A stretch of DNA of 64,000 nucleotides from positions 290,965-354,964 of the forward strand of contig JAHFLF010000001.1 of the NCBI GenBank assembly GCA_023255625.1, written 5' to 3'. Origin of the DNA: Candidatus Harrisonbacteria bacterium (lineage in GTDB: Bacteria > Patescibacteriota > Minisyncoccia > UBA6257 > 1-14-0-10-44-23). Numbering within the stretch: position 1 is the stretch's first letter; each line of letters opens with the position of its first letter. Below are positions 1 to 64,000 of the stretch, piece by piece. The position numbers were made by a program, and so were the translations under genes. The notes under the pieces were generated by a model, which did no database searches, was not told the origin of the DNA, and saw only the letters and a program-made list of their open reading frames with translations.

Positions 1-185
1 CCATCGCCGCCGATGATCTTCTGAACGAAGTCTCTGCGATCGACCGTACTCTCACCATGCTCACGAGTAAGATCGGGTCGAGTGACGTAGTGCATATGGG
101 TTTGCATCTCAGCGACCCATTGACCATCAGGGACGACCACGGGCTCGGGACGCAAACGACTACGAATCTCGAAAACCTTGGACAT
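1..185 (-). CDS. hypothetical protein, 5' portion only; the ORF runs off the window edge
   Basis: Minus-strand ORF with ATG at 185..183 preceded by AGAGGTGG SD (rc of 186-200). It lies in a GC-rich block. No recognisable motif. Confidence 0.45.
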   Translation of the reverse strand, partial: MSKVFEIRSRLRPEPVVVPDGQWVAEMQTHMHYVTRPDLTREHGESTVDRRDFVQKIIGGD

Positions 186-304
186 CTGCCACCTCTTTGC
201 GGTAAAAAGTGAATTAGCAAACCTACCGCCAGCCTGCCAATTCCGGAACAGTTTACGTGCCGGAGATGAAAGAAAAAATCTACCATCTTCGATACATAAA
301 TTTG

Positions 305-338
305 TTGTTCGGCCGAGACCCCTGAGGGTCCCGGCCGA
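305..338. terminator. GC-rich hairpin GTTCGGCCGAGACC-CCTGAG-GGTCCCGGCCGAAC downstream of the minus-strand ORF ending at 346
   Basis: Near-perfect inverted repeat seen directly in the sequence. A related hairpin containing CCCGGCCGAACG recurs at 1250-1283. Confidence 0.4.
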
Positions 339-345
339 ACGTGCA

Positions 346-771
346 TCATCGAACTGCGTCTGCTAGGAAGCTGGCCACCTTGTGGCGGTCCCAGTCCCCC
401 ATCGCCCGCAGCTTCTGCTCGAGCTCGCCGCACTTCCCAGGCGCGGCGCGTTCCAGAGACATCGCGATGAGAGTCGCGACGATGATCCCATCGAGCTCGT
501 CGGCGCGCCTGGAGTCGAACATGAGCGCGACGAGCGAGTCGTGATCGAGCGAATTCGAGATCCTAGTGACACAGAGACGGGCGTTGCTTGAGAAGAACAT
601 CTGGTTCGCCTCGCAGAACCAGAATGCCCGGTCGTCCTCCTCACTGATCCGACCGATGTCGTGGTAGACACCGTCCCTCTCGGTGAAGGCGATCCGTACC
701 GCTGCCACCGACGGAACCTGCGGGAAGCAGGCGTAGAGACAGAAGCTCATCTGCTCCGGTGAGTCACTCAT
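346..771 (-). CDS. hypothetical protein (about 141 aa) in GC-rich island
   Basis: ATG at 771..769 preceded by GGAGGTGAGCCG. The start overlaps the upstream gene's stop as ATGA (translational coupling). No known motif. Confidence 0.55.
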   Translation of the reverse strand: MSDSPEQMSFCLYACFPQVPSVAAVRIAFTERDGVYHDIGRISEEDDRAFWFCEANQMFFSSNARLCVTRISNSLDHDSLVALMFDSRRADELDGIIVATLIAMSLERAAPGKCGELEQKLRAMGDWDRHKVASFLADAVR

Positions 772-974
772 CGGCTCACCTCCTCCGGCCGCTTCTCCAT
801 GTAGAGAATCGCCAGCGCGTGGAGCTTGTCGTAGAGTTCGCCGCCGACGCTGCTCGTGCAGTTCACGACGGTGATGCCGGAGCCCATCTTCTCCAGCCAC
901 CCGTTGACCTCGGCTTCGAGGTCAACGGGATTCCCACCCTTCCCCATCCAGTCGTAGAACACCCTGATCTTCAT
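768..974 (-). CDS. small hypothetical protein (68 aa, MKIRVFYDWMGKGGNPVDLEAEVNGWLEKMG...)
   Basis: ATG at 974..972 preceded by AGGAG. Its TGA stop overlaps the ATG of the downstream gene. Confidence 0.5.
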   Translation of the reverse strand: MKIRVFYDWMGKGGNPVDLEAEVNGWLEKMGSGITVVNCTSSVGGELYDKLHALAILYMEKRPEEVSR

Positions 975-1249
975 CGTACATCTCCTGTCAGTTGTGGCCG
1001 CCTTCTGGGGTCGGCCACTCCTACTCCTCGGTTGTGTGGTTGCCCACACTCCGAAGTTGAGGAGCGTACGCTGCGGGCACCATGCCCGGTCCGTCATCGT
1101 CGTGTGGTTGTAGTCTTAGGGCCCGAAGGCCCTATCTACATAAGCTCCACTTCATTTCGCACCCCCTTTCTGTATGAAAAGTGCGTTTCCCTAATATATC
1201 ACAAAATATATATTTGTCAATATTTTAAAAAATAAGATAGCAAAATCGA

Positions 1250-1283
1250 ACGGCCGGACCCTTGTGGGGGCCCGGCCGAACGC
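1250..1283. terminator. imperfect GC hairpin CGGCCGGACCC-TTGT-GGGGGCCCGGCCG after the minus-strand gene ending at 1296
   Basis: Inverted repeat. It shares the CCCGGCCGAACG 3' arm with the hairpin at 305-338. Confidence 0.35.
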
Positions 1284-1295
1284 TGTTGTCGCCTG

Positions 1296-2306
1296 TCACG
1301 CGGCGACGAGGTCTTGCGGCTTGATCCTCCAGCCGTGACGCAGGAGGAACTTCCGGACAAGGAAACGACCGCGGTGCTGCACGGCCGAACCGTATCCGGC
1401 GTATCTGTGCTCGCGCATCATCTGCCAGAGCTTCTGGTGATGCGACACGAGCCGAGGATCGGAGAAGATCTTGCGAATCCACTCCTTGTCCCCCGCTGCC
1501 GCAGGCTCCTCGATGTCCATCATCTGCAGGAGGATGTCAGCAGATCTGGCGTAGTTGCCCTTCAGGACCGGCTCGATGGCCAGCTCCCTGTCAGTGCGCC
1601 AGTTAGAGTCGCTCACCTGCTGGCGGATGAGCACGGCGGGCTTGATACCGTACTTCTCTCGCCAAGACTTGATATAGCCGGCGAGTGTCCGGCCCATGAT
1701 GCCAGCTCCCCGCTCGAGAGTGCCGATGCACTGCCCAACGATGTACCGACCTTCGGATTCCATCGTCTCCGGATTGCTGCCCATGCCCTCGCCCGCCTTG
1801 TAGCCATTCTCCTTGAGAATGTCGGCGAGCCTCTTGGACATCCACTCGCCCTCGCAGGCCTCCGGGAGCATCCCGAGCCAGGTGATCACGGCGTTGAGAC
1901 TCTGCATCGGAACCCGAATGGTCCCGAGTGCCTCACGCCGCTGCCGCTCGAACCTCTTCTTCCACCGACGATTCCGCCGGTGGAAACGCTTCAGCGCCAG
2001 CTCACGCTCCGGCGACATGTACGACCGCGCCGCCTGAACCTCCTCGGAAGCCTCCTCCCAGGGAGTATCCGGATCCGCAGACCTCGCCGCATCGACGAGA
2101 TCCTCGGCCGCCTGCTCGCGCCGTTCGCGGAGGTAGTGCCTCCACTCCAGCGTCGGCAGGTGGTCACTCGGACCCACCTCGAAGACCTTCCACCGGACCG
2201 TACGGCCCCGGCGCATGGCCTCGACCTTCATGGCCCGCAGCACCTCGCGGTTGCTCGGCCACTCGCCCTCGAACGCCTCGTCGTGAAGATCCTTGTACAT
2301 CAGCAT
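1296..2306 (-). CDS. hypothetical protein (336 aa), GC-rich island
   Basis: Long ORF. ATG at 2306 is preceded by GGAGGAGCTACG. The antisense ORF 1314..2414 has no SD. Function not recognised. Confidence 0.55.
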   Translation of the reverse strand: MLMYKDLHDEAFEGEWPSNREVLRAMKVEAMRRGRTVRWKVFEVGPSDHLPTLEWRHYLRERREQAAEDLVDAARSADPDTPWEEASEEVQAARSYMSPERELALKRFHRRNRRWKKRFERQRREALGTIRVPMQSLNAVITWLGMLPEACEGEWMSKRLADILKENGYKAGEGMGSNPETMESEGRYIVGQCIGTLERGAGIMGRTLAGYIKSWREKYGIKPAVLIRQQVSDSNWRTDRELAIEPVLKGNYARSADILLQMMDIEEPAAAGDKEWIRKIFSDPRLVSHHQKLWQMMREHRYAGYGSAVQHRGRFLVRKFLLRHGWRIKPQDLVAA

Positions 2307-2562
2307 CGTAGCTCCTCCATGGTTGTTGCCATGTTCCTCGGTGTAGCGAACTACACCGAAGCGAGGAACATACGAACCCAGGGCGACATGCCCCGGAATT
2401 GTTCATCGGTGTAGAGTTGAGAGGTATTACATCTCAGCTCAACCCACCGGCAGCGGAACCATTCCGCATAGCCACTTCATGCCGCCTCCTTTCTCCGTTT
2501 ATTTGGCGGTAAAATATATTATAGCATAATTTATATAGATATGTCAAGCATTTCTATGTATT

Positions 2563-2619
2563 AGTGTACTAGTACACTGTAACAGGAGAAAGGGCTATTC
2601 AGCAGCGTACTAGTACATG
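2563..2619. promoter_or_regulatory. two trp-operator-like palindromes: AGTGTACTAGTACACT (2563-2578) and GCGTACTAGTACATG (2604-2619)
   Basis: Perfect 16-bp and near-perfect palindromes built on a GTACTAGTAC core, the same core as the E. coli TrpR operator half-sites. They sit at the junction of the GC-rich block and the AT-rich backbone. Confidence 0.4.
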
Positions 2620-2644
2620 AATACATGGCAGATTTTAGACCGCG

Positions 2645-3040
2645 CTACAAATTTTCGTACTGCCGGATGTCACAGGTCTCGTGCCAATTTTTTATTGAGG
2701 CCAGCGGGTCTTTTATAGCAATGGCGACAAGATCAATCCGATACCCCAGCTTTTCGTTAACATACTGCGGATAGCGATTTGCAAACCCCTGTGCTAGTCG
2801 CCGCACACGCAACCGCTTCTCTTCATTAAAATGCATCTCTGGAATAAACATTGAGACTGGCCCGGCCAGCGTTTTCACTTCCACAAACACCAAAACCCCT
2901 TTTTGACCCCGCGCAATCACATCAATCTCGCCAACATGTTTCACGCGGTGATTTCTAACCAAAATCCGATATTTCTTTTCTTTCAGGAACTCACAGCATA
3001 TATCCTCCCCTATTTTGCCGATTTCGCTCTTGGTACGCAT
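2645..3040 (-). CDS. yraN: YraN/UPF0102 family endonuclease
   Basis: 131 aa with the GEIDVIAR...LVFVEVKT pattern typical of UPF0102 (Holliday-junction-resolvase-like fold). Confidence 0.65.
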   Translation of the reverse strand: MRTKSEIGKIGEDICCEFLKEKKYRILVRNHRVKHVGEIDVIARGQKGVLVFVEVKTLAGPVSMFIPEMHFNEEKRLRVRRLAQGFANRYPQYVNEKLGYRIDLVAIAIKDPLASIKNWHETCDIRQYENL

Positions 3041-3106
3041 AAATTTATACTATCATATCTCTAAAAAATGTGTTATACTGTATAACATGAAATAAAACCG
3101 GTATGG

Positions 3107-3134
3107 ATACCGTTACGGCAAACATATTTCACGG
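3107..3134. repeat. left arm of a 28-bp inverted repeat (ATACCGTTACGGCAAACATATTTCACGG) enclosing the LAGLIDADG ORF
   Basis: Its reverse complement recurs at 3696-3724 with one mismatch. Seen directly in the sequence. Confidence 0.8.
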
Positions 3135-3136
3135 TT

Positions 3137-3598
3137 ATGAACCTAACGAATGAATACATTAGAGGACTTATAGACGGTGAGGGCTGCTTTTCTTTTTGTA
3201 CAAGCAGTTTCGTAGTAAGAAATGAGACTCTCTACCGCGGAAAGGTACCTGCATTCCAAATTTCAATGCATGTTAGAGACAAGGATCTTATTGAAGGAGT
3301 GCGGGATCATCTTGGCCTGAAAAATAAAGTCTATGTTTATAAATCTTCACAAAAAGATGGAATAAAAAGAGGAGATAAGGCAACCCTAATAGTCAGGAAG
3401 GCTTGTGACCTGAGAATGATAATAGTTCCATTTTTCTATGGTAAATTGCGCGGTCACAAGGGAAAGCAATTCAAGGAGTGGCTAGAAAAAATTGGATCAG
3501 ATGAAAGAGTTGGTGAAAAATTCAAAATTATCCATAGACTCTATAAATGCGGATATTGGGAGAAAATCCAGAATATACCGGAAAAATTCAGGAGTTAA
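3137..3598 (+). CDS. LAGLIDADG-family homing endonuclease (single-motif type)
   Basis: N-terminal YIRGLIDGEGCF is a textbook LAGLIDADG motif. 153 aa, basic C-terminus. Confidence 0.7.
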   Translation: MNLTNEYIRGLIDGEGCFSFCTSSFVVRNETLYRGKVPAFQISMHVRDKDLIEGVRDHLGLKNKVYVYKSSQKDGIKRGDKATLIVRKACDLRMIIVPFFYGKLRGHKGKQFKEWLEKIGSDERVGEKFKIIHRLYKCGYWEKIQNIPEKFRS

Positions 3599-3647
3599 AA
3601 ATTGTTTTACACTTTTCGTGAAACAAATTCGTGATTCAGCAAACAGG

Positions 3648-3656
3648 TTATCCACA
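3648..3656 (+). promoter_or_regulatory. perfect DnaA-box 9-mer TTATCCACA inside an AT-rich iteron-like region
   Basis: Exact consensus DnaA box. It is surrounded by repeated GTTTTAC(G/A)C and GTGAAACAA motifs across 3600-3930. Confidence 0.35.
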
Positions 3657-3695
3657 GAATCTTCGTAAAACAAATAATGTTTTACGCTTTTTGAA

Positions 3696-3724
3696 CCGTG
3701 AAATTTGTTTGCCGTAACGGTATG
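3696..3724. repeat. right arm of the 28-bp inverted repeat enclosing the LAGLIDADG ORF
   Basis: Reverse complement of 3107-3134. Confidence 0.8.
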
Positions 3725-4086
3725 ATATGGAATTCCTGTTCAAATCAAAAACGATGTTTGCCAGAATGTTTCACACTCTTTTAGAGTATTTTGCAAATCC
3801 CCGTTCAGAACAATTGTTTCGCATCTTTTAAACATTTTTTGCAAGTGTAAAACATCCTGTAAAACAAAACCTGCCCGCCTTTGGAGGGAATGTTTTACGC
3901 TTGTGTTTTACAAAAAATTAGCGTGAAACAACGAATATCCGGCAAAATAATGCGGCAATCCGGCAATTGCCTTATTTTTTGCCGTATTACAAAATTCACA
4001 AAATTATCTTATACCCATATTGGCTTGCTGATCAACATTGCCGCCGTATATACCATCAGATGAAGCATGCTCGCTTGACTATCATG

Positions 4087-4104
4087 CAGCGTACTAGTAC
4101 GCTG
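4087..4104. promoter_or_regulatory. 18-bp perfect palindrome CAGCGTACTAGTACGCTG upstream of the TrpR-like gene
   Basis: Perfect palindrome with GTACTAGTAC core, about 50 bp upstream of the start at 4158. Confidence 0.5.
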
Positions 4105-4157
4105 GTACATAGAGACGGTGTCTTTGAGTAATCAATATTAGTAACCAATAAAATAAT

Positions 4158-4442
4158 ATGAATAACCAATACAAAGAAGAGTTAGTAGAACTGCTGCGCA
4201 CTGCAGCTAAAGACGCGAAACTGTTTGAGGCGGTGCTACGCGACATACTCACGCCGTCTGAATATAGAGAAATTGCTAATAGGTGGCAGATAGTTAAAAA
4301 ACTCGCGATGGGAGAGGACCAGCGCGCGATTGCCCAGGATCTTAAGGTTGGTATCACGACCGTCACTCGCGGCGTCCATGTGCTAGAAAACTCGGGCGGG
4401 GGATTCAACCAAATGCTTAGTAAACTCGTCGCACGAAAATAG
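4158..4442 (+). CDS. TrpR/YerC-YecD family (Trp-repressor-like) DNA-binding protein
   Basis: 94 aa. LTPSEYREIANRWQIVKKLAMGEDQRAIAQDLKVGITTVTRG matches the YerC/TrpR-like HTH family. Confidence 0.6.
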   Translation: MNNQYKEELVELLRTAAKDAKLFEAVLRDILTPSEYREIANRWQIVKKLAMGEDQRAIAQDLKVGITTVTRGVHVLENSGGGFNQMLSKLVARK

Positions 4443-4476
4443 CGCCGCTACCCTTCGGCTCATATGACCACTTGAC

Positions 4477-4510
4477 TATGTTACAGTGTACTAGTACACT
4501 GTAACATAGC
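4477..4510. promoter_or_regulatory. 34-bp perfect palindrome CTATGTTACAGTGTACTAGTACACTGTAACATAG downstream of the TrpR-like gene
   Basis: Perfect palindrome centred on GTACTAGTAC. Could be an operator, a bidirectional hairpin, or a recombination site. Confidence 0.5.
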
Positions 4511-4728
4511 TGATTTATCTTCGTTATTACTTAATATGAACTGCTTGACCATGGCAACTAAAAACTCTGCAGAAATTCTCCGCACCTGGTGGGCCGCCCG
4601 ACATACTCGAAGGGCGCGCTTTGTGTTTGCATAACGATTTTTTATAAAATCTTTCGAACTTAAAACCCGCTCTTGGAGCGGCGTTTCTGTTTTCTGAACG
4701 AGATCAGGGGGCTGGATGGAGGTGCTTC

Positions 4729-5427
4729 ATGCCGAATATTACGCCTGTCGATACCGAGCGATTGCTTAGACCCATCACTTCGGAACGTGAGCGGCTCGAG
4801 CGATCAATTTCGAAGTCTCTGCCGTTTGAGCTCTGGGTCACTGGGATTCTGATGCTCATGTTACTCGGCGTACACGTTTTCTGGCCCGCAGACAAACTGG
4901 ATGCACCAATCGTCGCCCCTGCTGTCGAGTCGCAACAGACCGTCCCAGATTTGGAGACGACGACCCAGGCCAGTCATGAGGTGTGCCGGCAGATTCTGCC
5001 AGAGACGATGCTCGAGGCGGCGATAGAGCCCCAGGAAGAACGAACCTACCTCGTCACCTTCAAGACCAAGAAGAACAGCAATTGGACCGACTTCGGGGCG
5101 ACCAGAGAGACCAAGGAGGTGGATGAGGCGACATACAACAAGCACAAGATCGGGCAGGAGGTTAGCAGAAAGCCCGTCGCCTTCAGCTTCCGTGACTACT
5201 ATGCCGTGACCGTCGTGGAGAAGCAGATCAAGCGGAAGTTCTTCTGGATCGACCGAATGGAGAAGCGTCTGCAGGTTGGCGAGCGTGAGTTCCAAGCCGT
5301 TCTTGCAGAATTACAGTCTTGTGGCCGGGCGCCTAAGTTGCCTGTCGCTGCAGGCAAGATTCATTCCTATACCGTGGAGAAGCCGCTCGCTGAAACCGAA
5401 GGAAGCAACTCCAGAGGTGACAAATGA
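4729..5427 (+). CDS. hypothetical protein with N-terminal transmembrane segment (232 aa), GC-rich island
   Basis: ATG preceded by GGATGGAGGTG. Hydrophobic stretch near the N-terminus. Confidence 0.55.
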   Translation: MPNITPVDTERLLRPITSERERLERSISKSLPFELWVTGILMLMLLGVHVFWPADKLDAPIVAPAVESQQTVPDLETTTQASHEVCRQILPETMLEAAIEPQEERTYLVTFKTKKNSNWTDFGATRETKEVDEATYNKHKIGQEVSRKPVAFSFRDYYAVTVVEKQIKRKFFWIDRMEKRLQVGEREFQAVLAELQSCGRAPKLPVAAGKIHSYTVEKPLAETEGSNSRGDK

Positions 5428-5660
5428 AGAAGTTCCTGAAGTACTTCCTGCTCGCGCTCGTAGCTTCTGCGGTGGCGTACACCGTTCGGGCTGAAGAGCT
5501 CGACTGGAATTGGCAGTTCAAGGTCGTGATGTTCGATCGCATCAGGCCAGGGTCACTGGACCCAAGCTGGTGTGGCTGGACTCACATGGCCGTCTGGAAT
5601 CTCTTCATCGCTTGGTGGTACTACACCTACGAATGGAAGAGGCCCCATCGGTTGTGGTGA
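5424..5660 (+). CDS. small secreted/membrane protein (78 aa), Trp-rich
   Basis: ATG overlaps the upstream stop (ATGA). Preceded by AGAGGTGA. Signal-like N-terminus. Confidence 0.5.
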   Translation: MKKFLKYFLLALVASAVAYTVRAEELDWNWQFKVVMFDRIRPGSLDPSWCGWTHMAVWNLFIAWWYYTYEWKRPHRLW

Positions 5661-5698
5661 TGGAGTTTTAATCAACGGACCGCAAAGAGGTGCTAAAC

Positions 5699-6844
5699 AT
5701 GGATATCAAGCAGGTAATGAAGAGGCATGCGTACCAGAACATGCCGCTCGGATACGATGCTGCGTACGAGTTGGGCATGTTGGCACTGCGTGGGTGTGCC
5801 GGAGACCCACTCGCACAGATCCAGAGCATCGTTGCGCTCTCTGCACTGCACACGCGTGCGACCTATCACGCGGCGGATGACGCCGCCGCGGAACAGATCG
5901 CCGGTGTCTGCGCTACCGTCTTTGATCACGACATCGCGACCTCTACGCTCGGCTTCATCGAGCCGGTCGGGGATGTGATGGACAACTGCGGGATGGGTGG
6001 GGACCTGGTTGTGACGGCGAATGTCTCGACCTTGGCCGCACTGATCGCCGCTGCTGGCGGAATCCGAATGTGCAAGCACGGATCGCCAGCGAATGCCGAC
6101 GGTGGTCGACACGGCAGCTCTGACTTCATCGATCTACTGGGCATAGAACGCTGCCCAGAGGTGGGAATGGTCGAACGCTGCGTCGATGAACTCGGCTTCG
6201 GCTACAGCGAGGCATTGGATACACGCTACAAGCGAATCCACTGCCAGACACACGAGGTAGCGCAACTGCCGCACATGAATGACATCATCGGCCCGGTCAC
6301 CAACCCGGTCCGTCCGACCAAGCTGAAGAGGCGCGTACTCGGCATCAACCACCTTATCCCGCCACGGGTGGTCGCCAAGGCGTTCAGAATTCTCAACACT
6401 CGCGGTATCACCGTGGTCACGCATGGATTGTTCGTTCGCGGATTCACCGATGACAGAACGAGCGCATCCGGCATGGACGAGGTTTCAATCTGTCAGGCCG
6501 GCACTCTTGTCGCTGAACTGAAGGATGGAGAGATCACGGAATACTGGCTGACCGCTGAAGACTTCGGTCTGAAGTCGGTCGCAAGCGCCGCAATCTCGCC
6601 GGCGTCGGGCATGTCAAAGGGGGAATTCTCAATGCGCATCTTGTGCGGCGAGATACAGGGACCCCCGCTGCAAATGGTTCTTGCCAATGCAGCGCTCTTG
6701 TTCAAACTGAACGACCCTGCGCTCACTTACCCGGAGGCGTATCAACGGGCAGAACAGATTCACCGCGACAAGCTCGACCAGAACATCGCCACAGAAGTGG
6801 CTCGGCTCATCCCGAGTCAGAAGGGAGCAATGTGTCTCAACTGA
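5699..6844 (+). CDS. glycosyl transferase family 3 protein, anthranilate phosphoribosyltransferase (TrpD)-like
   Basis: MDNCGMGGD...KHGSPANADGGRHGSSDFIDLLGI resembles the TrpD GTGGD/KHGNR region. ATG at 5699 preceded by AGAGGTG. Substrate unknown. Confidence 0.5.
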   Translation: MDIKQVMKRHAYQNMPLGYDAAYELGMLALRGCAGDPLAQIQSIVALSALHTRATYHAADDAAAEQIAGVCATVFDHDIATSTLGFIEPVGDVMDNCGMGGDLVVTANVSTLAALIAAAGGIRMCKHGSPANADGGRHGSSDFIDLLGIERCPEVGMVERCVDELGFGYSEALDTRYKRIHCQTHEVAQLPHMNDIIGPVTNPVRPTKLKRRVLGINHLIPPRVVAKAFRILNTRGITVVTHGLFVRGFTDDRTSASGMDEVSICQAGTLVAELKDGEITEYWLTAEDFGLKSVASAAISPASGMSKGEFSMRILCGEIQGPPLQMVLANAALLFKLNDPALTYPEAYQRAEQIHRDKLDQNIATEVARLIPSQKGAMCLN

Positions 6845-7668
6845 CGAAGAAAAATGTGGGCATCATGATCGACTACGACGGGGTCGTCGTGTTGCAAACA
6901 ACGCAGCGGCCCACCTGTGACCCCAAGGCGATGTTCGAGCGACTCGCCCGAGCAGGGGTGATCATCATCCCGAACTCTGACACGCCAGTGGATCGTCTCA
7001 TGAGAAACTTCGAGGAAGCTACCGGCATCAAGCCAGCGCACCTCGTCGCAGAGCGCGGAGCAGTAGTCGTGAGCGAAAAAAAGCGCCACTACTACAAGCC
7101 CCAAGGCGACTTGTTCAAGCAGTACCGCAGTGCAATACAAGAAGCGCTGACCAGGGCCGGCATCGAAGTACTCATCAATGATGCGGCGAACTGGGTGCGC
7201 GATGTCCGTACGCATACACCCAACAGTCGCATGGCAATTCTCGACGGCATGCGCGAACTAAGCTTTTGCGCCTTCTTCCGGAGGACTGACGAATCCGGAG
7301 GGCCGTACATCGACCACGAATTCATGCAGGACTGCCTGCACGTCATCGACACCGTGGAGCCGCCAGTCGAGATCGAGAGGCAGACGGACAAATGTTTCGG
7401 GATCATGATCGGTAGCATTCCCGGAGTGAGCAAGACTACCGGTTTCCGGATTCTGCGTGATCTCTTCCGTGAGCCAATGCAGTGGTACATGATTGGAGAC
7501 GGCGAGGGCGACCTGATCGACGCAGATGAAGTAACGCATTGCGCGGTCGGCAATGCACAAGACGCACTGATCCACCGATGCGCGTTCCGAGCAAAACATT
7601 CGTACACCGACGGATTGCTCGAATGCCTCGACTGGATCAGCGCAAAGGAGAATCTATCAGAGCACTAG
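6832..7668 (+). CDS. HAD-superfamily hydrolase (Cof-like)
   Basis: IMIDYDGVVV (HAD motif I DxDG) and MIGDGEGD near the C-terminus. Likely GTG start at 6832 after AAGGGAG. Overlaps the end of the upstream gene. Confidence 0.55.
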   Translation: MSQLTKKNVGIMIDYDGVVVLQTTQRPTCDPKAMFERLARAGVIIIPNSDTPVDRLMRNFEEATGIKPAHLVAERGAVVVSEKKRHYYKPQGDLFKQYRSAIQEALTRAGIEVLINDAANWVRDVRTHTPNSRMAILDGMRELSFCAFFRRTDESGGPYIDHEFMQDCLHVIDTVEPPVEIERQTDKCFGIMIGSIPGVSKTTGFRILRDLFREPMQWYMIGDGEGDLIDADEVTHCAVGNAQDALIHRCAFRAKHSYTDGLLECLDWISAKENLSEH

Positions 7669-7690
7669 GGGGAGCTCGGCTCCCCCTACC
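7667..7690 (+). terminator. hairpin GGGGGAGCTCGGCTCCCCC at the border between GC-rich and AT-rich sequence
   Basis: Perfect stem immediately after the stop of the HAD gene. Confidence 0.4.
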
Positions 7691-7699
7691 CCCAATACA

Positions 7700-8383
7700 A
7701 TGAAAAAAATTACCGTTCTCTCAACCTATAGCCAAGATCTGCACTTTCAAGCAGATGATACTTTTATTAAAAAACGCCTCGGCGGACCAGCATTTTTCTT
7801 AAAAAAAACACTTGATCAGAAAAATATTCCTCATAAGATAAAACATGGGAAATTATACCGTATCGCGATACGGTATACGCACAATGGAGAGGAAAACGGA
7901 ACGGTGCTACATAAGCCGCCTCGTAATAAGACGCCGCAAATAATAAAAACACCCTATCTTATCATCTCAACTATCCTGGATGAGTGGCCGCTGCAGATCT
8001 CGGGGTACAAAGGAATATCTTTTATAGATCTACAAGGATTTGCAAGAGGGGGAAAGCAAATAAAATTTCCGGCAAACGCAAAACCGTTCTGCGTTAAAGG
8101 AACTCGGCAAGAAGTAAAGTATTTGAACCCTGGCGACCTTCGGACGCAAAAAAAAGAATGCTTGATTGTTACAGATGGAGGGAGAGGAGTTAAATTATTC
8201 TTCAAAGGAAAACGATACTCTTTCCATATCAAAAAACCCGTGGAAACAACTAATACCGTGGGGGCAGGAGATACTTTTTTCGGTTGCTTTGTGGCAACAT
8301 TTATACAGACTAACAATCCTATTAAAAGTTGCGAAAATGCTATACGACAAACTAATACATTCCTAAAATCACATGAAAGATAA
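7700..8383 (+). CDS. PfkB-family (ribokinase-like) sugar kinase, short form
   Basis: C-terminal VGAGDTFFGCFVA matches the PfkB signature 2 (DTxGAGD). Confidence 0.55.
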   Translation: MKKITVLSTYSQDLHFQADDTFIKKRLGGPAFFLKKTLDQKNIPHKIKHGKLYRIAIRYTHNGEENGTVLHKPPRNKTPQIIKTPYLIISTILDEWPLQISGYKGISFIDLQGFARGGKQIKFPANAKPFCVKGTRQEVKYLNPGDLRTQKKECLIVTDGGRGVKLFFKGKRYSFHIKKPVETTNTVGAGDTFFGCFVATFIQTNNPIKSCENAIRQTNTFLKSHER

Positions 8384-9197
8384 GCTGGCGAAATTTTCGC
8401 AAATATTCGGAGGAAAAAATAACATAGTTATCGGAGCTATTCATCTTCCTCCTCTCTTAGGTTACGCAGATTACCCAGGTATAAAAGTCGCACTTAAGAA
8501 TGCATTAGCTGACCTGCGGGCATTCGAAAAAGGCGGTGTTCATGGGATTATTTTTGAAAACAATTACGATATACCTCATAAAGAAAAAGTCAGCCCTGGC
8601 ACAATCGCTGGGCTGATGTATGTCGGATCGGTGCTTCGCAAAAAAACAAAATTACCGCTAGGAGTTAGCGTCTTATGGAATGATTACGAGTCGGCATTGG
8701 CCATAGCAAAAACTTTAGATCTCCAGTTTATCCGTATCCCGGTATTTATTGATACCGTGAAGACTAATATTGGTATTATTCAGGGTAAGCCGGAAAAAGT
8801 GATTGCCCTGAAACAAAAAATAGCGGCCGCGAAAATAATGCTTTTTACTGATATTCATGTTAAACATTCAAAGGTCATTTCAAAAATGAACCTGGAAGAA
8901 TCAGCGCAAGCGGCTATGAGCAATGGGTCGGACGCAATCATTGTCACAGGTGCTTGGACAGGGCAGAGTCCGGATATCGCAACATTAGAAAAATTAAGAA
9001 CTAGAATAAAAAAATTCCCGCTGCTTGTCGGCAGCGGATTTAGCGCTCAGAATGCACGCACACTGATGCGCCATGCCACTGGGGCGATAGTCAGTACTGC
9101 TCTTAAAAATGGGCATTCAAAAGCTAATGAACAAAATGTCAAAAGTTATAATCAAAGAATATCATTGGAAAAGGTCAAACAGCTCTTTACTTTATAG
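8373..9197 (+). CDS. BtpA/SgcQ family TIM-barrel protein
   Basis: N-terminal IGAIHLPPLLGY resembles the BtpA family VIGMVHLLPLPG motif. Overlaps the upstream gene by 11 nt. Confidence 0.5.
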   Translation: MKDKLAKFSQIFGGKNNIVIGAIHLPPLLGYADYPGIKVALKNALADLRAFEKGGVHGIIFENNYDIPHKEKVSPGTIAGLMYVGSVLRKKTKLPLGVSVLWNDYESALAIAKTLDLQFIRIPVFIDTVKTNIGIIQGKPEKVIALKQKIAAAKIMLFTDIHVKHSKVISKMNLEESAQAAMSNGSDAIIVTGAWTGQSPDIATLEKLRTRIKKFPLLVGSGFSAQNARTLMRHATGAIVSTALKNGHSKANEQNVKSYNQRISLEKVKQLFTL

Positions 9198-9326
9198 CAG
9201 TCATATGCTATAGTTTTTTTGTTATGAAATTCCAGCCGACCCACAATTTATTTAGTAGTTATTACTACGCCGCATATATAACCACCCGGGTGCGGTAATC
9301 TTTCGTTCTATCCAATAAGTTCTACC

Positions 9327-9352
9327 AACCGCCCCCGAGCGGTTTTTTTGTT
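9327..9352 (+). terminator. rho-independent terminator ACCGCCCCCGAGCGGT followed by a T-tract
   Basis: Stem-loop followed by TTTTTTTGTTTTT. Confidence 0.5.
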
Positions 9353-9499
9353 TTTCGCACCAGCGAAAAACAACCCTGCGTAGCTTGTAGAGCGAAGCAC
9401 GGGTCAGCATTTTCTCGGGGAAAATTGTCCGCACAAGCGTCTTGAATGAAACCCTCATTCACTTGCGCGGACTGGCTCTTTGAGAAAGGAATAGCGAGT

Positions 9500-9706
9500 A
9501 TGCCGCCGTACATGGGGAGTATCGATGGGTCGACTAACGGCGAGCTGCCAAGGCGTTGCTCGCACTGGCCGACTTCTGAGGGTCGTGTCCCGTGCAACAA
9601 CTGCAACGCCTCGATCGGTTGCGGGCAGCCGCACTTCAAATGGCAGTGCGCGGAGTGCAAGCAATGGTTCTGCGTCAGGCCCGACCAATTTGGTCGGGAC
9701 GGGTAG
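9500..9706 (+). CDS. small Cys-rich protein (CNNC...C...CAEC), possible zinc ribbon
   Basis: ORF in GC-rich block. Start uncertain (ATG at 9446 or 9500). Several CxxC pairs. Confidence 0.35.
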   Translation: MPPYMGSIDGSTNGELPRRCSHWPTSEGRVPCNNCNASIGCGQPHFKWQCAECKQWFCVRPDQFGRDG

Positions 9707-9784
9707 TGCGCAAGCCGGCGCGAGCTTCAGGGAGCGTTCGCTCCCGCTCGCGCCGGCCAGAGTTCTTTCCGAGAAGGAGATGCG

Positions 9785-10273
9785 ATGTCGAAAGAGACGC
9801 TGACTCACCAGTTGTTCGCGTTGCAGTGCGGCATGGTCTTGAGGGACTACGACAACCCGATCGAGGACTCCAAGCGGCAGGAGATCAACGTCTCCGATGC
9901 CATCGCTCCGGAAGACCTCGGGTGCGGGATCTTCTTCGAGTTCCCCGGGATGACAGACGAACACGCCCCGAAGGCACTCCGCGGCCAGCAGTTCCTGGCG
10001 GTGGCAGTGCTCGAAAAAGACCGCGTGTTTGTGTCGACGGTCATCGATCCCGACACTCATCGCGAGAAGGGACTCAAGCTCGCAGCCCTGATGTTCGGCC
10101 GGTTCACTCGTCCGTCGGCCGCAAGGCTGGCGAACCCGGACAGCATCTGGCAGTGGGCGGCTCGATCCTCTCGGGCCAGCCTCGACGGCTACGAGAGCGC
10201 CGAGGTGATCGCTCGCGAGACGCCGTGCCACTGCGGGCGCATGCATGCCCCGGCGAACTGCTGGGCGACCTAG
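9785..10273 (+). CDS. hypothetical protein (162 aa)
   Basis: ATG preceded by AAGGAGATGCG. Overlapping ORFs in other frames lack an SD. Confidence 0.5.
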   Translation: MSKETLTHQLFALQCGMVLRDYDNPIEDSKRQEINVSDAIAPEDLGCGIFFEFPGMTDEHAPKALRGQQFLAVAVLEKDRVFVSTVIDPDTHREKGLKLAALMFGRFTRPSAARLANPDSIWQWAARSSRASLDGYESAEVIARETPCHCGRMHAPANCWAT

Positions 10274-10276
10274 CAG

Positions 10277-10843
10277 ATGCACGACACCCTCGGCATCATC
10301 GCTGGCATCCTGACGCTCGCTGGGTTTATCCCGGCGGGCGTCGGGGCAGTACGCGGACCAGTTCGCCCAAGCAGAGCGACTTGGCTCATTTGGGCGGTGG
10401 AGGCCATCTTGATCTACAAGACCTTCGCCGCCGCAACTCCAGACTCAAGCGCTCTCTGGATCCCGCTTGGATTTACCGTTGGAGCCGCAGGGATGTTTCT
10501 CCTGTCTGTTCCGTTCGGTGAAGGCGGGTGGAGCACGCTCGACAAGTGGTGTCTGGCAGGCGCAGGTGCCACGATCATCTTCTGGCACCTCGTTGGACCT
10601 GTCGCTGGACTGCTCGCCGGTATCGCCACCGACATGATCGGAGCGGTGCCGACGGCGGTCAAGACATGGAGAGATCCGAAGAGCGAGAGTCGTGCGCAGT
10701 GGTTGCTTTGGTGGCTCGGTGCCATCTTCAACCTCTGTGCGATCAAGAACTGGCAATCCGTGGAGGCGGCGTATCCGCTTTACGGATTTGTTCTGACAAC
10801 CACGATGGCCGGCGTGATTGCCGGCAGAAGGAATGGTGTCTGA
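10277..10843 (+). CDS. multi-pass membrane protein, paralog of the 46542..47126 product
   Basis: Shares TWLIWA..., K(T/S)W(R/Q)DP(K/W)SE and NLC(A/S) motifs with the AT-rich paralog. Confidence 0.5.
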   Translation: MHDTLGIIAGILTLAGFIPAGVGAVRGPVRPSRATWLIWAVEAILIYKTFAAATPDSSALWIPLGFTVGAAGMFLLSVPFGEGGWSTLDKWCLAGAGATIIFWHLVGPVAGLLAGIATDMIGAVPTAVKTWRDPKSESRAQWLLWWLGAIFNLCAIKNWQSVEAAYPLYGFVLTTTMAGVIAGRRNGV

Positions 10844-11238
10844 TGCCGCCGTATCTGAGAGAGCTTCCGACGTGGTATGGAGATCCGCCGCCGCGTTGTC
10901 AGCACCCCCACCAAAAGCCATCACGTTCGCGTTGCTCATCGTGTGGCTATCCGGGCATCGAGTTCGTCTGTTCGAAGTGCGAAGAGAAGGTCAAATTCGT
11001 ACCAGACGAGCGACGCAAAGAACGCAAGAGTCCTCCAAAGGGCAAATGCGTCTATGAGCACAAAAGCGCCTGTCGCCATGACGGGAAGCTCTATCCGGAT
11101 CGGTGCTTCCATTGCGAGTGCGTGACGATGAAGTACAAGTGCACCACATCTAAAACCTTCATCGAGTCCTCTCGTGGTTCGCCCAACGTCGAGAGGGAAC
11201 CGGGGAAAGGCGAGTTTTCGGGAGCTGAGAGTTATTAG
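10843..11238 (+). CDS. Cys-rich protein (131 aa) with several CxxC motifs
   Basis: ATG overlaps the upstream stop (TGATG). CSSC, CSKC and CFHCEC motifs. Confidence 0.45.
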   Translation: MPPYLRELPTWYGDPPPRCQHPHQKPSRSRCSSCGYPGIEFVCSKCEEKVKFVPDERRKERKSPPKGKCVYEHKSACRHDGKLYPDRCFHCECVTMKYKCTTSKTFIESSRGSPNVEREPGKGEFSGAESY

Positions 11239-11337
11239 CCGGAGGTGTAAGACTCCGGCAAGCAACGCGGCGGCATCGACCCACAAGGTTGATGACCGCC
11301 GCGCTTCATTTTTCAATATTAAAAAACAACAATTTTG

Positions 11338-11409
11338 TGGGCGGTGCAGGGAATGATCCTGCGGCCTACTGCGTGTAAAGCAGTCGCTCTACCACTGAGC
11401 TAACCGCCC
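11338..11409 (-). tRNA. tRNA-Val (anticodon TAC)
   Basis: Cloverleaf read from rc: GGGCGGT acceptor, GCTCAGTGGTAGAGC D-arm, anticodon loop TTTACAC, T-loop. It sits at the right border of a GC-rich block. Confidence 0.8.
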
Positions 11410-11544
11410 ACTTAGTGTGCAAAAGCACACTGTGCGCCTAGGAGGAGTCGGACCTCCGACCAGAATGTATAAGATTCTTGTTTTACCGTTAAACTATGGG
11501 CGCCCATATAGACTAGCGGATTGAGGAAGTTTATTCAATGAGAA

Positions 11545-11577
11545 CTGGGCGAGATCCCTCGGCTTCGGGATGACAGA
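11545..11577. repeat. GGGCGAGAT-hairpin repeat, copy 1 (ACTGGGCGAGATCCCTCGGCTTCGGGATGACAG)
   Basis: Hairpin ATCCC / GGGAT around TCGGCTTCG. Other copies are at 25349-25385 and 50903-50940. Confidence 0.7.
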
Positions 11578-11583
11578 AAAAAA

Positions 11584-13422
11584 CTAAATGGCGAGCGGCT
11601 TAAGGTCAAACTCCTTGATCAGCTCATTAAACTCCTCCTGTTCAATCGTTTCCTTCTCAAGCAAGCGCTTGGCAATTGCATCCAGAATTTTCTTGTGCGT
11701 TATTAGCATCTTCTTGGCCAGATCCTCGGCGCTGTGGAGGAACGCGGAGACCTCGCTGTCTATTTTTGCGCTCATTGCTTCAGATGAACGCTGTTCGTGA
11801 TGAAAATCACGACCCATGAACACCGCCTCCTCGCCATTGGCAAACACAACCGGGCCTATGACATCGCTCATGCCGTACTTGGTAACCATTCGCCGCGCAA
11901 GTTTGCTGGCCTCCTGCAAATCACTGCTCGCTCCGGTTGAAACATCTTTAATCACAATTTGTTCGCTGGCATAACCACCCATCATGGTCGCCATCTCGGC
12001 CATGAACTGTTTCTTGGTTTTCAGCCGATTCTCTTCAGTCGGGAGCTTCATGGTGTACCCACCGGCACGACCACGGCTGATAATTGAGATTTTATGAACT
12101 GGATCAGCGTCTTGTAGACTGGCCGCTACTAGCGCATGACCGGCCTCGTGATAAGCGGTAACATTTTTCTCACGATCGCTAATAATTCTACCCTTGCGCT
12201 CCGGGCCAAGAACCACTTTTTCAATAGACATAAACAAGTTGTCCTGGCTGATTGTTTTTTTCTCCTCACGCGCCGCCAAAATCGCGGCTTCATTTAAGAC
12301 ATTCTCAAGATCAGCGCCGGAAAATCCAGGAGTGCGAACTGCAACTGGACGCAAATTAACACCCTCGGCCAGCGGTTTATTTTTCGCGTGAATCTTTAAG
12401 ATCTCCTCGCGATCAGCAATATCCGGCAGATCAAGCACCACCTGGCGATCAAACCTGCCTGGGCGCAGCAATGCGGAGTCAAGCACATCCGGACGGTTAG
12501 TCGCAGCCAGCACAATCACCTGATTTTCCCGCTCAAAACCGTCCATCTCAACCAGAATCTGGTTCAGAGTCTGCTCTCGTTCATCGTGGCCGCCGCCCAT
12601 ACCGGCGCCACGCTGCCTGCCAACCGCGTCAATTTCGTCAATAAACAAGATTGAAGGCGAATGTTTCTTTGCCGTCGTAAATGCATCGCGAATACGGCTG
12701 GCACCAACACCAACAAACATCTCCACAAATTCAGAAGCCGAGATATAAAAGAAGGGGACGCCACTTTCGCCGGCCACTGCCCGCGCGAGCAGAGTTTTAC
12801 CGCTACCCGGACTGCCCATGAGCAAGACACCACGCGGAATCTTTGCGCCCATGTCTAAAAACTTTTTTGGATTTTTCAAAAAATCAACAATCTCAATTAA
12901 TTCCTGCTTAGCTTCTTTTAATCCGGCAACATCAGTAAAGCTGACTTTTTCTTTTCCGCCCGGCGCAGAAAGTTTTAAATTGGCCTTACCAAAACCTAAA
13001 ACTTGATTTTGGCCGCCTTTAGCCCCGCGCATCATAAACCAGAAAAATCCGAGCAAAACTAAAAGAGGCAAAAGAGATTGAGCGAGCACGCCGATCCAAA
13101 ACTGCACGCCGGACTCTTCTTTAACCTCAAGGGCGACCTGGCGAAGAGCCGATTGATCAACCCCGTAATTCTTCAAAGTTTCCGAAAATCCGGATTCAAA
13201 CTCTTTTTTGGCGGTTGCCTTCGTACCGTCTTTGAGGGTAATCGCTAAGTCGTTGCCGGAAACTTCTATCCTGGTTACTGCCCCGGCATTGATTTTATCA
13301 ACCAGCTCATTGACCGTCAGCGCAGCGGGCTTGGGCTCTCCGCCCATGAAAAATGAAAAAACTAAAGCAACCATGAGCAGAATCGTGGCGACTGCGGTAA
13401 TATTTTTGGAAAATGATTTCAT
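11584..13422 (-). CDS. ftsH: ATP-dependent zinc metalloprotease FtsH
   Basis: Walker [15 protein letters not shown] region, HEAGHAL zinc site, N-terminal TM segments. 612 aa. Confidence 0.9.
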
Positions 13423-13437
13423 AGAGTAATCGCTAAT
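13423..13437 (-). promoter_or_regulatory. conserved motif ATTAGCGATTACTC directly abutting the ftsH start codon
   Basis: The same 14-mer abuts the start codons at 55881 and 59837. Confidence 0.45.
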
Positions 13438-13572
13438 GAACGAATAACTAATAATGCGAATGAAATACGAAACGAAGTACGGACATATTAGCGCAGTGCC
13501 AGCCAGAAATCAAATGAGTCAATCCTCACGATTGACTCATTTGATAGACCATCCATATAAAGAATAGCCGGA

Positions 13573-14748
13573 TTATTTTTTCGGCAGCTGCTTGCTCAAT
13601 TTAATCACCAAAAAAAACTCGTTATAGGCCAATTTGATAGCATTCACCTCGGCTGTAACATAAAACTGAACTGTCTTGGTTGGCTGCTTACCGAGCACGG
13701 CTTCAAGAACGCTGGCTCCAGACGGAATTCCTGCTGTGCTGGTTGGCTGACTCTGGTCGTCTGTCGGATCAGCCGGTTTGAGTAAATTCAGACTATCGAC
13801 AAAAAGAGTTCCGGCGATGGTCTCGTCTCTAAAAATTGGATCAAGAAAGACTAGCTGCCCTTGAACTCGATAAACATCGTGAGCCGAATACTTGAGCGGT
13901 TTGCCATCGCTGGTGATTAGGAGATAATACAAACCGTTTTGCGTTTTAAAAACTGGCAGGCATTTAGTGGCAGCGCTGGCAAAAACTTGCGGAATACAAG
14001 TAAAGTCGCCGTCAACTCCGCCGGTCAGAGTTACGGATTTCATAAAAGATACCTCTGGCGCATTTAACAAATCGCGCAGCAACTCCTGGTTATCAACGAA
14101 AAGTTCGTATGCACTGTTGTAGGCGATTCTGGCCCTCTCTACTTGTTTGCGAGCCACTTCAAGGTGCGGCAACAGAATGTTTGCCTGCACACCATTGCTA
14201 CCTTGCAGATAGCTGACATCAGAACCAACTTTTTCCAAACGGTGCAGCGCAGTAGCAAAAATCTCCTGACCTTGAGCAAGCAGCAGCGCGTCAAAAACCT
14301 GATGCATGGTCGGATCATAGATGTTTTCGCGTAATTGCTTAAAAGAACCGGCAATCTGTTGTAACTGCTCCTCGCCAATAGATGGCCTGGCTAATTGCGC
14401 ACTAACTAAGTCTGCGTAATGTTCAAAGCCGCGCACCCATAATAGAAGTGCATTGATACTAGAAATAAATTGAGGATCGCCGCTCTCAAGAAGCGTGAGT
14501 TTACTGACTGCGTCTTTGGCCTCGGCACTGGTCAGATTGACAATACTCACGGCTGCGGCCAGCCGATCTTTAAATTCAGCCGGAGAAAACACAGAGCCCT
14601 GATCGGCTCGCTCAATACTCTGCTTCGCCGCCTCGCGCGCCTGCTGCACAGCCGGAGATGCGGCAAAAGCCGTCTGAAAAGATAAAAGAGCCGCCAGGAT
14701 AGTGGCAGCAATAATGGCGGCTTGCCGAATAAATCCAGGGGCTTTCAT
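13573..14748 (-). CDS. secreted hypothetical protein (391 aa) with signal peptide
   Basis: N-terminal MKAPGFIRQAAIIAATILAALLSFQTAFA. No recognised domain. Confidence 0.6.
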   Translation of the reverse strand: MKAPGFIRQAAIIAATILAALLSFQTAFAASPAVQQAREAAKQSIERADQGSVFSPAEFKDRLAAAVSIVNLTSAEAKDAVSKLTLLESGDPQFISSINALLLWVRGFEHYADLVSAQLARPSIGEEQLQQIAGSFKQLRENIYDPTMHQVFDALLLAQGQEIFATALHRLEKVGSDVSYLQGSNGVQANILLPHLEVARKQVERARIAYNSAYELFVDNQELLRDLLNAPEVSFMKSVTLTGGVDGDFTCIPQVFASAATKCLPVFKTQNGLYYLLITSDGKPLKYSAHDVYRVQGQLVFLDPIFRDETIAGTLFVDSLNLLKPADPTDDQSQPTSTAGIPSGASVLEAVLGKQPTKTVQFYVTAEVNAIKLAYNEFFLVIKLSKQLPKK

Positions 14749-14753
14749 AAAAA

Positions 14754-15182
14754 TTATGGCTCTTTAGAAAGTTTGTCGAGCGCACTGACCACTTGTTCGG
14801 ACGACTCGGCAAAATTATCTACCTCCTTAATCTGCACCGAGCTAACCAGTTTCGAGGCCTCCTGTAACAGCGCAACCGTATCGGCATCTTTGCTAGCCGG
14901 CGAAATTGTAGCAACCGTGGCGACTCCTGACTGCTGGCCCAAGTAGGATATACCGCCTAAAACAACTAGCAGCATTAGACTGGCCAAAGCAAGAGCGCTG
15001 CCGACTGTAATTGATTCCAGAAAACGAGTACGGAAAGTATTGAAATTGATTGGCTGTTGCTGCTCTGTGAGTAAAATTTTTGCCATTGAACTGGACACAA
15101 AATCAGCCCGCGGTGTAAGCGTTTTATATCGGGAAAAATAAGTTGTGAGTTTCTGGTCAATCATGGCAGTATTCACTAACAC
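14754..15182 (-). CDS. membrane protein, possible anti-sigma factor
   Basis: Immediately downstream of the ECF sigma gene. Single TM helix in the middle. Confidence 0.4.
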   Translation of the reverse strand: MLVNTAMIDQKLTTYFSRYKTLTPRADFVSSSMAKILLTEQQQPINFNTFRTRFLESITVGSALALASLMLLVVLGGISYLGQQSGVATVATISPASKDADTVALLQEASKLVSSVQIKEVDNFAESSEQVVSALDKLSKEP

Positions 15183-15247
15183 GCGAATGAGGACTAATAT
15201 GCTAATAGATTCATTCGCGTATTCGGTTTTTATTAGCGTGTTGGCGA

Positions 15248-15790
15248 TTACTGTAAAATTTCTTGCAATTTTTTCAGTGCTCGGAACTGGATGATACGAA
15301 CTGTGCCCTCTCGCTTTCCCACAATCCCGGCAATCTCGGCGGGGGATAAATCGGCGACAAATCGTAACTGAATTATTTCCTGCTGCTCATCGGTTAATTG
15401 TGCAAGCGCTCCGCGGACAGCTTCGAGGTCAAAATTCAGATCAATCGCCTCCTCAACCGGTGCGCCGAGATCGGCCAACTGATCGAATCCACCCTCCTCG
15501 TCGTCGATACTGGCAGCCACCTTCTTGGTTCTGTAGTAATCGATAACTCGGTTCCTGGCTATCTTATAGAGCCAGCTTCCGAAAGGAAAACCCTGCTCTT
15601 TGAATCCTGGTAGTTTCTGCCAAGCCGATAGGAAGACCTCGTGCATCAGATCTTCGGATTCTTGCCGCGTGGAAACTTTAACGGCTATAAAGCGATAAAT
15701 AGCAGGTGCATAGTGTCCATATAAGACACCAAATGCTTCGCCATCACCCTCTTTAGCACGGGCAATATAAGTTTGTTCAGCTTCTAACAT
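15248..15790 (-). CDS. ECF-subfamily RNA polymerase sigma-70 factor
   Basis: 180 aa with region 2 (DLMHEVFLSAWQKL...YKIARNRVIDYYR) and region 4 HTH. Confidence 0.75.
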   Translation of the reverse strand: MLEAEQTYIARAKEGDGEAFGVLYGHYAPAIYRFIAVKVSTRQESEDLMHEVFLSAWQKLPGFKEQGFPFGSWLYKIARNRVIDYYRTKKVAASIDDEEGGFDQLADLGAPVEEAIDLNFDLEAVRGALAQLTDEQQEIIQLRFVADLSPAEIAGIVGKREGTVRIIQFRALKKLQEILQ

Positions 15791-16225
15791 ATAGAACGAA
15801 TAAGGAGTGCATCAGTTACTCTTATATAATACCTTATTCGAGGGTAGTTTTGAACGGGAACTTGTTTGCGGGCAGCAGTTTTTTAATTTTTGCCGGGCTC
15901 ACCCTGCGGGATGGAAAAAACTAAAAAACTGCTGCCTGGGCACGGGACGCACGGATTTCATTTTTAAAGCCGGGCCCACCGCGAGCGGATGGCTTTAAAA
16001 ATGAAATCCGTGCGTCCCACTAGACAAGTGTTTGACACGATGCTACTATTGCATCATAGTTGCATTAGCAAATGCTCCGAAAGTCTACGCTCCAGTGTCA
16101 TTGCGAGGTATAGGACTGTGGCTCGCACACCAGTGCATTGGTCACACCCGTATGCCCTTGCGGTGCTCCGTGGCAATCCAGAAATTCTCCTTTACTTTAA
16201 AACTTGATAAACTTTATAACTCATT

Positions 16226-16981
16226 ATGACAACCCTAGGATACATTCTCGTCTTTACCTTTCTCGGCAGCATTGTTTCGCTGATTGGCGGCATTCTACTG
16301 CTCTTCAAAAAGAATATTGCCCTGAAACTATCTGACTACCTCGCTGCCTTTGCCGCCGGCACATTGTTGGGTACCGCCTTTTTTGATCTCTTGCCGGAAG
16401 CGCTGGAAACAGATGCGGGGCCAACCACCGTTCTAACCTGGACGCTTATCGGTATTTTAACCTTCTTCTTGTTAGAACGATTCGTGCATTGGTTTCATCA
16501 CCACCACGAACACGCCGACGAACAGCCGGGCACAAAACCAACTGCTGCTTTAATTATTTTAGGCGATAGTGTTCACAATTTTATTGATGGCGTTGCGATT
16601 GCAGTTACATTTTTAATTAATCCGTCGCTCGGCATCATCACGACGCTGGCAGTAGGCGCACACGAAATACCACAAGAGATAGGTGACTTTGGTATTCTGC
16701 TCAAAGCCGGCTACTCGCGCAAAAAAGTGCTCTGGTACAATGTACTTTCCGCGTGTACGGCATTTCTCGGAGCAATTTTAACCTACCTAATTGGGCCGAG
16801 TATCGCCGAGTATTTACCGGTGCTCCTCGCCGTTACCGCCGGCTTCTTTATCTATATTGCGTTATCTGATCTGGTGCCGGAAATCCACGCCTGGGGCAAG
16901 AAAAAACTGGCAGTTACAGAAAGTTTTCTGCTCATCTTCGGCGTTGCCGCAGTCGGAGTGTTGGTGCATTTGTTGGAGTAA
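16226..16981 (+). CDS. ZIP-family divalent metal transporter (ZupT-like)
   Basis: His-rich loop HHHHEHADEQ, HNFIDGVAIA and GAHEIPQEIGDFGIL motifs. Confidence 0.75.
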   Translation: MTTLGYILVFTFLGSIVSLIGGILLLFKKNIALKLSDYLAAFAAGTLLGTAFFDLLPEALETDAGPTTVLTWTLIGILTFFLLERFVHWFHHHHEHADEQPGTKPTAALIILGDSVHNFIDGVAIAVTFLINPSLGIITTLAVGAHEIPQEIGDFGILLKAGYSRKKVLWYNVLSACTAFLGAILTYLIGPSIAEYLPVLLAVTAGFFIYIALSDLVPEIHAWGKKKLAVTESFLLIFGVAAVGVLVHLLE

Positions 16982-16984
16982 TTC

Positions 16985-17100
16985 TTATTCTCCCTTTGTA
17001 AAAGGGAGGGGACCGCAGTAGCGGTGAGGGATTTAGTTCCGCCCCCTAGTTTAAATCCCTCCCGGCTACTGCCGTACTCCCTTTAGGAAAGGGAGAATAA
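16985..17100. repeat. inverted pair of REP/MITE-like elements
   Basis: TTATTCTCCCTTTGTAAAAGGGAG-GGGACCGCAGTAGCGGTG-AGGGATTT followed by its inverted counterpart AAATCCCTCCCGGCTACTGCCGTACTCCCTTTAGGAAAGGGAGAATAA. Confidence 0.8.
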
Positions 17101-17106
17101 ATGTTT

Positions 17107-17138
17107 CAGGGCCGGTTTGCTTTCGCAAACCGGCCCTG
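17107..17138. terminator. perfect hairpin CAGGGCCGGTTTGC-TTTC-GCAAACCGGCCCTG
   Basis: Perfect 14-bp stem at the border of a GC-rich block. Confidence 0.45.
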
Positions 17139-17275
17139 ATGCGTGCGGATCTGCCTTGCCTTGCCGTAGCTTTAGCGAAGGCAGGTTCCCGCGTGGCTCA
17201 CAACTACGCATGTGACGCGTCACCACTTTTGGCCTCTAGGCCCCGCGCAAGTGACGCGCGTTGAAAACGCATCTG

Positions 17276-17667
17276 CTACTGAAAACCGTCCAGCTCGAAA
17301 CGGACAGGCTCCACGGTGGTGCGCAGCCCAAGCGCCTTCTCGACCGTCGTTCTCTCAGCATCCTCGAGAAAGAGGCGCCCGTGCTTCAACTGCCTGCACT
17401 CGGAAGTGTCAGATCTCCTGTAGGCCACCACTGAGTACCATCCCTGACTCCGAACCTCCACCGTGAAAGGGGCGAAGGACGGAGAAACCCAGAAACATGT
17501 GAATGGGGAGTCGAGACCCGACACTGAGTCGGGAATGATCACCCACTCGTCTTTCCCGTTGGGAGCGACAAAGGGATTGAGCTGCTCCAGGGCGGCCCTG
17601 ACCGCCTCCATCTGCTTCTGATCCAATCCCTCGAACCTCAGCCTCTTCCCGATCATCACTGACATGC
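17276..17667 (-). CDS. hypothetical protein (about 130 aa) in small GC-rich island
   Basis: ATG at 17667 preceded by AAGGAGGACGC. Confidence 0.5.
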
Positions 17668-17908
17668 GTCCTCCTTTGCCAGTGCGGTCAACCATTGACC
17701 CCGCCTGACAAGAGTAAGCATGCGCTCAACTTGACATATTTGCAACATTATTTTATACTATATTTATACAGATATTGACTTTATATAATAAAAACATCAT
17801 AATAACGACATCAAAATAAATGACACTTCTTCGCTCTAGTGAGCTACGAAGTGCAAGCAGTTTCCGCTATGGTGAGCTACGGACTGCAGGCACTTTATTA
17901 AAATAACC

Positions 17909-17956
17909 AAATCCCTCCCGGCTACTGCCGTACTCCCTTTAGGAAAGGGAGAATAA
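17909..17956. repeat. REP/MITE-like element, identical to the copy at 17053-17100
   Basis: 48-nt identical copy AAATCCCTCCCGGCTACTGCCGTACTCCCTTTAGGAAAGGGAGAATAA. Confidence 0.85.
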
Positions 17957-17960
17957 TAAT

Positions 17961-18689
17961 ATGGACATTGAAACTGGTTTAAAAAATCTCGGCCTAAAAA
18001 AGTCAGAAATTGCGGTGTATCTATACCTTTTGCGCGCCGGCGCCTCTACGCCGCCGATGATTGCAAAGGGGACGGGAATAGCGCGCACCAACTGTTATCG
18101 CGTACTTACGGCGCTACACGAGAAGGAACTCATCCAAACACAGCCGCTACGCAAACGCCGGGCCTATTTTGTGCGCGACCCGGAGTCATTAGTTTCCGGA
18201 CTGGAGCGAAAAACAGAGTTTGCCCGTCAGATTGTGCCGGAGCTGCGGGATTTTTATACAACGCAAAAAAATAAACCGAAAATCCGCTTTTTTAGCGGCT
18301 GGGAGGAGGTCAAAGAGGTGTTTCGCCTAACACTTGAGGCCAAAAAATTGTTTGCGCTTGGATCAACTGAGACGCTAGCAAAGATTGACCGTAAATTTAT
18401 GGAGTGGCACTGGAACGAGATGCAAAAACGAAAAATTATCTTTGACGACATCCTAACGGCCGATGCAAAAGGGAAAACTGCAGAAGAAATCAAGAGCATC
18501 CGTGGCGCGCTCCAGACCGTCAGATTTCTGCCAGAACAATTCGGCGACCAACCCATGGACATCTTTATCTGGGACGACAATATCGCCTTTATGGCGCTTA
18601 GCGAGCCAATCTTCGCCACGCTCATCACCGACGCGCCGCTCGTCAAAGCAATCAAAATCATGCACCGGGCGCTGTGGGAAAAACTTTAG
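17961..18689 (+). CDS. TrmB-family transcriptional regulator (paralog 1 of 5)
   Basis: N-terminal wHTH (EIAVYLYLLRAGASTPPMIAKGTGIARTNCYRVLTAL) and TrmB-like C-domain. Paralogs at 23945, 33303, 49865 and 61190. Confidence 0.6.
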   Translation: MDIETGLKNLGLKKSEIAVYLYLLRAGASTPPMIAKGTGIARTNCYRVLTALHEKELIQTQPLRKRRAYFVRDPESLVSGLERKTEFARQIVPELRDFYTTQKNKPKIRFFSGWEEVKEVFRLTLEAKKLFALGSTETLAKIDRKFMEWHWNEMQKRKIIFDDILTADAKGKTAEEIKSIRGALQTVRFLPEQFGDQPMDIFIWDDNIAFMALSEPIFATLITDAPLVKAIKIMHRALWEKL

Positions 18690-18790
18690 GGGGCTTGCCA
18701 TTCGAAGCCTAACGTTGATTTACCGTAGAGTAGAGATAGCCCGTGCTTCGCTAAAGCTATGCAGGGCCATTCTCCGCCAAGGCGTAGAAT

Positions 18791-18863
18791 GGAGCGGGCG
18801 ACGGGAGTCGAACCCGTGGCTAGACCTTGGAAGGGTCTCGTATTACCGTTATACAACGCCCGC
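18791..18863 (-). tRNA. tRNA-Gly (anticodon TCC), CCA encoded
   Basis: rc reads GCGGGCG...anticodon loop CTTCCAA...T-loop GGTTCGACTCC...CGCCCGC-T-CCA. Confidence 0.8.
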
Positions 18864-19082
18864 GATAGAGCTAGTCTAACGAAAAATCAGCTTTGGGGCA
18901 ACTAAAAAGTCAGCCCCTAGGCCCGGTAGCATTTTTCGCTTTTTAAGCCATTCGCTTGCGATGAGCCCAGCAAAAAAAGTAAAAACTGCTACCGGACGCC
19001 TTGGGGTTGCAATTGCGGCTCACTTTCGCTACTATACCTCTACATAAATAAGGCATAATACTGCCTTATTTTTATTATAGAC

Positions 19083-19685
19083 ATGCTCAAAAATACCTCG
19101 CAAACAACCAAATGGGCTATCGGCAGTGCGGCTCTTGTCGTAGTTATCCTGCTCTATGTCCTCTGGGCAAACCCAAGCACCCCGCCAGCCGACTTTTTAG
19201 AGGCGCGGATTGCTGCTGTAGGTGCAGTGAACAACTTGGCGCAACTTGTCGATAACTCTCTGGCCAACTTAGAAAAAGTTGATACCTTCACCAAAAACGA
19301 AAATGATATCGAGGCACAAAATCTAATCGGTTTTGAATTCCAGCAACGCGCCGAAAAACAGAATGCGGCGCTCCGGCTGGCCCTACAGCTTGATCAGATG
19401 GCAAAAACCGCGCCGTCAATTAGATCATCTCGCGCTCGCACTTATGCAGTACAAAGTATTACGAGCGGCGTGGCCATGGTCTCCAGAATCATCAGCTACA
19501 ATAACAATCTCGACCAACTCTTTACGGCAATTCAGCAAAAAATCCAATACAAAAACCAGCCGAATCCAACCAATATCCGAGCTCTCTCTGCTAATCTTAA
19601 TGCCGACGCAAAAGCGATTAATGGATTGAGTAAGGAGTTTAATGACGCGCTCGCACAGTTTGATAAGGAGTACGGGATCAAGTAA
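19083..19685 (+). CDS. hypothetical protein with N-terminal TM anchor (200 aa)
   Basis: ORF with hydrophobic N-terminus. Confidence 0.5.
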   Translation: MLKNTSQTTKWAIGSAALVVVILLYVLWANPSTPPADFLEARIAAVGAVNNLAQLVDNSLANLEKVDTFTKNENDIEAQNLIGFEFQQRAEKQNAALRLALQLDQMAKTAPSIRSSRARTYAVQSITSGVAMVSRIISYNNNLDQLFTAIQQKIQYKNQPNPTNIRALSANLNADAKAINGLSKEFNDALAQFDKEYGIK

Positions 19686-19769
19686 TAATAGTTGGTTGGT
19701 TAATTAGTTAGTTGGTTGCTTAGTATAAAGCAATAAAACGGGCTATTATTATATAGAGGATTCAAAAAC

Positions 19770-19838
19770 GGAGAGTAGTATAATGGTAGTATACTTGCTT
19801 TGGGAGCAAGAAGTCCGAGTTCGATTCTCGGCTCTCCG
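19770..19838 (+). tRNA. tRNA-Pro (anticodon GGG)
   Basis: GGAGAGT acceptor, anticodon loop TTGGGAG, T-loop TTCGATT. Short D-arm. Confidence 0.65.
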
Positions 19839-19855
19839 ACACTTCAACCTGCTCA

Positions 19856-20257
19856 GTGCAAGCCAACACTCATATGAAATGGACTCCGAACGGCTTTCTG
19901 AAAATCTGTGGCCCCCTGATCTTTCTTGTCGGCCTTGCTGGTCTTTTTGGTTTTATCGGGCCGAGCTGGCGAGTTACTGAAGCTGACAATCTACTCCATG
20001 CAATAACCGGCTTTGTCATGTTTATTGCCGGGCTCACGCTGCCCGCGGCAACGCAAAAAAGGGTTACTATACTTTTTGGTATCGTGACGCTTGGTGTCGC
20101 GCTGTATATCATCACTGGGGTGCTCTTTGCTGATATACCATTTACTGAACCAGCAAACCTTATTGTCCACGCAGTTATCGCAACCTGGGCTCTGGCAGTC
20201 GGGGCGAGAAGATCTTCTGGCCTTATTGCGCAGCAAGCGGAGACAAAGGTATTATAG
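19856..20257 (+). CDS. small membrane protein (133 aa)
   Basis: Three or four hydrophobic helices. Confidence 0.5.
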   Translation: MQANTHMKWTPNGFLKICGPLIFLVGLAGLFGFIGPSWRVTEADNLLHAITGFVMFIAGLTLPAATQKRVTILFGIVTLGVALYIITGVLFADIPFTEPANLIVHAVIATWALAVGARRSSGLIAQQAETKVL

Positions 20258-20271
20258 TATTCATGCTCGCG

Positions 20272-20335
20272 TCCTCGTAGTTCAACTCCGACGCTCACAG
20301 TAGTAAGGTCGGAGCCCCGACCTACTGCGTCGGGG
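20272..20335. repeat. about 64-bp direct repeat, copy 1 (nested hairpin GACGC-tca-CAGTAG-AGGTCGG-agcc-CCGACCT-CTACTG-CGTC)
   Basis: Repeated at 20695-20758 with two mismatches. The two copies flank the GIY-YIG gene and tRNA-Arg. Confidence 0.8.
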
Positions 20336-20346
20336 TGAATAGAATT

Positions 20347-20613
20347 ATGATCGGATATGTTTACATATTGCGAGCTGCCGATGACCGCTTGTATGTCGGC
20401 AGCACCAGCAATTTAGAATATCGTATGCGCCAACACATAGCTGGTCATACGCAAACAACTCGCAATATGAAAAAATTTGCGCTTGTTTTTAAGCAAGAGA
20501 CGGCTAATTTGAAAATAGCCCGTGCTGCTGAACGAAAGCTCAAAAAACTAAAACGCAAGGATTACCTAGAAAAAATCATCAAAGACGGCTATATTAAGAT
20601 ATTACCCCCATAG
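20347..20613 (+). CDS. GIY-YIG nuclease superfamily protein (YhbQ/UPF0213-like)
   Basis: GYVYILRAADDRLYVGSTSNLEYRMRQH carries the GIY...YIG motif. The 3' end overlaps tRNA-Arg. Confidence 0.65.
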   Translation: MIGYVYILRAADDRLYVGSTSNLEYRMRQHIAGHTQTTRNMKKFALVFKQETANLKIARAAERKLKKLKRKDYLEKIIKDGYIKILPP

Positions 20614-20674
20614 TTCAATGGATAGAACAAAACTCTTCTAAGGTTTTGATGTAGGTTCGATTCCTACTGGGGGT
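20604..20674 (+). tRNA. tRNA-Arg (anticodon TCT)
   Basis: ACCCCCA acceptor, anticodon loop CTTCTAA, T-arm GTAGG-TTCGATT-CCTAC. Confidence 0.7.
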
Positions 20675-20694
20675 ACAAAATGATAAGATTGGGT

Positions 20695-20758
20695 AGTTCA
20701 ACTCCGACGCTCACAGTAGTGAGGTCGGAGCCCCGACCTACTGCGTCTGGGTGGATAA
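20695..20758. repeat. about 64-bp direct repeat, copy 2
   Basis: See 20272-20335. Confidence 0.8.
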
Positions 20759-20808
20759 GACAAGGGGTTTCTAACCCCTCAATCTAGGTTCGATTCCTAG
20801 CGGGGACA
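20757..20808 (+). other. tRNA-like 3' fragment (anticodon-arm-like AGGGG-TTTCTAA-CCCCT, T-arm CTAGG-TTCGATT-CCTAG, CGGGGAC-A-CCA) with no adjacent 5' half
   Basis: Canonical T-loop and encoded CCA. The only candidate 5' acceptor strand (GTCCTCG) lies at 20274-20280, immediately before repeat copy 1. Confidence 0.4.
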
Positions 20809-20868
20809 CCATGGATAGTTAATCGGTTAGTCAGTTAGTTGGTTAGTTGGTAAAACGAAAAACTAATT

Positions 20869-21354
20869 ATGCAAAAAGGTGTTGATTTCATCGGCGTATC
20901 GGTTTCGTACTTTTGCCACGACGGCAAGGGGAATTATTTATTCCAAAAACGGGGATCCGGGGCTCGCGATGAGAACGGCAAGTGGGACTGTGGTGGCGGG
21001 GGATTGGAGTTCGGCCAAACAGTCGAGGAGTGCCTGAAGGCGGAAGTCAAAGAGGAATACTGCGCTGATATTTTGGATTCGGAATTCATTGGATACTACG
21101 AGGCATTTCGTACTATCAAAACACAAAATCCCTCACCGCAAGGCGGTCCCCTCCCTTTAGAAAAGGGAGAAGGAAAGCCAACGCACTGGATTGCTCTCCA
21201 CTTTAAAGTCTTGGTTGATCCAAAACAGGTCAAGAATGGAGAGCCGCACAAGTTTGACGAGATTAAATGGTTCCGACTTGATAATTTACCGCCAGCATCA
21301 GAACTTCACTCACAGCTGCCGGCGGAGATTGAGAGGTATAGGGGGAAATTGTGA
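20869..21354 (+). CDS. NUDIX hydrolase carrying an in-frame REP-like repeat insertion
   Basis: Nudix box GGGGLEFGQTVEECLKAEVKEEYC. Residues NPSPQGGPLPLEKGEGK are encoded by a copy of the repeat family at 21126-21172. Confidence 0.65.
   Translation: MQKGVDFIGVSVSYFCHDGKGNYLFQKRGSGARDENGKWDCGGGGLEFGQTVEECLKAEVKEEYCADILDSEFIGYYEAFRTIKTQNPSPQGGPLPLEKGEGKPTHWIALHFKVLVDPKQVKNGEPHKFDEIKWFRLDNLPPASELHSQLPAEIERYRGKL
21126..21172. repeat. REP/MITE-like element inserted in frame in the NUDIX gene
   Basis: AAATCCCTCACCGCAAGGCGGTCCCCTCCCTTTAGAAAAGGGAGAAGG. Confidence 0.7.
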
Positions 21355-21488
21355 ATTTGACCAAATCCTATCCATAAACTAGTATCAAGATATGATTCAG
21401 GAAAAGGCACAAAATTTTGTTTTCAACATGGTCCCGCCGGGCTCGCTCAAAGGGCGAGCTTTGCTTTTCTGAACTTCAGAACTTCATT

Positions 21489-21520
21489 CAGGAAATCAGC
21501 GCCCGCTCTTTGAGCGGGCG
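21489..21520 (+). terminator. terminator GCGCCCGCTC-TTTGA-GCGGGCG followed by TTTTCGTTTT
   Basis: Stem-loop followed by a T-tract. Confidence 0.5.
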
Positions 21521-21570
21521 TTTTCGTTTTGGTTCGCTAGAAAACCGAAACAACACAACGGAGGTGGTTT

Positions 21571-21732
21571 ATGTCGGCCTGGGAGATGCATTCGGCGGAG
21601 CGTCCGGACATGAAGTTCAAGTGGTGGGACGTGGTGACGACGCCCCTCGTGCTCGTCGTGTTCGCCATCCCGCTGACCTTCTGCTGGACGATGGAGGGAG
21701 TCAGGAGGATCCGGAAGCAGCCGGTGTCATAG
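21571..21732 (+). CDS. 53-aa hydrophobic peptide in a GC-rich mini-cassette
   Basis: ACGGAGGTGGTTT SD 7 nt before ATG. One predicted TM helix. Followed by hairpin GCAGCCGGGGAG-TCGTC-TTCCCCGGCTGC (21745-21775). Confidence 0.45.
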   Translation: MSAWEMHSAERPDMKFKWWDVVTTPLVLVVFAIPLTFCWTMEGVRRIRKQPVS

Positions 21733-21846
21733 ACCTGACAAGCAATGCAGCCGGGGAGTCGTCTTCCCCGGCTGCAGAAAACTCAATATTACACTAACAG
21801 ACGGCCGTTTCTTAGTGCAATATTCAATTAATTATCAATAATTTAT

Positions 21847-22182
21847 ATGAAACAAATTACCTGGGCGGATTTTGAGAAGGTGGAGCTGCGGGTCGGGACA
21901 ATTATGACGGTTGAGGATTTCCCTGAGGCAAAAATTCCTGCCTATAAAATCGCTGTTGATTTTGGTGAATTTGGCATAAAGAAATCCAGTGCCCGAATTA
22001 CCGTCCTTTATACGAAAGGGGAATTGGTGGGGAAGAAGGTGATCGGCGTGATTAATTTTCCCATCAAAAAGATTGGTCCGTTTGAGTCCGAGGTATTAAT
22101 CTGCGGATTTTACCGCGAAGACGGCTCGGTTGTGCTCGCCGTGCCAGACAAGGAGATTGGCAATGGAGCTCGAGTCTGTTGA
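21847..22182 (+). CDS. csaA: tRNA-binding protein CsaA (EMAP/Trbp111-like domain)
   Basis: 111 aa. The EKVELRVGTI...IPAYKIAVDFGE pattern matches the MetRS C-terminal-like tRNA-binding domain. Confidence 0.6.
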   Translation: MKQITWADFEKVELRVGTIMTVEDFPEAKIPAYKIAVDFGEFGIKKSSARITVLYTKGELVGKKVIGVINFPIKKIGPFESEVLICGFYREDGSVVLAVPDKEIGNGARVC

Positions 22183-22195
22183 GCAGCCTATTTCG

Positions 22196-22410
22196 AGCCG
22201 CGTTGCCAGGTAGTTTCGCTCGTATGGCTATCTTTTGAGGAAAGGACAATATGCTTAAGCATAGGCCTTTACTCGAAAGTAGTTCAGACGACGAAACTAA
22301 CGGCAACCACTTCGGGATCTGACATATTTTTGCCATTTCATTGTCGAATCGTCCTCGAAGTAGCTGAAGCTACTCCTTGCGGCGATTCTTCGCGACCTGA
22401 CAAAAATATG
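22196..22410 (+). ncRNA. candidate structured noncoding element, copy A (the second copy is at 50629-50835)
   Basis: Conserved blocks GAGGAAARGACAATATGC...GCATAGGC and CATTGTCG..TCGTCCTCGAAGTA-hairpin-TACTCCTTGCGGCGA. The internal hairpin is GTAGC/GCTAC here and GTACG/CGTAC in copy B. Confidence 0.4.
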
Positions 22411-22473
22411 TCTTGATCGCGGCCGGAAAAGGTTACTCAACAGACTCTGGCTGGGGTAGATCTAGACCCCATC

Positions 22474-23898
22474 TTAAACTTCCTTTCGTCGAATCAAAAT
22501 ACAAAACAAAGTGCTTATCGCCACTATCAGTAGCGATGACCCGACAATCCAAATTGGCCTATCGGCAATATTCGAATAGACGAATAGTGGAATGCCCACG
22601 ACAAAAGATGTCAGTACGCCCCAAAAAACGCCGCGTTCACCCAAATTTTTCCAGTACAGGCTCAAAATTGTCGGCACCATGACGCACGCCGCGATAGTAT
22701 TAAATATCCACCATAGCTGCTTCAGTCCAAAACCGGGAATATATACTGCTGCCAAAGATATTAAGAGCCCTGCTATCGTCATACCGACCATAGATTGTCT
22801 GGCCACCCGCACAGCTTCTATATCATTTTTTGGTTTTGCGATATCAGTGACCCAGAGTGAGCTCGCGGCAGATAATCCCGCGTCTAAAGCTGAAGATAGG
22901 CCCGCCAAAAGCATAATGACAAATAGAGACACTGCCCAGAGCGGCAGAAGTTGTGCAACAGCCTGCACCCCGATCATGGACACATCAATTCCTTGAGGTA
23001 GAACGATATGAAGTGCGGGATTCGCCGCAAGAAATCCAAGCGTGGACAAACCAATAGGTACGATACCAAAGAGAATTGAACCGAAAACAAATGCCTTAAT
23101 GACTTTGCCTTCTTTGATTGCGAATGCTCGTTGCCAATTTGATTGGTCTGAAATAGAACCTGCGATAAGTCCGATTGCGGTAACAATGCCGAAGGAGAAG
23201 GCGACCCCCGGATCAAAAATATTCCCTATATTCGCTATGCCGTGAAAGCCGGCAGCAATGGCTTGAAACCCTCCTGCGGCATGCCACGCAAGCGGAAATA
23301 TGACGGCACCAATCACATAGATCAATCCTAATTGCACAAAGTCAGTAATAATGGATGCTTGGAAACCGGAGATCAAGGTATAGATCAAAACAATGGCGGC
23401 GAGCAAAGGCATAATAATGGTTAGAGGTATACCCGTAAGCAAGGCCAATAAGCTACCGCCGGCAAAAAGCTGAACTACCACTGCCATCAGCTGATAAAAA
23501 AGATATGGAAAAAGAAAAACTTTGTGCACCCGCTCGCTTCCCAAACGGTACTTAATGTACTGTGTAAATGTGTAACCTGCCGGCAACTTTGCCCGGATTC
23601 GCGGAGCCAAAACCGCAAAGATGGCTAGGGCGAGAATATTCGGCAGAGTAAACCAGAAGATGCCCGCCAATCCGTTTTGATATGCAACCTGTACTGACAC
23701 AAAAAGAGCTGGTGCCCAGATCCAAGAGGAGGCGATACTGAACCCTCCTAATACCCAACCTACCTCACGATTAGCAAGCAGGAAACCCTCTTTGCTCTGC
23801 CAGCCTTGTTTCCGCGAGAAAAAATATGTGAAAAGGGTGATTCCTACGCCAAAAATCGCGAGAAACCAATATCCGGTGCTTTGTGATACGAAGCTCAT
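22474..23898 (-). CDS. sodium:solute symporter (SSS) family transporter
   Basis: About 13 TM helices. The N-terminal GWQSKEGFLLANREVGWVLGGFSIASSWIWAPALF region is typical of SSS family. ATG at 23898. Confidence 0.6.
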   Translation of the reverse strand: MSFVSQSTGYWFLAIFGVGITLFTYFFSRKQGWQSKEGFLLANREVGWVLGGFSIASSWIWAPALFVSVQVAYQNGLAGIFWFTLPNILALAIFAVLAPRIRAKLPAGYTFTQYIKYRLGSERVHKVFLFPYLFYQLMAVVVQLFAGGSLLALLTGIPLTIIMPLLAAIVLIYTLISGFQASIITDFVQLGLIYVIGAVIFPLAWHAAGGFQAIAAGFHGIANIGNIFDPGVAFSFGIVTAIGLIAGSISDQSNWQRAFAIKEGKVIKAFVFGSILFGIVPIGLSTLGFLAANPALHIVLPQGIDVSMIGVQAVAQLLPLWAVSLFVIMLLAGLSSALDAGLSAASSLWVTDIAKPKNDIEAVRVARQSMVGMTIAGLLISLAAVYIPGFGLKQLWWIFNTIAACVMVPTILSLYWKNLGERGVFWGVLTSFVVGIPLFVYSNIADRPIWIVGSSLLIVAISTLFCILIRRKEV

Positions 23899-23944
23899 AT
23901 AAATTAAAATAAAGTTAGTAAACTTGACCTTTGCCTGAACATAC

Positions 23945-24730
23945 ATGATAATGAGTGAGTGGCAAATACCACCACTCAATAGATATATGTACCAAGAAAT
24001 TCTTGAAGAATTAGGTCTATCGCAAAATGAAGCGAAGATCTACGAAGGCCTGATTGAAATCGGCCAGGCTTCGGTACCGGAAATATCCCTGAAAATAGGA
24101 GTTCATAAGCGTAATGTGTACGACATTATCCCCAAACTTTTAAAACGCGGCCTGATATATCAGATTGCGGATAGCAAGGAAAATACCTATGCTCCGGTCG
24201 CGCCGAATAAACTCTCTGACCTAGTTTGGGAAAAAGAAACAAAACTCAATAGCATTCTTCCAGGGCTCAATAGACAATTTAAAAAAGCCGCAACAGAAGA
24301 AGCGGTGTACATCTATAAAGGTGTTGAGGGATTTAAAAATTATCTTCGCGACATCTTAGCCACAGGGGAAGACGTCTTTTTTATAGGAGCTAAAGGAGGA
24401 TGGTTTGACGCTGACTTGCAAATTTTCATTAAAAAATTCTTAAAGCAAGCTCGCGAAAAAAAAATTAAATATCACCATATTTTTGATGCTGAAGTGAAAA
24501 CGCTGGCTCCCGACCTATTAAAAGCATTGGGGCAGCCATATCGTTTTTTACCGCCGGAATATTCCACAACCGGCGCTATCGATATCTTCGGAGACCATAT
24601 TGTAACCTTCTCTGGGCTAACGTTAAAAAATATTACGGAAGATGCAACTCTGGTCGTGATACAGAATAAAGAATTGGCGGATTGCTACCGAACCTGGTTC
24701 CGGTTTATTTGGGACCATTGCAGAAAATAA
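23945..24730 (+). CDS. TrmB-family transcriptional regulator (paralog 2)
   Basis: wHTH (EAKIYEGLIEIGQASVPEISLKIGVHKRNVYDIIPKL) and TrmB C-domain. Confidence 0.6.
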   Translation: MIMSEWQIPPLNRYMYQEILEELGLSQNEAKIYEGLIEIGQASVPEISLKIGVHKRNVYDIIPKLLKRGLIYQIADSKENTYAPVAPNKLSDLVWEKETKLNSILPGLNRQFKKAATEEAVYIYKGVEGFKNYLRDILATGEDVFFIGAKGGWFDADLQIFIKKFLKQAREKKIKYHHIFDAEVKTLAPDLLKALGQPYRFLPPEYSTTGAIDIFGDHIVTFSGLTLKNITEDATLVVIQNKELADCYRTWFRFIWDHCRK

Positions 24731-24767
24731 AACAATAAATGATGTGACTGGGCGAGAAGCGAAGATT

Positions 24768-26210
24768 CTACCCAATCATTCTATTCTTGAGATGCAGGGT
24801 GCGCGTGATAGCGATTTTGTCTAGAAAATATCTATCATGCGAGACAACCAGGAGTGCGCCACCATATTCGCGGAGCGCCTCTTCGATCACTTCACGCGCT
24901 TGTAGATCAAGATGATTGGTTGGCTCGTCCAGCACGAGCAGTTCATTTTCTTGATGAGTAATCTTGGCAAAAATCAGCCTGACCCGCTCGCCGAAGCTCA
25001 AGATTGCGACCTTCTTAAACACTTCCTGCCCGCTCAAGAGGAAGGCGCCAAGAATAGCGCGTGGACTTTTTGACGCACAGTTCAGTCGGTCGGTGCTTAA
25101 AAATTCCTCTAAAACCGTCTTATTAGGGTCAAGGATTTCCTGCTGCTGTGAAAAATAGCCGATTCGTACCTTTTCGCCAACAGTAACCTCGCCTTTGTCC
25201 GGGGCAAGCTCGCCGGTAATAATTTTGAGCAGCGTTGTCTTGCCTGAACCGTTTTCTCCGGCGAGCAAAACTCGTTCTTTGCCACGCAGCTCAAAGGTAA
25301 TATCCCAGAGCACAGAAACTGGCTTCCGGGTGAGTACCCCGGAATGACAAGCGGGGCGAGATCCCTCGGCTTCGGGATGACGGGGAGGGGATACGGGGGT
25401 GTTGCCGAAAGACTTTTTGATTCCCGAAAGCCGCAATATAAGTTTTGATTCAGCGGTCTGCCCATGCAATTCTAACGCTCTCATCTTCTTTTGACTGCCT
25501 GGCCTCACAAGTTCTTGATCATAAATTTCGCGCTGAAGGCGCTTTTCCATCGCTTGAATCATCTTTCCTTTGGCAGGGTCGCCGTGGAGAGTTGCCTCCT
25601 GGCGTTTGAGCGTAAGCCACAGCTCCATACGCCGCTTCTCGCGCTGCTGCCGCTCGTAGGCCTCCTGCTGCTGGGCTAGCGCTAGCCCTTTCTGGGCAAC
25701 ATACTCCGTGTAGCCACCTTGATACGCCACAAAAGCGTGATTAACAGGATCAATTTCCAGAATAGTGTCCACGACTGTATCCAGCAGTCTGCGGTCATGC
25801 GAGACGAGCAGCACACCGCCTTTGAATTTTGTTAAGAAGTCTTCAAGCCACTCTACCCCCTGCGCATCAAGATGATTGGTCGGCTCGTCAAGCAAGAGAA
25901 GCGTTGGTTTAGTGAGGAACAATTGCGAAAGCGCCAATCGTGTTTTTTGACCGCCGCTTAACTGACTGACGAGCGCATCGCCGGGCTGGAAGGGAAGTCC
26001 CTGTGGCAGATACCCAATTCGCTCCTGCTGGATGTCTACCGCGCCGCCGTCAGGTTCAATTTCGCCCAGAAGTATTTTAAGCAGAGTAGATTTTCCGGAG
26101 CCGTTCGGACCAATCAACCCAATTTTGTCGCCCTTATGGATAACAAACGACACCTGTTCAAAGAGCGGTTCGCCGAGAATATGCTTTGTAAGATTTTTGA
26201 TAGTAATCAT
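24768..26210 (-). CDS. ABC-F family ATPase (two ABC cassettes) carrying an in-frame repeat insertion
   Basis: Two Walker A motifs (GPNGSGKST, GENGSGKTT) and two signatures (LSGGQKTRLAL, LSFGERVRLIF). An extra segment NTPVSPPRHPEAEGSRPACHSGV is encoded by the GGGCGAGAT-hairpin repeat. Confidence 0.8.
   Translation of the reverse strand: MITIKNLTKHILGEPLFEQVSFVIHKGDKIGLIGPNGSGKSTLLKILLGEIEPDGGAVDIQQERIGYLPQGLPFQPGDALVSQLSGGQKTRLALSQLFLTKPTLLLLDEPTNHLDAQGVEWLEDFLTKFKGGVLLVSHDRRLLDTVVDTILEIDPVNHAFVAYQGGYTEYVAQKGLALAQQQEAYERQQREKRRMELWLTLKRQEATLHGDPAKGKMIQAMEKRLQREIYDQELVRPGSQKKMRALELHGQTAESKLILRLSGIKKSFGNTPVSPPRHPEAEGSRPACHSGVLTRKPVSVLWDITFELRGKERVLLAGENGSGKTTLLKIITGELAPDKGEVTVGEKVRIGYFSQQQEILDPNKTVLEEFLSTDRLNCASKSPRAILGAFLLSGQEVFKKVAILSFGERVRLIFAKITHQENELLVLDEPTNHLDLQAREVIEEALREYGGALLVVSHDRYFLDKIAITRTLHLKNRMIG
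25349..25385. repeat. GGGCGAGAT-hairpin repeat, copy 2, inserted in frame in the ABC-F gene
   Basis: GCGGGGCGAGATCCCTCGGCTTCGGGATGACGGGG. Flanked by G-rich sequence that is absent from normal ABC-F genes. Confidence 0.7.
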
Positions 26211-26516
26211 AGTTTTGTTTAAATTTGTTCAAAATTAATACACCCCAACGCGCGTGCATTGGGGTGTATCGGAATTCTTGTTCTAATTACTATATTTCCG
26301 AAATTTTTCCCAATGCAAAATAAGCCTGGGCGATTGCTCCCTTAAAATTTTCCGGACAAATGTAGGCGGGGGATGTCATAAATAACGATTTTGACTATAG
26401 CAGAGGGGGATGAAATAGGCAAAAATGCGTAGAAGATTGGCACTGGGACTAAATTGTGTTGTGTTTGCATTTAGAAATTAAAGTGATAAACTGAGCTAAA
26501 TTAAAGTTTAAAAAAT

Positions 26517-26888
26517 ATGAATCATGAACGAGGTGAGTCGGTTCAGTTTGTCGTCAAAGAAATAACCGACCTAGATGCGGAAAGCGTGCGCGAAGAATTC
26601 AGAGTGAAAGGTGTTGACCTAGGGGTTGAAGCAATAATGCAAGCAGTCGAAATTGACAAATTTATTAGCAAGATGAGGGAGGGCCAAGGGGGGCGTAAAT
26701 ATCTCGTTGCCTGGGTGGGCGAAAGATCGCCACGAGGCCTCACAGTTGAGGGCAAAACCATAGGTTGGACGCAACACGGCACGATCAGAAGTGTAGATAA
26801 TGAAGAGATTGGAACGTATGATAGACTCATTGACGAACGGAGTCCCAATGGACACAAAGAAGCTATGGTAATCTACATGAACGAGTAA
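26517..26888 (+). CDS. hypothetical protein (123 aa)
   Basis: ORF followed by a clean terminator. No motif recognised. Confidence 0.5.
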   Translation: MNHERGESVQFVVKEITDLDAESVREEFRVKGVDLGVEAIMQAVEIDKFISKMREGQGGRKYLVAWVGERSPRGLTVEGKTIGWTQHGTIRSVDNEEIGTYDRLIDERSPNGHKEAMVIYMNE

Positions 26889-26902
26889 GCGCAACACACA
26901 AA

Positions 26903-26932
26903 AACCGCCGAAAGGCGGTTTTTGGTTGAAAT
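26903..26932 (+). terminator. rho-independent terminator AAAACCGCC-GAAA-GGCGGTTTTTGG
   Basis: Perfect stem with GAAA loop and T-tract. Confidence 0.65.
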
Positions 26933-27275
26933 GACAATAAATGATTGGAATAAGTGAGAAGCGCAGATTTTGATGCAGTTCTAGGCGCGGGAGGGCGGTT
27001 TGTGAGCCGTACTTTTATATAAGTACGGTGAGCAAACCGACGGGACCCGCAACAACGAACTGCTCAAAATATGCATTTCTCACACACAATAACTCTGTAG
27101 TTGCCCCAAATTACGATTCCGGTTCTTGCGATTCCTCCGAAGGAGGATCCGCCTATGGCGGAAAAGTGTCGTGACTTAGAGCTCCACGACCAACACTCTT
27201 TTTCTATCAATCCAGTATATAAATATACTGAAGTGTCGCTTTTTCCTAATCTCCATTTACAGAGAAAGAAAAAAG

Positions 27276-29180
<1,905 letters not shown>

Positions 29181-29630
29181 TAATAAGTAATTTGAAATTC
29201 ATCTAGCCGAAGCCAGATGAATAACAAACACTCTTGTTTTGGGACAACTACACAATTATTGTTGCATACTTTATATCTGCTTGAAGGATATAAAGATTTT
29301 GATTTCCTAATCATTCATTTATCTTTATAGTTTTTAGTATCTTTCGATACAAACATTTTCAAAGAACGAAAGGTATACTCAATTCACTTTTTGAAGTGAA
29401 AATAATACACCCGTCTCGGCGACCTATCGTATGATCTGCAATACGACGACGAGACGGATGCGCTGGTCTGATATATGTTTTTCCGCCAGAGGCGGATCCG
29501 CCTTCGGCGGACAATTTGTACGAATTTCGCGGGATGTTTCGCTGGTTCGTTTGTACTGCCTTAAGCCAGTACTAATGTGGCTTCTAGTATAGTCGACCGA
29601 ATAATAAAGTCAAGACCTTATTAACGAAGC

Positions 29631-29667
29631 CGGGTTTGCCGCGCAGCTGCGCGGCAAACCCGGGCCA
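29631..29667. terminator. perfect hairpin GCCGGGTTTGCCGCGCAGC-TGCGCGGCAAACCCGGGC
   Basis: 18-bp perfect palindromic stem between the 16S leader and doxX. Confidence 0.5.
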
Positions 29668-29700
29668 AAAATCACCAAATAATTCTTCGGTTACTTTAGA

Positions 29701-30093
29701 TTACATCGAGCGCGGCCGATCAATCGAGTGCTTGCCGCCGCCGGTGCAAAACAAACTAAAACAGACAGCAAGCATGACTAATGGGAGCGTCGCCATCTGA
29801 AATCCCTGCTGAAGCGAAAGCAAAGTCGCGACCAGCATGATGATACCGAGCAACTTAGCCGCGACCCGAGTCCAAAGCCCGGCGATGAGCGCGATGCCGC
29901 CGACTAATTCAATAATCGCCACCAGATAGGCAAAAAAGTTTGCCGCCGGAATGCCGGCCTGGCCGAAAAATCCAATCGTCGCCTGCATGTCCTGAAACTT
30001 CGTCCAACCGCTGTAGACAAAAATAATACCGGCTACCACCCGCAAGACAACCGGTGCCCAACTTGACCACCGCTGACCCCAATGCTCCGCCAT
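29701..30093 (-). CDS. DoxX-family membrane protein
   Basis: Four TM helices. The WAPVVLRVVAGIIFVYSGWTKF pattern is typical of DoxX. Confidence 0.55.
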   Translation of the reverse strand: MAEHWGQRWSSWAPVVLRVVAGIIFVYSGWTKFQDMQATIGFFGQAGIPAANFFAYLVAIIELVGGIALIAGLWTRVAAKLLGIIMLVATLLSLQQGFQMATLPLVMLAVCFSLFCTGGGKHSIDRPRSM

Positions 30094-30265
30094 TCTGTGC
30101 AACATAAATTTTTAATTTTGAAATTAAATATAATGAATACTAGGAATAAGTATACCTGAAATACAAAAGTTAAAAACTTGACTGCTCCAATATTTATAGT
30201 ATGATGTTAATCAACATCGCGCATCCCGTGTAAGGGTGCAAGATGAGCCCGGAGGGAATCGGATC

Positions 30266-30463
30266 ATGGCCTTCCAAGATTATCCGCATGCGGGAAGGGT
30301 GTTCAAGTGTCCACCAGATGTCGGAGAAGAAGCAGCGCAGGCCGCCAAGGACTTCTTCAAGGCAGCGGAGAGAGGGTTCAGTTGTCGGGTTACCCCAGCG
30401 GTGGGGAACCCGCTCAACAACGCTCAACACGAAGGCGACCACGAAGGCGTTCTCACCGACTGA
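30266..30463 (+). CDS. 65-aa acidic small protein in a GC-rich mini-cassette
   Basis: GGAGGGAATCGGATC before the ATG. Followed by hairpin CACCCTCGTCACC...GACGAGGGTGACG and TTTTT. Confidence 0.45.
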   Translation: MAFQDYPHAGRVFKCPPDVGEEAAQAAKDFFKAAERGFSCRVTPAVGNPLNNAQHEGDHEGVLTD

Positions 30464-30641
30464 TCTCCGCACCGCGTCTCACCCTCGTCACCCTTGCCCG
30501 GCGACGAGGGTGACGAATTTTTAAAAGGATTGACCTTATCAAAAAAATCCGTATACTATCCGTATCAATAAGTAGCTAGCCACCCCAGAGAGATAGGCGC
30601 AGTAACGCCATCTCACGGGGTGAAAATTTAGTAAAATTTTC

Positions 30642-30899
30642 ATGAAACCCGACCTCCACCCGACATACTTCGCAAGCGCCATCGCCACCTGCGGCTGCAG
30701 CAAAAAATACACACTCGGCTCAACCGTAGAGAATATTGAAGTTGAAATCTGCGGTAACTGTCACCCGTTCTACACCGGCAAAGAAAAATTGATTGACACC
30801 GCTGGTAAGGTTGAGAAGTTTAAGCAGCGCCGCACCAAAGCCGAGACAGCTCCTGTCAAAGTCAAAAAAGTCCGCGTAGCCAAAAACAAAAAAGCGTAG
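30642..30899 (+). CDS. rpmE: 50S ribosomal protein L31
   Basis: MKPDLHP...CGC...ICGNCHPFYTGKEK matches the L31 zinc-ribbon pattern. Confidence 0.8.
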   Translation: MKPDLHPTYFASAIATCGCSKKYTLGSTVENIEVEICGNCHPFYTGKEKLIDTAGKVEKFKQRRTKAETAPVKVKKVRVAKNKKA

Positions 30900-30960
30900 A
30901 GCTACGAATAACGAATCAATCCGCCGGCTGGCGGAACGAAAGTACGAATAATTTTATAAA

Positions 30961-30986
30961 ACCGCCCTAAAGGGCGGTTTTGTGTT
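30961..30986 (+). terminator. terminator AAACCGCCC-TAAA-GGGCGGTTTTGTG
   Basis: Stem-loop and T-tract after rpmE. Confidence 0.6.
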
Positions 30987-31021
30987 GCTCAAAGCACGAA
31001 AAATCAGTAAGATGAGCATAT

Positions 31022-33331
31022 GTGTCATTTGAAAGACCATCGGAAAAGCCGCAGAGCGCCGAAAGAAGCGAAGGTGCAATTGAAAGGACGCGGCTTTTAG
31101 CGCAGCTGCAAGAGTTAAAAGCTCAACTACTAGCAAACGGAGGTCCTGCCCTAGTGGCCAAAGCCGCCGCTTTCATGGCTGGAGAAGTGACTGCGGCAAA
31201 ATTCTGCCGACGAAGCGAATTACTGCCTCAAGAAGAAGAGCTCCGTAGCACAGCAATTAATGCGCTCGTGCGAGAAGACATTATTAGCGGAGATCAAAAC
31301 CCTGATACCGGCGAGTTCGTGTTCGTCATTGACCCAACAAAAATCAATGGTATCAGCCGCGATAAGTTGCTGAAATACGTTGGTGGGATCGGATATGATG
31401 GCTCCGGCAATCAACTGAAAAAATCCGAAATAATTGCACGCATATTCCGCGACATCCAATCAATCACTCCGGGGCAGCAGGAAGAAGGAGACCTCAATCC
31501 CAAACCATTCCTATATATTCCAAAAAACGCAAAGGACGCGCTTGACCCGGCCAAAATCAAAAAAGCAGAATTTCAAACGACGCTCTGGGACATTGCCGGA
31601 AATAAAGAAGATGGTAATGAGGAATACCCTGTTGCCGATGGTCCGGGGGCCAATGCGCTTGAGACTCGTCTCGCGACGATTATCTTCCATCCGTCATACG
31701 GTGATGGATATCGCGATAAAAGCGGCGTTCTTCTGGTTCGTGATCCGGCCACGCGTGAGTACAAAAAATTCTCTACCGGCACCTTGAGTGACTACAATAT
31801 CAGCGGAACTCGACTTAGTGTTCGCGGCGGCAAGGTTGTACGCAGCAGTCGCCAAGGCCTTGCAGAGATGGCTCCCAGTCTCATCCGGAACGGCGCTCTG
31901 CGTAAAGAAGATTTAATGGCTATTAGAGGTACAAAAACCGGCGTCTATGACAGACGCCCCTCAAAACGAGGTATTAAAAAGTTAGTCATGTTTAACGGGG
32001 TGCGACACTATGTCGGCCCGCATGCCGAGGGTGCGGCGGCCGTACTATTAAGCCCGACAACCGCCGGCATTATAGAAAAAGATGCCTCCGGCAAAGAAAT
32101 GCTGACGCGAGTCTTCAATGCCTTTGATTCAAGCCAATTTGAATTGAAACAAAAGGAAAAGTTCCATGATTCAGGAGTTGATGAAACAAAACCCCGCCCG
32201 TTTGACCTTGCAGAATTTAGCGGCCCTAAAAAAGATGGCGAGTCAGAAGAGCTGTATGCAAATCGCCGCGCAGTCGTAGACTATGTTGAATTCATGAAAA
32301 TAAAAGATGATCTTGCGAAAATAGGTATTCCGGTTGATTCCGGCAATATTGAAACCGAAACCAACCTTGCCCGCGCTGTGCGTATCCTGTCGCAGACAAA
32401 TCGCTATGAAATATTTCTTGCCTTTGCAAAGAAAACGGGCGAATCCGGTATAGCTGCCATCATAACCGCCGGAGATGACGCTCCGTATGTTGAAGCAATC
32501 CTGAAAATTGGCGAGAAATTATCGGCCGATAAGGCACGCGAATTTTTTGAAGAAACCGACCAAGAGAAAATCTTAGAATCTCTTCATGAAAACTCCGGCG
32601 ACAAAACAATCGTAGCACTTCGAGAAAACATTAGGCGTACAAACAGAGAGCTATTCATCCGTTGTGCGGCGAGCGAAACAGCGATCAAAAACCCGCGCGA
32701 AACTAAAAAGATACTCGACCGCGCGAAAGCGGAGATTCGGCTGTTTGAAAATATGCTCCGAATCATTGAAGAAACTGAACAGCTACCGTCAGAATATCTC
32801 CGCGGAACTGAAATGGCGATTACTGAAACCGGCGAACTCTCCGACCTGGATCTTGCGAACATGCTTAAGCAATTTGAGGAGACTCGGAAAAATGACCTGG
32901 ATGAAAAGGGGAAGCCGATTTACGATGCTGAACATCTTGAGGGCCTCGTACAAGATTTCAAACAAAAACTAGAAAATCCCAAAGCGCGATTTTATACTGT
33001 TCGCCAAGGTGGCGCCATCATTGCCTTTGTTCGCTTTGAAGACCTACCGAACGATCATGTCTACGCCGGATCATTCACGACAAGCAAAGATTTGCGCGGC
33101 GAAAAGCTCGGCTCCGCGCTCATGCGAACTGCGTTTGCACAAGAAAACGCCGACAGAACCCTAGAGGCAATTGTTTTTTCCGGAAATCCACGGCTGATGG
33201 AATACCATACTCAAAAGCTCGGCCACGAAATCCATTATGACCAGCCACTCAAAATCGGCGGTGCGTTGTATTACCGGATGACTCGCGAGCCGCGCAAGCA
33301 AGCTACGGTTTCGCTTGGGGCGGCCGCATAG
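31022..33331 (+). CDS. large hypothetical protein (769 aa) with a C-terminal GNAT-like acetyltransferase fold
   Basis: The C-terminal IIAFVRFEDL...RGEKLGSALMRTAF resembles GNAT motif A. About 650 N-terminal residues are unrecognised. Start uncertain (GTG at 31022). Confidence 0.5.
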   Translation: MSFERPSEKPQSAERSEGAIERTRLLAQLQELKAQLLANGGPALVAKAAAFMAGEVTAAKFCRRSELLPQEEELRSTAINALVREDIISGDQNPDTGEFVFVIDPTKINGISRDKLLKYVGGIGYDGSGNQLKKSEIIARIFRDIQSITPGQQEEGDLNPKPFLYIPKNAKDALDPAKIKKAEFQTTLWDIAGNKEDGNEEYPVADGPGANALETRLATIIFHPSYGDGYRDKSGVLLVRDPATREYKKFSTGTLSDYNISGTRLSVRGGKVVRSSRQGLAEMAPSLIRNGALRKEDLMAIRGTKTGVYDRRPSKRGIKKLVMFNGVRHYVGPHAEGAAAVLLSPTTAGIIEKDASGKEMLTRVFNAFDSSQFELKQKEKFHDSGVDETKPRPFDLAEFSGPKKDGESEELYANRRAVVDYVEFMKIKDDLAKIGIPVDSGNIETETNLARAVRILSQTNRYEIFLAFAKKTGESGIAAIITAGDDAPYVEAILKIGEKLSADKAREFFEETDQEKILESLHENSGDKTIVALRENIRRTNRELFIRCAASETAIKNPRETKKILDRAKAEIRLFENMLRIIEETEQLPSEYLRGTEMAITETGELSDLDLANMLKQFEETRKNDLDEKGKPIYDAEHLEGLVQDFKQKLENPKARFYTVRQGGAIIAFVRFEDLPNDHVYAGSFTTSKDLRGEKLGSALMRTAFAQENADRTLEAIVFSGNPRLMEYHTQKLGHEIHYDQPLKIGGALYYRMTREPRKQATVSLGAAA

Positions 33332-34100
33332 ACAAATCAGCAGCCACAAACGGTTGCGCCTTTTCCCATTGCGCCTCAAACAGTGTTCGGTGCATCTGGC
33401 TAATGTATGGATCATCAATAATCACGCCGATGCGGCCGCGCTCATTAAAGCTCAAAAAACTCACTTTATTTTCATAAATTTGTACGATACTGCTAAACGG
33501 AACTTGCGGCGGCGGAATGAGGCGGATAGAGACAATCTGTTTGCTTAATTTTTCTTGGAGCGAACGAATATATTTTGTGTCCGGGCCGATAATCCGTTTG
33601 TGGATGCCGCGTTTTACGCGCTCATTAATATACCGCGCATTTTCTGCCGGTAGATACTTGTCCATAACCTCGTGATCAAGATAGGTTAAGACCTCCCCAC
33701 CTGAAACAAGCGTATCATCAGCCAAAATCCTGATTGCGCTATCGCCCTCGTAATACTGCACACCCGGCTTACCGGAAATCAAATTAAAATCTGATGTTAA
33801 GTTGGCGATAATGCCGCCGAGCGCCTCTTGCGCGACTTTGGCCGATTGCTCTTTCTGCTCCGCAAGCTCTTTCAGCCGAAGCGGATGCGTCGGCTCAAAG
33901 CGCAATACTTTTGCCTTTGTATTTTTTGCGACTAACCCGAGCGCAACGAGCTCATCGAGCACCTTGTAAGTGAGCCCGCGCTTGAGTCCTGATTTTTCGC
34001 TGATTTCACCAGCGGCAAGCGCGCCGTGCTTAAGCAACACCTCGTAAATTTTGGCCTGATCAGCGCTCAATCCGGCTTTAGATAAAGTTTGTTCGTACAT
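33303..34100 (-). CDS. TrmB-family transcriptional regulator (paralog 3)
   Basis: wHTH (QAKIYEVLLKHGALAAGEISEKSGLKRGLTYKVLDEL) and TrmB C-domain. Confidence 0.6.
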   Translation of the reverse strand: MYEQTLSKAGLSADQAKIYEVLLKHGALAAGEISEKSGLKRGLTYKVLDELVALGLVAKNTKAKVLRFEPTHPLRLKELAEQKEQSAKVAQEALGGIIANLTSDFNLISGKPGVQYYEGDSAIRILADDTLVSGGEVLTYLDHEVMDKYLPAENARYINERVKRGIHKRIIGPDTKYIRSLQEKLSKQIVSIRLIPPPQVPFSSIVQIYENKVSFLSFNERGRIGVIIDDPYISQMHRTLFEAQWEKAQPFVAADLSMRPPQAKP

Positions 34101-34113
34101 CGGGCAGTAGAAA

Positions 34114-34386
34114 TTATTTTTGAATGCTTTTTAAAAATTCCATCGTAGCATTCACGGCGGCGTTATCGGTTGGCAGCAATACTAAGCGCTCGCCAAGCTG
34201 TTTATATAATGGCGTGAAAAATTCATCCGCCCATGATGGGGTAAATGTAAAAATTCCGCTAAAATCTATTTCAAGAATCTCTGTTTCCGCTACATTTCGC
34301 AGGTCGGCCTGAAAGGCCTTAAAGGCTTCGCTACCGGATTGGCGCGAGATTAGTGTCGTTCCAAATTTTTTTAGTTCAATACGCAT
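34114..34386 (-). CDS. small STAS-like (DUF4325-type) protein
   Basis: 90 aa. The MRIELKKFG...EILEIDFSGI pattern is typical of STAS-like partners of GHKL ATPases. Confidence 0.4.
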   Translation of the reverse strand: MRIELKKFGTTLISRQSGSEAFKAFQADLRNVAETEILEIDFSGIFTFTPSWADEFFTPLYKQLGERLVLLPTDNAAVNATMEFLKSIQK

Positions 34387-34411
34387 AGAAATTGTTATTG
34401 TTTATCATAAA

Positions 34412-35131
34412 CTAATACATAATTACTGCAAAACACCCTCTGATAGTTTCTGCGCCTCGTGTGAATCGTAGCTCTCCCTTTTCTGTGTCTACGCGCACTT
34501 CGGCATCGCCATTCTTGAAATAGAGATTAATTTTATTTTCCAAAATAACTTTGCGGACAAATTTTAATCCGTTGCCGCGCGCCTCCGGCGCGCGCCCGGA
34601 AACGACTTCTGTAAATGCGACCTGCACGGCCTCCAGATGGCTGGCCAGTTGCGGCCGCACTTGGCGCAGTGTAGCGAGAATCCCCACGCCTCGGTCCGCC
34701 AAAACAATTCGTCTTTTGGCAAGATCATATCCGAAAAAAATGCCGGCAGTATCAGGCCATTTACCCAGGTTATGCGCAAACGAATTGTCGCCAATCTCAC
34801 TCGCGGCTGCTGTTATGAGAAATCCCAACTTTTCCAGGCCATCTGTAGCAGCGAGAAAAGTTTCCAGCTTGCTGATTCTTCCTTGGAACACGGAGCTATT
34901 GGCGCAATAAAACTGACTAGAAAGGTCACCGCCGTCTTTTGCCCATTCATAAGCAGTTTTCTGTATATCGCCGGCGAAAAGGTTCAGATCCGCCTGGTGA
35001 TAATAACGATGAGTGCCTCCTTCTTTGCGGATAGCTAACAGTTTTCCGGATTTGTCCCACCGGCGCAAAGTATCAATAGACACGCCTAAAAATTCCGCCG
35101 CTTCAGCAATATTTAGTAAGTTTTCTTCCAT
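34412..35131 (-). CDS. MerR-type HTH fused to a GHKL (histidine-kinase-like) ATPase domain
   Basis: N-terminal LLNIAEAAEFLGVSIDTLRRWDKSGKL (MerR/excisionase HTH). C-terminal EIGDNSFAHN (N-box) and LADRGVGI (G1-box). ATG at 35131. Confidence 0.55.
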   Translation of the reverse strand: MEENLLNIAEAAEFLGVSIDTLRRWDKSGKLLAIRKEGGTHRYYHQADLNLFAGDIQKTAYEWAKDGGDLSSQFYCANSSVFQGRISKLETFLAATDGLEKLGFLITAAASEIGDNSFAHNLGKWPDTAGIFFGYDLAKRRIVLADRGVGILATLRQVRPQLASHLEAVQVAFTEVVSGRAPEARGNGLKFVRKVILENKINLYFKNGDAEVRVDTEKGELRFTRGAETIRGCFAVIMY

Positions 35132-35213
35132 ACCTACAAAGCATAGCATCTTAGAATAAACTATGCAAATAATTAGCAAAACTATGCAAAGTATATAAAA
35201 CTATGCATTTAAA

Positions 35214-35259
35214 ATACTCCCTTTCATAAAGGGAGTACGGCAGGGCCGGGAGGGATTTT
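35214..35259. repeat. REP/MITE-like element copy (CTCCCTTTCATAAAGGGAGTA-CGGCAGGGCCGGG-AGGGATTTT)
   Basis: Same family as 16985-17100. Confidence 0.7.
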
Positions 35260-35913
35260 GATTGATTAATTTTATCAATATTTTCACAGAAATATGACAT
35301 TTTGGGGCATATCTAGGAAGTCCTAAAAAGCTAGTATTCATAAGGATTTTAGCCCATTTTAGGATTATATTTTGCCACATGTACTTGACAGATTTGTCAA
35401 ATGGTGCTATAGTGTCTTTGTAAGATGACAAATGGAAGGAGAGCGGCGCTAGGCCGGATCCGCGCCAAATGAAGTCTTACAAAGCCGCAGCACCAGAGAT
35501 TGCACGGCAATCACGGTGCAGGGCAGGCATTTGAAATAGAAAGCGTTAGTCGAATATCGCTAGATGTATGGTTTCCACCCCTGATCCGGACACTCAACGG
35601 ACGGTATCTGCGCCGGTAAGGCAGAAAAGAGGAGGGAGTGGTCACTGAAAAGCAAACATCTAATTGTATTCTGTTGCCCTTAGCGACCTGGGAAGTCGAG
35701 CTGGAGAGCTCGACCGAAGGGTAAATAGGCAACACAACGGCTACATATCACTTAATTCATAGAGGAGAGAGTGATAAGGAGATCCGCTGGACACAAGAAC
35801 CTAAACCCGTCTTGCGTCCAGAAATCTCTTTTTGGCGTAGAGCCAGATCGAGCGAACCTTGAAAACTAAACCCAGCACTAACTTTTGCCTAACCCAGCAC
35901 TAACTTAAATAAG

Positions 35914-36168
35914 TTAATGCTGGGTCAAGCTTTGCCGCAAACGGAGTTTTAACTTCGCCAGCGCCCAGCCATGGTACTTAAGTTGCTTCTCGCGCTCTCG
36001 AGCGTCAGCTTCAACGCGATAGGCCTCGTAGTATATCAGTTCCCACTTATGCCCTCGCGTAGAAAAAACCTTGCCGTTGTTATGTGCGGCAAAGCGAACT
36101 CGCAAATCGTTTGTACTTCCAGTGTACAACTCATTGAGTTCATTACGAATTACATAAACATAATGCAT
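35914..36168 (-). CDS. GIY-YIG nuclease superfamily protein (YhbQ-like), second copy
   Basis: MHYVYVIRNELNELYTGSTNDLRVRFAAHN carries the GIY-YIG motif. Flanked by inverted ACCCAGCACTAACTT copies. Confidence 0.65.
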   Translation of the reverse strand: MHYVYVIRNELNELYTGSTNDLRVRFAAHNNGKVFSTRGHKWELIYYEAYRVEADAREREKQLKYHGWALAKLKLRLRQSLTQH

Positions 36169-36300
36169 GCAGTGATTCTATCACTGCATGCAGGCAAAAG
36201 TTAGTGCTGGGTAAATAGAAACGAATTGTGAGTAGGCGATACTCGGGGATTATATACCGGAGTGCCTATCAGCAACGTTCGCGGATTCCTGTGATTGAAT

Positions 36301-36447
36301 GATTCTCCCTTTCCTAAAGGGAGTACTCCGACGTTACGTCGGAGGGAGGGATTTAAGTCCTCCAAAAAACCAATTGATTCGCAGACCCGGCTTTTCTTAT
36401 TCTCCCTTTCCTAAAGGGAGTACCGCCACTAGGCGGGGAGGGATTTT
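36301..36447. repeat. two tandem REP/MITE-like elements (36301-36355 and 36396-36447) at the left border of the largest GC-rich island
   Basis: GATTCTCCCTTTCCTAAAGGGAGTA-CTCCGACGTTACGTCGGAG-GGAGGGATTT and CTTATTCTCCCTTTCCTAAAGGGAGTA-CCGCCACTAGGCGG-GGAGGGATTTT. The central hairpins differ but keep their pairing. Confidence 0.8.
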
Positions 36448-36594
36448 CTCTCTTCTGCAAAAGCCGGATAAGCGAGTCCGTTGATCGCGCACAAGGTGTG
36501 CGCGGAAGCGAACTCAACTCGTGCATCTTAATGGTAGAGATGCAGCAGAGTAGGATTTTCCCCCTAGGCGAAAAGGGGAAAGGAGAAATATACC

Positions 36595-37326
36595 ATGCGT
36601 CGTAATCCAGAAAGTTGCGTTGCGCGCGCCCTGCGCGCGCAGGGCGACCTCGCGAAGCGCGAGGCGGCCCAGAAGGCCGCGGCGGCTCGTGCCGCCGCGG
36701 AAGCTCGGCGGAGCGCCCTGCTCCGCGAGCACTCCGTCCTCGCCAGTTGGCGGGGCGGGTTCGAGGAGGCGGCACGCCGCTTCCTCCTGTGCGCCGCCAA
36801 AGGCGGCGCATTCCACGCGGACGCCGCCGCCTGGCTCGCCGGTCTCTCCGAGGGAGTGGTGGTCTCGGGCTGGGATGTCCAGCGCGCTGCCACTTTGATG
36901 GTGGCCGAGACCGAGGCGCTGGAAGCCGTCGGTAGCATCCGCCGCGTGCCGCGTACGCCGGCAGAGCTCGATGCTCTGCTGACCGCGGCTTGGCCGGTCG
37001 CGGTCGCCCGGGACGGGCGGACCGAAGGATACAACGGCCCGGCCAACGGTTTCGACCGTTGGAACGGGCAGTTGACGCCGCCCGAGGGGAAATCCTACCT
37101 CGGTGGCGAGGTCGCCGACGCCGGCTTCGTCTGGAACGCGGGTGGGCGTTCCACCCCCGGACTCCGTCCGCTCGCGGACGGTCGGTGGGAAGTGTTGGTC
37201 GCCGTCCCGCGGTGGTACCTGGAGGGGGACTCGACGGCGCTCAACGCCGTCGGGGGCTACTGCTCCATGGGCGCGCCGCTCCCGCGGTCCCAGTGGGACT
37301 GGCGCTGCGAGCCCCTGCGCTCGTAG
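36595..37326 (+). CDS. hypothetical Ala/Arg-rich protein (243 aa), island gene 1
   Basis: AAAGGAGAAATATACC before the ATG. Overlapping alternative-frame ORFs are probably GC artefacts. Confidence 0.5.
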   Translation: MRRNPESCVARALRAQGDLAKREAAQKAAAARAAAEARRSALLREHSVLASWRGGFEEAARRFLLCAAKGGAFHADAAAWLAGLSEGVVVSGWDVQRAATLMVAETEALEAVGSIRRVPRTPAELDALLTAAWPVAVARDGRTEGYNGPANGFDRWNGQLTPPEGKSYLGGEVADAGFVWNAGGRSTPGLRPLADGRWEVLVAVPRWYLEGDSTALNAVGGYCSMGAPLPRSQWDWRCEPLRS

Positions 37327-37723
37327 TCGCCACCCCTCACCCGTTTTGAAGCAACGGGAACGATGAGGTAACGCTTCAAGAGAGGAGGTGAGTCGTAAGG
37401 GGTCTTTTCATCCTGGTTTTCGCCATCAAGCAAAACCAAGGAGTTTTCGGGAATCAGTCCCGACGAGTATCAGCTTCTGAGCGGCTGATACTTTAGAATG
37501 GTTAGCTCTTCGCGCTGGTGGGGGAGGTCAGACTCGTTCTGATCTCTCCCCACCGCAAATTTTATGAATTCGTATCAGGATTTTTCTGGATTCCCGCTTT
37601 CGCGGGAATGACAGACAGAAAATTGATATGAGTTCGTAAGGTACGGGCTCAAGAATCACTACCACGCGTTGCTGTCATGGGCAGCGCGTTGGTTTCGCCC
37701 TGACGGGCAATTGGAGGTTTACC

Positions 37724-38212
37724 ATGACCGAGCCGACATACACAGGGGAAGCGATGAGCTTTCGGAAGCGGCTGCCGGAGCCGCTGGCTGGGTTGGTCCG
37801 AGACCTCTCGGACCAACGGACACGGTTCGCCGCGTTCCAGTTCTCCGGGTGGCTGATCGGCGCCTTGGAGGCGGTGTCCCCCCGGAAGTTGGTTCCGGGG
37901 CCGGAGTACATCAAGGACGAAAAGGTCAACGCCAGGCGGGAGCTGGCGTTGTCGGCGGCACGGAGTGCACACGAACTTCTCGAGTGGTACCAAGACATGG
38001 GCTGCAGGGGGCGCCTGTGGGTATCTCGTCTTCTCCCCACGCGCGCCGAGTATGGGAACATCTCTGCCTCCCTGAGGGACGGCATGGAATTCCTCCGTCA
38101 GGAGGATGTCGTCGTTGCGCTCAATCGCGCGATGGAAGAGGCGAAGAATGCCTCGGATCAGGAGGTTGACCTCCCTGCGCGCAAGAAGGAGAGATTCGCT
38201 CGGCCGAGCTGA
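37724..38212 (+). CDS. hypothetical protein (162 aa), island gene 2
   Basis: TGGAGGTTTACC before the ATG. Confidence 0.5.
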   Translation: MTEPTYTGEAMSFRKRLPEPLAGLVRDLSDQRTRFAAFQFSGWLIGALEAVSPRKLVPGPEYIKDEKVNARRELALSAARSAHELLEWYQDMGCRGRLWVSRLLPTRAEYGNISASLRDGMEFLRQEDVVVALNRAMEEAKNASDQEVDLPARKKERFARPS

Positions 38213-38544
38213 CCGAGCGGCGTAAAAATACCAGAATGGCTCTCTGGCAGTGAGTTAAAATCCAGTAGCTCATGCGAATGTAATCCGCTCATCGGATACT
38301 GGTTCAGCGTGCGAACAAGACTCGCGCACGCTGGAAAGGGTTTCAGGAGTCAGCCTTGGTGAGGGGTCGGCAGCGATGTCGGCCCCTCCCAGAAAAACTG
38401 CGTATTCGCGGGTGGAAGTTTCAAACGGAAATTTTTACGCGCGAGTCCGTTGTAACCGGATTCGAAAAGAGAAAACCGCTATCGCATCCTTCGTGGTAGG
38501 AGGTGCGATGAGCTTCGTCCTTCGGGACAAAAGGAGTGACTACC

Positions 38545-38865
38545 ATGAGTCTAAGGGGAGACGACAGCTATCTCGGACCATTCCACCGTCAGCGCACCCC
38601 GGCCGAGGCGGCGGCTGACGCGCCGCATGAGCTCCTCCGGAAGCAGGAGCTTGACGCCGCCGAAAGGATGTACCGCGCGGCGACTGCGGCCGAGTCGCCG
38701 CGGAAATCCAGGAGTGTCGTAGATCTCCTGGATCAGGGCTGCGCGGCGACTGCGGCGGAGAGGGAGTACCTCGCCGCCCGACATCGGGCCGAGAGACGCT
38801 TCGGCAACCGGAACATCCCGGGGGCTGACGGAGGGCCGGGTGGTGGCCAAACGCCCGACGCGTAG
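38545..38865 (+). CDS. hypothetical protein (106 aa), island gene 3
   Basis: AAAAGGAGTGACTACC before the ATG at 38545. Confidence 0.5.
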   Translation: MSLRGDDSYLGPFHRQRTPAEAAADAPHELLRKQELDAAERMYRAATAAESPRKSRSVVDLLDQGCAATAAEREYLAARHRAERRFGNRNIPGADGGPGGGQTPDA

Positions 38866-39156
38866 CCGGGCAGGTCAGCCGAAAACGCCGGGTTAGCCAC
38901 CGGCGTAAATATTCCCAGAGTGGCGCTCTGGGCTGGATGACAAAATACACCCTGTCATCCTGTGGGTTTCTCCGGCGCTGTTAAACGCCGGTGATAAGGG
39001 TAGCGCGTGGCGGAGGAGTGGGAAGACCCCACCCTCCGCCGCACAAAATTCAAACAAAGATTTTTGCGATGGACATTTACATTATGCGTTCCTGGGGACG
39101 CTTGGTCTATCGCAGAAACCTCTGCTTGAAAGACAGCTGGGGAGAAAGAGTGGTTT

Positions 39157-39375
39157 ATGGAGCTGTGGGAGGTCAGTGTCACAGTCCTGTCACCAAGGAG
39201 GGGGACTGTGAAGGCAGAGGTGAAGTCTTCCGAGGCAGAAGTTCTAGATCTTTGCAGAAATTACCCTGCAAGGTATTTAGGACTTAAAATTTCCGTGGCG
39301 AAGATGGAGTCAGAAGGGGTTCAGTGTACTGACCCGCTCTTCTGCGTCATCGACATATCCCCGGGAGGTGATTAA
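39157..39375 (+). CDS. hypothetical small protein (72 aa), island gene 4
   Basis: GGGGAGAAAGAGTGGTTT before the ATG. Confidence 0.4.
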   Translation: MELWEVSVTVLSPRRGTVKAEVKSSEAEVLDLCRNYPARYLGLKISVAKMESEGVQCTDPLFCVIDISPGGD

Positions 39376-39386
39376 TCCGCGTCCTG

Positions 39387-39770
39387 ATGATCACGGGACG
39401 GTTCGCTGGTCAGGTGCGGGAGATCCCGCCGACCACCGACCCGATGGAGCTCTTCGGCTTCTGCGCCCGGGAAAACTGGGCGTGGGAGGTGGAGTGGGCT
39501 TCGGCAACGAGCACACAGGAGAAGTTCGTCTGGGGGCGTGCTGACATGGTCGGCCGTTGCCTGCGAGCGCTCCTGCATGGCCGGCCGGTTTTCCTCAGCG
39601 GTAAGAGATATGCCGCCAAAGGAACCGATGCGGCTGGCGTAGTTGCCGGACAGCTCGAAGACGCCATCGTTAATTCCGGCACCAACGTTCGCGTTGGCTC
39701 AGATGACGAGGATGGCGTCGTCATTGAGCTCTGCTCGGACGAAGAGCCCGGCAGTTCTGCGCGCAACTGA
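39387..39770 (+). CDS. hypothetical protein (127 aa), island gene 5
   Basis: GGGAGGTGA upstream. Acidic C-terminus. Confidence 0.4.
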   Translation: MITGRFAGQVREIPPTTDPMELFGFCARENWAWEVEWASATSTQEKFVWGRADMVGRCLRALLHGRPVFLSGKRYAAKGTDAAGVVAGQLEDAIVNSGTNVRVGSDDEDGVVIELCSDEEPGSSARN

Positions 39771-39849
39771 CAAAGCGCGCTATCTCAAAACCTCTGCTTG
39801 AAACACAACGGAGGAGAAAGGTTAGCCGTTGCGGAACCGGAGGGCTAAG

Positions 39850-40137
39850 ATGGAGCGGCTACGAAAAGTAGCCGCAAAACTGTGTCTGAGAGTTCGACTC
39901 TCAGAACAGTATTGTGTCAGCTACGACACAATCATGCGGTTCGACAGGGTAGTTCACGCGGAAGGCGTGAGATTTATCCTGGCGTTTCCAGGGAGCGTAG
40001 TTGCGGTCTTCTTCAGCAGTAAGACGCTTTGGTCAATTGTTGAAGAAGCTGGCGCCCTTTTGGCGGTATACGATAGCGTTGACACTATCAACCGCCTTCT
40101 TAAGGAAGAGGAGGAAGAGGAGGAATTGGAGGGATGA
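39850..40137 (+). CDS. hypothetical protein with poly-Glu tail, island gene 6
   Basis: CCGGAGGGCTAAG before the ATG at 39850. Ends with EEEEEEELEG. Confidence 0.4.
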   Translation: MERLRKVAAKLCLRVRLSEQYCVSYDTIMRFDRVVHAEGVRFILAFPGSVVAVFFSSKTLWSIVEEAGALLAVYDSVDTINRLLKEEEEEEELEG

Positions 40138-40387
40138 GATAGTCGTCCCTTCCAAACAATTAGCGTTTTCCGGGCGGTGCGCACACAACGCGCCGCCCGG
40201 AGAGAATTAAAATTTACCCGATAACGGGCTGGAAGTGAGTATCGTGGGCTCCGCGTAGAGGTCGTGAGTTTGAAAAGCCGGGCGAGGCGTTTAGCCGAGC
40301 CCGGATAAATCTCTCTCCTCTAAGCGACCTCTGCGCGGATTTTGCGCGACTTGCTTCCGGCCCAGTGTCGGGTATTTTGACGGAAAT

Positions 40388-40425
40388 TAACAAAACCCCG
40401 GGCGGCCAGCTGGCCGCCCGGGGTT
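40388..40425. terminator. bidirectional hairpin AAAACCCCGGGCGGCCAGCTGGCCGCCCGGGGTTTTGGTTT at the right border of the island
   Basis: 16-bp perfect stem flanked by A-tract and T-tract. Confidence 0.6.
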
Positions 40426-40439
40426 TTGGTTTGGAAAAT

Positions 40440-41540
40440 TTAAATTTTAATATACCGAGTTCCTCGCCCTTGTCCAATTCTCTCCAGAAGTTTCAACTTC
40501 ACCAGACGAGTCAATGCTTGCTTAACAGTTTCTCTCTGAATTGTACCGGAAAGTCGCTCGACAACCTCCGCTACACCCATTTCTTGACCCGGCGAGAAAA
40601 GTTGATACACTGCTTTTTGTTTTCCAGAGAGAAGTTTTTCTGGTTGGTCCGCGTCCATAATCTTTCGCGCTCGCGCACACTGCTCTATAAGCGCGGTAAG
40701 AAAATAATCAATCCATGACGAGATGTCTTCGTTTTCTGTGCCGTGATTTTTTTGGGTTGCACGAAGCGCGAGGTAATAATCTACTTTGGTCTGCTCAATA
40801 ATTTCATCAAGCGAGACATATGGAACATAACTATATCCAGCTTGAAGAAGCAGGAAATGAGTAAGTGCTCTACTGACTCGACCGTTGCCATCCGCGAATG
40901 GGTGAATAGCTAGGAATTCAAAGATAAAATTTGCAATCACGAGCAGCGGATGAATCGTGCGGTCTTTAAGTCGCTCGTTGGTCCATTCTATGGCTGTGAG
41001 CATTTCTCCTTTAACGAGATATGAATGAGTAGGATTAAAAAGCACTACATTTTCTTTTTGTTCGTTTGTCAGGACGACTGCGTTATCGCCGTCTTTGTAT
41101 TTACCTTTGTGAAATTTATCTTTCGCAGAAAATTGGAGGAGGATACTATGAAACTGTTGTATCCAACCTTCGGTTAACTTCATTGTTCTCCAGCTATCAA
41201 AAATCCGCCCAATGAGATCGGCGTAACCCGCTACCTCTTCTTGGTCTCGTCCTTTCGGTACATTTACTTTGAGCCCGCGCAAAAAGCGGGCAATTTCTTC
41301 GTCGGTCATTTTTGCACCCTCAATACGCGTCGAAGCGCCGGTCGAGGTGATAATCACAAACGATTTAAGACGCCCGAGTATTTGCGGACTAAGACGCTGG
41401 CTGCCTTGCCAGAGACCTTGAAATTGATCTATTTTTGCGATTCTAGCGAGAATATCTTGAGACAAAGGTATTCTTTTTTCAAAACGCTGCGTATTATTGA
41501 TATTTCTGTTGTTTTTCATAATGTATTGACTATATACCAA
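40440..41540 (-). CDS. Fic/DOC family protein (AMPylator-like) with C-terminal wHTH
   Basis: Canonical Fic motif HPFADGNGRVSRAL. Confidence 0.8.
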   Translation of the reverse strand: MVYSQYIMKNNRNINNTQRFEKRIPLSQDILARIAKIDQFQGLWQGSQRLSPQILGRLKSFVIITSTGASTRIEGAKMTDEEIARFLRGLKVNVPKGRDQEEVAGYADLIGRIFDSWRTMKLTEGWIQQFHSILLQFSAKDKFHKGKYKDGDNAVVLTNEQKENVVLFNPTHSYLVKGEMLTAIEWTNERLKDRTIHPLLVIANFIFEFLAIHPFADGNGRVSRALTHFLLLQAGYSYVPYVSLDEIIEQTKVDYYLALRATQKNHGTENEDISSWIDYFLTALIEQCARARKIMDADQPEKLLSGKQKAVYQLFSPGQEMGVAEVVERLSGTIQRETVKQALTRLVKLKLLERIGQGRGTRYIKI

Positions 41541-41698
41541 CTATATCCGATAGTACACGATTATATCCAATAAAGCAACTACGATTATTCTCTGGATGCT
41601 TTCTAGCCCACCGCCAGTTTTTTAGATCTGAAAATCAGTGAATTCGAGCTGTTTTATACCTGTATTCACTGATTATTGTGATTTTATGACGAATACCG

Positions 41699-42205
41699 CT
41701 ATTTCTTGGCCCTACCAACCAGTGGCACGAGACACGCGGCAGCAATCAGCGCGCCAACGGTGTTGCTAGTCAAATCCAGCCAGGTGTCGGTTGCAGAAGG
41801 GGAGAAAATAATGCCGGTCGTACTTTGGAGAAAGAATTCAAGAAGTTCGTTGCCAACACCAAGGGCGGTAACGATGAGCAGAGATAGAATTATAAATCTA
41901 GAATTATGAATTAAAGTTTTAGAGTCGCGCCCAGCCAAAAAACAGGTGAAGAAGGCAAGAAAGCCGCCGCCAACCGCATGCAAAAAACGGTTGCCAAGAT
42001 CCTGGTCGGGGATGGCATAACTTATGGCAAACGCTAAAGCACTGGCAATCACAAGATATATAATAGACCGGACTGATTGTGCACTCATGCGCGGCTTTGG
42101 AGCTCCAAAAAATGCGGGAAAGGCACGGAACAAAACTATATAGGCGACACAAAAAAGAACAATGAGAAGTAAAAGGTAAAGGATGTCGGAAAGGTGCAGG
42201 GGCAT
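41699..42205 (-). CDS. membrane protein (4-5 TM), unknown function
   Basis: Hydrophobic ORF. ATG at 42205. Confidence 0.45.
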   Translation of the reverse strand: MPLHLSDILYLLLLIVLFCVAYIVLFRAFPAFFGAPKPRMSAQSVRSIIYLVIASALAFAISYAIPDQDLGNRFLHAVGGGFLAFFTCFLAGRDSKTLIHNSRFIILSLLIVTALGVGNELLEFFLQSTTGIIFSPSATDTWLDLTSNTVGALIAAACLVPLVGRAKK

Positions 42206-42532
42206 CGTATTGCTGATTTTACGCCGACGCACTCCAAAAGTCTACGCTAATAAATACGCGGCTTCCGACAAGATGAGCAGGGATACCTTTTACTGCTCCC
42301 TTTGTCGGAAGCCGCGTATTTATTTACCAAAATAAAAAGGTGCGGGTTCGGCTGAAGGGGACAGTAAAAAGTCTCCCTGTCCATCTCAGCCGAACCCGCA
42401 CCGTCTTTACTCGCTATTTTTCCTCCCCAGGATTTTTGATTTTGCCTTGAAGCGCGGCGCAAAACTGATTTCGCAGCCATTCGCTTGCGATGGGCCCGGC
42501 TGCAAAATTAGTTTTGCGCCGCGCTCTCCGCT

Positions 42533-45028
42533 CTACCCGCATCGACTAAATCCACAGGATCCACAGGACATACACCCCTCCTTCAGAGTCAAATTTCCGC
42601 CGCAGTCTGGACAGCCCGGCATCATACCGAAATTGGCAATCGTTTGTTTCTTCGCCGCTCCTTCGCCAGAACTGGCGACTCTCTGTCCTTCCCCGGCAGA
42701 AACTGGCGCACTGATTAATTCATTAATCGTTCCCTCCGAAACCGTCTTCTGTCCTCCGGTAACATGCTCTTCTAGAATCTGCGCAATCGCATCAGGGAGG
42801 GAAAGAATTGTTCCCCGATTTGTCATGACCGGCATCGGCCCGCGGATACCCTTCATCTGCTTAATTATCTCCTCGACTTTAATGTGGCTGCGTAGAGCAA
42901 TGGAAATAAGCCGGCAAAGCGCTTCGGATTGTTCCTGGAAAAATCCGCCGCTCTTGCCCAGAGTCGCGAAGACCTCAATCGGTGCACCATACTCGTCATC
43001 ATTCACCGTAACGAAGAGAATGCCGTAACCGGTCTTCACTTTATAAGTCTTGCCGGAGACAACATCTGGCCGCACTCGCGGGGTCAACTTGCCGGCGTCA
43101 ATCGCCAAGTTCAGCGGCTTTTCAATCTGCTGCACTACTTTTTCTTTTGTGCCAAAACCCTCGGTCGTTGATTTGATATTTTCACCGGCTCCGATATTCA
43201 ATACCTGCACCTCGCGACTACCGTCGCGATAAAAAGTCATCCCTTTGCAACCTTGTTTCCAAGCCAGCACATAACCGGCCGCCACCTCCTCACGCGTCGC
43301 GCTGTTTGGAAAGTTAATCGTCTTACTAATTGAATTATCAACATGCTTCTGAAATGACGCCTGCATCTGGATATGATCTTCGGCTGCAATATCCATGGAA
43401 ACCACAAATGTATCGCGCAAATCTTTAGGCAGGGTCGAGAGGTTCTGGATGCTGCCGGTCTTGAGGAGCTCGTCCATAATACCGCTCTTATTAATATCAA
43501 TCTTGCGATCTTTGAGCGCCTGTTCGAAAACCGGATTTAAATACTTATATTGCAAACCGTCTTTATCCTGCTTGGTAAAGTACAAGGCAAAGTTTGGTTC
43601 TATGCCGCTAGAGCAGTCGGTAAACATCGAGATCGAACCGGTCGGCGCAACGGTCGTGAGCGCGGCATTACGCATCTTAATCCGTTTTTTGCCAAACACA
43701 CTGTCTTTCCAAAGTCCGAATGCACCTTTTTCTTTGGCGAGCACCTGGCTCATTGCATGGGCCTCGTCGTTAATAAAGCCCATTACTTTTTCGCCCAGAT
43801 CGCGGCCCTGCTTAGAGTTATATTGCACGCCGAGCTTATAGAGCATGTCGGCAAAACCCATAATTCCCAACCCGATTCTACGCGTAGACTGGGCCCGATC
43901 AGTCACTTTCTGAACCGGATGCGCATACAAATCAATCACATTATCGTGCAAACGAACTGCAGTACGGGTTACCTTGCGTAGCCGTTGCCAATCAATCTTT
44001 TCTCCCTTCACAAAAGCAGAAAGATTTATTGAACCAAGATTACAGACATCATAGTGATGCAGGAACTGCTCACCGCACGGGTTAGTCGAATCAATCGCGC
44101 CGAGTTGAGGCAGAGGATTAGTCTTGTTGGCAGCATCCAGGTTCACTACACCGGGCTCGCCATTAAACCAGGCGCCCTCAACGAGTTCGTCAAAAAGTTG
44201 CTTGGCCGTCATGTCTAATTCCTCGAAACCATTTACCGAACCGTTGCCGGAGCGTAACACCCGGTGCGGCTTCATCCGCTTGCCATTCCAACGAGCGAGC
44301 CAGGGCTCATTTGGTTTTTCCGTAACGGCTTTCATAAACTCATCGGTGATGCCGACGGAAATATTAAAGTTGCGGATACTGCCTTCAACAGTTTTGCAGT
44401 GAATGAAATCCAGAATATCCGGATGATCCACCGGCATGATGGCCATGTTCGCACCGTGGCGTCCCTGCTGCTTAATAATTCCAAATGCAGTGTTGTAAAT
44501 TTTTAGAAATTCAACCGGGCCGGAGGACATGCCGTTGGTGCGCTTCGTCGGCGTACCGGCCGGACGCAGATGACCGAAAGAAAAGCCCAGCCCACTGCCG
44601 GCCTGCTGCAAAAGTGCGGCTTCTTTTAAAGTCTGAAAAATATCTTCGAGCGTATCTAAGACGGGGAGCACAATGCAGTTGGCAATAATCGGCGTACCGG
44701 CGCCGACATTGGTCAAAGTGCGGCCGGCCGGTGTGTGCTCCTTGTTGGCCATGATCTCAAAAAAATCTTGCTCGATTTTTTTGACCTGCGAATCGGTTTT
44801 TCCGTATTTTTCTTTTTCAATCTGCGCCAACCCGCCGGCAACACGGTGAAAAAGTTCCGCCGGAGTCTCCTGCGTGCCGTCTTCGCGTTTGGCGAGATAG
44901 CGTTTCTTCATCATTTTCAGAGCGTTCTCGGAAAATGACTGATTTATTTTTTTATCAAATTCTTTTTGTGAATTCACGGCTGATTTTTTTGCTACGAATA
45001 CTCTTTTCGCGACAGCTTTCTTCTTCAT
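42533..45028 (-). CDS. nrdJ: class II (adenosylcobalamin-dependent) ribonucleotide reductase NrdJ with C-terminal zinc ribbon
   Basis: Long RNR core with C-terminal CPDCGG...CMSCGSCGFSRCG. ATG at 45028. Confidence 0.8.
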   Translation of the reverse strand: MKKKAVAKRVFVAKKSAVNSQKEFDKKINQSFSENALKMMKKRYLAKREDGTQETPAELFHRVAGGLAQIEKEKYGKTDSQVKKIEQDFFEIMANKEHTPAGRTLTNVGAGTPIIANCIVLPVLDTLEDIFQTLKEAALLQQAGSGLGFSFGHLRPAGTPTKRTNGMSSGPVEFLKIYNTAFGIIKQQGRHGANMAIMPVDHPDILDFIHCKTVEGSIRNFNISVGITDEFMKAVTEKPNEPWLARWNGKRMKPHRVLRSGNGSVNGFEELDMTAKQLFDELVEGAWFNGEPGVVNLDAANKTNPLPQLGAIDSTNPCGEQFLHHYDVCNLGSINLSAFVKGEKIDWQRLRKVTRTAVRLHDNVIDLYAHPVQKVTDRAQSTRRIGLGIMGFADMLYKLGVQYNSKQGRDLGEKVMGFINDEAHAMSQVLAKEKGAFGLWKDSVFGKKRIKMRNAALTTVAPTGSISMFTDCSSGIEPNFALYFTKQDKDGLQYKYLNPVFEQALKDRKIDINKSGIMDELLKTGSIQNLSTLPKDLRDTFVVSMDIAAEDHIQMQASFQKHVDNSISKTINFPNSATREEVAAGYVLAWKQGCKGMTFYRDGSREVQVLNIGAGENIKSTTEGFGTKEKVVQQIEKPLNLAIDAGKLTPRVRPDVVSGKTYKVKTGYGILFVTVNDDEYGAPIEVFATLGKSGGFFQEQSEALCRLISIALRSHIKVEEIIKQMKGIRGPMPVMTNRGTILSLPDAIAQILEEHVTGGQKTVSEGTINELISAPVSAGEGQRVASSGEGAAKKQTIANFGMMPGCPDCGGNLTLKEGCMSCGSCGFSRCG

Positions 45029-45317
45029 AATGGGAAAGGGATAATTAAAATAATAAAATTTTCGATGAAGAAAAAATATGCACTGGAAATCATCAGGAAT
45101 TTTTTCGTTCCTCAATTCTACTCCCCGTTCTCAAGACCTGGCAAGAGTGGATAACTCAAAAATGTTCAAGCTAAAAAAGATTTTTAACAAGTGTCAACGA
45201 CGCCAACCTAAAAATCGCTTCACAAACCAAAAAATCAGCTCCGCGGGGCTGATTTTTTGGGCCTTTTTCTTAGTTTCGACCAATTAACCAACTAACCAAC
45301 TAACTGATGAACTAATT

Positions 45318-45675
45318 CTGGTGCCGCGGGTCAGAATCGAACTGACAACCACTTCCTCTTCCAAGGATATTCTCTGCATTACTGCAAAGTTTGGACTATA
45401 TCATCTCCCCAGAGGGGAGTCGGGCGCTATCTGCGAGGTTATTGTTGGGACTCACTCGCTAGTCTCTACACCTGCCTCCGCTAAAGCTACTGCAGGCAAG
45501 CCTTCTTCAACGATTTGGCTTGCTTGCAATCCGTAGCCTCCCGGCGAAGGATTGGCTCGGGATTTTCCTCTCACAAGGAGTTCCCCCGAATTCACCCAAT
45601 TATTCAATCCATATTACTATGGAAGGCCCCAAAGAGTTATCAATAGGGAAATGCTCTACCATTGAGCTACCGCGG
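45318..45675 (-). tRNA. tRNA-Phe (anticodon GAA) interrupted by a 283-nt group I intron between U33 and G34 (exons 45644-45675 and 45318-45360)
   Basis: Exon 1 GCCGCGGTAGCTCAATGGTAGAGCATTTCCCT. Exon 2 GAAGAGGAAGTGGTTGTCAGTTCGATTCTGACCCGCGGCACCA. Intron carries group I R-like (TAGAGACTAG) and S-like (GATATAGTCC) elements, a GGGG internal guide, and ends in G. Confidence 0.7.
45361..45643 (-). mobile_element. group I intron within the tRNA-Phe anticodon loop, with no homing-endonuclease ORF
   Basis: See the tRNA-Phe entry. The 5' exon ends in U and the 3' exon follows a G. Confidence 0.6.
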
Positions 45676-46377
45676 CAGCGGCGCGAACTGCTTCAAACCC
45701 TCAATCCACCCCATAATTTTATAGAACAGTTGAGTATTGTTGATTCTAATTTGAATGACCCCAAAAGGCAAGCGATTAAAGGGTCTTTTACCTTTGCTAG
45801 ATAAACTTACGAAAATATGCACTTTGCCAAAACGACTCTTGGGAATCTTAGTAATCTTTGACCAATAACTAATTGCTTCATCTTCTTGAATATGTTTAAA
45901 GATTCTTAAATCTGCAGTGATCTTTTCTTCTGGTACATTGCAAATCTCGCGGATAAATCTTAGAAACATCTGCACCAACAACGGATCAGAATTTGTAAGA
46001 CTTATTGAGTGTGCTGTTATTTCACGACCCTTAACTTTTCTCACTCTTTTATAACCTTCCGCCCAGTAAAGCGCGATTCCGACAATAAACAAATTTTCTC
46101 TTGATACCTCACGAATCTCAGATTGAGCCAATTCCAAAATATCATCTCTCCGCTTAATGGCTAGGGCTGTCTGCTCCTTATTTCTTTTTATAAAACCAGC
46201 AAGGGATTTTTCGCGGCTCCGGACTGCAATTTTTTTCCGGGCCTCATCAGAAAGGGGAACTTCTTTCAACCATAAAGAAAGGGTTGATTTAGAAATCCCT
46301 AGCAACAGTTTTTGAATCTGACCATAACTCAGACCTTCTAACCTCAACTGAATCGCACGATTTTTATCTTTCCTCAT
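45667..46377 (-). CDS. hypothetical HTH-domain protein (236 aa) immediately upstream of, and slightly overlapping, tRNA-Phe
   Basis: N-terminal GLSYGQIQKLLGISKSTLSLWLKE HTH. Basic. Function unknown. Confidence 0.45.
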   Translation of the reverse strand: MRKDKNRAIQLRLEGLSYGQIQKLLLGISKSTLSLWLKEVPLSDEARKKIAVRSREKSLAGFIKRNKEQTALAIKRRDDILELAQSEIREVSRENLFIVGIALYWAEGYKRVRKVKGREITAHSISLTNSDPLLVQMFLRFIREICNVPEEKITADLRIFKHIQEDEAISYWSKITKIPKSRFGKVHIFVSLSSKGKRPFNRLPFGVIQIRINNTQLFYKIMGWIEGLKQFAPLPR

Positions 46378-46468
46378 CTATATAGTGTATCATAGTCGTT
46401 CTATTTATTACAAATAAAACAAAGACTTCACATTTTGCCTTACTTTCTGTATAGTATTCCAGTCAGAT

Positions 46469-46540
46469 GGTGCCCATAGTTTAGTGGTAAAACTCTTCCC
46501 TGTGGCGGAAAAAATACGGGTTCGATTCCCGTTGGGCACC
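46469..46540 (+). tRNA. tRNA-His (anticodon GTG) with encoded G-1
   Basis: G-1 plus GTGCCCA acceptor, anticodon loop CTGTGGC, discriminator C73. This is the tRNA-His signature. Confidence 0.75.
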
Positions 46541-46541
46541 C

Positions 46542-47126
46542 ATGAAAATTTTATTTGCCGTTTTGTCAGTCATCATCGGGCTTTCGGCCTTTGGTACATA
46601 CATCAAAGATATATTCCTGAAGCGGACGAAGCCGCACGCCTACACCTGGCTTATTTGGGCGCTCACACAGGGGACTGCGACCGCTGGTCTTTTATACGGT
46701 AATGGGGGCCTTGGCGCGATTGAGCTTGTTATTGGAACAATGCTCGTGCTTGTTGTTTTCGTTTTTTCTCTTAGGCACGGAACCAAAAATATCACAAAGA
46801 GCGATACGGCCGTCTTAATACTGGCGCTGCTGGCAATCTTTGTCTGGTGGCAACTCCATAACCCGGTCGCCGCAGTCCTGATGGTCTCGGCGATAGATGC
46901 CTTTGGCTATATTCCGAGTTTTAGAAAATCATGGCAAGACCCATGGAGCGAGACGCTGCTCTCATGGGGACTATTTTCAGTTGGCAATCTATGCTCGCTA
47001 GCCGCGCTCACTGAATACAACCTGCTAACAGTAACTTATCTCATAACTATTTCTAGCTTCAACATCATGCTTATGATCCTCTGTCTATTGCGAAGAAGAA
47101 AGGTTGCGCGTCTGATTACACCTTAA
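46542..47126 (+). CDS. multi-pass membrane protein, paralog of the 10277..10843 product
   Basis: Shared motifs with the GC-rich paralog (TWLIWAL, KSWQDPWSE, NLCS). Confidence 0.5.
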   Translation: MKILFAVLSVIIGLSAFGTYIKDIFLKRTKPHAYTWLIWALTQGTATAGLLYGNGGLGAIELVIGTMLVLVVFVFSLRHGTKNITKSDTAVLILALLAIFVWWQLHNPVAAVLMVSAIDAFGYIPSFRKSWQDPWSETLLSWGLFSVGNLCSLAALTEYNLLTVTYLITISSFNIMLMILCLLRRRKVARLITP

Positions 47127-47134
47127 AATCTCAC

Positions 47135-48202
47135 TTATCTTGCTCGCAAGACAGATTCACAAATAGCGCTGTCGGTTTTGAAGAGGGCGCAGGTGGCGGT
47201 CAGTTCATCGTTGCTAATTCCGGAAAGCGTAGCGTAGCCAAGCACGCCTTCATAAAATGCCCGTTTTTGTTCTGTTGGCAATCCGTCGACATACATTTCG
47301 GAACTTTCCAAATGTTGGCCCTTGAATTTACTCATCATGGTAATGCCGAGCCCCTTGAGACAAAATTGGGCGTCGGAATTACTAAGACCACTGCGCGCGC
47401 AGGTCTGCACCGCGCCCGGATAATCTTTGACATGTGTGCGGAGGTACCCGAACGGGGCATACAGAAAACAGGTGGGCTTCTCGTCGTCTTTGGCGGCGAT
47501 GCACGGGGCGAGCGGCTTTTGGATATCCCAACCAAACGAGCTGGCTGGCGCCTGGGCATTGCCCCAAAATAACTCCATCCAGACGCCCTCAAAACAGCGG
47601 TACATGTCTTTTGAGTGCTGAATATTCCGGCAGTCAGTGAGCGCGGCCTCTGCGTGGCGATCGTCGCTAAACATAAGCGCGTGGCCGATACCGTGATAGC
47701 AGCTTTCGCGATGAGCATCCGGCACCTGGGCGCAGAGAATATCCGGCGCGGCTTTAAATTTTGGCTCGTGTAACGCCAACTCTTCAACAATGCCGTGCAT
47801 ATACCCACCGGCGCAGATGTACTCCACCAAGGTGTGTTTGAGGTGCTCGGGATTATTAAAAGTCATGGCATCTAAAAACCCGTACAGCTCGTATGCTTTG
47901 TGGCCGATGTCATGCCCGACATCATGGCAGTTAAGGGCAAGTGCCTTGTCAGCCCCTATCACATCAACGACTTTAAAAATAGAATTTGGGTCGTGCGGGT
48001 CTAACATGGCAATCAATTTATCGCGCACCGCCTGCTGCGCCGGCAGGGTTTTGGAGATGTCGGGTAGCGGCTTCGCTGGAATGACTGACTCATCATTTTT
48101 TGGAACCTGCGCCACCGGTTTGGTTTGCAAAAATAACGCCGTTCCAAAGATTGTAAGCGCCGCTCCAACAAAAATTAGGCAGACAGATGGCTTTAATTTC
48201 AT
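47135..48202 (-). CDS. secreted Cys/His-rich protein (355 aa) with signal peptide
   Basis: Signal-peptide-like N-terminus. Many Cys and His residues. Confidence 0.5.
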   Translation of the reverse strand: MKLKPSVCLIFVGAALTIFGTALFLQTKPVAQVPKNDESVIPAKPLPDISKTLPAQQAVRDKLIAMLDPHDPNSIFKVVDVIGADKALALNCHDVGHDIGHKAYELYGFLDAMTFNNPEHLKHTLVEYICAGGYMHGIVEELALHEPKFKAAPDILCAQVPDAHRESCYHGIGHALMFSDDRHAEAALTDCRNIQHSKDMYRCFEGVWMELFWGNAQAPASSFGWDIQKPLAPCIAAKDDEKPTCFLYAPFGYLRTHVKDYPGAVQTCARSGLSNSDAQFCLKGLGITMMSKFKGQHLESSEMYVDGLPTEQKRAFYEGVLGYATLSGISNDELTATCALFKTDSAICESVLRAR

Positions 48203-48301
48203 ACCCGTGAGTGTATATTCTTTTCGTCAAAAACAAAACCGCTCGTCCACAACCTTGGTAGATCGGGACGAGCGGGTACTGCTTCGTTCATGGGGCGGGA
48301 A

Positions 48302-49669
48302 CTACCGTTCAAAAGACGCGTGCCGATTGATGAACTGTGCAATCTTACGGCCGAGCCACCATCTCGGCACGGGCACGAGCGGACTCGTACGGCAGAGTCG
48401 GAACGGGGTCAGGAGCAAGACAATAAGAAGATAGGCGATGTTCGCGCGCCACCGTTGCGGCCAGAGCGGGTGCGTCTCTTTGCAGGCGAGCATTGTATAG
48501 TCGAGCCGTATGAGCAACTTGGGATTCTTGCGAAACTCCTCAACCTGGGGATTGTCGTCTGGCCACTCACCGCTCGGCGTGTATGCCCTGGCGCAATAGG
48601 GACGTATGACCACGCCTCGCAGAGCGTGGCGAAACACGAAACGAAGCGTCAGGAAAACATCGCGAAACATATCGGCTGGGAAACCGACAACGGTGAGCAT
48701 CTCCGGCTCAATACCCGCCTCCTGCATCAGTCGCAGAAACTCCTCCGCTTCAGACAGCGTGTTGTGCCCCTTGTTCACACGACGGAACGCCGCCTCACTC
48801 CCACCGTCAGCCCCGAACCCGACAGTCTCAAGTCCGTACGACCGAAGTCGCGTTGCTAGCTCGAGATCTTTCCTGCACTCACGAACCGTCCACTTGGAGG
48901 TGGCAAGACCGCGCAGGTGCAAGACGATGCCGTGTCGCCTCGCGATTCGACTCACAGCAGCAAGACACAGTTCAAGCTTGTCAACGCTCTGAAAGACATC
49001 AAGGTTGGTCAGGTAGGCCGTGAAGGTAGAGTGACCAATAGAGACGAGGGACGAACAGATGTACTCCACCTCCTCCTCGAGCGCACGCAAGCTTCGGTAC
49101 TGCTCCGGCCGATTCTTCGCGGCCGCACAAAAGCTGCAATTGAACATGCAGCCGTTCGCTAGAAAGAGCGCGAACTCGCTAGTGAGATATAGGCGGCGCT
49201 GCGCCTCCGTCAGTTGCATGAGCATCCGCACCGACGAGGTGTCGAAGGCGGAACGCAGACTGCCCGGTGCAAGATCGAGGGCCTGCTCGCATGCCTGATC
49301 CGTCGTCACGGGAACAACCTGACCAAGCCGACTGAACCAGTTCGTGAAATCAGCGGGGCAATGCAGGTTGTTGATGCCCTCGCCTCCCACAAGCACAAGC
49401 TGCTGATACCCCATGAAGCGCACTCTCGCAATGTCGCGCATAACATCAGGGATGTAAGGCGTGCCAATCACGCTCCAACCAACGAAGTTAGAGCGGTCAA
49501 GCTCTGATCGAACTTCTGGCGACTCAAGGTCGGTGTGGTTCAGGTCAAAAAACGAAACCTCAATACCGGCCTCAAGCAACCGACTCCCGAGATTCATAAG
49601 ACCTCCCGGGAGATACGTCTTAACCCGACCGTGCGGGTAGCGCGGCTCAAATAGGGTAATACGACGCAT
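48302..49669 (-). CDS. radical SAM domain protein
   Basis: CMFNCSFCAAAKN (CxxxCxxC). N-terminal region could be a B12-binding-like domain. GC-rich. Confidence 0.6.
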   Translation of the reverse strand: MRRITLFEPRYPHGRVKTYLPGGLMNLGSRLLEAGIEVSFFDLNHTDLESPEVRSELDRSNFVGWSVIGTPYIPDVMRDIARVRFMGYQQLVLVGGEGINNLHCPADFTNWFSRLGQVVPVTTDQACEQALDLAPGSLRSAFDTSSVRMLMQLTEAQRRLYLTSEFALFLANGCMFNCSFCAAAKNRPEQYRSLRALEEEVEYICSSLVSIGHSTFTAYLTNLDVFQSVDKLELCLAAVSRIARRHGIVLHLRGLATSKWTVRECRKDLELATRLRSYGLETVGFGADGGSEAAFRRVNKGHNTLSEAEEFLRLMQEAGIEPEMLTVVGFPADMFRDVFLTLRFVFRHALRGVVIRPYCARAYTPSGEWPDDNPQVEEFRKNPKLLIRLDYTMLACKETHPLWPQRWRANIAYLLIVLLLTPFRLCRTSPLVPVPRWWLGRKIAQFINRHASFER

Positions 49670-49864
49670 GGCGCTCTCCTTTTGGGTGGACTTACATTTT
49701 CAGTTGTACTACGGGAACTTCCCGTAACCTAGGTTTTCGTAGAATACGCGATAGATTGGTTATTGTCAATGCCTTATGGCGTAAATAACCCTTATTTAAT
49801 AAGGGTTAATAGGATTTCGTTAAAGCCACTTGACACAATATTTGCTATGCGCTAGAATGAATTT

Positions 49865-50617
49865 ATGAAAAAAATAACTAAAACCATAGCCGGATTATCG
49901 GCTCGCCAGACAGAGGTTTATTGTGTTTTATTAAAACTAGGAAAGGGGACTGTTGCCGAGGTCATGCGCGAGGCAAAGATGAACCGCACAACCGGTTACA
50001 GTGTTTTAGATTCACTGGTTGGCAAAGGGCTCGTGACGATTTCAGGGAAGGAGCCAAAGCAGGAATATGTCGCTGAATCACCAGACAATTTACTCAAGTA
50101 TCTGAATCATGAGGCAGAGGAGGCGCAGGCGCGAGCCAAAGAAGTTGAAAATCTAATTCCAGAATTAAAATCTATCCACAATGTTGCCGGCCGGCCAAAG
50201 GTGATGTTTTATGAGGGCGAGGAGGGGCTGGAGCGCGTTTATGAAGACACGCTGACCTCGCATGAGCCAATTCGGGCGTATGCCAATTTTGAGGATGCAA
50301 CAAAAACACTGCCTCACTACTTTCCGGAGTATTTCCGACGCCGTGCAGAGAAAAGAATTTCAATCCGCGGCATCGTGCCCGACAACCTTGCGGGCCGCCA
50401 AAATGCAGAGCGCAACCGGGAAGAATTGCGCGAAATGGCACTTGTGCCGACAAATAAATATTATTTCTCTCCAGAAATCAACATCTACGACGACAAAATC
50501 ATGATCGCTTCATGGAAGGAAAAACTTGGTATCATTATCCAAAGCAAAGAAATCGCTGATGCGATGAAATCTATCTTTGAGCTCGCCTGGGCAGAAGCTA
50601 AGCGTCTATCTCGCTAA
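49865..50617 (+). CDS. TrmB-family transcriptional regulator (paralog 4)
   Basis: wHTH (QTEVYCVLLKLGKGTVAEVMREAKMNRTTGYSVLDSL) and TrmB C-domain. Confidence 0.6.
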   Translation: MKKITKTIAGLSARQTEVYCVLLKLGKGTVAEVMREAKMNRTTGYSVLDSLVGKGLVTISGKEPKQEYVAESPDNLLKYLNHEAEEAQARAKEVENLIPELKSIHNVAGRPKVMFYEGEEGLERVYEDTLTSHEPIRAYANFEDATKTLPHYFPEYFRRRAEKRISIRGIVPDNLAGRQNAERNREELREMALVPTNKYYFSPEINIYDDKIMIASWKEKLGIIIQSKEIADAMKSIFELAWAEAKRLSR

Positions 50618-50628
50618 AACTTTGCCCC

Positions 50629-50835
50629 GCGTTGCGAAGCCCGTTTTGCCGTATGCTAGGCGCGAGGAAAAGACAATATGCCCAAAGCATAGGCTTTTCT
50701 GAACAACAACGCAGACGGGCAAACGGGCTTCAACCCGAAGGGCTCTGGCCAATTTCCGTCATACCATTGTCGGCTCGTCCTCGAAGTACGTAAACGTACT
50801 CCTTGCGGCGAGCCTTCGCGGTCTGACAGAAATTG
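50629..50835 (+). ncRNA. candidate structured noncoding element, copy B
   Basis: See 22196-22410. The hairpin GAAGTACG-TAAA-CGTACTCC covaries with copy A. Confidence 0.4.
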
Positions 50836-50902
50836 ACCTAGAGCTCGGGAAAAAGATTTTAGCGAGATAGACGCTGAACGGATTGATGTAAGAAATAAAA
50901 GA

Positions 50903-50940
50903 GTTGGGCGAGATGCTTCGGCTTCAGCATGACAGAGGGG
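50903..50940. repeat. GGGCGAGAT-hairpin repeat, copy 3, with compensatory stem (ATGCT/AGCAT in place of ATCCC/GGGAT)
   Basis: GTTGGGCGAGATGCTTCGGCTTCAGCATGACAGAGGGG. Confidence 0.7.
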
Positions 50941-51049
50941 TCCCGATCTGCTACAATATCTACATAAAATGTATCGCATACGGCGATGCTTTTTTATTAG
51001 CTTTCTCGCCTCTCACTACTCCCTACAACCTACGCCCTAATCCTTATCT

Positions 51050-51676
51050 ATGTCTGGCATTGAATATTTTATCCATAGCAACATAGCCCTGGTTTACATA
51101 ATCATCTTCTTCGGTGTGATTATTGAGGGTGAGGGGATAGTGCTCTTCTCCAGCGTCTTTGCCTGGCAGGGACTTCTGAACTGGCCGCTCCTAACCCTGG
51201 TTATCATAACCGGGACGATCTCTGGCGACTTACTCTGGTACGGGGCAGGAAGATATCTGAAAGGAACAAAATTTGGCTGCTGGCTGGACAAAAGGTATGA
51301 AAAATATGGGGGCGCCCTTTTGGGCGACAAGGTGATGGCCCGCTACCACTGGTATGCGATTCTGAACAAATTCATGTACTTTACGACCAAACCGACTATT
51401 TTCCTGGTCGGCTGGCATGACTTCAATTTTAAAAAATTCCTAAAAATCACCAGCTACTCAACGGTAATCTGGACTCTGACTATGCTGCTTTTAGGTTCAA
51501 TTTTCGGCTACACAATCCATCTGATCGGTTTTAAAAAAATCGTCCACCGCGTTGAAATCTTCGCGGTCTTACTCTTTGTGGGCATCTTTATATTAGAATG
51601 GGGGATTAAAAAACTGGTCACAAAGCGCGTTCTGCGTATCGGCCCGACTAGCCCAATAAACCAACCAGAAAAATAG
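51050..51676 (+). CDS. DedA/TVP38-family membrane protein
   Basis: The VIIEGEGIVLFSSVFAWQG...GDLLWYGAGRYL pattern is typical of DedA. Confidence 0.6.
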   Translation: MSGIEYFIHSNIALVYIIIFFGVIIEGEGIVLFSSVFAWQGLLNWPLLTLVIITGTISGDLLWYGAGRYLKGTKFGCWLDKRYEKYGGALLGDKVMARYHWYAILNKFMYFTTKPTIFLVGWHDFNFKKFLKITSYSTVIWTLTMLLLGSIFGYTIHLIGFKKIVHRVEIFAVLLFVGIFILEWGIKKLVTKRVLRIGPTSPINQPEK

Positions 51677-51766
51677 CGCCGGGAATCAAAATACCGTTTG
51701 CTGCAGGGCGCCGTAAAGTTCCCTAGGCGCATCGCAGCAAACGATATTTTGATTGTAAAACCAAAC

Positions 51767-52846
51767 CTATTTTTCTTTCTCCAAATCCTCTTCGCTCGTA
51801 TCCTGCCCGCCGCCCGCGTCCGGCGTGACGAGGGCATTTTTAATCATCTCTTTTGTCTTCTTTTCAACTTCCTTAAGCAACTTTTTGTCTTCTTTGAGCT
51901 TGTTCATCGTGTTCTCAATACCGGTTGCCAGCTTCTGCCCTTCAAATGTATATGTTGCGCCGGCGCGGGTGATAACCCCGTACTTTACGGCGGTCATTAT
52001 CACATCGTTCTCATAGCTGATACCGGTGCCGTACATGACATCAAATTCAGCAATCTTAAACGGCGGAGCAACTTTGTTTTTGACAACTTTTGCCTTCACC
52101 CGATTGCCAACAATGTCGTCACCCTTTTTGATTTGCGCTAATCGGCGAATATCAAGACGCACGGAGCAGGCAAACTTAAGCGCATTACCACCCGGCGTCG
52201 TCTCCGGATTACCAAACATCACGCCAATCTTCATACGAATCTGGTTGATGAAGATAACCAGCACATTGTACTTAGCCGTAATCGCCGTGAGTTTGCGCAG
52301 CGCCTGACTCATCATGCGGGCCTGGAGACCCATAAACTGCTGGCCCATCTCGCCCTCAATTTCGGCCCGCGGTGTCAGAGCGGCAACCGAGTCAACAACA
52401 ACAATGTCCACCATACCTGAACGGACAAGGCTCTCTAAAATATTAAGCGCGTCCTCACCATTATCTGGCTGGCTGATAAGCAAATCTTTAATCTTCACAC
52501 CAAGCCGCTGGGCATACTCCGGGTCAAGCGCGTGTTCAGCATCAATAAACGCGGCGCGACCACCTGTCTTCTGCGCCTGCGCAACAACATTCAGTGCCAG
52601 CGTTGTCTTGCCCGAGCTCTCCGGCCCGTAAATCTCAACAATACGGCCCTTTGGTAACCCGCCCACGCCAAGCGCGGCATCAAGAGAAAATGAACCGGTT
52701 GAGATAACCTCAACATTCACATTGCTCGCCTCACCCATGGTCATGACCGAGCCCTCGCCAAACTTACCCTGCAAATCCTCAACCAGCGCGTGAATATCTT
52801 TATATTCCGGCCGAACCTTCTCCTCCTTGTCGCCTTTTTTAGCCAT
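51767..52846 (-). CDS. recA: recombinase RecA
   Basis: [24 protein letters not shown] Walker A and the conserved RecA core. Confidence 0.9.
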
Positions 52847-52908
52847 ATTTTTAAATAAAATTTATTACTTTAAGTGTACTACATTTGTCGAAAGTTCACA
52901 CCCGGAAT

Positions 52909-53601
52909 CTATTGCACCGTAGTTGTGGCGGATGGAGCACCCAATAAGTTGGCCGTTGTCGAACTCTGATCAAAATACACCTGCCTAGTTTCTTTAATCT
53001 CCCGGCCCAGGAACCGTTTACTTGAAAATTCAATTATATTAATTTCCGGCAAAAGTTGATACTCCTTAAGAAAGGAGCCATCGGTTGCCACAGGAACATG
53101 CTGACCATTAACTAGCAGAGCATCGCCCGGATCGGTGCGCCCGGAGAGCAGAATTGTTGAGGAGGAAACAATAAACGGAGTTGGTTCGGCCGGCGGGACA
53201 ATAATCGTTAGATGCGGCTGGCCCAAAAAACCAGTTCGGCTGACAAAAAATCCAAACACAATCAGGACTAAAATACCGCCGCCGACTAAATACTCGCGCC
53301 GATGTGAGGGAAGCGAAAATCGGTTGCCCGGTAACCTGTCTCCAGCGCCAGAATGCATTGCGGCAAATTCTTCGCGATACTTTTCTGTCAATAAATCCGG
53401 AGAAATACTTAAACTCTCGGCAATTTTGACAAGATGGGGCCGGATATATGGAAATGCCGGCAACCGATCGGTTTCCCCGGAAATTAGCTGCTCAATGTAA
53501 TTTTCCGGCGTGCCAGTTTTCCGAGACAGCTCGACTGGGGTGATACCCTTGGCCTCGCATTGGTCAACAATTATATCGCGTAATTTACGGGGGTCGGTCA
53601 T
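52909..53601 (-). CDS. HTH (XRE-like) domain plus single-TM protein, RodZ-like architecture
   Basis: N-terminal HTH, central hydrophobic helix, extracellular C-terminus. Confidence 0.45.
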   Translation of the reverse strand: MTDPRKLRDIIVDQCEAKGITPVELSRKTGTPENYIEQLISGETDRLPAFPYIRPHLVKIAESLSISPDLLTEKYREEFAAMHSGAGDRLPGNRFSLPSHRREYLVGGGILVLIVFGFFVSRTGFLGQPHLTIIVPPAEPTPFIVSSSTILLSGRTDPGDALLVNGQHVPVATDGSFLKEYQLLPEINIIEFSSKRFLGREIKETRQVYFDQSSTTANLLGAPSATTTVQ

Positions 53602-53712
53602 GGGTAACTAATAACTTAAAACTTATGCCTGATGACTTATAACTTATACCAAAAAATCAGAATGCACAACTTTTCTGGCTTCGTTATGAGTTATTAGTTT
53701 GAAGTTATGAGT

Positions 53713-55065
53713 TTAATTAGCCGTAATCGCCGCGATGTCATCCTCAAACTTATTCATTCGTGCAAGAGTGGCGCTGCCGTAAGTCGAAAGAAAGCTATTT
53801 TTGTACCAGTTACCACCGGCATAATAACGGGCAGCGGCGCATTTTATTTGACCGCCACCAGAGCCATATATAGGCCCAGTGCAAGCGTTCATAGCATCTT
53901 TCAGATAAAGCGCTGTCCCAACGAAAGCATCGCTATTGACCCATGGCGAAGGCGGGTTGTGCCCGGTGATTGCACTGATTCTGTCCCGGAAAAGCATCCA
54001 AGTTGTCGGAATAAATTGTGCCGCCCCCATCGCCCCGCCAAAAGCGCCGTCTACTTTAATCGCGCAGGAGACAAGCGTCTTCTCCGGATCAAGACCGAGC
54101 TCGGCGGTAATTTTCAAAAACGGAGTAATATCGTCGCGCTTACCTGTGCGCGGAATTCCGGGCGACATCGCCGTCTTGTAGCTGCATTTACCAACATTTC
54201 TGCCAAGCCCGGACTCGCGGTCGAGAACTGCCAATAGAAAAGCGGCTGAGACACCGGTGGCTTTTTCGGCAGTTTTTGCCAAATCATAGGCCTCCTCAAA
54301 AGTCATCTCGCCACCGCCGAGTAATTCGAAAATGCGGCTGCGGATTTTGGCCGCCTCGGCGCGTTTCTGGGCGGCCAGTTTTTGGAACTCGCTCTCTTTG
54401 CCCTTGGTCTGCACGAGCAAATTATCTTTTTCTTGCTTAGTTGAAACCGCATTCTGCCGCTGCCTATCTTGAAGTTCCTTGAGGGCTAAAGTTTCGGATT
54501 TTTTGGCGACTAAATCCTCTTGTGCATCTAACAATTCATCTTTCAAATTATTAACCTCCTGGATTGTTTCGGTAAGCGTGTCTTGGATAGCCAGCAAATT
54601 ATTAATATCGGCAAAAAAATTGGTCAGATTTGGATTATTCAATAAAATCGTAATTAAGCTGACCTGCTCCTGTTCATTCATTGCCTGCAAAGCATCCATC
54701 ATGGCCAGCCGGCTGCGATCCAGCTTCTGCTGCATGGCCGTAACCTGTTGCTGATTGGTCACGATTTCACTGCTTAACCGGGTTAAAGAAAGGGTTACAG
54801 CTTTAATCTGCAAATTAATCTTATCTATTTTCGCGTTCAAGCTGGAAATTTCGCCCTTGAGTGAGGTGCCTTGCTTACGATACTGTTCGATAAGTGCTTC
54901 ATTTTGCGCAATCTGATTTTCCAAATCCAGAAGATCTGATTCAAGCTGCGCCCGCTCTTCCGGCGATATCTGCGCGTGAATCGGCGAATACGAAAAAAAT
55001 CCGGCGACTATTGCCGTGAGGACAACGAAAGTTACTAAACGGTTAGGAAAAAATCCTGCTTTCAT
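53713..55065 (-). CDS. secreted coiled-coil protein with C-terminal lytic transglycosylase (MltB-like) domain
   Basis: Signal peptide and long coiled coil. The C-terminal GAMGAAQFIPTTW resembles the MltB-family motif. Confidence 0.55.
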   Translation of the reverse strand: MKAGFFPNRLVTFVVLTAIVAGFFSYSPIHAQISPEERAQLESDLLDLENQIAQNEALIEQYRKQGTSLKGEISSLNAKIDKINLQIKAVTLSLTRLSSEIVTNQQQVTAMQQKLDRSRLAMMDALQAMNEQEQVSLITILLNNPNLTNFFADINNLLAIQDTLTETIQEVNNLKDELLDAQEDLVAKKSETLALKELQDRQRQNAVSTKQEKDNLLVQTKGKESEFQKLAAQKRAEAAKIRSRIFELLGGGEMTFEEAYDLAKTAEKATGVSAAFLLAVLDRESGLGRNVGKCSYKTAMSPGIPRTGKRDDITPFLKITAELGLDPEKTLVSCAIKVDGAFGGAMGAAQFIPTTWMLFRDRISAITGHNPPSPWVNSDAFVGTALYLKDAMNACTGPIYGSGGGQIKCAAARYYAGGNWYKNSFLSTYGSATLARMNKFEDDIAAITAN

Positions 55066-55152
55066 ATATAGAGCTGTTTATAGTATAACAAGAATGCCCC
55101 GATTGCGGGGCATTCTTGTAAAACATGAGAGAAGTTAATCTCTATTTCTCTA

Positions 55153-55881
55153 TTACTTTTTGGCCGGAGCTTCAGACCCTGGCTTACCGGCTGCCGGCTT
55201 AACTGCAGCCGCGGGAGTGCCATCTGCCGAAACTTCAGTTGTTGCAGCTTGCTCCTTCTTTTCCTCTCCTTCAGTCTTGATTTCGCTAACATCTGCGCCT
55301 TTGGCCGCGAGTGCCTGCTCCTGCTCTTCGGTCATACGAGCAGTAATTGTAGCAACAACAAACTCTGGCTTAACCAGCACGCGCACCCCGCTCGGAACTT
55401 GCAAATCGCTGACATGCAAAGAAGTTCCGACATCAATAAGTGCCTTCAAATCAACCTCAATGGTGTGCGGGATATCTGCCGGCAATCCTTCTACCTCTAA
55501 TTCTGAAAGCGAACGCACCAGCACGCCGCCTTTTTCTTTAACACCGGCCGGCTCACCGATGAAGGAAAGGGGAACCTTAATACGCATCTTCTCATCCATA
55601 CGCACCCGATAAAAATCAACTGCAACAATCACATCAGTAATCGGATTGTACATCACATCATGAATAAAAACCGGATGCTTCTTGCCGCCAACATTCAAAT
55701 CAACAATCGAGGTCTCACCGGCATGGCGAAGCACTTTGCGGAGATCTTTCATCGAGACCGCAACATGTTCGTTTTTAATGCCGTGGCCATAAAGTTCCGC
55801 CGGGACCATGCCGTCCTTGCGAAGTCCTTTTACTGCTCTACCAAGCTGTGTGCGCGGCTGCGCACTTAATTCCATCGCCAT
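55153..55881 (-). CDS. rplY: 50S ribosomal protein L25 (Ctc form)
   Basis: The TQLGRAVKGLRKDGMVPAELYGHG pattern is typical of L25/Ctc. ATG at 55881 immediately after the ATTAGCGATTACTC motif. Confidence 0.75.
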   Translation of the reverse strand: MAMELSAQPRTQLGRAVKGLRKDGMVPAELYGHGIKNEHVAVSMKDLRKVLRHAGETSIVDLNVGGKKHPVFIHDVMYNPITDVIVAVDFYRVRMDEKMRIKVPLSFIGEPAGVKEKGGVLVRSLSELEVEGLPADIPHTIEVDLKALIDVGTSLHVSDLQVPSGVRVLVKPEFVVATITARMTEEQEQALAAKGADVSEIKTEGEEKKEQAATTEVSADGTPAAAVKPAAGKPGSEAPAKK

Positions 55882-55886
55882 AGATG

Positions 55887-55900
55887 AGTAATCGCTAATA
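55887..55900 (-). promoter_or_regulatory. ATTAGCGATTACTC motif upstream of rplY
   Basis: Identical 14-mer to those at ftsH and thyA. Confidence 0.45.
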
Positions 55901-55988
55901 ATGCGAATTAAAAAATAATAGTGCGAATAGGGCGCGAGCCCATTCAATAGAGTTGAATACTACACAAAATCAAGAAAAATGGCAAATT

Positions 55989-56798
55989 CTAAGGTTGCCG
56001 CACCTTACGCCAGGACTCCAAAATCTTTTCGTGCAGTGATGTGCCGTTACTCATCAGAAAGACAGTATTCGTATCGTCTTGCTCCGGATTCCCATTAATA
56101 TCAGTAATTTTCGCGCCGGCCTCGCGACCAATAATCTTGCTCGCAACGACATCGTACGCTTCATTGCCATCATTAATGATTGCCTCAAGCTTGCCGCAGG
56201 CAACAAGACACGCGTCAGCAGCGCCAGACCAATTACTCAAGACTCGTTTAAGATGGAGATTGTCATACAGTGCCGAAGTGACTATGCCGGCCTGCTGCGC
56301 ATAATTTCCATAGCCCGCCGTAAAAGAAAGAGCGGCATGCGTCGCATCACTTTCATTATTCACACGAATCGGTGCACCATTTAAGAATGCCCCCTTGCCA
56401 TCTTCTGCGTAGTAAGCCGCATCAATCATCGGATGATAAATAAGCCCGGCGATTGCATGCTTCCCGCGCAACAATGTTATCAAAATCGTAAAATTCGGAA
56501 TTCCGGAAACAAAATTATTAGTACCATCTAATGGATCAACAACGATTGTATATTCAGAACCATTAAGCGTCTCACCACGCTCTTCAGAAAGAATATCAAA
56601 CTCCGGATAGGCCTTTTCCAGAATTGCCAGAATTGCAGTTTCCGACTCCACATCAGCTTTTGTCCGAAAATCAGCTGCACTCGTTTTTGCAATTGTCTCT
56701 AAATTTTTGCCGAAATACTCACGTACGATTTTTCCGCCCGCTTTGGCGGCTTCCAAAAATACGGGAATATATTGCATCTGCGGATTAATTTTCATCAA
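55989..56798 (-). CDS. inositol monophosphatase family protein (SuhB-like)
   Basis: VVDPLDGTNNF and WIIDPIDGT-like motifs of the IMPase fold. Confidence 0.65.
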   Translation of the reverse strand: MMKINPQMQYIPVFLEAAKAGGKIVREYFGKNLETIAKTSAADFRTKADVESETAILAILEKAYPEFDILSEERGETLNGSEYTIVVDPLDGTNNFVSGIPNFTILITLLRGKHAIAGLIYHPMIDAAYYAEDGKGAFLNGAPIRVNNESDATHAALSFTAGYGNYAQQAGIVTSALYDNLHLKRVLSNWSGAADACLVACGKLEAIINDGNEAYDVVASKIIGREAGAKITDINGNPEQDDTNTVFLMSNGTSLHEKILESWRKVRQP

Positions 56799-57525
56799 AC
56801 AAAATTGCTAAATCGCGGCTTAGCCGTACGAGCATTAAACGATAATCTGTATCAGCACGATAATCAAAAATAGCCAGGGCCGTTGGATCGGCAAAGTCAG
56901 GCGCACCAGCAAAAAGTACAATTACTTTTTTTGTGGCTAATTCACTTTGCAGTGGTTTCAGCGAAATATTCACCTTCGTAAGAGCAGGAATGAGTTCGGC
57001 GGGCGGGCTGTCTACATAATAAAGGTCAAGCGGGAAAGGAAATTTGCCACCGCCCTGTTTGCCAGCATCGCGTTTCTTTTTATACTCCTCCTGCGCATTT
57101 TCAAGCAAAAAAAACTTTGTTACACCAACGGTTTTTGCGGCCTCCCAGCACGACATACAGGCCCAATAATGACCGGCAAGATACAGCTCGCCGCCTGTCG
57201 CATCTAAACCCTTTTCTTTTATTTCTCTGGCGGCGTTCGGTTCGGCATGATTACTAAAATGGCAGTGATCTGGGCAAAATTCATAATCAGTACCACTTTT
57301 GCTTCCCATCGCGATGCGTGGGCAAAAAGTTTCGTGCGCCGATCCATTGTGCGTGGCCGCAAGCACTTTTCCGTTTTTTACGACAACTGCAGCGGTTGGA
57401 TTACTTACCTCCGGGTGCTCCTGCCGCATCTGCTCACAGATTGCGAGTGCCTGCGCCATAAACGGATTACTCGCAGGAACAGTTGCCTGGGTGCCCCACG
57501 AGGGAATAATTTCATCAAGAATCAT
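56785..57525 (-). CDS. CMP/dCMP deaminase zinc-binding family protein with C-terminal extension
   Basis: HAEPNA...ACMSC zinc-binding motifs (HAE and CxxC). Confidence 0.55.
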   Translation of the reverse strand: MILDEIIPSWGTQATVPASNPFMAQALAICEQMRQEHPEVSNPTAAVVVKNGKVLAATHNGSAHETFCPRIAMGSKSGTDYEFCPDHCHFSNHAEPNAAREIKEKGLDATGGELYLAGHYWACMSCWEAAKTVGVTKFFLLENAQEEYKKKRDAGKQGGGKFPFPLDLYYVDSPPAELIPALTKVNISLKPLQSELATKKVIVLFAGAPDFADPTALAIFDYRADTDYRLMLVRLSRDLAILFDEN

Positions 57526-57634
57526 AAATTTTCAATTTCTAAGTTTCAATTTTCAAACAATGATTTAATTTCGGAATTTCTAAATTGAGAATTGTTTAGA
57601 AATTAGAAATTGAGAATTAGAAATTATTTTGCCG

Positions 57635-58291
57635 TTATGCCTTAAATTGCTCCTTAATCTTCGCTATCTCGCCGCTCTTAATAAACTCAAGTTCATCTTC
57701 GCTGTCGGTGCGCGCCTCAAGACCGTGTGCGGTTGAGTCATGATACTTTGCCTTTGCCCCGCCGTGCATCTGCGCCTCAACCATATCCATGCCGTTACTC
57801 ATCGTGTGGAATACAAGCTGGCAGGCGCGCTCACCCGGATACAAACGCAACGGGGCGGGCGTGGCATTCATAATCGGAATTGTCAGATGGCCATGGTAGC
57901 CGATATCAACAAGTCCGCTTTCAATAATAAAGCCGCGGCGGATCATGGAGCTACGCGGGTACAGAAGGGCAATCAAGTTGTCGGCTTTAAAACTAACCTT
58001 CTCTAGTGTTGAAGCGATAACAAATTCGTTCGGCAAGAATTCAAAATACTGGCCCGGCTTTAACTTTACTAATTTAAAATGATTTTGATTGGCCCGCTTT
58101 TCTAAATAATCCGGTCGCATCACCACGCGGCCGGCGTCAGTCATCTGCCACTGTTCAGGGATATAAAAAGTCCAGCCAATTCTTAAATCCAGCGAATTCG
58201 GCTGCACCTGAAATTTGTCTGCGCCCGGCTCAAGCACTAATTTGCCGGAGGCGATATGCTCTAAAATATCTTTTTTATTCAAAATTGCCAT
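57635..58291 (-). CDS. dcd: dCTP deaminase family protein
   Basis: ILNKKDILEHIASGKL...PNSLDLRIG matches the Dcd N-terminus. Confidence 0.6.
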   Translation of the reverse strand: MAILNKKDILEHIASGKLVLEPGADKFQVQPNSLDLRIGWTFYIPEQWQMTDAGRVVMRPDYLEKRANQNHFKLVKLKPGQYFEFLPNEFVIASTLEKVSFKADNLIALLYPRSSMIRRGFIIESGLVDIGYHGHLTIPIMNATPAPLRLYPGERACQLVFHTMSNGMDMVEAQMHGGAKAKYHDSTAHGLEARTDSEDELEFIKSGEIAKIKEQFKA

Positions 58292-58352
58292 GAGAGTAAA
58301 TAGTCTTTAACAAAAAAAGAATACCATGCAACGCTTACTCCTTACAAATCCC

Positions 58353-58991
58353 TCAGCGAAGATGTAATTCTGTTTTGCGTGGGTGGCCCCGCTGGTCTGT
58401 AAAAGTAAAAAATCCGCAGTACACCGCGGTGAAATTAAGAACGGCGTGCGCGATAGAAGAAGCTATCAAATTCGGATACAAGGTATATAAAATCGCAAAA
58501 AATAATCCGGCAACTAATCCCAGAAAGAAACTAAAAAGCGGACGCGGATAAATAGTATGCACATATCCGAAGATAAGCGCAGTGACTAAAATCGCTGCGG
58601 TTGCGGGGATAACGGCCTGCAATCGAGAGAGGATAAAGCCCTGAAACAAAAACTGCTGGGCAATACTAATCGGAATGAACAGAAAGAGAAAATGGGGGTC
58701 CTGATGCCAACTGGTTGCGAATGTATTTTTCATTTTTCGCCCCAAAAATCTTAAAAATAAAATCGCCGCGAGGGCCGCAACGACGTACACTGCCATGGCC
58801 GAATAAAAAGTATCTAGGCGCATACCAAGCTGATTAAACGAAAGGCCGTGTACAAACACCAATGCAACGACGCCCAAGAAAACAAAAGCCAATAGAACGA
58901 GCCGAAACTTACGCGGCAAGATTTTAAAGCGGATTAAAGAAATCGGCAAAATCGAGATTAAAAAAATCTCTAACAGAATCTGAAACAGCAT
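58353..58991 (-). CDS. CPBP-family (CAAX-protease-like) intramembrane metalloprotease
   Basis: Multi-TM with FGYVHTIY and HAVLN motifs (FxxxH, HxxxN). Confidence 0.45.
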   Translation of the reverse strand: MLFQILLEIFLISILPISLIRFKILPRKFRLVLLAFVFLGVVALVFVHGLSFNQLGMRLDTFYSAMAVYVVAALAAILFLRFLGRKMKNTFATSWHQDPHFLFLFIPISIAQQFLFQGFILSRLQAVIPATAAILVTALIFGYVHTIYPRPLFSFFLGLVAGLFFAILYTLYPNLIASSIAHAVLNFTAVYCGFFTFTDQRGHPRKTELHLR

Positions 58992-59006
58992 CTTGTAAGT
59001 ATACTC

Positions 59007-59837
59007 CTACAAAACAATTTTCATTCCTTTTATCGGCCCCAGCGGATTATACTGCTCCGTCAGCTTATTCGTTATCTCGTCCACCAGTTGTTCATCTCCT
59101 TTTTCGGCGCGGTCAAAATAATTTGGCTGTGCATCAAACAACACCTCGCGGTGAGTATTGGTACGGCCGGCAATCTCCCATGCCTGATCGTAATGAATGT
59201 CGTAAATGTGCGCGTTTGAAATCGTGTGCGTGAGCGTACCGGCCTGCAAACCAAGTTTTGCCGCCAAAATATGCTGGAGCAGCGCAAAGCCGGCAACATC
59301 GTGCGGGCAGCCAAGCATCATGTCGTTAGAGCGCACCACATTGTGCAAATGCAGCTTGTTGCCGAATACATTGACGGTAAACACAAACGGGCAGGGGACA
59401 TTCTTTTTCGGTGTGCCAATACCAAGACCGTCGTCAGCCGCGTCCCAGGTCATGACCACGCCGTGCCGACTGCCCGGCTCCTTCTCAAGTAGTTTCAAAA
59501 GTGCGCCAAGCTGGTCGCGACCAAAGTGTTTGCGCCAGCGATATCCGTAGGCCGCCGGGATTGTCCCGTCCGGCTCCATAAAGTCCTTCCAGATTGGCGT
59601 GAACTTGTTTACAAAGTCATCGGGCTTGTTGCTGCCCATCACAAACCAAATCTGTTCAGCGACAAAAAGTTTGATTGGAATTTTACGCAATGTCAGCAAA
59701 GGGAATCCGGCGTCCAAATGAAAAGTAACGCCCGGCAAAATCTTTGTCCTGTGCCCGGTGCGCTCGTTAAGCTCCTCGTAACCGCGATTCATGATGTCTA
59801 GAATCGCGTTTTGGTATTGCTGGTCGAATTGAGTCAT
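59007..59837 (-). CDS. thyA: thymidylate synthase (ThyA family)
   Basis: PCPFVF, VRSNDMMLGCPHDVAGFALL and WRKHFG motifs of the ThyA fold. ATG at 59837 after the ATTAGCGATTACTC motif. Confidence 0.7.
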   Translation of the reverse strand: MTQFDQQYQNAILDIMNRGYEELNERTGHRTKILPGVTFHLDAGFPLLTLRKIPIKLFVAEQIWFVMGSNKPDDFVNKFTPIWKDFMEPDGTIPAAYGYRWRKHFGRDQLGALLKLLEKEPGSRHGVVMTWDAADDGLGIGTPKKNVPCPFVFTVNVFGNKLHLHNVVRSNDMMLGCPHDVAGFALLQHILAAKLGLQAGTLTHTISNAHIYDIHYDQAWEIAGRTNTHREVLFDAQPNYFDRAEKGDEQLVDEITNKLTEQYNPLGPIKGMKIVL

Positions 59838-59853
59838 TGGAGTAATCGCTAAT
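59838..59853 (-). promoter_or_regulatory. ATTAGCGATTACTC motif upstream of thyA
   Basis: Third copy of the 14-mer abutting a start codon. Confidence 0.45.
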
Positions 59854-59935
59854 ATCGCGAATTGTAGCAAAATATCGCAAATTAAGAAAACATAGTATCA
59901 TTAGCGATATTCCTGGCCCTTAATTAGCGTTATTA

Positions 59936-60421
59936 GTGAATACTCTCATGATTGCAATCATCGCCGCAGTGGCAAAAAATAATGTAATAGGTATTAAGAA
60001 CCGGCTTCCGTGGAACTTACCGGAGGATCTCAAACGATTCAAAGAACTTACGGCCGGAAAAACAGTGATGATGGGCAGCAAAACCTTTGAATCTATTGTT
60101 TCTATGCTTGGCAAACCGCTCCCAAACCGTACCAATGTCGTTCTCGCGCGCGAGGCCAACTATAAAGTTCCGGAGGGTGTGATCTTGCAAACCAGCATTC
60201 CCGATGCACTCAGAAATTACGGCAGCTCAGACATTTTCGTTATCGGCGGCGGCGAAATTTACCGCCAAACAATTGATTTAGCCGACACGCTCTACATCAC
60301 GCATATCGATAAAGAGGTAGAGGGCGACACGCACTTTCCAATAATTGACCCAAAAAAGTGGCATCAAGTTAGTAATGACCCGCACGACGGCTACAGCTTC
60401 GCGGTCTACAAACGGATCTGA
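59936..60421 (+). CDS. folA: dihydrofolate reductase
   Basis: MIAIIAAVAKNNVIGIKNRLPW...GKTVMMGSKTFESI is the classic DHFR N-terminus. Confidence 0.8.
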   Translation: MNTLMIAIIAAVAKNNVIGIKNRLPWNLPEDLKRFKELTAGKTVMMGSKTFESIVSMLGKPLPNRTNVVLAREANYKVPEGVILQTSIPDALRNYGSSDIFVIGGGEIYRQTIDLADTLYITHIDKEVEGDTHFPIIDPKKWHQVSNDPHDGYSFAVYKRI

Positions 60422-60503
60422 CCATCCCGCGCCCGATTCTTCCATCAGTATACTAAACTGACGGCCGTCAGTTTAGTATACTGAACGCAAAACGCAAGAA
60501 AAA

Positions 60504-61112
60504 TTATGCGAGGTGTTCGAGTGTTCCGGTTCCGCCAACCTCAACAATCTCAACAAAATCTGCCAGCTTGCGCATAGCCAAATCTTCAATGAGTTTCCGG
60601 GGAATGGCAACCTTGCCAACCCACACGCTCTGCTGTAACTGCTCAAGACCAATCCGTTTTAAAACTGCCCGCAACCATGCTCTATCATTTCTGCTTTTTT
60701 CGGGAATATCATACACGACGATAACGACTTTCTTGCCGGGCGACAACTCGTAGCCAAAACCAGGCAGATTATGCTTCCGCTCGTACTTAAGACGGCGCAG
60801 TTTTTCACGACCTACCTTTGTTAAACGTAATCTTACTTTACCCTTGATAGTTTCTTTAGAAAGCATTCCTTGTTTAGATAGGTAGCGGACCATCATAGAA
60901 TACCGATGATACTGCTGTCGAGGCGCCGCTTCAAAATGTACCGTATTGCGACCAAATGCCCGCTCAATCTCTCCGGCAGACGCTCCATAACCGGCCTCCA
61001 AAATCGCGCCCACCATCGCCGGTACTGTCATTGCCGCATCTTCAAGGGTATTTAAAATACGAAAAATAACATCGCCGCTACCGCGCCTTTTGTTGTTAGT
61101 TCTTTTGTTCAT
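60504..61112 (-). CDS. PaaX-like winged-helix regulator
   Basis: N-terminal wHTH. The C-terminal VVIVVYDIPEKSRNDRAWLRAVLKRIGLEQLQQSVWV resembles the PaaX middle domain. Confidence 0.4.
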   Translation of the reverse strand: MNKRTNNKRRGSGDVIFRILNTLEDAAMTVPAMVGAILEAGYGASAGEIERAFGRNTVHFEAAPRQQYHRYSMMVRYLSKQGMLSKETIKGKVRLRLTKVGREKLRRLKYERKHNLPGFGYELSPGKKVVIVVYDIPEKSRNDRAWLRAVLKRIGLEQLQQSVWVGKVAIPRKLIEDLAMRKLADFVEIVEVGGTGTLEHLA

Positions 61113-61189
61113 ACAACAGATAAAGTATACTAAAATGACGGCCGTCAGTTTAGTATATCATAGATATGGCGAGATAGGATGGTTGGTAA

Positions 61190-61996
61190 TCAAAGTTGGG
61201 ATTTGAGTTCGCGGTCTGGCGTTGAGATCTGCCAGAGGGCTTCAAAATAGTTGCGGTGGGCGGCGGCGATGTCGACACTTTCGATGATCAGACCGAACAT
61301 TTCGGCCTTGGAGGAGAGAATCATCACCTTGTTACCATAAACAAATGTAGTGGTGGCAAAATCCATGCCGTCCGGAGAAATGCGCATGTCACGCAGGTTG
61401 CCGGCGCTGCTCGGATAGGTACCGGGTGAGCGACTGACGCTCGGATGAATCACGCGCAGGTGGATTCCTTTTTTGACGCGCTTCTCAACCGCGCGATCAA
61501 CGTAATCCCGACCGAGCACCTCCCACGTTGCTTTGGCGGAAAAAATCCCAAACAACTGTTTGTCCGGCGTGGTGAGCGAATCCTCATACGCTGTTTTATA
61601 ACCCTCAATGCCTGGGTAAAATAAAATCTTTGGTTTAAATTCAGTTCGTCCGTTAAATACTTCCAGTTGCGGGATTAATTCGTCTAATTCAATTTCTTGC
61701 TCACGCAATAATTTTTTAAGCATTTTTGGCGGCTGCGCCACGTAGATGTGCCGTTTGCCATCCATAGAAATACTCACTAAACCTTTGGCGATAAGCGCGT
61801 GAATCGCGTCATAGGCATTTGTCCGACCCAACTTTGCCTGAGCGGCAACTTTTTGCAGGGGAGCAGGACCGGTTTTCAAAGCAGCAATATACAGCCGTGA
61901 CTGCTTGTGGGTCAGACCGTACTTTTGCAGTGACTCCTCGAAGTCGCCTGATTTGTATACTTTTTTCATACAATCTAATATACCATATTTGAACAT
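61190..61996 (-). CDS. TrmB-family transcriptional regulator (paralog 5)
   Basis: wHTH (QSRLYIAALKTGPAPLQKVAAQAKLGRTNAYDAIHAL) and TrmB C-domain. Confidence 0.6.
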   Translation of the reverse strand: MFKYGILDCMKKVYKSGDFEESLQKYGLTHKQSRLYIAALKTGPAPLQKVAAQAKLGRTNAYDAIHALIAKGLVSISMDGKRHIYVAQPPKMLKKLLREQEIELDELIPQLEVFNGRTEFKPKILFYPGIEGYKTAYEDSLTTPDKQLFGIFSAKATWEVLGRDYVDRAVEKRVKKGIHLRVIHPSVSRSPGTYPSSAGNLRDMRISPDGMDFATTTFVYGNKVMILSSKAEMFGLIIESVDIAAAHRNYFEALWQISTPDRELKSQL

Positions 61997-62112
61997 AAAA
62001 TTACAAGATTTGTACTAAAATATACAACTTTTTCAGTCTTTTTTTGACATATCTTGCCAAGTTAGTAAAGTTGTGTTGTTCTCGCAATTTCGCGGAACGA
62101 ACGGGGGGCGTC

Positions 62113-62796
62113 ATGGGAAATGCGTTCTTTGAAGAGTATCGTGCCTTTGAGAACGAGCTGGTTGAGCGTTTCAACCTGCATCCGTTCTTCGTCTCGTTCG
62201 GCTCGCTCCCGAACGAGGCGGTCATGGCGGCCCTTCTCCAGCTTGGTTTCATCTCGCTGGAGTTCGTCCGCTGGTACGAGCGGGCGAAACTCGGAATGAC
62301 CTCCGAGGAGGCAAAGGAGCTCATCCGCTGCATCCTGCGCGACGAGATCCCGAGTCGACTGCCGACGCACCAGGACGATCGGCTCGCTGACCTCTTGGCC
62401 ATGGGAGCGGCCAAGGAGCGAGTGCTGAACGAACCGGCGAGTGAGCGGACAGTGCAAACTGTTCGGACGCTCTACGAGCTCGTTCGCTATCCGCAGGAGT
62501 CATATGACCTGCGGGTGCTGGTATATCTCCGTATCTTCGGAGAGATACTGGTTGCGGAAACCTATGGACATGTAGTGCGGTCCATGGGGGAACGTTTCGG
62601 ATTGCAACCGGAGTGTTCGCGGTTCTACGAGCCGCACTACCGGCACGACGACAAAGACGAGGGAGGCCACAGCGTGAAGTTCGAAAGGGAGCTCGAAAAG
62701 CTCATCACGGACGAACACATGTTGGCGCTTGCCAAGTCCGCATCGGAGGCCGCCTTTACGGATCGCTACAAATTCTACGACCAGTTCGTGGAATAG
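62113..62796 (+). CDS. hypothetical protein (227 aa) in GC-rich island
   Basis: ATG at 62113 after GGGGGGCGTC. Followed by GC hairpin 62885-62925. Confidence 0.45.
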   Translation: MGNAFFEEYRAFENELVERFNLHPFFVSFGSLPNEAVMAALLQLGFISLEFVRWYERAKLGMTSEEAKELIRCILRDEIPSRLPTHQDDRLADLLAMGAAKERVLNEPASERTVQTVRTLYELVRYPQESYDLRVLVYLRIFGEILVAETYGHVVRSMGERFGLQPECSRFYEPHYRHDDKDEGGHSVKFERELEKLITDEHMLALAKSASEAAFTDRYKFYDQFVE

Positions 62797-62977
62797 CTAC
62801 ATCACCTGAAGCGTGTCACATACGCTGCGGCTAGAGCCGCGAAAGTTGTGAGCGTCACCTGGCAGTGGTGAGCCCTCGGGAAGCAGAGCCCGAAACGCAC
62901 GCGCCCCGGGCAGGAATGTCCGGGGCGCAGTGATTTTTACAACTTATTAAGTTAACTCTAGAATCCTATCTACGATA

Positions 62978-63400
62978 TCAAATTCCTGATTCTAAATTTT
63001 TTACGTCTCTCTCGACTTCTTCGCGAATCTTTTTTGCCAACTGAGCAGAAATCTCAGCTATTTTCCCATTTGCAACTTGCCGAACAGCCTGTGCTAGTTG
63101 AGCAAAATCATCAACGGTGTAGCCAGGATAATACCCTTGAACGGTTGGGTCCATATCCTTGGCGCCCTCGAAATCCTTGATAAGACCTGTCATTGCACTT
63201 TTGAACCTGTTGAGGTTGCCGCTATATCTCTGTCCCTCTTTTTGAAGATCCTCCGTCATAGCTGCTTCAAGATAATGAGCGTTGCCCTGCAGTATCTTGT
63301 CAGCTTGTTTATGTATATCTATTGGCGTAATAACTTGTTCCTGAGCGCCCCCCCCAGCAGGTGCTTGCTTCACTTTGAATGCGTCATCTTCAATGCCCAT
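62978..63400 (-). CDS. hypothetical protein (140 aa)
   Basis: ORF only. Confidence 0.4.
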   Translation of the reverse strand: MGIEDDAFKVKQAPAGGGAQEQVITPIDIHKQADKILQGNAHYLEAAMTEDLQKEGQRYSGNLNRFKSAMTGLIKDFEGAKDMDPTVQGYYPGYTVDDFAQLAQAVRQVANGKIAEISAQLAKKIREEVERDVKNLESGI

Positions 63401-63414
63401 ATTTTAATGAATTA

Positions 63415-64000
63415 TTAATTAATCTTATTAAACAACTTTAAACGGGCCAGTGCAACTGCTTTGACGTCAACGAAGGCGGGTTTAAGCAGATTATATGGTG
63501 CGACTTCGCTTGGCAGATCATGCAATCCTTTTTCGATACCGGTGCGCAAGGCTCGCCGCAATTCGGTTGAAATGTGAATAATGCTGACGCCGACATCAAT
63601 CGCTTTTAAAAATTCTTCGTCTGGGGTGCCGCTGCCGCCATGCAATACCAGCGGCACTTTGGCGGCGCGCCGAATTTCCTTGATACGCTTAATGAAAAGA
63701 TGTTTCGTGAAGGTTCCCGAATCTTTGAACATCCCGTGCACATTGCCGACGGCGGGCGCAAGCATATCAACCCCCGTAAGCTCCACGAACTGAGCGGCCT
63801 GCTCGGGCTTCGTAATAGTATCCTCAGTAATCTCCACGCCATCCGGCAGCTTATCGTGCACCTGCGAACCGGCCCCGATAAAGCCAATCTCGCCCTCTAT
63901 TAATACCTTCTTGTTTTTGCTGGCGCGGGCATACTGGACAATTTCTCGAACCATCGCAACATTGTCCGCAAAAGGCTTATCTGCCTCATCAATAATCACT
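63415..64000 (-). CDS. fba: class II fructose-bisphosphate aldolase, C-terminal part only; the gene continues beyond the window
   Basis: The LVLHGGSGTPDEEFLKAIDVGVSIIHISTELR and MLAPAVGNVHGMFK motifs are typical of class II FBA. Confidence 0.75.
   Translation of the reverse strand, partial: VIIDEADKPFADNVAMVREIVQYARASKNKKVLIEGEIGFIGAGSQVHDKLPDGVEITEDTITKPEQAAQFVELTGVDMLAPAVGNVHGMFKDSGTFTKHLFIKRIKEIRRAAKVPLVLHGGSGTPDEEFLKAIDVGVSIIHISTELRRALRTGIEKGLHDLPSEVAPYNLLKPAFVDVKAVALARLKLFNKIN

What the first reader, a model, noticed from the sequence alone, without database searches (positions are those of the whole stretch)
16985..17100. REP/MITE-like repeat family with conserved ends and a variable central hairpin, including an in-frame copy inside a NUDIX gene
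Seven copies were found: 16985-17035, 17053-17100, 17909-17956, 21126-21172, 35214-35259, 36301-36355 and 36396-36447. The architecture is TTATTCTCCCTTT-NNNN-AAAGGGAG (hairpin), then a variable GC-rich hairpin (CGGCAGTAGCCGGG, CTCCGACGTTACGTCGGAG, CCGCCACTAGGCGG or CACCGCAAGGCGGT), then GGGAGGGATTT. The central hairpins differ in sequence but keep their pairing, which suggests an RNA or ssDNA structure under selection. The copy at 21126-21172 lies inside the NUDIX hydrolase ORF and stays in frame, encoding PQGGPLPLEKGEG. Copies cluster at island borders.
Basis: seen in the sequence. Interest (0 to 1): 0.75.

Follow-up and report, generated by a model that had tools for sequence, protein, structure and literature searches.

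The report
Mobile triple-helix-forming DNA repeat family
The seven short repeats are real copies of a selfish DNA element found in many bacterial phyla; its three conserved blocks co-vary in the way needed for one DNA strand to fold into a hairpin-clamped triple helix, and it repeatedly sits next to a small endonuclease gene (DUF559) whose role is unknown.

Summary
There are exactly seven copies, against 0.01 expected by chance.

The conserved 3' block (GAGGGATT) is the mirror image, not the complement, of the purine arm of hairpin 1 (AAAGGGAG). Across about 200 copies from many phyla, the pyrimidine arm, the purine arm and the third block change together and keep this mirror rule. I found 5 classes of this family and at least 27 distinct purine arms overall.

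That is the signature of a class II intrastrand purine-motif DNA triplex, the kind known as BoxC/PIT/TMECO in E. coli. Here the second loop is replaced by a covarying GC hairpin.

The copies show no orientation bias towards genes. They supply ribosome-binding sites only incidentally. They also sit in frame inside real genes: NUDIX here, and AlaRS, UvrA, UvrC, AddA and Mur ligase elsewhere. This is how selfish DNA behaves.

One result was unexpected. DUF559 (Vsr-like) endonuclease genes are flanked by such triplex repeats in CPR, Clostridia, Bacteroidota, Verrucomicrobia, Proteobacteria, Cyanobacteria and Deinococcus. That includes E. coli ycjD next to BoxC #9. One locus retains a deletion intermediate.

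I classify it as a new variant of a known kind, with a testable candidate mobilising enzyme.

The parts
16985..17034 (+). Copy 1. Sub-features: pyrimidine arm A 16990-16997, loop 16998-17000, purine arm B 17001-17008, linker with GC hairpin 17009-17025, third (reverse-Hoogsteen) block C 17026-17033. It starts 4 nt after the stop codon of the ZIP transporter gene. With copy 2 it forms a tail-to-tail inverted doublet.
   Evidence: (44.1 bits, E = 9e-12)
17053..17100 (-). Copy 2. Sub-features: A 17088-17095, B 17077-17084, linker 17062-17076, C 17054-17061. It is the inverted partner of copy 1, with a 17-18 nt spacer. It is 48/48 identical to copy 3.
   Evidence: family D2; 51.3 bits
17909..17956 (-). 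Copy 3. Sub-features: A 17944-17951, B 17933-17940, linker 17918-17932, C 17910-17917. On the + strand its purine arm AAAGGGAG lies 9 nt upstream of the ATG of the TrmB-family gene (17961), so it incidentally serves as that gene's Shine-Dalgarno sequence.
21126..21174 (-). Copy 4. Sub-features: A 21162-21169, B 21151-21158, linker 21135-21150, C 21127-21134. It is inserted in frame in the NUDIX gene (20869-21354, +) and contributes most of a 17-residue insert, ...IKTQNPSPQGGPLPLEKGE....
   Evidence: (39.9 bits)
35212..35258 (+). Copy 5. Sub-features: A 35217-35224, B 35228-35235, linker 35236-35249, C 35250-35257. It lies upstream of the divergently oriented MerR-family gene (34412-35179, -).
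   Evidence: (45.3 bits)
36300..36354 (+). Copy 6. Sub-features: A 36305-36312, B 36316-36323, linker with an 8-bp hairpin 36324-36345, C 36346-36353.
   Evidence: (55.7 bits)
36397..36446 (+). Copy 7. Sub-features: A 36402-36409, B 36413-36420, linker 36421-36437, C 36438-36445. It is in tandem (same orientation) with copy 6, at the edge of a 59% GC segment.
   Evidence: (65.0 bits)
20869..21354 (+). NUDIX hydrolase gene, the host of copy 4. It is 161 aa; orthologues without the insert are 142-145 aa.

Best explanation
Each copy is a 45-55 bp dispersed DNA repeat of the 'potential intrastrand triplex' kind, class II in the scheme of Hoyne/Maher and Holder et al.

**The fold (structure inferred from covariation).** On one strand the order is:
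- a homopyrimidine arm (CTCCCTTT);
- a 3-nt loop;
- the complementary homopurine arm (AAAGGGAG);
- a linker that is itself a small GC hairpin;
- a third block (GAGGGATT) that is the mirror of the purine arm.

When that strand is single-stranded DNA, the first two blocks form a Watson-Crick hairpin. The third block can then fold back antiparallel into the major groove of that hairpin, giving G*G-C, A*A-T and T*A-T triads. That makes 8 triads here, and 9-11 in other phyla.

**What is shown.**
- The three-way covariation.
- The covariation of the linker hairpin.
- The wide, patchy, cross-phylum distribution.
- The lack of orientation bias.
- Recurrent in-frame insertion into real genes.
- A strong cross-phylum association with DUF559 endonuclease genes.

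**What is inferred.**
- The element is selfish DNA rather than a regulator.
- The autonomous form is a roughly 0.5 kb cassette of element, DUF559 gene and inverted element.
- The DUF559 (Vsr-like PD-(D/E)XK) nuclease nicks at or near the folded or palindromic repeat. This would let the cassette and its orphan derivatives be copied into new sites by repair or recombination.
- The doublets and singlets in this window are gene-less derivatives.

No DUF559 gene lies in this 64 kb window.
For: **1. Mirror covariation**
- In hairpins of the form Y5-TTT-N3-AAA-R5, the downstream block is the mirror of R5. The counts are: GGGAG to GAGGG, 149; GGAGG to GGAGG, 24; GGGGG to GGGGG, 17; GAGAG to GAGAG, 4; GAGGG to GGGAG, 3.
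- On a model-based alignment, 140 of 146 distinct copies obey the rule. Two of the six exceptions are A-to-T changes, which T*A-T triads allow.
- General survey: there are 688 strand-instances of perfect 8-bp homopurine hairpins, each hairpin being counted once per strand. Of these, 323 have a perfect mirror third block downstream. Controls give 18 upstream, 12 shuffled and 41 under a direct-repeat rule.
- When the family used for the scan is excluded, 116 of 260 instances still obey the rule, with 27 distinct purine arms.

**2. Folding**
- Watson-Crick folding of the seven copies as ssDNA gives two hairpins. The highly conserved third block is always left unpaired.

**3. Linker hairpin**
- There are 174 different linkers. 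Their mean MFE is -5.7 against -1.9 kcal/mol when shuffled.
- All 5 modelled pairs covary. The covariation score is 0.299 against 0.092, and 0 of 500 shuffles reach it.

**4. Same architecture as BoxC/PIT/TMECO**
- This includes heterotypic inverted pairs and no strand bias. The TMECO triplex was shown by CD and NMR (Holder 2015, PMC4666352).

**5. Selfish behaviour**
- Copies lie in frame inside NUDIX and inside AddA-like helicase-nucleases, UvrA, UvrC, AlaRS, a Mur ligase, RsmB/F and a glycosyltransferase.
- There is no orientation bias and no enrichment of Shine-Dalgarno use.
- Two copies are identical 48-mers.

**6. DUF559 link**
- All 7 DUF559 genes or remnants in the element-selected loci lie 0-137 nt from an element. 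They confirmed as PF04480 in the five proteins tested.
- L007 and L047 are flanked on both sides. L029 keeps only about 25 DUF559 codons between the same two elements.
- In 16 DUF559 loci chosen without regard to repeats, 13 carry class II motifs next to the gene. That is 32 motif clusters in 24 kb, against 8 in 200 kb of the same replicons and 3 in 571 kb of unrelated CPR DNA.
- E. coli ycjD lies 168 nt from TMECO #9, and a partial BoxC hairpin overlaps its stop codon.
Against: - No physical evidence for the triplex exists for this family. For TMECO, an in vivo DMS footprint on duplex chromosomal DNA did not show a triplex.
- No empty or filled site pair close enough to define the exact insertion boundaries was found. 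The best pair is the NUDIX one, at 78% protein identity.
- No target-site duplication is evident.
- No DUF559 gene is present in the window, and the rest of this genome could not be searched.
- The polarity of the repeats relative to the DUF559 gene differs between lineages: tails inward in CPR and Clostridia, heads inward in Deinococcus.
- The association could mean that DUF559 genes target the repeats rather than mobilise them.
- Three of the 16 unbiased DUF559 loci had no motif.
- The conserved ATT tail could also be conserved as the spacer between the SD-like block and the DUF559 start codon (GGGAGGGATTT-ATG in L007 and L029).
Confidence: 0.7

Rival explanations
1. RNA-level cis-regulatory element. 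Hairpin 1 would sequester a Shine-Dalgarno-like purine tract. The element would act as a translational switch, an mRNA stabiliser or a terminator, as proposed for some REP sequences.
For: - The purine blocks resemble Shine-Dalgarno sequences (GGAGG, GGGAG). In the sister family, the pyrimidine arm CCTCCTTT equals the 3' end of 16S rRNA.
- The TrmB-family gene at 17961 and several genes elsewhere start 4-10 nt after a purine block.
- The hairpins are stable.
Against: - There is no orientation bias relative to flanking genes.
- Start codons at SD spacing occur in 17 of 404 possible positions, against 13 in displaced controls.
- Copies lie inside coding regions in both orientations.
- There is no Rfam family even at E <= 10.
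- The mirror relation between blocks B and C has no meaning for Watson-Crick RNA folding. Purine-motif triplexes are reported not to form in RNA.
- The reverse-strand pyrimidine motif would have only 6 canonical triads, four of them C+*G-C.
Confidence: 0.08
2. Ordinary REP/BIME-type element mobilised by a RAYT (IS200/IS605-like Y1 HUH transposase). The conserved 3' block would be a protein-binding or cleavage site rather than a third strand.
For: - The size is similar and the copies are dispersed and mostly intergenic.
- Inverted doublets made of two sub-types resemble E. coli BIMEs.
- No target-site duplication is seen, as with IS200/IS605 elements.
- The tetranucleotide ATTT/AAAT at one end is already present in the empty NUDIX site.
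Against: - Protein recognition of one fixed site does not predict that block C changes in step with the hairpin stem while keeping mirror symmetry in at least 27 arm types.
- The REP hallmark GTAG is absent.
- No recurrent Y1-transposase-like protein family appeared among 1,676 ORFs of the 119 loci plus the window. The recurrent nuclease was DUF559. This was an all-against-all clustering, not a dedicated RAYT search.
Confidence: 0.07
3. The repeats are not mobile themselves. They would be the preferred landing or homing sites of a mobile DUF559 endonuclease gene. Their multiplicity would come from another process, such as replication slippage or gene conversion at a polymerase-stalling structure.
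For: - In L007 the DUF559 ORF sits exactly between the two tails of a doublet: GGGATTT|ATG...GTAG|AAATCC.
- The Vsr/DUF559 clade includes a group I intron homing endonuclease.
- In E. coli, ycjD with BoxC #9 replaces the eef operon between fabI and sapF, reportedly in at least two independent losses.
Against: - L029 is a deletion derivative, which shows that doublets can arise from filled cassettes.
- The repeats flanking DUF559 differ in polarity and spacing between lineages.
- Spacers of gene-less doublets vary from 0 to about 40 nt, so there is no fixed palindromic target.
- Orphan copies vastly outnumber the genes and occur inside essential genes.
Confidence: 0.15

Closest known systems
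BoxC / PIT (potential intrastrand triplex) elements / TMECO of E. coli and other Proteobacteria (Bachellier et al. 1990s; Hoyne & Maher 2000-2002; Holder et al. 2015, PMC4666352)
   Same: - The block order on one strand is the same: pyrimidine arm, short loop, purine arm, loop, mirror purine/T block. This is the class II purine motif.
- Both are dispersed and multi-copy, with no strand bias.
- Both form inverted pairs that combine two sub-types.
- Both lie next to a DUF559 gene (ycjD and TMECO #9).
- True BoxC-like copies (CCTCTCCC-N-GGGAGAGG-ATTGA-GGTGAGGG) co-occur in the same genomes.
   Different: - The sequence is different, with an A/T-rich half (TTT/AAA/ATT).
- It has 8 triads rather than 9.
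- There are many orthogonal specificity classes.
- It is found in Patescibacteria, Elusimicrobiota, Bacteroidota, Berkiellales, Verrucomicrobia, Chloroflexota and others.
- Copies occur in frame inside genes, whereas TMECO was reported as always intergenic.
REP / BIME elements with RAYT transposases
   Same: - Both are short, GC-hairpin-containing, mostly extragenic repeats.
- Both form mosaic inverted doublets of two sub-types.
- Both cause assembly breaks and mark variable regions.
   Different: - It has no GTAG motif.
- No RAYT was found nearby.
- Its defining feature is a mirror (triplex) relation, which REPs lack.
- The associated nuclease is DUF559 (PD-(D/E)XK), not an HUH enzyme.
Rickettsia palindromic elements (RPE)
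   Same: Both are short palindromic selfish repeats that are tolerated as in-frame insertions in essential protein-coding genes. Here those genes include NUDIX, AlaRS, UvrA, UvrC, AddA-like, Mur ligase and RsmB/F.
   Different: - There is no evident sequence relationship. None was seen by eye and none was tested.
- RPEs are about 100-150 bp and are not known to form triplexes.
- The host range differs.
MITEs derived from autonomous elements by internal deletion
   Same: - Gene-less inverted doublets coexist with a gene-carrying form.
- A deletion intermediate exists: L029, compared with L007.
   Different: - No DDE transposase is involved.
- No terminal inverted repeats with target-site duplication were detected.
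- Single units also occur alone.
Homing endonuclease genes of the Vsr-like PD-(D/E)XK clade (e.g. the group I intron endonuclease cited in PMC3424549) and E. coli Vsr
   Same: The partner protein DUF559 belongs to the same clade. Its closest solved structure is 3hrl, a Neisseria gonorrhoeae 'endonuclease-like protein' (E = 1e-12). It is small, free-standing and patchily distributed.
   Different: No intron or intein context is present. Activity and target are unknown. The link to triplex repeats is an association, not a demonstrated function.

Membership tests
Class II intrastrand triplex motif (PIT/BoxC/TMECO kind) | Three consecutive blocks on one strand: 5' homopyrimidine, then complementary homopurine, then a third purine/T block | tested here: met
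   This holds in all 7 window copies and about 200 copies elsewhere.
Class II intrastrand triplex motif (PIT/BoxC/TMECO kind) | The third block is antiparallel-compatible with the purine arm, i.e. its mirror, with G opposite G and A or T opposite A | tested here: met
   140 of 146 distinct copies obey the rule. 323 of 688 hairpin strand-instances do so, against 12-41 in controls. 27 further arm types also obey it.
Class II intrastrand triplex motif (PIT/BoxC/TMECO kind) | Both loops short (1-6 nt in the ITxF definition) | tested here: not met
   Loop 1 is 3 nt. Loop 2 is 14-22 nt in the window and 3-40 nt elsewhere, and usually forms a hairpin.
Class II intrastrand triplex motif (PIT/BoxC/TMECO kind) | A triple helix physically forms in the isolated strand | not testable with these tools
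   Only Watson-Crick folding could be computed. It leaves block C free. CD and NMR evidence exists for TMECO only.
TMECO sensu stricto | Consensus CCCTCNCCC-N3-6-GGGNGAGGG-N3-GGGNGAGGG | tested here: not met
   The window copies read CTCCCTTT-N3-AAAGGGAG-N14-22-GAGGGATT.
TMECO sensu stricto | Always intergenic | tested here: not met
   In-frame copies lie in NUDIX and in at least 8 other domain-verified genes.
REP/BIME (RAYT-associated) | Conserved GTAG (or similar) 5' of an imperfect palindrome | tested here: not met
   No GTAG is present. The 5' flank is (T)TATT or TAATT, or is lineage-specific.
REP/BIME (RAYT-associated) | RAYT (Y1 HUH transposase) gene flanked by the repeats | tested here: inconclusive
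   No such recurrent family appeared among 1,676 ORFs in the loci plus the window. Whole genomes were not searched and no RAYT profile was run.
MITE | Terminal inverted repeats plus target-site duplication | tested here: not met
   Single units are not inverted-repeat bounded. No duplication was seen at identical copies 2 and 3 or at the NUDIX site.
MITE | Derived by internal deletion from a gene-carrying autonomous element | tested here: met
   L007 is the full cassette. L029 has the same two elements with only about 25 DUF559 codons left between them. This is one example only.
Known structured RNA family (Rfam 15) | Match to a curated covariance model | tested here: not met
   No match at gathering thresholds, and only noise at E <= 10.
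Rickettsia palindromic element-like selfish repeats | Recurrent in-frame insertion into conserved protein genes | tested here: met
   This is a behavioural resemblance only. Sequence relatedness to RPEs was not tested.

The most novel reading that the evidence does not exclude
BoxC/PIT/TMECO-type triplex repeats and this hairpin-loop variant would be the ends and orphan derivatives of a previously unrecognised, cross-phylum class of mobile element. Its enzyme would be the DUF559 (Vsr-like) endonuclease, and its recognition module would be a folded DNA triple helix. The sequence of that helix can be re-coded, giving many orthogonal pyrimidine/purine/mirror 'specificities'.

If true, this would give DUF559/YcjD a function. 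It would explain how BoxC spreads and why such sites are unstable. It would also provide phylogenetic (covariation) evidence that a DNA triplex forms and is selected in vivo.
Probability: 0.4. Interest if true: 0.9.

Novelty: new variant of a known kind. Interest (0 to 1): 0.78.

Why it matters
Intrastrand triplex repeats (BoxC/PIT/TMECO) have been known in E. coli since the 1990s. No function, no means of spread and no in vivo evidence for the triplex have been established.

- **Evidence that the fold is selected.** Dozens of independent three-way compensatory changes amount to evolutionary evidence that the fold itself is under selection. This is the same argument that established RNA secondary structures.
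- **Wider distribution.** The kind extends to Patescibacteria and at least eight other phyla.
- **Tolerated inside essential proteins.** These elements can sit in frame within essential genes. This matters for annotating the small CPR genomes and for interpreting 'insertions' in their proteins.
- **A candidate partner enzyme.** DUF559, including E. coli YcjD, is a concrete candidate that can be tested in a model organism.
- **A practical point.** The repeats break short-read assemblies of these genomes.

Tried and rejected
- **Organelle origin.** A 16S gene with an insertion, scattered tRNAs and a group I intron first suggested an organelle. Bacterial genes rule this out: a sigma factor, TrmB, MerR and NUDIX, and homologues in Patescibacteria.
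- **Known RNA family.** No Rfam match at any threshold.
- **Portable ribosome-binding site.** Not enriched over displaced controls.
- **Alternative Watson-Crick pairing of block C with arm A.** The asymmetric classes exclude it. GGGAG pairs with GAGGG and GAGGG with GGGAG; the mirror rule holds and a complement or direct-repeat rule does not.
- **Target-site duplication.** None was seen at the identical copies or at the NUDIX site.
- **Closer relatives to obtain empty sites.**
  - The metagenome scan with the ZIP protein gave at most 62% identity. It was useful only as an unbiased background set.
  - Exact-protein look-ups returned the same genome, with contigs that end inside the repeats.
- **Phage carriage.** No exact match in 2.9 million viral contigs.
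- **The ORF between identical copies 2 and 3** (17276-17695, - strand). It has no recognisable domain.
- **A clean presence/absence of ycjD + BoxC in E. coli.** Strains without ycjD carry the eef operon instead. It is therefore a replacement, not a simple insertion.
- **Literature.** No paper in the library links DUF559 or YcjD to BoxC or triplex repeats, or describes this family in CPR.
Full report
**1. The observation**

Reading the seven stated places shows the same architecture each time.

- The hairpin CTCCCTTT-NNN-AAAGGGAG occurs seven times in the window, against 0.01 expected from shuffles.
- The 3' block G[G/T]GAGGGATTT also occurs seven times, against 1.33 expected.
- Copies 17053-17100 and 17909-17956 are identical over 48 nt.
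- A covariance model built from unrelated copies and run without filters finds exactly these seven (E <= 2e-10) and nothing weaker.

The window is bacterial and most likely from Patescibacteria (CPR).
- It has a 16S gene with a roughly 380-nt insertion, a group I intron and scattered tRNAs.
- It encodes a ZIP transporter, TrmB, MerR, an ECF-type sigma factor and NUDIX.
- The NUDIX homologues are named as Patescibacteria.

**2. Distribution**

- **Taxa:** many Patescibacteria classes, Elusimicrobiota including two cultured Elusimicrobium genomes, Flavobacteriales/Chryseobacterium, Berkiellales, Verrucomicrobia, Chloroflexota, Chlamydiota, Clostridia, Methylomirabilis and Acinetobacter.
- Each lineage has its own flanks and linker type.
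- The element is patchy. In 571 kb around ZIP-transporter homologues from 80 other CPR contigs, only seven homopurine hairpins occur.
- It is absent, as an exact pattern, from 2.9 million viral contigs.
- It matches no Rfam family.

**3. The overlooked feature**

In CPR loci the copies are often followed by an inverted copy of a sister family. In that family the hairpin is CCTCCTTT/AAAGGAGG and the end is GGAGGATTT. A third family reads CCCCCTTT/AAAGGGGG with GGGGGATTT. So the 3' block changes together with the hairpin stem, and it is the mirror, not the complement, of the purine arm.

Counting all perfect Y5-TTT-N3-AAA-R5 hairpins gave the following:

| Purine arm (R5) | Downstream block | Count |
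|---|---|---|
| GGGAG | GAGGG | 149 |
| GGAGG | GGAGG | 24 |
| GGGGG | GGGGG | 17 |
| GAGAG | GAGAG | 4 |
| GAGGG | GGGAG | 3 |

- The two asymmetric classes exclude a direct-repeat relation and a Watson-Crick relation with the pyrimidine arm.
- On the model-based alignment, 140 of 146 distinct copies obey the rule. Two of the six exceptions are A-to-T changes in the third block.
- A survey not tied to this family found 688 strand-instances of perfect 8-bp homopurine hairpins (344 hairpins). Of these, 323 have a perfect mirror block within 55 nt downstream. Controls gave 18 upstream, 12 after shuffling and 41 under a direct-repeat rule.
- Leaving out the family used for the scan, 116 of 260 instances obey the rule, with 27 different purine arms.
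- The block after the mirror pentamer is ATT(T) in all families. It lies opposite the AAA of the purine arm.

G opposite G, and A or T opposite A, in antiparallel register, is the rule of the purine-motif triple helix (G*G-C, A*A-T, T*A-T). Folding the seven copies as single-stranded DNA with Watson-Crick rules alone gives two hairpins and always leaves this highly conserved block unpaired.

**4. The central hairpin**

- Among 202 copies there are 174 different linkers. Most fold into 3-13 bp hairpins, with a mean of -5.7 against -1.9 kcal/mol for shuffles.
- On the alignment, all five modelled pairs show changes on both sides. Overall 98.2% of cells pair, against 82.4% in shuffles. The covariation score is 0.299 against 0.092, and 0 of 500 shuffles reach it. 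The caveat is that the alignment was fitted to the model.
- Some lineages have a plain 5-nt linker.
- In Verrucomicrobia and Chloroflexota the 'linker' is really an extension of the triplex to 11 triads with a 4-5-nt loop (CCTCTCCCTTT / AAAGGGAGAGG / GGTGAGGGATT). That is the BoxC design.

**5. What is known**

The literature search led to Holder et al. 2015 (PMC4666352).

- E. coli BoxC, rediscovered as PIT elements and named TMECO, reads 5'-CCCTCNCCC-N3-6-GGGNGAGGG-N3-GGGNGAGGG.
- It is a class II intrastrand triplex shown by CD and NMR in oligonucleotides.
- It is dispersed, with no strand bias.
- It often forms inverted pairs that always combine type A with type B.
- No promoter or terminator activity has been found.
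- It is linked with local genome instability.
- The same paper cites evidence that purine-motif triplexes do not form in RNA, whereas pyrimidine-motif ones do.

On the reverse strand of our element only six canonical pyrimidine-motif triads are possible, four of them C+*G-C. I therefore take the forward strand, as DNA, to be the selected fold.

**6. Regulator or selfish DNA?**

- Orientation relative to neighbouring genes is close to even.
- The purine blocks look like Shine-Dalgarno sequences, and the TrmB-family gene at 17961 uses one. However, start codons at the right spacing are no more frequent than at displaced control positions: 17 against 13.
- The NUDIX copy is a true in-frame insertion.
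  - Most of the 120 listed best homologues are 142-145 aa.
  - Only two relatives, at 84% and 82% identity, share the 17-residue insert.
  - An orthologue at 78% identity lacks it.
  - At the DNA level the filled site reads CAAAAT|CCCTC...GGGAGAA|GGAAAG and the empty site reads CAAAAT|GGTAAG. The terminal AAAT/ATTT may therefore pre-exist in the target. One pair at this divergence cannot settle it.
- The same behaviour recurs elsewhere. Single copies or doublets lie in frame inside two AddA-like helicase-nucleases, UvrA, UvrC, alanyl-tRNA synthetase, a Mur ligase, RsmB/F and a glycosyltransferase. All were verified by Pfam domains on both sides of the insert.

This is the behaviour of selfish insertions such as Rickettsia palindromic elements. 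It differs from TMECO, which was reported as always intergenic.

**7. A partner gene**

Clustering all ORFs of the loci gave one recurrent nuclease family, DUF559 (PF04480, E = 1e-25 to 1e-36). All seven DUF559 genes or remnants in these loci lie 0-137 nt from an element.

- **L007:** the order is element, ATG...DUF559..., inverted sister element. The start codon directly follows GGGAGGGATTT, and the ORF runs through the second element.
- **L047 (Clostridia):** the gene is flanked by two inverted copies.
- **L029:** the same two elements as in L007 enclose only about 25 DUF559 codons. This is a deletion intermediate on the way to the common gene-less doublet.

Because these loci had been selected for the repeat, I reversed the test.

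- A tblastn search of plasmid and chromid records with a DUF559 protein gave 40 records.
- I fetched 16 taxonomically diverse loci with 600 nt on each side.
- Thirteen carry class II triplex motifs, mostly within about 100 nt of the gene ends and often on both sides. The genera are Azospirillum, Photobacterium, Shinella, Sphingomonas, Sinorhizobium, Neisseria, three Deinococcus, Methylobacterium, Pseudanabaena, Klebsiella and, weakly, Synechocystis.
- The density is 32 motif clusters in 24 kb. The comparison figures are 8 in 200 kb of the same replicons, with none in three of the four, and 3 in 571 kb of unrelated CPR DNA.

In E. coli K-12 the DUF559 gene ycjD (1351407-1351760) lies 168 nt from TMECO #9 (1351204-1351239).
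- A partial BoxC hairpin overlaps its stop codon.
- A duplicated fragment of the gene's 3' end lies in between.
- ycjD is present in 3,378 of 5,426 complete E. coli genomes.
- Genomes without it lose similarity about 40 nt before BoxC #9 and carry the eef efflux operon instead.
- A 2026 paper reports that ycjD sits in place of eefRABCD, which its authors infer was lost at least twice independently (PMC12817139).

The Vsr/DUF559 clade includes a homing endonuclease (PMC3424549). The nearest solved structure is 3hrl. I found no paper linking DUF559 or YcjD to BoxC or triplex repeats.

**8. Interpretation**

- **Shown:** the seven copies; the family and its distribution; the three-way covariation; the hairpin covariation; the in-frame insertions; the statistical association with DUF559.
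- **Inferred:**
  - The single strand folds into a triplex in vivo.
  - The repeats are selfish.
  - The cassette of element, DUF559 and element is the autonomous form.
  - DUF559 is the enzyme that promotes spread.
- **Alternatives:** DUF559 genes merely home into the repeats; an RNA-level role; a RAYT-type mechanism. These are scored in the rival explanations.
- **Limits:**
  - There is no biophysics for this family.
  - No close filled/empty pairs were found.
  - No DUF559 gene lies in the window, and the rest of the genome could not be examined.
  - Many source genomes are metagenome bins with automatic taxon labels. However, cultured Elusimicrobium, Acinetobacter and E. coli genomes support the breadth.

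**9. Verdict**

The finding is real and more interesting than described. It is a new, hairpin-bearing variant of the BoxC/PIT/TMECO kind of triplex repeat. It comes with evolutionary evidence for the fold, RPE-like insertion into genes, and a candidate mobilising nuclease.

Noticed in passing
window 27274-29184 (-), especially 28818-28978: The 16S rRNA gene spans 1,911 nt against a 1,533-position model, so it carries an insertion of roughly 380 nt. Within the gene there is a 68-nt inverted repeat made of TTAGAAATT / TTGAAAATT units. Similar units recur near 57520-57630.
   Followed up: no
window 45279-45644 (-): A group I intron (Rfam, 60.9 bits) lies next to a stretch at 45279-45342. That stretch is the reverse complement of the 3' part and downstream flank of tRNA-Arg(TCT) at 20745-20811. 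It probably marks an intron-containing tRNA gene that ARAGORN did not call.
   Followed up: no
window 20335-20613 (+) and 35914-36168 (-): Two small free-standing GIY-YIG nuclease genes (Pfam E = 8e-14 and 1.5e-15), each bracketed by its own repeats.
- The first sits between 65-nt direct repeats (20277-20341 and 20693-20757, 95% identical), amid tRNA genes.
- The second sits between inverted CCCAGCACTAACTTTTGCC / GGCAAAAGTTAGTGCTGGG sequences at about 35876 and 36197.
They look like mobile cassettes distinct from the triplex repeats.
   Followed up: partly
window 36450-40200: This segment has 59% GC, against about 47% elsewhere. It has overlapping ORFs on both strands. Its longest ORF has no Pfam domain (the others were not scanned), and the segment has no Rfam match. 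It may be a foreign island. Copies 6 and 7 of the repeat sit at its left edge.
   Followed up: partly
window 35385-35900: A good sigma-70-like promoter (TTGACA, 17 nt, TATAGT) is followed by about 500 nt without an ORF and with GC-rich helices. No Rfam family matches even at E <= 10. It may be an undescribed non-coding RNA.
   Followed up: no
window 2554-2625, 4079-4109, 4476-4509: Four copies of a 31-nt palindromic box (CTATGTNNCAGTGTACTAGTACACTGTAACA-like). The pattern is operator-like and clustered around two small genes.
   Followed up: no
window 60447-60482 and 61124-61157: Two nearly identical 34-nt perfect palindromes (AGTATACTAAACTGACGGCCGTCAGTTTAGTATA) lie 677 nt apart and flank the ORF at 60504-61112.
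   Followed up: no
NUDIX orthologues P0003 and P0004 (alignment A1, columns about 150-165): At the same surface loop where the window protein carries the repeat-derived 17 residues, two other orthologues carry a different 8-residue insert (PFGSAQDK / SFGSAQDK). This loop has therefore accepted insertions at least twice. A similar ...FAQDK-coding string occurs inside a long linker in L082.
   Followed up: no
L025, L032, L053, L059, L099, L110 (for example L059 - strand near 5801, L099 + strand 4243 and 4593): A second CPR superfamily of class II triplex repeats has a different frame: Y8-gcctg-R8-hairpin-mirror block-gggaga. It has at least four specificities:
- AGGAGGGG / GGGGTGGT
- AGGGGGAA / AAGGGGGT
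- AGGGGAGA / AGAGGGGT
- AGGGAAGG / GGAAGGGT
True BoxC-like copies also occur in L051, L057, L064 and L098.
   Followed up: partly
L203 and L204 (Logan assemblies of the same genome): Short-read contigs of this organism end inside copies 1 and 3 of the repeat. The family therefore fragments assemblies of such genomes.
   Followed up: yes
L205 (E. coli K-12) 1838-1860 and 1942-1964; 1897-1919: Between BoxC #9 and ycjD there is a duplicated fragment of the ycjD 3' end. A partial BoxC hairpin overlaps the ycjD stop codon. A published 12-nt length difference at the ycjD 3' end in ST69 and ST182 falls at the same 3' end of the gene.
   Followed up: partly
window 17276-17695 (-): A 139-aa ORF with no recognisable domain lies between the two identical, directly oriented copies 2 and 3. 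A terminator-like hairpin at 17109-17136 lies next to copy 2, between it and the ORF's 3' end.
   Followed up: partly

Follow-up and report, generated by a model that had tools for sequence, protein, structure and literature searches.

A GIY-YIG nuclease gene with twin hairpins and a second tRNA lies within a tRNA-Arg(UCU) gene that was probably split by a homing-type cassette

To our knowledge, neither tRNA linkage nor a hairpin module is known for the stand-alone GIY-YIG proteins of the UPF0213/YhbQ family. In Allomyces mitochondria, a GIY-YIG open reading frame (ORF) is said, in work by Paquin et al. from 1994 and 2000, to insert into atp6 and to bring a replacement gene part with it; the displaced resident part is reportedly left as a remnant, and small double-hairpin elements (DHEs) are said to be scattered in the genome. 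Rickettsia palindromic elements (RPE), reportedly described by Ogata et al. in 2000, are said to be selfish palindromes inside genes, and we know of no nuclease-gene partner for them.

Phage T4 encodes SegB, a free-standing GIY-YIG homing endonuclease, in a tRNA gene cluster (PMC2330249). SegB targets a conserved tRNA-gene sequence, a 27-bp site that includes the T-arm motif; through break repair, its gene and neighbouring tRNA genes spread together (PMC2330249). Among bacterial palindromic repeats, Di Nocera et al. list CGTC-tagged REPs without a known dedicated enzyme; RPE-4 and RPE-6 are mentioned in PMC3733652.

Here we analyse a locus of Candidatus Harrisonbacteria in which elements reminiscent of these systems meet. 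The window is the whole stretch of 64,000 nucleotides that was analysed. We propose that the region is probably a resident tRNA-Arg(UCU), 'B', split by a homing-type GIY-YIG cassette that brought a replacement tRNA, 'A'. The cassette runs in the order twin hairpin, rest of the D-arm, GIY-YIG gene, tRNA 'A', 16-nt spacer, and second D-arm and hairpin module. Its features, with the evidence for each, are:

20271-20285, + strand: 5' fragment assigned to resident tRNA-Arg(UCU) 'B', gene positions 1-15 (sequence, 7/7 pairing, composite cloverleaf)
20286-20335, no strand, dyad-symmetric: twin hairpin copy 1 (covariance model, fold z, family covariation); H1 is CTCCGAC 20286-92 / GTCGGAG 20308-14, H2 is CCCCGAC 20315-21 / GTCGGGG 20329-35
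20336-20345, + strand: D-loop continuation and D-stem 3' strand, TGAATAGAAT (aligns with tRNA positions 16-25; same layout in the family)
20347-20613, + strand: GIY-YIG nuclease gene, 88 aa (ORF list; Pfam PF01541)
20604-20676, + strand: intact tRNA-Arg(UCU) 'A' (ARAGORN; Rfam RF00005, 70.7 bits)
20677-20692, + strand: spacer, 16 nt (sequence)
20693-20701, + strand: second copy of tRNA positions 7-15, GTAGTTCAA (repeat register)
20702-20751, no strand: twin hairpin copy 2 (covariance model R1, 32.5/32.8 bits, non-pair flagged; fold)
20752-20811, + strand: 3' part assigned to resident tRNA 'B' (sequence, partial tRNA match, composite cloverleaf)
20815-20860, + strand: TTAGTTGG-type repeat tract, after the resident tRNA 3' end (repeat family D3)

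The 5' fragment of 'B' consists of GTCCTCG (20271-20277, acceptor 5' strand), U8 A9, the D-stem GTTC and AA. Its 3' part holds the D-loop remainder, the D-stem 3' strand, AGGGG-UUUCUAA-CCCCU, the T arm, CGGGGAC, the discriminator A and CCA. GTCCTCG pairs with CGGGGAC (20801-20807) at 7/7 positions, one of them G-U, across about 480 nt. A first-pass annotation of this DNA had noticed the orphan 3' half with its encoded CCA and had singled out GTCCTCG as its matching 5' strand; both observations hold, as does the join that it had suggested testing: with the hairpin removed, ARAGORN accepts the joined pieces as a tRNA-Arg(UCU) with a cloverleaf fold. They complement each other and differ in sequence from the intact tRNA between them. 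GTCCTCG and 20752-20811 both derive from a single former tRNA-Arg(UCU).

The same annotation had seen no D-arm nearby, but both halves of it (GTTC..AA and TGGATAAGAC) are found in the repeat, flanking the hairpin. Ahead of the GTAGTTCAA copy there is no acceptor 5' strand: the upstream GATTGGG does not pair with CGGGGAC. Rfam and ARAGORN do report a 'tRNA' at 20745-20811/20808 (32.8 bits, threshold 29), but the call skips the D-arm and leaves two acceptor-stem non-pairs, so it is not a conventional one. In its intron mode, which seeks introns in the anticodon loop only, ARAGORN reports nothing on the native sequence beyond the intact tRNA and this D-armless mis-call.

The intact tRNA 'A' has the acceptor stem ACCCCCA/TGGGGGT, and its CCA is not encoded. 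It starts inside the last codons of the GIY-YIG gene: the TAG stop at 20611-20613 is U8-A9-G10 of the tRNA, in agreement with the overlap first remarked on. At the other end of the gene, the TGAATAGAAT stretch ends one base ahead of the ATG. Sigma-70 promoter and terminator scans around the cassette stay at chance level.

A direct repeat of 65 nt (20277-20341 and 20693-20757; 95% identity, 3 mismatches, spacing 416) brackets the nuclease gene and tRNA 'A'. It had been annotated before as 20272-20335 and 20695-20758 with two mismatches; the repeat is real, but those intervals are 7 nt out of mutual register and the mismatches number three. Its 44-nt core has 2 exact matches in the window against 0.00 expected (100 shuffles). 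In each repeat, a twin hairpin of 50 nt (the design NN-CCGAC-loop-GTCGG-N'N', two in a row) interrupts a tRNA D-arm, separating gene position 15 from position 16. Both copies fold more stably than their shuffles (z = -4.7 for copy 1 and -3.9 for copy 2), and covariance model R1 scores copy 1 at 44.6 bits on the + strand and 45.0 bits on the - strand (E about 1e-8). In copy 2, a G-to-T change at 20748 breaks one H2 pair and an A-to-G change at 20721 completes an H1 extension. The window holds these two twin-hairpin copies and one single hairpin, a half-copy.

A nested hairpin, as described in the first-pass annotation, is indeed what copy 1 folds into at minimum energy; the family comparison favours two hairpins side by side. 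That annotation had also not recognised the hairpin as one of a widespread repeat family. Covariation does not back the nested fold: outer bases across the two hairpins pair in only 33 Watson-Crick (plus 9 G-U) of 142 cells.

The TTAGTTGG-type motif has 3 matches against 0.15 expected; besides the resident tRNA, it follows another CCA-ending tRNA and one ORF end.

The annotated GIY-YIG gene between the repeats is confirmed by Pfam PF01541 (E = 6.6e-14; score 52.4 bits, cut-off 22.6), and profile matches in the PDB are to UPF0213, Slx1, I-TevI and UvrC. The predicted protein is a catalytic domain only, of 88 aa; the DNA-binding domain to which known GIY-YIG homing endonucleases owe their long target is absent, and a basic C-terminal motif, KKLKRKDY, is conserved in the cassette protein family. 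The catalytic Tyr, Tyr, Arg, His and Glu are conserved: Y6, Y16 and R26 occur, along with G18, in 74/74 ORFs, and H30 and E62 in 73/74. With 74 of 81 ORFs intact and a median dN/dS of 0.30, the cassette ORFs are under purifying selection. Homologues fall into about 704 clusters (50% identity, E <= 1e-10). NCBIfam, PHROGs and PADLOC return weak generic GIY-YIG matches, with no named family and no defence system; a viral collection returns one distant match, with no adjoining tRNA. The exact match to the window's protein is a single short contig, ending at the repeat.

We surveyed 80 related loci in genome assemblies sampled GTDB-wide, almost all labelled CPR/Patescibacteria (81 loci with the window). 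A same-strand tRNA follows the GIY-YIG homologue in 77/80, with its start -6 to +174 nt from where the protein match ends; tRNA-Arg is the commonest type, and Thr, Phe, Val, Ile, Asn, Ala and Pro also occur. Upstream of the homologues lies a copied tRNA 5' part, which in many cases has the very sequence of the downstream tRNA, leader bases included. The twin hairpin interrupts this copy in 71/81 loci (window included), and its end lies 6-46 nt from the start codon in 68 of the 71. Among 69 parsed loci with a downstream tRNA, the flanks of the hairpin are contiguous tRNA sequence in 46 (<=2 mismatches over 14 nt), and the insertion has thus neither removed nor duplicated any tRNA base in these; 23 of them have the hairpin after position 15 or 16, and 18 have it after 10 or 11.

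The hairpin is supported by covariation: 99.4% of cells are paired, with 287 double-sided changes against 70.6 in shuffled data (a level reached in 0/500 shuffles). At the two outermost pairs of either hairpin, 4-5 standard pair types occur each, and covariation is also seen in an independent parse. On the sense strand, G-U outnumbers A-C, 24 to 14. No other twin hairpin was found at E <= 0.001 outside the cassette neighbourhood in roughly 239 kb of survey loci, so its link to the nuclease gene is not due to chance.

The nearest protein neighbour sits at a tRNA of the same amino acid in 51/74 cases, against 24% expected. The closest cassette proteins are about 63-86% identical, and copies in one genome (two assemblies have two each, at different tRNAs) 54-58%; these low identities indicate old lineages, not recent jumps. 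Serine recombinase genes are present about 0.8 kb downstream of the cassette in three loci (L005, L008, L009). We did not find this cassette described in the literature searched (open-access papers). The same cassette adjoins tRNA genes across the Candidate Phyla Radiation and is apparently undescribed.

A split resident can be recognised elsewhere. We defined its signature as upstream positions 1-7 that pair perfectly with the 3' acceptor strand of a downstream remnant and not with the intervening tRNA. Four loci carry it: the window, L042, L025 and L082. The tRNA in between shares the anticodon in every one of them. Fragments that mismatch their downstream tRNA occur in the window and in L028; with a hybrid tRNA in L039, they give an indirect hint of co-conversion. 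Other loci display a series of decay forms: ORF-less units retaining the final 12 codons (L074), remnants that are truncated (L018) or stacked (L081), and the L039 hybrid. In L016 and L081 the remnants are without any matching 5' strand. In a relative with the same gene order (L092/L093; Nudix protein 74% identical), a tRNA-Arg(UCU) occupies the site without a nuclease gene and is followed by tRNA-Arg fragments. No tRNA lies near the closer Nudix homologues, L090 (84% identical) and L091 (82%), and these two are uninformative. No near-identical strain pair with and without the cassette was found, and two metagenome scans returned no allele of the locus; an exact 38-nt query from the resident tRNA 3' part had no match in metagenome contigs.

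The first suggestion for this region, a tRNA gene split by a GIY-YIG mobile cassette, fits the complementary pieces, the recurrence in L042, L025 and L082 and the conserved architecture. In this probable course of events, resident positions 1-15 would have been stranded upstream and positions 16-76 plus CCA downstream, about 480 nt apart, leaving no working gene. The cassette tRNA supplies an isoacceptor, so the insertion is not lethal. We infer nuclease activity, target and recombination route as follows. The predicted nuclease would break DNA at or near the hairpin/D-arm site; recombinational repair, with tRNA sequence and the roughly 65-nt hairpin-bearing D-arm as homology, would then copy or integrate the unit of ORF, tRNA and hairpin module, as with a free-standing homing endonuclease. 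Copying around a circular or tandem template would yield exactly the two flanking repeats observed, and so would recombination with a D-arm that bears a hairpin. For the second hairpin copy to arise, the resident tRNA must already have carried a hairpin or the template have been circular or tandem, neither of which was observed. The orphan half is best read as a dead remnant and not as a tRNA with a giant intron.

The twin hairpin is also found alone, in CPR-like metagenome contigs. Only 1 of 83 hairpin pattern matches lies just upstream of a GIY-YIG gene (80 loci were searched for the gene), so the hairpin has a life of its own; by outer-pair complementarity, about 65 of the 83 matches are true hairpins, with 86 in all 120 loci. 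Elements measure about 36-70 nt and often lie in-frame in housekeeping protein genes, and also in RNA genes. In protein genes, lengths divisible by three are enriched (35 of 57), and the element is read through in GyrB, GatA, L7/L12 and GyrA; there it is therefore translated and not removed from the RNA. Solo hairpins prefer flanks with the outward consensus Y-T-R-A, which tRNA D-arm sites also fit. Some metagenome loci have two dispersed copies (L109, L156, L161, L190, L211). When hairpins were deleted and tRNAs sought, none of 67 solo hairpins lay within an otherwise complete tRNA; the solo hairpin in an intact tRNA that is required by one form of the insertion model is thus unobserved.

A tentative extension would make the GIY-YIG protein the dedicated nuclease of the twin-hairpin family. 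It would recognise the dyad-symmetric CCGACG...CGTCGG doublet, cut short Y-T-R-A-type sites and seed both solo hairpins (among them the in-frame ones in gyrB, gatA, rplL and gyrA) and tRNA-nested masters, the master copies surviving because they carry a spare tRNA. By analogy, such a pair might constitute a REPIN/RAYT-like partnership in which a GIY-YIG nuclease takes the place of the tyrosine transposase, a parallel that we draw just as tentatively.

A domesticated gene would account just as well for the purifying selection and for the fidelity to one tRNA type. We consider it unlikely, though, that the whole is a host nuclease gene read from the promoter of a tRNA, its message being freed when RNase P cuts at the downstream tRNA, with the tRNA fragment and hairpin as a 5' leader that could control translation or stabilise the mRNA, and with the partial tRNAs as by-products of duplication. 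The 3' arm of hairpin 2 (GTCGGAG/GGG/GGA) resembles a ribosome-binding site about 6-20 nt before the start, and the short, fixed distance from hairpin to start codon, the fusion of the ORF stop to the tRNA 5' end, the conserved catalytic residues, the about 704 clusters (50% identity, E <= 1e-10) and the old lineages tracking tRNA type would all suit such a gene. What it does not explain is the split-resident signature in four loci, the stacked remnants and ORF-less units, the divergent copies at different tRNAs in one genome, or the absence at the relative's syntenic site. Moreover, the hairpin scores equally on both strands and favours G-U (24) over A-C (14) only mildly, and therefore lends weak support to an RNA-only role.

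The palindrome might also act without the enzyme, as a REP/RPE-like element whose presence in tRNA D-arms makes a hot spot of duplications, deletions and exchanges, the GIY-YIG gene being a passenger that catalyses nothing of relevance there. Solo hairpins are common and unlinked to the nuclease, they share the Y-T-R-A flank preference with D-arm sites, and L092 has tRNA-Arg scars without a nuclease gene. This account is nevertheless quite improbable: the hairpin stands upstream of 71/81 nuclease genes, <=46 nt from the start in 68, and nowhere else in about 239 kb of these loci (E <= 0.001), the nuclease is conserved and under selection, and one would not see a passenger fused so precisely to a tRNA in so many lineages.

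An unusually large intron had been another early suggestion: the 20271-20811 transcript would be processed, with the hairpin modules pairing, into a second working tRNA-Arg(UCU). The pieces do form a valid cloverleaf when joined, the 3' part has intact anticodon and T arms with an encoded CCA, and from sequence the arms of hairpin copies 1 and 2 could pair. Against this, no Rfam intron (group I, group II or other ribozyme) appears at E <= 10 in 19600-21000, although the same library detects a true group I intron elsewhere in the window, at 45372-45644; there is no bulge-helix-bulge motif, both bulges being on one strand, and the copy 2 stem is broken. The interval itself contains an intact tRNA of identical anticodon, remnants at other loci lack a 5' strand (L016, L081) or are truncated (L018), and the element is translated in GyrB, GatA, L7/L12 and GyrA, hence not excised from RNA there. 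We regard a functional split tRNA as very improbable. An integration scar in the sense of an attachment-site duplication by an integrase-type, tRNA-targeting element is hardly credible: direct repeats do flank a small insert within a tRNA gene, and serine recombinase genes lie about 0.8 kb downstream in L005, L008 and L009, but no recombinase gene lies between or beside the window's repeats (the 416-nt interval is GIY-YIG ORF and tRNA only), the repeat covers D-arm and palindrome and not the tRNA 3' end, and the GIY-YIG ORF is the only gene common to the 80 loci of shared architecture.

The probable split-resident reading explains confusing calls in CPR genomes, namely orphan tRNA halves, D-armless 'tRNAs' above the Rfam threshold and duplicated tRNA 5' ends, and the anatomy described here gives rules for recognising them. 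It would represent a compact selfish design, apparently unreported: a nuclease gene inside a tRNA gene, its stop formed by U8-A9-G10, with a replacement tRNA for host survival. The twin hairpin itself is a phylum-wide palindromic repeat that lies in-frame in essential genes, which matters for protein annotation and structure prediction in CPR. Through its tight link to a nuclease gene, it also puts forward a candidate, open to testing, for the long-sought agent that mobilises palindromic repeats lacking a transposase.

The closest solved sequences to the cassette protein are UPF0213/YhbQ-type stand-alone GIY-YIG proteins (PDB 1zg2 and 1ywl, E = 6e-11 and 4e-9). They share its size class and single GIY-YIG domain at low identity, but the cassette family has its own C-terminal KKLKRKDY. 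Like RPE, the twin hairpin occurs in-frame in GyrB, GatA, L7/L12 and GyrA and in RNA genes; unlike RPE, it is shorter (about 36-70 nt), has another sequence, belongs to another phylum and is linked to a nuclease. The Allomyces system offers a lead only: there too, a GIY-YIG ORF reportedly brings a replacement copy, leaves a resident remnant and is accompanied by two-hairpin elements, but the setting is mitochondrial and the target a protein gene (atp6), whereas the cassette is bacterial and lies at a tRNA gene.

As with SegB, the GIY-YIG gene stands among tRNA genes and outside an intron, and the ORF would travel with a tRNA and replace the resident copy. Of the features that mark Seg-like genes, the cassette shows an ORF outside any intron or intein, between tRNA pieces, and lacks a DNA-binding domain for a long target. 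In contrast to SegB, the cassette encodes a bare catalytic domain of 88 aa, disruption falls in the D-arm, and the host is a CPR bacterium and not a phage; neither a conserved twin hairpin nor a duplicated tRNA 5' fragment is reported for SegB. With REPIN/RAYT and REP doublets the cassette shares short, scattered palindromic hairpins in an inverted doublet and a nuclease gene flanked by repeat copies (PMC3116915, PMC3337134, PMC3733652). It differs in its linked gene, which encodes a GIY-YIG protein and not an HUH tyrosine transposase (RAYT), and in the nesting of this gene at a tRNA. The window has two copies and one half-copy in 64 kb. Described CGTC REPs have an unpaired tag and 8-9-bp stems that begin with A-T; in the cassette, CGTC lies within the stem. 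Since its linked gene is of the GIY-YIG type, the cassette may work in a REPIN-like way but is no member of the REPINs.

The window holds a single long direct repeat, of 65 nt at 95% identity with a spacing of 416 nt; its 44-nt core has two exact matches in the window and none in 100 shuffles. The first-pass annotation had rightly reported direct repeats here, although its two intervals lay 7 nt out of register and the mismatches number three, not two. It was also right that a GIY-YIG gene and a tRNA-Arg lie between the copies, the stop of the gene overlapping the tRNA 5' end, and that a tRNA 3' half with encoded CCA follows, with GTCCTCG before the first copy as its only matching 5' strand:

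20271-20277: GTCCTCG, sole 5' strand complementary to CGGGGAC of the far piece
20277-20341: repeat copy 1, read with its upstream fragment as GTCCTCG-UA-GUUC-AA / 50 nt / UGAAUAGAAU
20347-20613: GIY-YIG ORF, 88 aa (Pfam E = 6.6e-14)
20604-20676: intact tRNA-Arg(UCU), 70.7 bits, whose positions 8-10 are the TAG stop of the ORF
20693-20757: repeat copy 2, G-UA-GUUC-AA / 50 nt / UGGAUAAGAC-A-AGGGG...
downstream of copy 2, ending at 20811: anticodon arm, T arm, acceptor strand CGGGGAC, discriminator A and encoded CCA

Set beside the adjoining tRNA, both repeats prove to be tRNA D-arms whose loop is interrupted by a foreign block of 50 nt. A D-arm, previously said to be missing nearby, is therefore present in both copies; it was overlooked because the block splits it. 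Deleting the 416-nt unit and the block in silico leaves a normal cloverleaf tRNA-Arg(UCU) that ARAGORN accepts, so that a valid tRNA does result once the intervening sequence is removed. A further 'tRNA' call by ARAGORN and Rfam, at 20745-20811/20808 (32.8 bits, threshold 29), we rejected as a remnant artefact: its acceptor strand is taken from the hairpin, the D-arm is skipped and two positions do not pair. L001, a Logan contig from an independent assembly, is identical to window positions 17927-20667 and stops at 20667, inside the intact tRNA and just before copy 2, since the 65-nt repeat acts in this way on short-read assemblers; cassettes of the GIY-YIG/tRNA type are probably under-assembled in metagenomes.

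The upstream GTCCTCG mismatches the intact tRNA after the ORF (ACCCCCA/TGGGGGT) and pairs at 7 of 7 positions with the far 3' strand. Three other cassette loci carry the same signature: L042 (GCGCCTG with CAGGCGC, the tRNA in between having GCGCGCG), L025 (GCCCTCG with CGAGGGC) and L082 (GGGCCAG with CTGGCCC). At each of the four loci, the tRNA in the middle shares its anticodon with the split one. Complementary outer pieces around a tRNA of the same anticodon therefore indicate that the incoming segment landed within a resident tRNA and brought a replacement, in line with the initial suggestion of a tRNA split by a GIY-YIG cassette; by its sequence, the orphan half in the window is the displaced remnant of that resident. 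Later stages of this process are seen in other loci: tRNA remnants without a matching 5' strand (L016 and L081, the latter with two stacked remnants), a truncated remnant with the hairpin in its anticodon loop (L018), a hybrid tRNA (L039) and, in some loci, ORF-less units placed between the ORF and its tRNA; in one of these units (L074) the final 12 codons of the nuclease gene survive. A relative (L092/L093) shares the gene order TrmB, tRNA-Gly, tRNA-Pro, membrane proteins, tRNA-Arg(UCU), Nudix; its Nudix protein is 74% identical, and the nuclease gene is absent from its syntenic tRNA-Arg(UCU) site. Fragments of tRNA-Arg lie downstream of its intact tRNA. Positions 2160-2490 of L092 contain a 3' fragment of a tRNA and another tRNA-Arg(UCU)-like copy with a different D-loop insert of ~62 nt, not of the CCGAC type; both resemble scars that other invasions left in this gene.

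The 88-aa protein has many homologues: 193 clusters came from a word-indexed search, and an exhaustive one gave 704 at 50% identity (E <= 1e-10). We surveyed 80 loci from species-representative genomes, 81 counting the window. A same-strand tRNA follows the ORF in 77 of the 80; measured from where the protein match ends, it starts at -6 to +174 nt. Most often it is an Arg tRNA, and tRNAs for Thr, Phe, Val, Ile, Asn, Ala and Pro are found as well. Among the three exceptions, one contig stops 59 nt past the ORF and one locus holds a hairpin-bearing tRNA invisible to ARAGORN. Upstream of the ORF, the 5' part of a tRNA is copied; the copy is often identical to the downstream tRNA, a few leader bases included. 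A block of the same type interrupts this copy in 71/81 loci; in 68 of the 71, 6-46 nt separate its end from the start codon. Its flanks are contiguous tRNA sequence (at most 2 mismatches over 14 nt) in 46 of 69 parsed loci with a downstream tRNA, where it sits after tRNA position 15/16 (23 loci), after 10/11 (18) or, in a few, after 22, 7 or 5. Outside the cassette neighbourhood, ~239 kb of the surveyed loci contain no other copy at E <= 0.001: the link between hairpin block and nuclease gene is specific.

The ORF is intact in 74/81 loci, with a median dN/dS of 0.30. Y6, Y16, G18 and R26 are invariant, and H30 and E62 are kept in 73 of the 74 ORFs; the predicted nuclease looks functional. In 51/74 cases an ORF and its closest protein relative are associated with tRNAs of the same amino acid (24% expected), and copies within one assembly are only 54-58% identical, a pattern of old lineages faithful to their targets and not of recent jumps within a genome. 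Among solved proteins, the stand-alone GIY-YIG proteins of the UPF0213 family come closest, with Slx1 and the catalytic domain of I-TevI next; neither the curated families of NCBIfam nor the phage families of PHROGs nor the defence models of PADLOC put a name to the 88-aa protein. Such selection would also suit a domesticated nuclease with a tRNA-derived leader, an unlikely reading, as the tRNA remnants do not fit it.

The block consists of two abutting hairpins, each NN-CCGAC-loop-GTCGG-N'N', with five almost invariant core pairs and two covarying outer pairs of 4-5 standard types each. In an alignment of 150 covariance-model hits, pairing holds in 99.4% of cells, with 287 double-sided changes against 70.6 in shuffles; neither shuffles nor slid registers approach this value. 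A separate parse with no filter on outer-pair complementarity gave at least 86% Watson-Crick outer pairs. The nested fold drawn in the first-pass annotation is possible for copy 1, but the covariation of the family does not follow it: outer bases across the hairpins pair in only 33 Watson-Crick (plus 9 G-U) of 142 cells. G is the first base of loop 1 in 62/71 loci and C the last base of loop 2 in 61/71, and the whole motif therefore reads alike on both strands, which the covariance model scores equally. In the window this model finds two twin copies only, at 44.6/45.0 bits (copy 1) and 32.5/32.8 bits (copy 2, where a G-to-T change at 20748 disrupts a pair and lowers the score). Separately, a lone single hairpin at 36324-36344 (CTCCGAC-GTTAC-GTCGGAG, 16 bits, E = 0.05) adjoins a second small hairpin and is possibly a half-element. 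Longer loops are themselves small hairpins, at times of the CCGAC type. We observed such nesting in L064 (~1920-2030) and upstream in L020, L029, L037, L040 and L089; L064 carries a short tandem array of single CCGAC-type hairpins within a remnant of tRNA-Phe, suggestive of repeated self-insertion.

Scanning metagenome contigs for the hairpin pattern itself returned 86 matches with complementary outer pairs and 38 chance-like ones, the clearly high-GC contigs listed falling among the latter. Of 83 matches, a single one has a GIY-YIG gene just downstream (80 metagenome loci searched for the gene). Long open frames contain 57 of the 86 twin hairpins, with a length divisible by three in 35 of the 57. 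Five lie in frame in housekeeping genes:

L105, 6941-6994: GyrB
L166, 2525-2566: GatA amidase
L188, 1985-2029: L7/L12
L157, 4666-4707: GyrA
L106, 1564-1614: UvrA-like

Pfam confirmed that the insertion is read through in the C-terminal region of GyrB, in GatA, in the hinge of L7/L12 and in the C-terminal domain of GyrA. Each insertion adds 13-20 residues (for example APTFQSEPRPEGVG), a behaviour like that of Rickettsia palindromic elements (RPE), for which we found no report in CPR bacteria. Across the 86 (L095-L214), the flanks prefer an outward Y-T-R-A (C/T 77%, T 54%, G/A 74% and A 47% at positions 1 to 4) and show no target-site duplication; the tRNA D-arm sites TAG/CTCAG, CTCAG/TTGG and TTCAA/YGGA (slash, insertion point) fit this preference. 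No solo hairpin lies in an otherwise complete tRNA (0/67); near tRNAs, they occur in copied fragments beside an intact one. The twin hairpin thus has a life of its own, apart from the nuclease gene. Solo copies would fit a recombination hot spot driven by the repeat with the nuclease gene as passenger; we find this quite improbable, given that the tight ORF-tRNA fusion does not fit. Because the hairpin is kept in frame in protein genes, it is not removed from RNA, which argues against splicing it out of the tRNA pieces and makes a functional split tRNA very unlikely. Least probable of all is an integrase attachment site.

Taken as a whole, nuclease-driven insertion of the cassette into a resident tRNA is the reading we consider fairly likely. 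Its observed basis is the layout, conservation, covariation, selection, split-resident signature, decay series and absence of the gene at the relative's syntenic site. The GIY-YIG protein would break DNA at or near a hairpin-bearing D-arm or a related site, and repair would use tRNA sequence and the ~65-nt hairpin module as homology. The segment copied or integrated would comprise the rest of the D-arm, the ORF, its own tRNA, spacer and D-arm/hairpin. Two flanking repeats could come from synthesis around a circular or tandem donor, or from crossover with a D-arm already bearing the hairpin; early capture would yield the hairpin only, and deletion between short D-arm repeats the ORF-less units. 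With an intact tRNA carried or regenerated by the cassette, insertion into an essential gene would be tolerated. Going by general tRNA biology, the tRNA promoter probably drives transcription of the cassette, with RNase P separating it from the tRNA; a promoter scan around the cassette was uninformative.

The bacterial 16S rRNA gene with extra sequence, a group I intron and nearest homologues named Patescibacteria or Parcubacteria point to a CPR/Patescibacteria-type source for the window. The 16S rRNA gene (27274-29184, minus strand) spans 1911 nt against a 1533-position model, hence ~380 nt extra; insertions in rRNA genes are common in CPR. Stop-codon-rich in all frames, a TTAGTTGG-type repeat tract occurs at 19688-19733, 20815-20860 and 45284-45303 (minus strand), after the ends of one ORF and two CCA-ending tRNA genes; TTAGTTGGTTAG has 3 matches in the window (0.15 expected), and the tract may be an end-of-unit signal. 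The group I intron (45372-45644, minus strand, Rfam 60.9 bits) splits the anticodon loop of a CCA-encoding tRNA gene at ~45319-45676 (minus strand), which ARAGORN in intron mode calls tRNA-Asn-like with a 283-nt intron. It fits a class recently described for Patescibacteria (PMC13011429).

We found no description of the cassette in the open-access literature, including that recent survey of tRNA introns in Patescibacteria (PMC13011429); within this limited check it is apparently new, built on known kinds. In its proposed mode of action, the cassette comes closest to a free-standing GIY-YIG homing endonuclease of a tRNA cluster. SegB of T4 recognises tRNA-gene sequence and drags adjacent tRNA genes along (PMC2330249); unlike SegB, the window protein is without a DNA-binding domain, and the hairpin and tRNA-fragment module has no counterpart in that system. 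The twin hairpin, in turn, resembles REP doublets or REPINs (PMC3116915, PMC3337134, PMC3733652) and RPE, whereas its partner gene is not a RAYT and its structure differs from that of the described CGTC-tagged REPs.

Follow-up and report, generated by a model that had tools for sequence, protein, structure and literature searches.

Prokaryotic MITEs are shorter than 500 bp, carry terminal inverted repeats and direct repeats which fade with age, and give rise to transcripts with stable stem-loops (PMC10969869). The element reported here is similar to them, in particular to Correia/NEMIS of Neisseria: it is small (<500 bp), non-coding and multi-copy, has inverted-repeat ends, inserts between genes or at gene ends and would be co-transcribed as a very stable stem-loop structure. 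One of its copies (L017) is located just upstream of uvrB, as is a well-known Correia copy (PMC10969869). In contrast to Correia/NEMIS, it has no TA or other clean target duplication and no related IS is known. Further properties argue against a usual MITE. The element is a branched Y with invariant internal loops and not a simple hairpin. Unlike TIRs which are bound by a transposase, its ends are conserved mainly as pairing and less as sequence, and the long terminal helix (25-34 bp) exceeds the usual 4-30 bp at the upper end. It is not AT-rich, and its copies, at 47-76% identity, are not near-identical; this divergence is far above that of typical MITE bursts.

With Rickettsia palindromic elements (RPEs) the element shares the palindromic repeats, the reduced, host-dependent genome, the existence of several diverged families, insertion into protein-coding genes without destroying them, and the absence of an obvious transposase/TIR/TSD signature (in part, PMC10969869). 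It differs from RPEs in its size of ~276 bp, in a stop within 3-4 codons, in a location which is mostly between genes and in an unrelated host phylum. RPEs, reportedly described by Ogata and colleagues in 2000, are ~100-150 bp long; as a rule they are inserted in frame and become translated along with the protein. REPINs come with an associated RAYT gene, and none was seen here. REPINs/BIMEs, ERIC and the pneumococcal BOX affect mRNA decay; as in these repeats, the structure of our element is kept by compensatory change and gene 3' ends are occupied (in part, PMC10969869). Like BOX it is modular, because its P2 arm is replaceable. In contrast, REPINs/BIMEs, ERIC and BOX are shorter, simple hairpins and have no sequence similarity to it. 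With the structured RNAs in Rfam 15 (group I introns, ribozymes, 6S RNA, Y RNA and the large ornate RNAs) it has in common a multi-helix junction, conserved loops and covariation, but not the strand asymmetry, the fixed genomic context or the single-copy distribution.

In the literature searched, neither MITE-type nor palindromic repeats were linked to Saccharibacteria or other CPR bacteria. The element constitutes a family of insertion elements of Saccharibacteria which is strongly structured and had not been described before. The genomes of CPR bacteria and Saccharibacteria are tiny and gene-dense. Here, what would be a selfish element enters gene ends, and an elaborate Y fold is kept across lineages with only half of the sequence in common.

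Extent, parts and fold of the two copies

The window, i.e. the whole 64-kb stretch of DNA which was analysed, had been proposed to contain two copies of a noncoding element of roughly 210 nt, each beginning right after a stop codon. The collinear blocks on which this proposal was built are common to both regions, and GAGGAAARGACAATATGC occurs exactly twice in the window versus 0.07 times expected by chance. The length, however, was underestimated. A closing helix, P1, of 25-34 bp runs outward and enlarges both units past the first ~210-nt spans. A conserved GATCGCGG just 3' of the end first described pairs with a CCGCG on the 5' side, and P1 extends outward from there. Accordingly, copy A comprises 22171-22447 (277 nt) and copy B ~50602-50878 (~276 nt). 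The stop codons of csaA (22180-22182) and of the TrmB gene (50615-50617) do not precede the copies but sit within the outer helix.

The element is non-coding, Y-shaped, ~276 nt long and almost entirely self-complementary. Its consensus consists of P1 as the closing helix, P2 as the 5' arm, a CCC-NNN-GGG mini-hairpin and P3 as the 3' arm. P2 has ~105 nt and is closed by GUUGC/GCAAC. P3 has ~103 nt, and its core UGUCG..CGUCCUCGAAGU-hairpin-ACUCCUUGCGGCG..CUUCG is almost invariant. The parts of both copies are given below (the '+' strand is the orientation of the model).

22171-22447, +: copy A, full; inverted repeat GAGTCTGTTGAG...CTCAACAGACTC at the 3' end of csaA
22172-22201, +: copy A, 5' strand of P1; holds the last three csaA codons R-V-C and the TGA stop at 22180-22182
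22202-22307, +: copy A, P2; GUUGC...GCAAC with the distal block GAGGAAAGGACAATATGC-loop-GCATAGGC; helices 2-6
22308-22315, +: copy A, junction and mini-hairpin; CC-ACUUCG-GG, in other copies CCC-NNN-GGG
22316-22418, +: copy A, P3; near-invariant core CGTCCTCGAAGT (22350-22361) and ACTCCTTGCGGCG (22372-22384) around the covarying apical hairpin
22419-22447, +: copy A, 3' strand of P1; pairs with the 5' strand
22448-22459, +: remnant of the ancestral csaA end downstream of copy A; TGG CTG GGG TAG, i.e. x-L-G-stop
50602-50878, +: copy B, full; inverted repeat 50602-50874, within the 3' end of a TrmB-family ORF
50602-50630, +: copy B, 5' strand of P1; codons L-S-R and the TAA stop (50615-50617) of the truncated TrmB
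50631-50734, +: copy B, P2; the 5' arm
50735-50741, +: copy B, junction and mini-hairpin CCCGAAGGG; overlaps the ends of P2 and P3
50742-50844, +: copy B, P3; core at 50776-50787 and 50798-50810
50845-50874, +: copy B, 3' strand of P1; pairs with the 5' strand
50879-50932, +: displaced C-terminal coding tail of TrmB; CGG ATT GAT GTA AGA AAT AAA ... TGA, i.e. RIDVRNKRVGRDASASA followed by a stop

With a few flanking bases included, the P1 duplex of copy A with 22419-22447 has 32 bp and -52.0 kcal/mol (z = -7.5 versus shuffles), that of copy B with 50845-50874 has 27 bp and -43.3 kcal/mol (z = -7.6). The folds of the originally described spans were already exceptional compared with shuffled sequences (z = -8.1 for A, -6.3 for B); for the full elements z was -11.3 and -9.7, respectively. 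Both copies align over their full length, with conserved blocks and variable segments in between. Between A and B 14 pairs are changed on both sides. These include the swap of the apical hairpin, GTAGC-TGAA-GCTAC versus GTACG-TAAA-CGTAC, which had been noted as a double compensatory change and is a genuine one.

Neither frame nor extent of the ORFs which overlap the element is conserved, and the substitutions are those of compensatory pairing and not codon-like. The earlier statement that the overlapping ORFs share no protein similarity was not quite correct, as one stretch of 27 aa is common to both (E = 0.002). This similarity exists because the nucleotides are conserved and is not evidence of coding.

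A covarying family in Saccharibacteria

Eight further copies were identified, all from Saccharibacteria: they are in five species-representative MAGs and on one JGI metagenome contig. All ten copies together come from at least six genomes, at unrelated loci. A pattern scan of one genome per species yielded as true relatives L006 (a tandem pair), L017, L039, L040, L041 and L042, all of them in Saccharibacteria MAGs. A covariance model was then built on eight copies; L039 and L061 were left out of the building and still fit. The model recovered L039, a short variant with a P2 of ~30 nt, and found the divergent copy L061 on the JGI contig with 145 bits. Within the window it scored 246 bits for copy A and 245 bits for copy B.

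Pairing is strongly conserved. In the ten-copy alignment 93.6% of the stem cells pair, versus ~41% when the partners are slid by 1-3 columns. Compensatory changes on both sides are present in 46 of 71 pairs, and none of 500 shuffles reached any of five measures. P1 was found as a helix of 25-34 bp in all ten copies (z = -6.5 to -9.6 versus shuffles). P3 (helix 7) has 40 pairs, 24 of them with compensatory change, and 94% of its cells are paired. The helices vary freely in sequence with pairing kept; the junction and the asymmetric internal loops of P3 are constant. Two U.G pairs in P3 stand out: the one formed by columns 187-218 is invariant, the other, columns 177-228, is present in nine of ten copies. 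In the mini-hairpin CCC and GGG are invariant and the loop is variable. P2 differs by subfamily; it has ~30 nt in L039 and other distal sequences in L040, L041 and L061. As an end sequence only GAGYCY...RGRCTC is common to the copies, and the P1 pairing covaries. All copy boundaries (n = 10) are uncertain by 1-3 nt.

Identity between copies is only 47-76%. They cluster by subfamily and not by genome, i.e. copy A with the two L006 copies (L006a, L006b), copy B with L017 and L042, and L039 with L040; one MAG holds two subfamilies. The GC content of the copies is 47-52% versus 49% in the window. The tandem pair (L006 4177-4775, -) consists of two full copies which are 37 nt apart and ~71% identical. 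It is located upstream of a gene for a Com-type zinc-ribbon + PAS protein.

Searches of the window and of all ten copies against Rfam 15, at gathering and at permissive thresholds, gave no family that matched the element. Plasmid, phage and viral-contig collections contained nothing similar to the element. Two pattern scans of the JGI metagenome collection gave no match; because L061, on a JGI contig, should have matched the second pattern, the scanned collection evidently was without these contigs. A search of a protein collection for miscalled copies with the spurious ORF crossing copy B returned nothing.

Only two copies exist in the window. A weak third match of the model at 18897-19129 (-) was rejected: it scored 15.8 bits, only the junction-like UUGCAACCCCAAGG matches, the z of the fold is only -3, and it overlaps the antisense start of an ORF. 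This segment is intergenic, between a tRNA gene (18793-18863, -) and an ORF starting at 19083 (+), and has a long hairpin CCGGTAGCAG...TGCTACCGG followed by the terminator-like GGGGCTGACTTTTTAGTTGCCCC. It may represent a small RNA without kinship to the element, or else a relative which has degenerated very far. Matches of the pattern scan in L012 and L029 and ~40 matches in high-GC genomes were dismissed as chance occurrences in coding DNA.

Gene ends at the insertion sites and gene context

The TrmB-family protein upstream of copy B ends with ...AWAEAKRLSR. All ten aligned TrmB homologs continue past ...AKR, nine of them as ...AWAEAKRIDVR(N/K)...; without the interruption the homologs read ...AWAEAKRIDVRNK..., and their tails KRIDVRNK.... 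Directly 3' of copy B a frame-2 translation gives RIDVRNK..., i.e. the tail is still readable, yet cut off from its ORF. Deletion of 276 nt at copy B, the inserted length, rejoins the TrmB frame exactly and gives ...AEAKRIDVRNKRVGRDASASA and a stop; the junction is ambiguous by 3 nt (50603-50878 or 50606-50881). The 5' strand of P1 in copy B is homologous to P1 of L017, GAGTCTATTTCGCTAACAATTT. Therefore, the strand coding for L-S-R-stop belongs to the element and not to the TrmB gene.

The situation is similar at copy A. In seven of seven aligned relatives csaA ends with ...KLG, versus ...RVC in the window. DNA homology to the closest csaA relative (88% identity) breaks after 22170; in this relative csaA is separated from the next gene by only 6 nt, and the element is absent. 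Deletion of 22171-22447 (277 nt) results in ...NGAWLG versus the ancestral ...NGAKLG. The element was absent from 14 loci (~150 kb) which carry related csaA or TrmB genes. It is thus missing from related genomes at the orthologous sites, an outcome which had been listed beforehand as speaking against the proposal, and present at other sites in other Saccharibacteria. Judged by these comparisons, both window copies are insertions which truncated the upstream ORFs: A replaced the last csaA codons and B split the 3' end of TrmB. Because the element brings a nearby stop codon, only the last few residues are lost from TrmB and csaA. The intact state of the displaced TrmB tail makes insertion B look young. 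In the relatives free of the element, L056-L058, the region upstream of csaA (~3198-7984) contains HEPN_AbiU2, DUF4238 and a large serine recombinase; this block probably is an integrated defence island.

A target-site duplication which was unambiguous or consistent was not found at the ten copies. Imperfect GCT-containing repeats flank copies A and B. The left flank ends with CTA in four of ten copies, and GCT is present just 3' of the element in six of ten (boundaries +/-1-3 nt).

The ten loci have no neighbouring gene in common. Neighbours are genes for an SSF transporter, a DedA-like protein, uvrB, rpsB, an ECF sigma factor, a PAS protein, tRNA-Pro and an integrase/T4SS pilin. Six of the eight copies outside the window are between genes; the flanks of L039 and L040 are unreadable. 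The two genes which flank copy A are convergent; at L061 both neighbours are on the strand opposite to the element. In five of six interpretable loci the element is co-oriented with the genes, with L061 as the opposite case; this hints at strand specificity in a sample too small for significance. The lack of a common neighbour argues against a riboswitch, and a riboswitch or cis-regulatory leader was discarded as the downstream genes are unrelated and orientation and position inconsistent. Orthology of the L017 copy with copy A by way of a NUDIX neighbour was considered and dropped, the two NUDIX proteins being unrelated. Neither window copy has a promoter or terminator of its own, and so both are expected to be transcribed with the flanking mRNAs.

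Two sites in the vicinity of copies deserve mention. The 'DedA gene' which had been placed after copy B is indeed a downstream gene, but its label derives from a VTT_dom match of 28 bits, below the Pfam cutoff of 33.9. Between the displaced TrmB tail and this DedA-like gene, 50929-50995 (+) contains a promoter-like ATGACA-17-TACAAT with an upstream TG, then a terminator-like hairpin and a T6 run (50971-50995), and may be a leader or attenuator of that gene. At L039 (1546-3294) the short-P2 variant adjoins a tyrosine integrase gene, tRNA-Leu and a T4SS pilin gene, an arrangement which resembles the border of an integrated conjugative element.

RNA or DNA, and a proposed mobilising machinery

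Which strand and which nucleic acid the fold belongs to was examined with several measures. The minimum free energy was similar on both strands for every copy. Consensus folding with alifold gave similar values, -74.2 (+ strand) and -75.4 (- strand), and over the union of pairs 56 G.U cells compare with 40 A.C cells. With DNA parameters the full-length fold of copy A had a z of -10.7 (RNA, -11.3). The + strand is favoured by the near-invariant U.G pairs (one invariant, one in nine of ten copies) and by a few RNA-typical tetraloops, C(UUCG)G in copy A and G(CUUG)C in L006a. On the - strand the conserved pyrimidine loops turn into purine loops, and CCCGAAGGG turns into C(UUCG)G in half of the copies. 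Hence, the loop argument fits either strand. A fold which is no better on one strand than on the other, and no worse under DNA parameters, does not demonstrate an RNA function; the element may still have an RNA-level role. Of the original proposal of a candidate structured RNA, the non-coding nature and a conserved, strongly covarying fold outside of known Rfam families have been borne out. The reading as an RNA gene or a cis-regulator has not.

The explanation which we prefer, and consider somewhat more probable than not, is a non-autonomous, MITE/RPE-like insertion-element family which is specific to a sublineage of Saccharibacteria and moved by a fold-recognising enzyme. The insertions at A and B, the dispersed multi-copy occurrence, the tandem pair and the strand symmetry point toward a mobile element; invariant asymmetric loops and near-invariant U.G pairs, which are usual in functional RNAs, point against it. 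'Mobile palindromic repeat' describes the element better than 'RNA gene'. The enzyme would act in trans. No parent IS, transposase, RT or HUH nuclease was found in the annotated flanks or among those ~45 ORFs of the window for which Pfam data exist, a negative which covers about 64 kb. It may recognise the folded single-stranded form, either DNA or RNA, via the P3 loops and the junction. The missing target duplication, the ends conserved as pairing, the branched architecture with invariant loops, a GC content like that of the genome and a deep divergence in spite of an insertion B which looks young together imply several old source lineages held to one fold; the mobilising machinery would accordingly read the fold itself. 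A fold read by such an enzyme would account for the fact that old, diverged lineages all kept it. After insertion the element would be co-transcribed with neighbouring genes, copy A from both convergent genes. The stable structure then probably is a 3'-end barrier or a substrate of RNase III, as reported for Correia and ERIC. This effect at the 3' end would be a by-product and not the reason for the existence of the element.

A sub-case of this explanation, in itself quite improbable, is an end or origin of an ssDNA mobile system which is cut by an HUH enzyme, such as IS200/IS605-type PATEs, REPIN/RAYT-like doublets or a rolling-circle origin. The missing target-site duplication would agree with it, as would a fold that is equally exceptional with DNA parameters, the conservation of structure and not of sequence, and conserved helix mismatches. 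The CTA (4/10) and GCT (6/10) flanks hint at a short target motif, but these counts stem from ten copies with boundaries uncertain by 1-3 nt. Against it, the ends of IS200/IS605 are not complementary to each other, and no gene for a Y1/HUH transposase or a RAYT was seen in the window or in the annotated flanks. A long shot is that CPR bacteria have, in this element, a novel class of mobile structured RNAs: the conserved junction and P3 loops would together make up a core which is catalytic or recruits proteins, and P1 would set the boundaries of excision and insertion. The core could belong to a self-excising or self-inserting ribozyme, or to an RNA which guides or scaffolds a recombinase with its gene elsewhere. 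A mobile structured RNA would account for the structure-preserving divergence, the absent target duplications and the intact downstream gene tails. When the P3 core was compared by eye with the k-turn, sarcin-ricin, hammerhead and group II domain V motifs, none fitted.

Two further readings were considered. The copies may belong to a family of cellular structured ncRNAs, protein-binding or scaffold RNAs or stabilising or processing elements of 3'-UTRs, which spread by duplication with each copy selected for its RNA fold. We take this to be rather unlikely. Pairing of 93.6% at 47-76% identity is easier to understand with purifying selection on each copy, and the invariant asymmetric internal loops, the near-invariant U.G pairs and the C(UUCG)G and G(CUUG)C loops of copy A and L006a are in line with it. 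So are co-transcription of the window copies with the upstream genes, with no terminator or promoter in between, and the co-orientation with neighbours in five of six loci. On the other hand, fold energy and the G.U versus A.C counts lack strand asymmetry, the loop features work on either strand, and a consistent gene context is missing. P2 is dispensable, as exemplified by L039, and the distribution is patchy even among close relatives. Moreover, insertion B, which looks young, implies that copies still arise by insertion into genes, which is selfish behaviour. Alternatively, the element may be intron-like, i.e. a Y-shaped RNA which leaves the mRNA by itself or is cut out by host endonuclease and ligase at the base of P1, restoring full-length TrmB and csaA. 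Removal of 276 nt (B) or 277-280 nt (A) does restore in-frame ancestral C-termini with intact downstream tails, and in both copies the junctions can be set such that a U precedes the upstream one and a G the downstream one. The genome also has a group I intron, apparently in a ribonucleotide reductase gene, and a LAGLIDADG ORF. Yet any insertion restores the ORF upon deletion, so this evidence is unspecific, and the restored csaA is inexact (K -> W, or K deleted). The fold has no group I core. The window copies did not match any Rfam group I, group II or ribozyme family at E <= 10, nor did RF00028 match the eight copies outside the window at E <= 0.5; RF00028 does detect the genuine intron at 45372-45644 in the same window. 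Furthermore, the element's own in-frame stop codons occur within 3-4 codons, and six of the eight other copies are between genes with nothing to splice (the flanks of L039 and L040 are unreadable). An intron is therefore very improbable indeed.

As a mobile structured repeat the element marks recent changes of the genome in a lineage without cultures, and it is a cause of false gene calls and truncated proteins in the annotation of MAGs. It also lends itself well to the question of which molecule, and which enzyme, read a conserved nucleic-acid fold in transposition. Should the fold prove to operate as RNA, CPR bacteria would have yielded a new class of large RNAs.

The window contains other features of interest. 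The group I intron (Rfam; 45372-45644, -) is located between an ORF of 236 aa without a Pfam match (45667-46377, -) and the ORF of the large subunit of ribonucleotide reductase (42533-45115, -). From this arrangement the RNR gene (42533-46377, -) appears to be split by a self-splicing intron. An ORF at 3137-3598 (+) codes for a LAGLIDADG_1 homing-endonuclease domain (E = 2e-8). The 16S rRNA gene (27274-29184, -) has 1911 nt with insertions of ~39, 140 and 115 nt compared with the bacterial model. Such insertions are typical of CPR bacteria, and the element model did not match them. Finally, at least four paralogs of TrmB-family regulators are present within the 64 kb (17961-18689, 23945-24730, 33303-34100 (-) and 49865-50617), and this in a very small genome.
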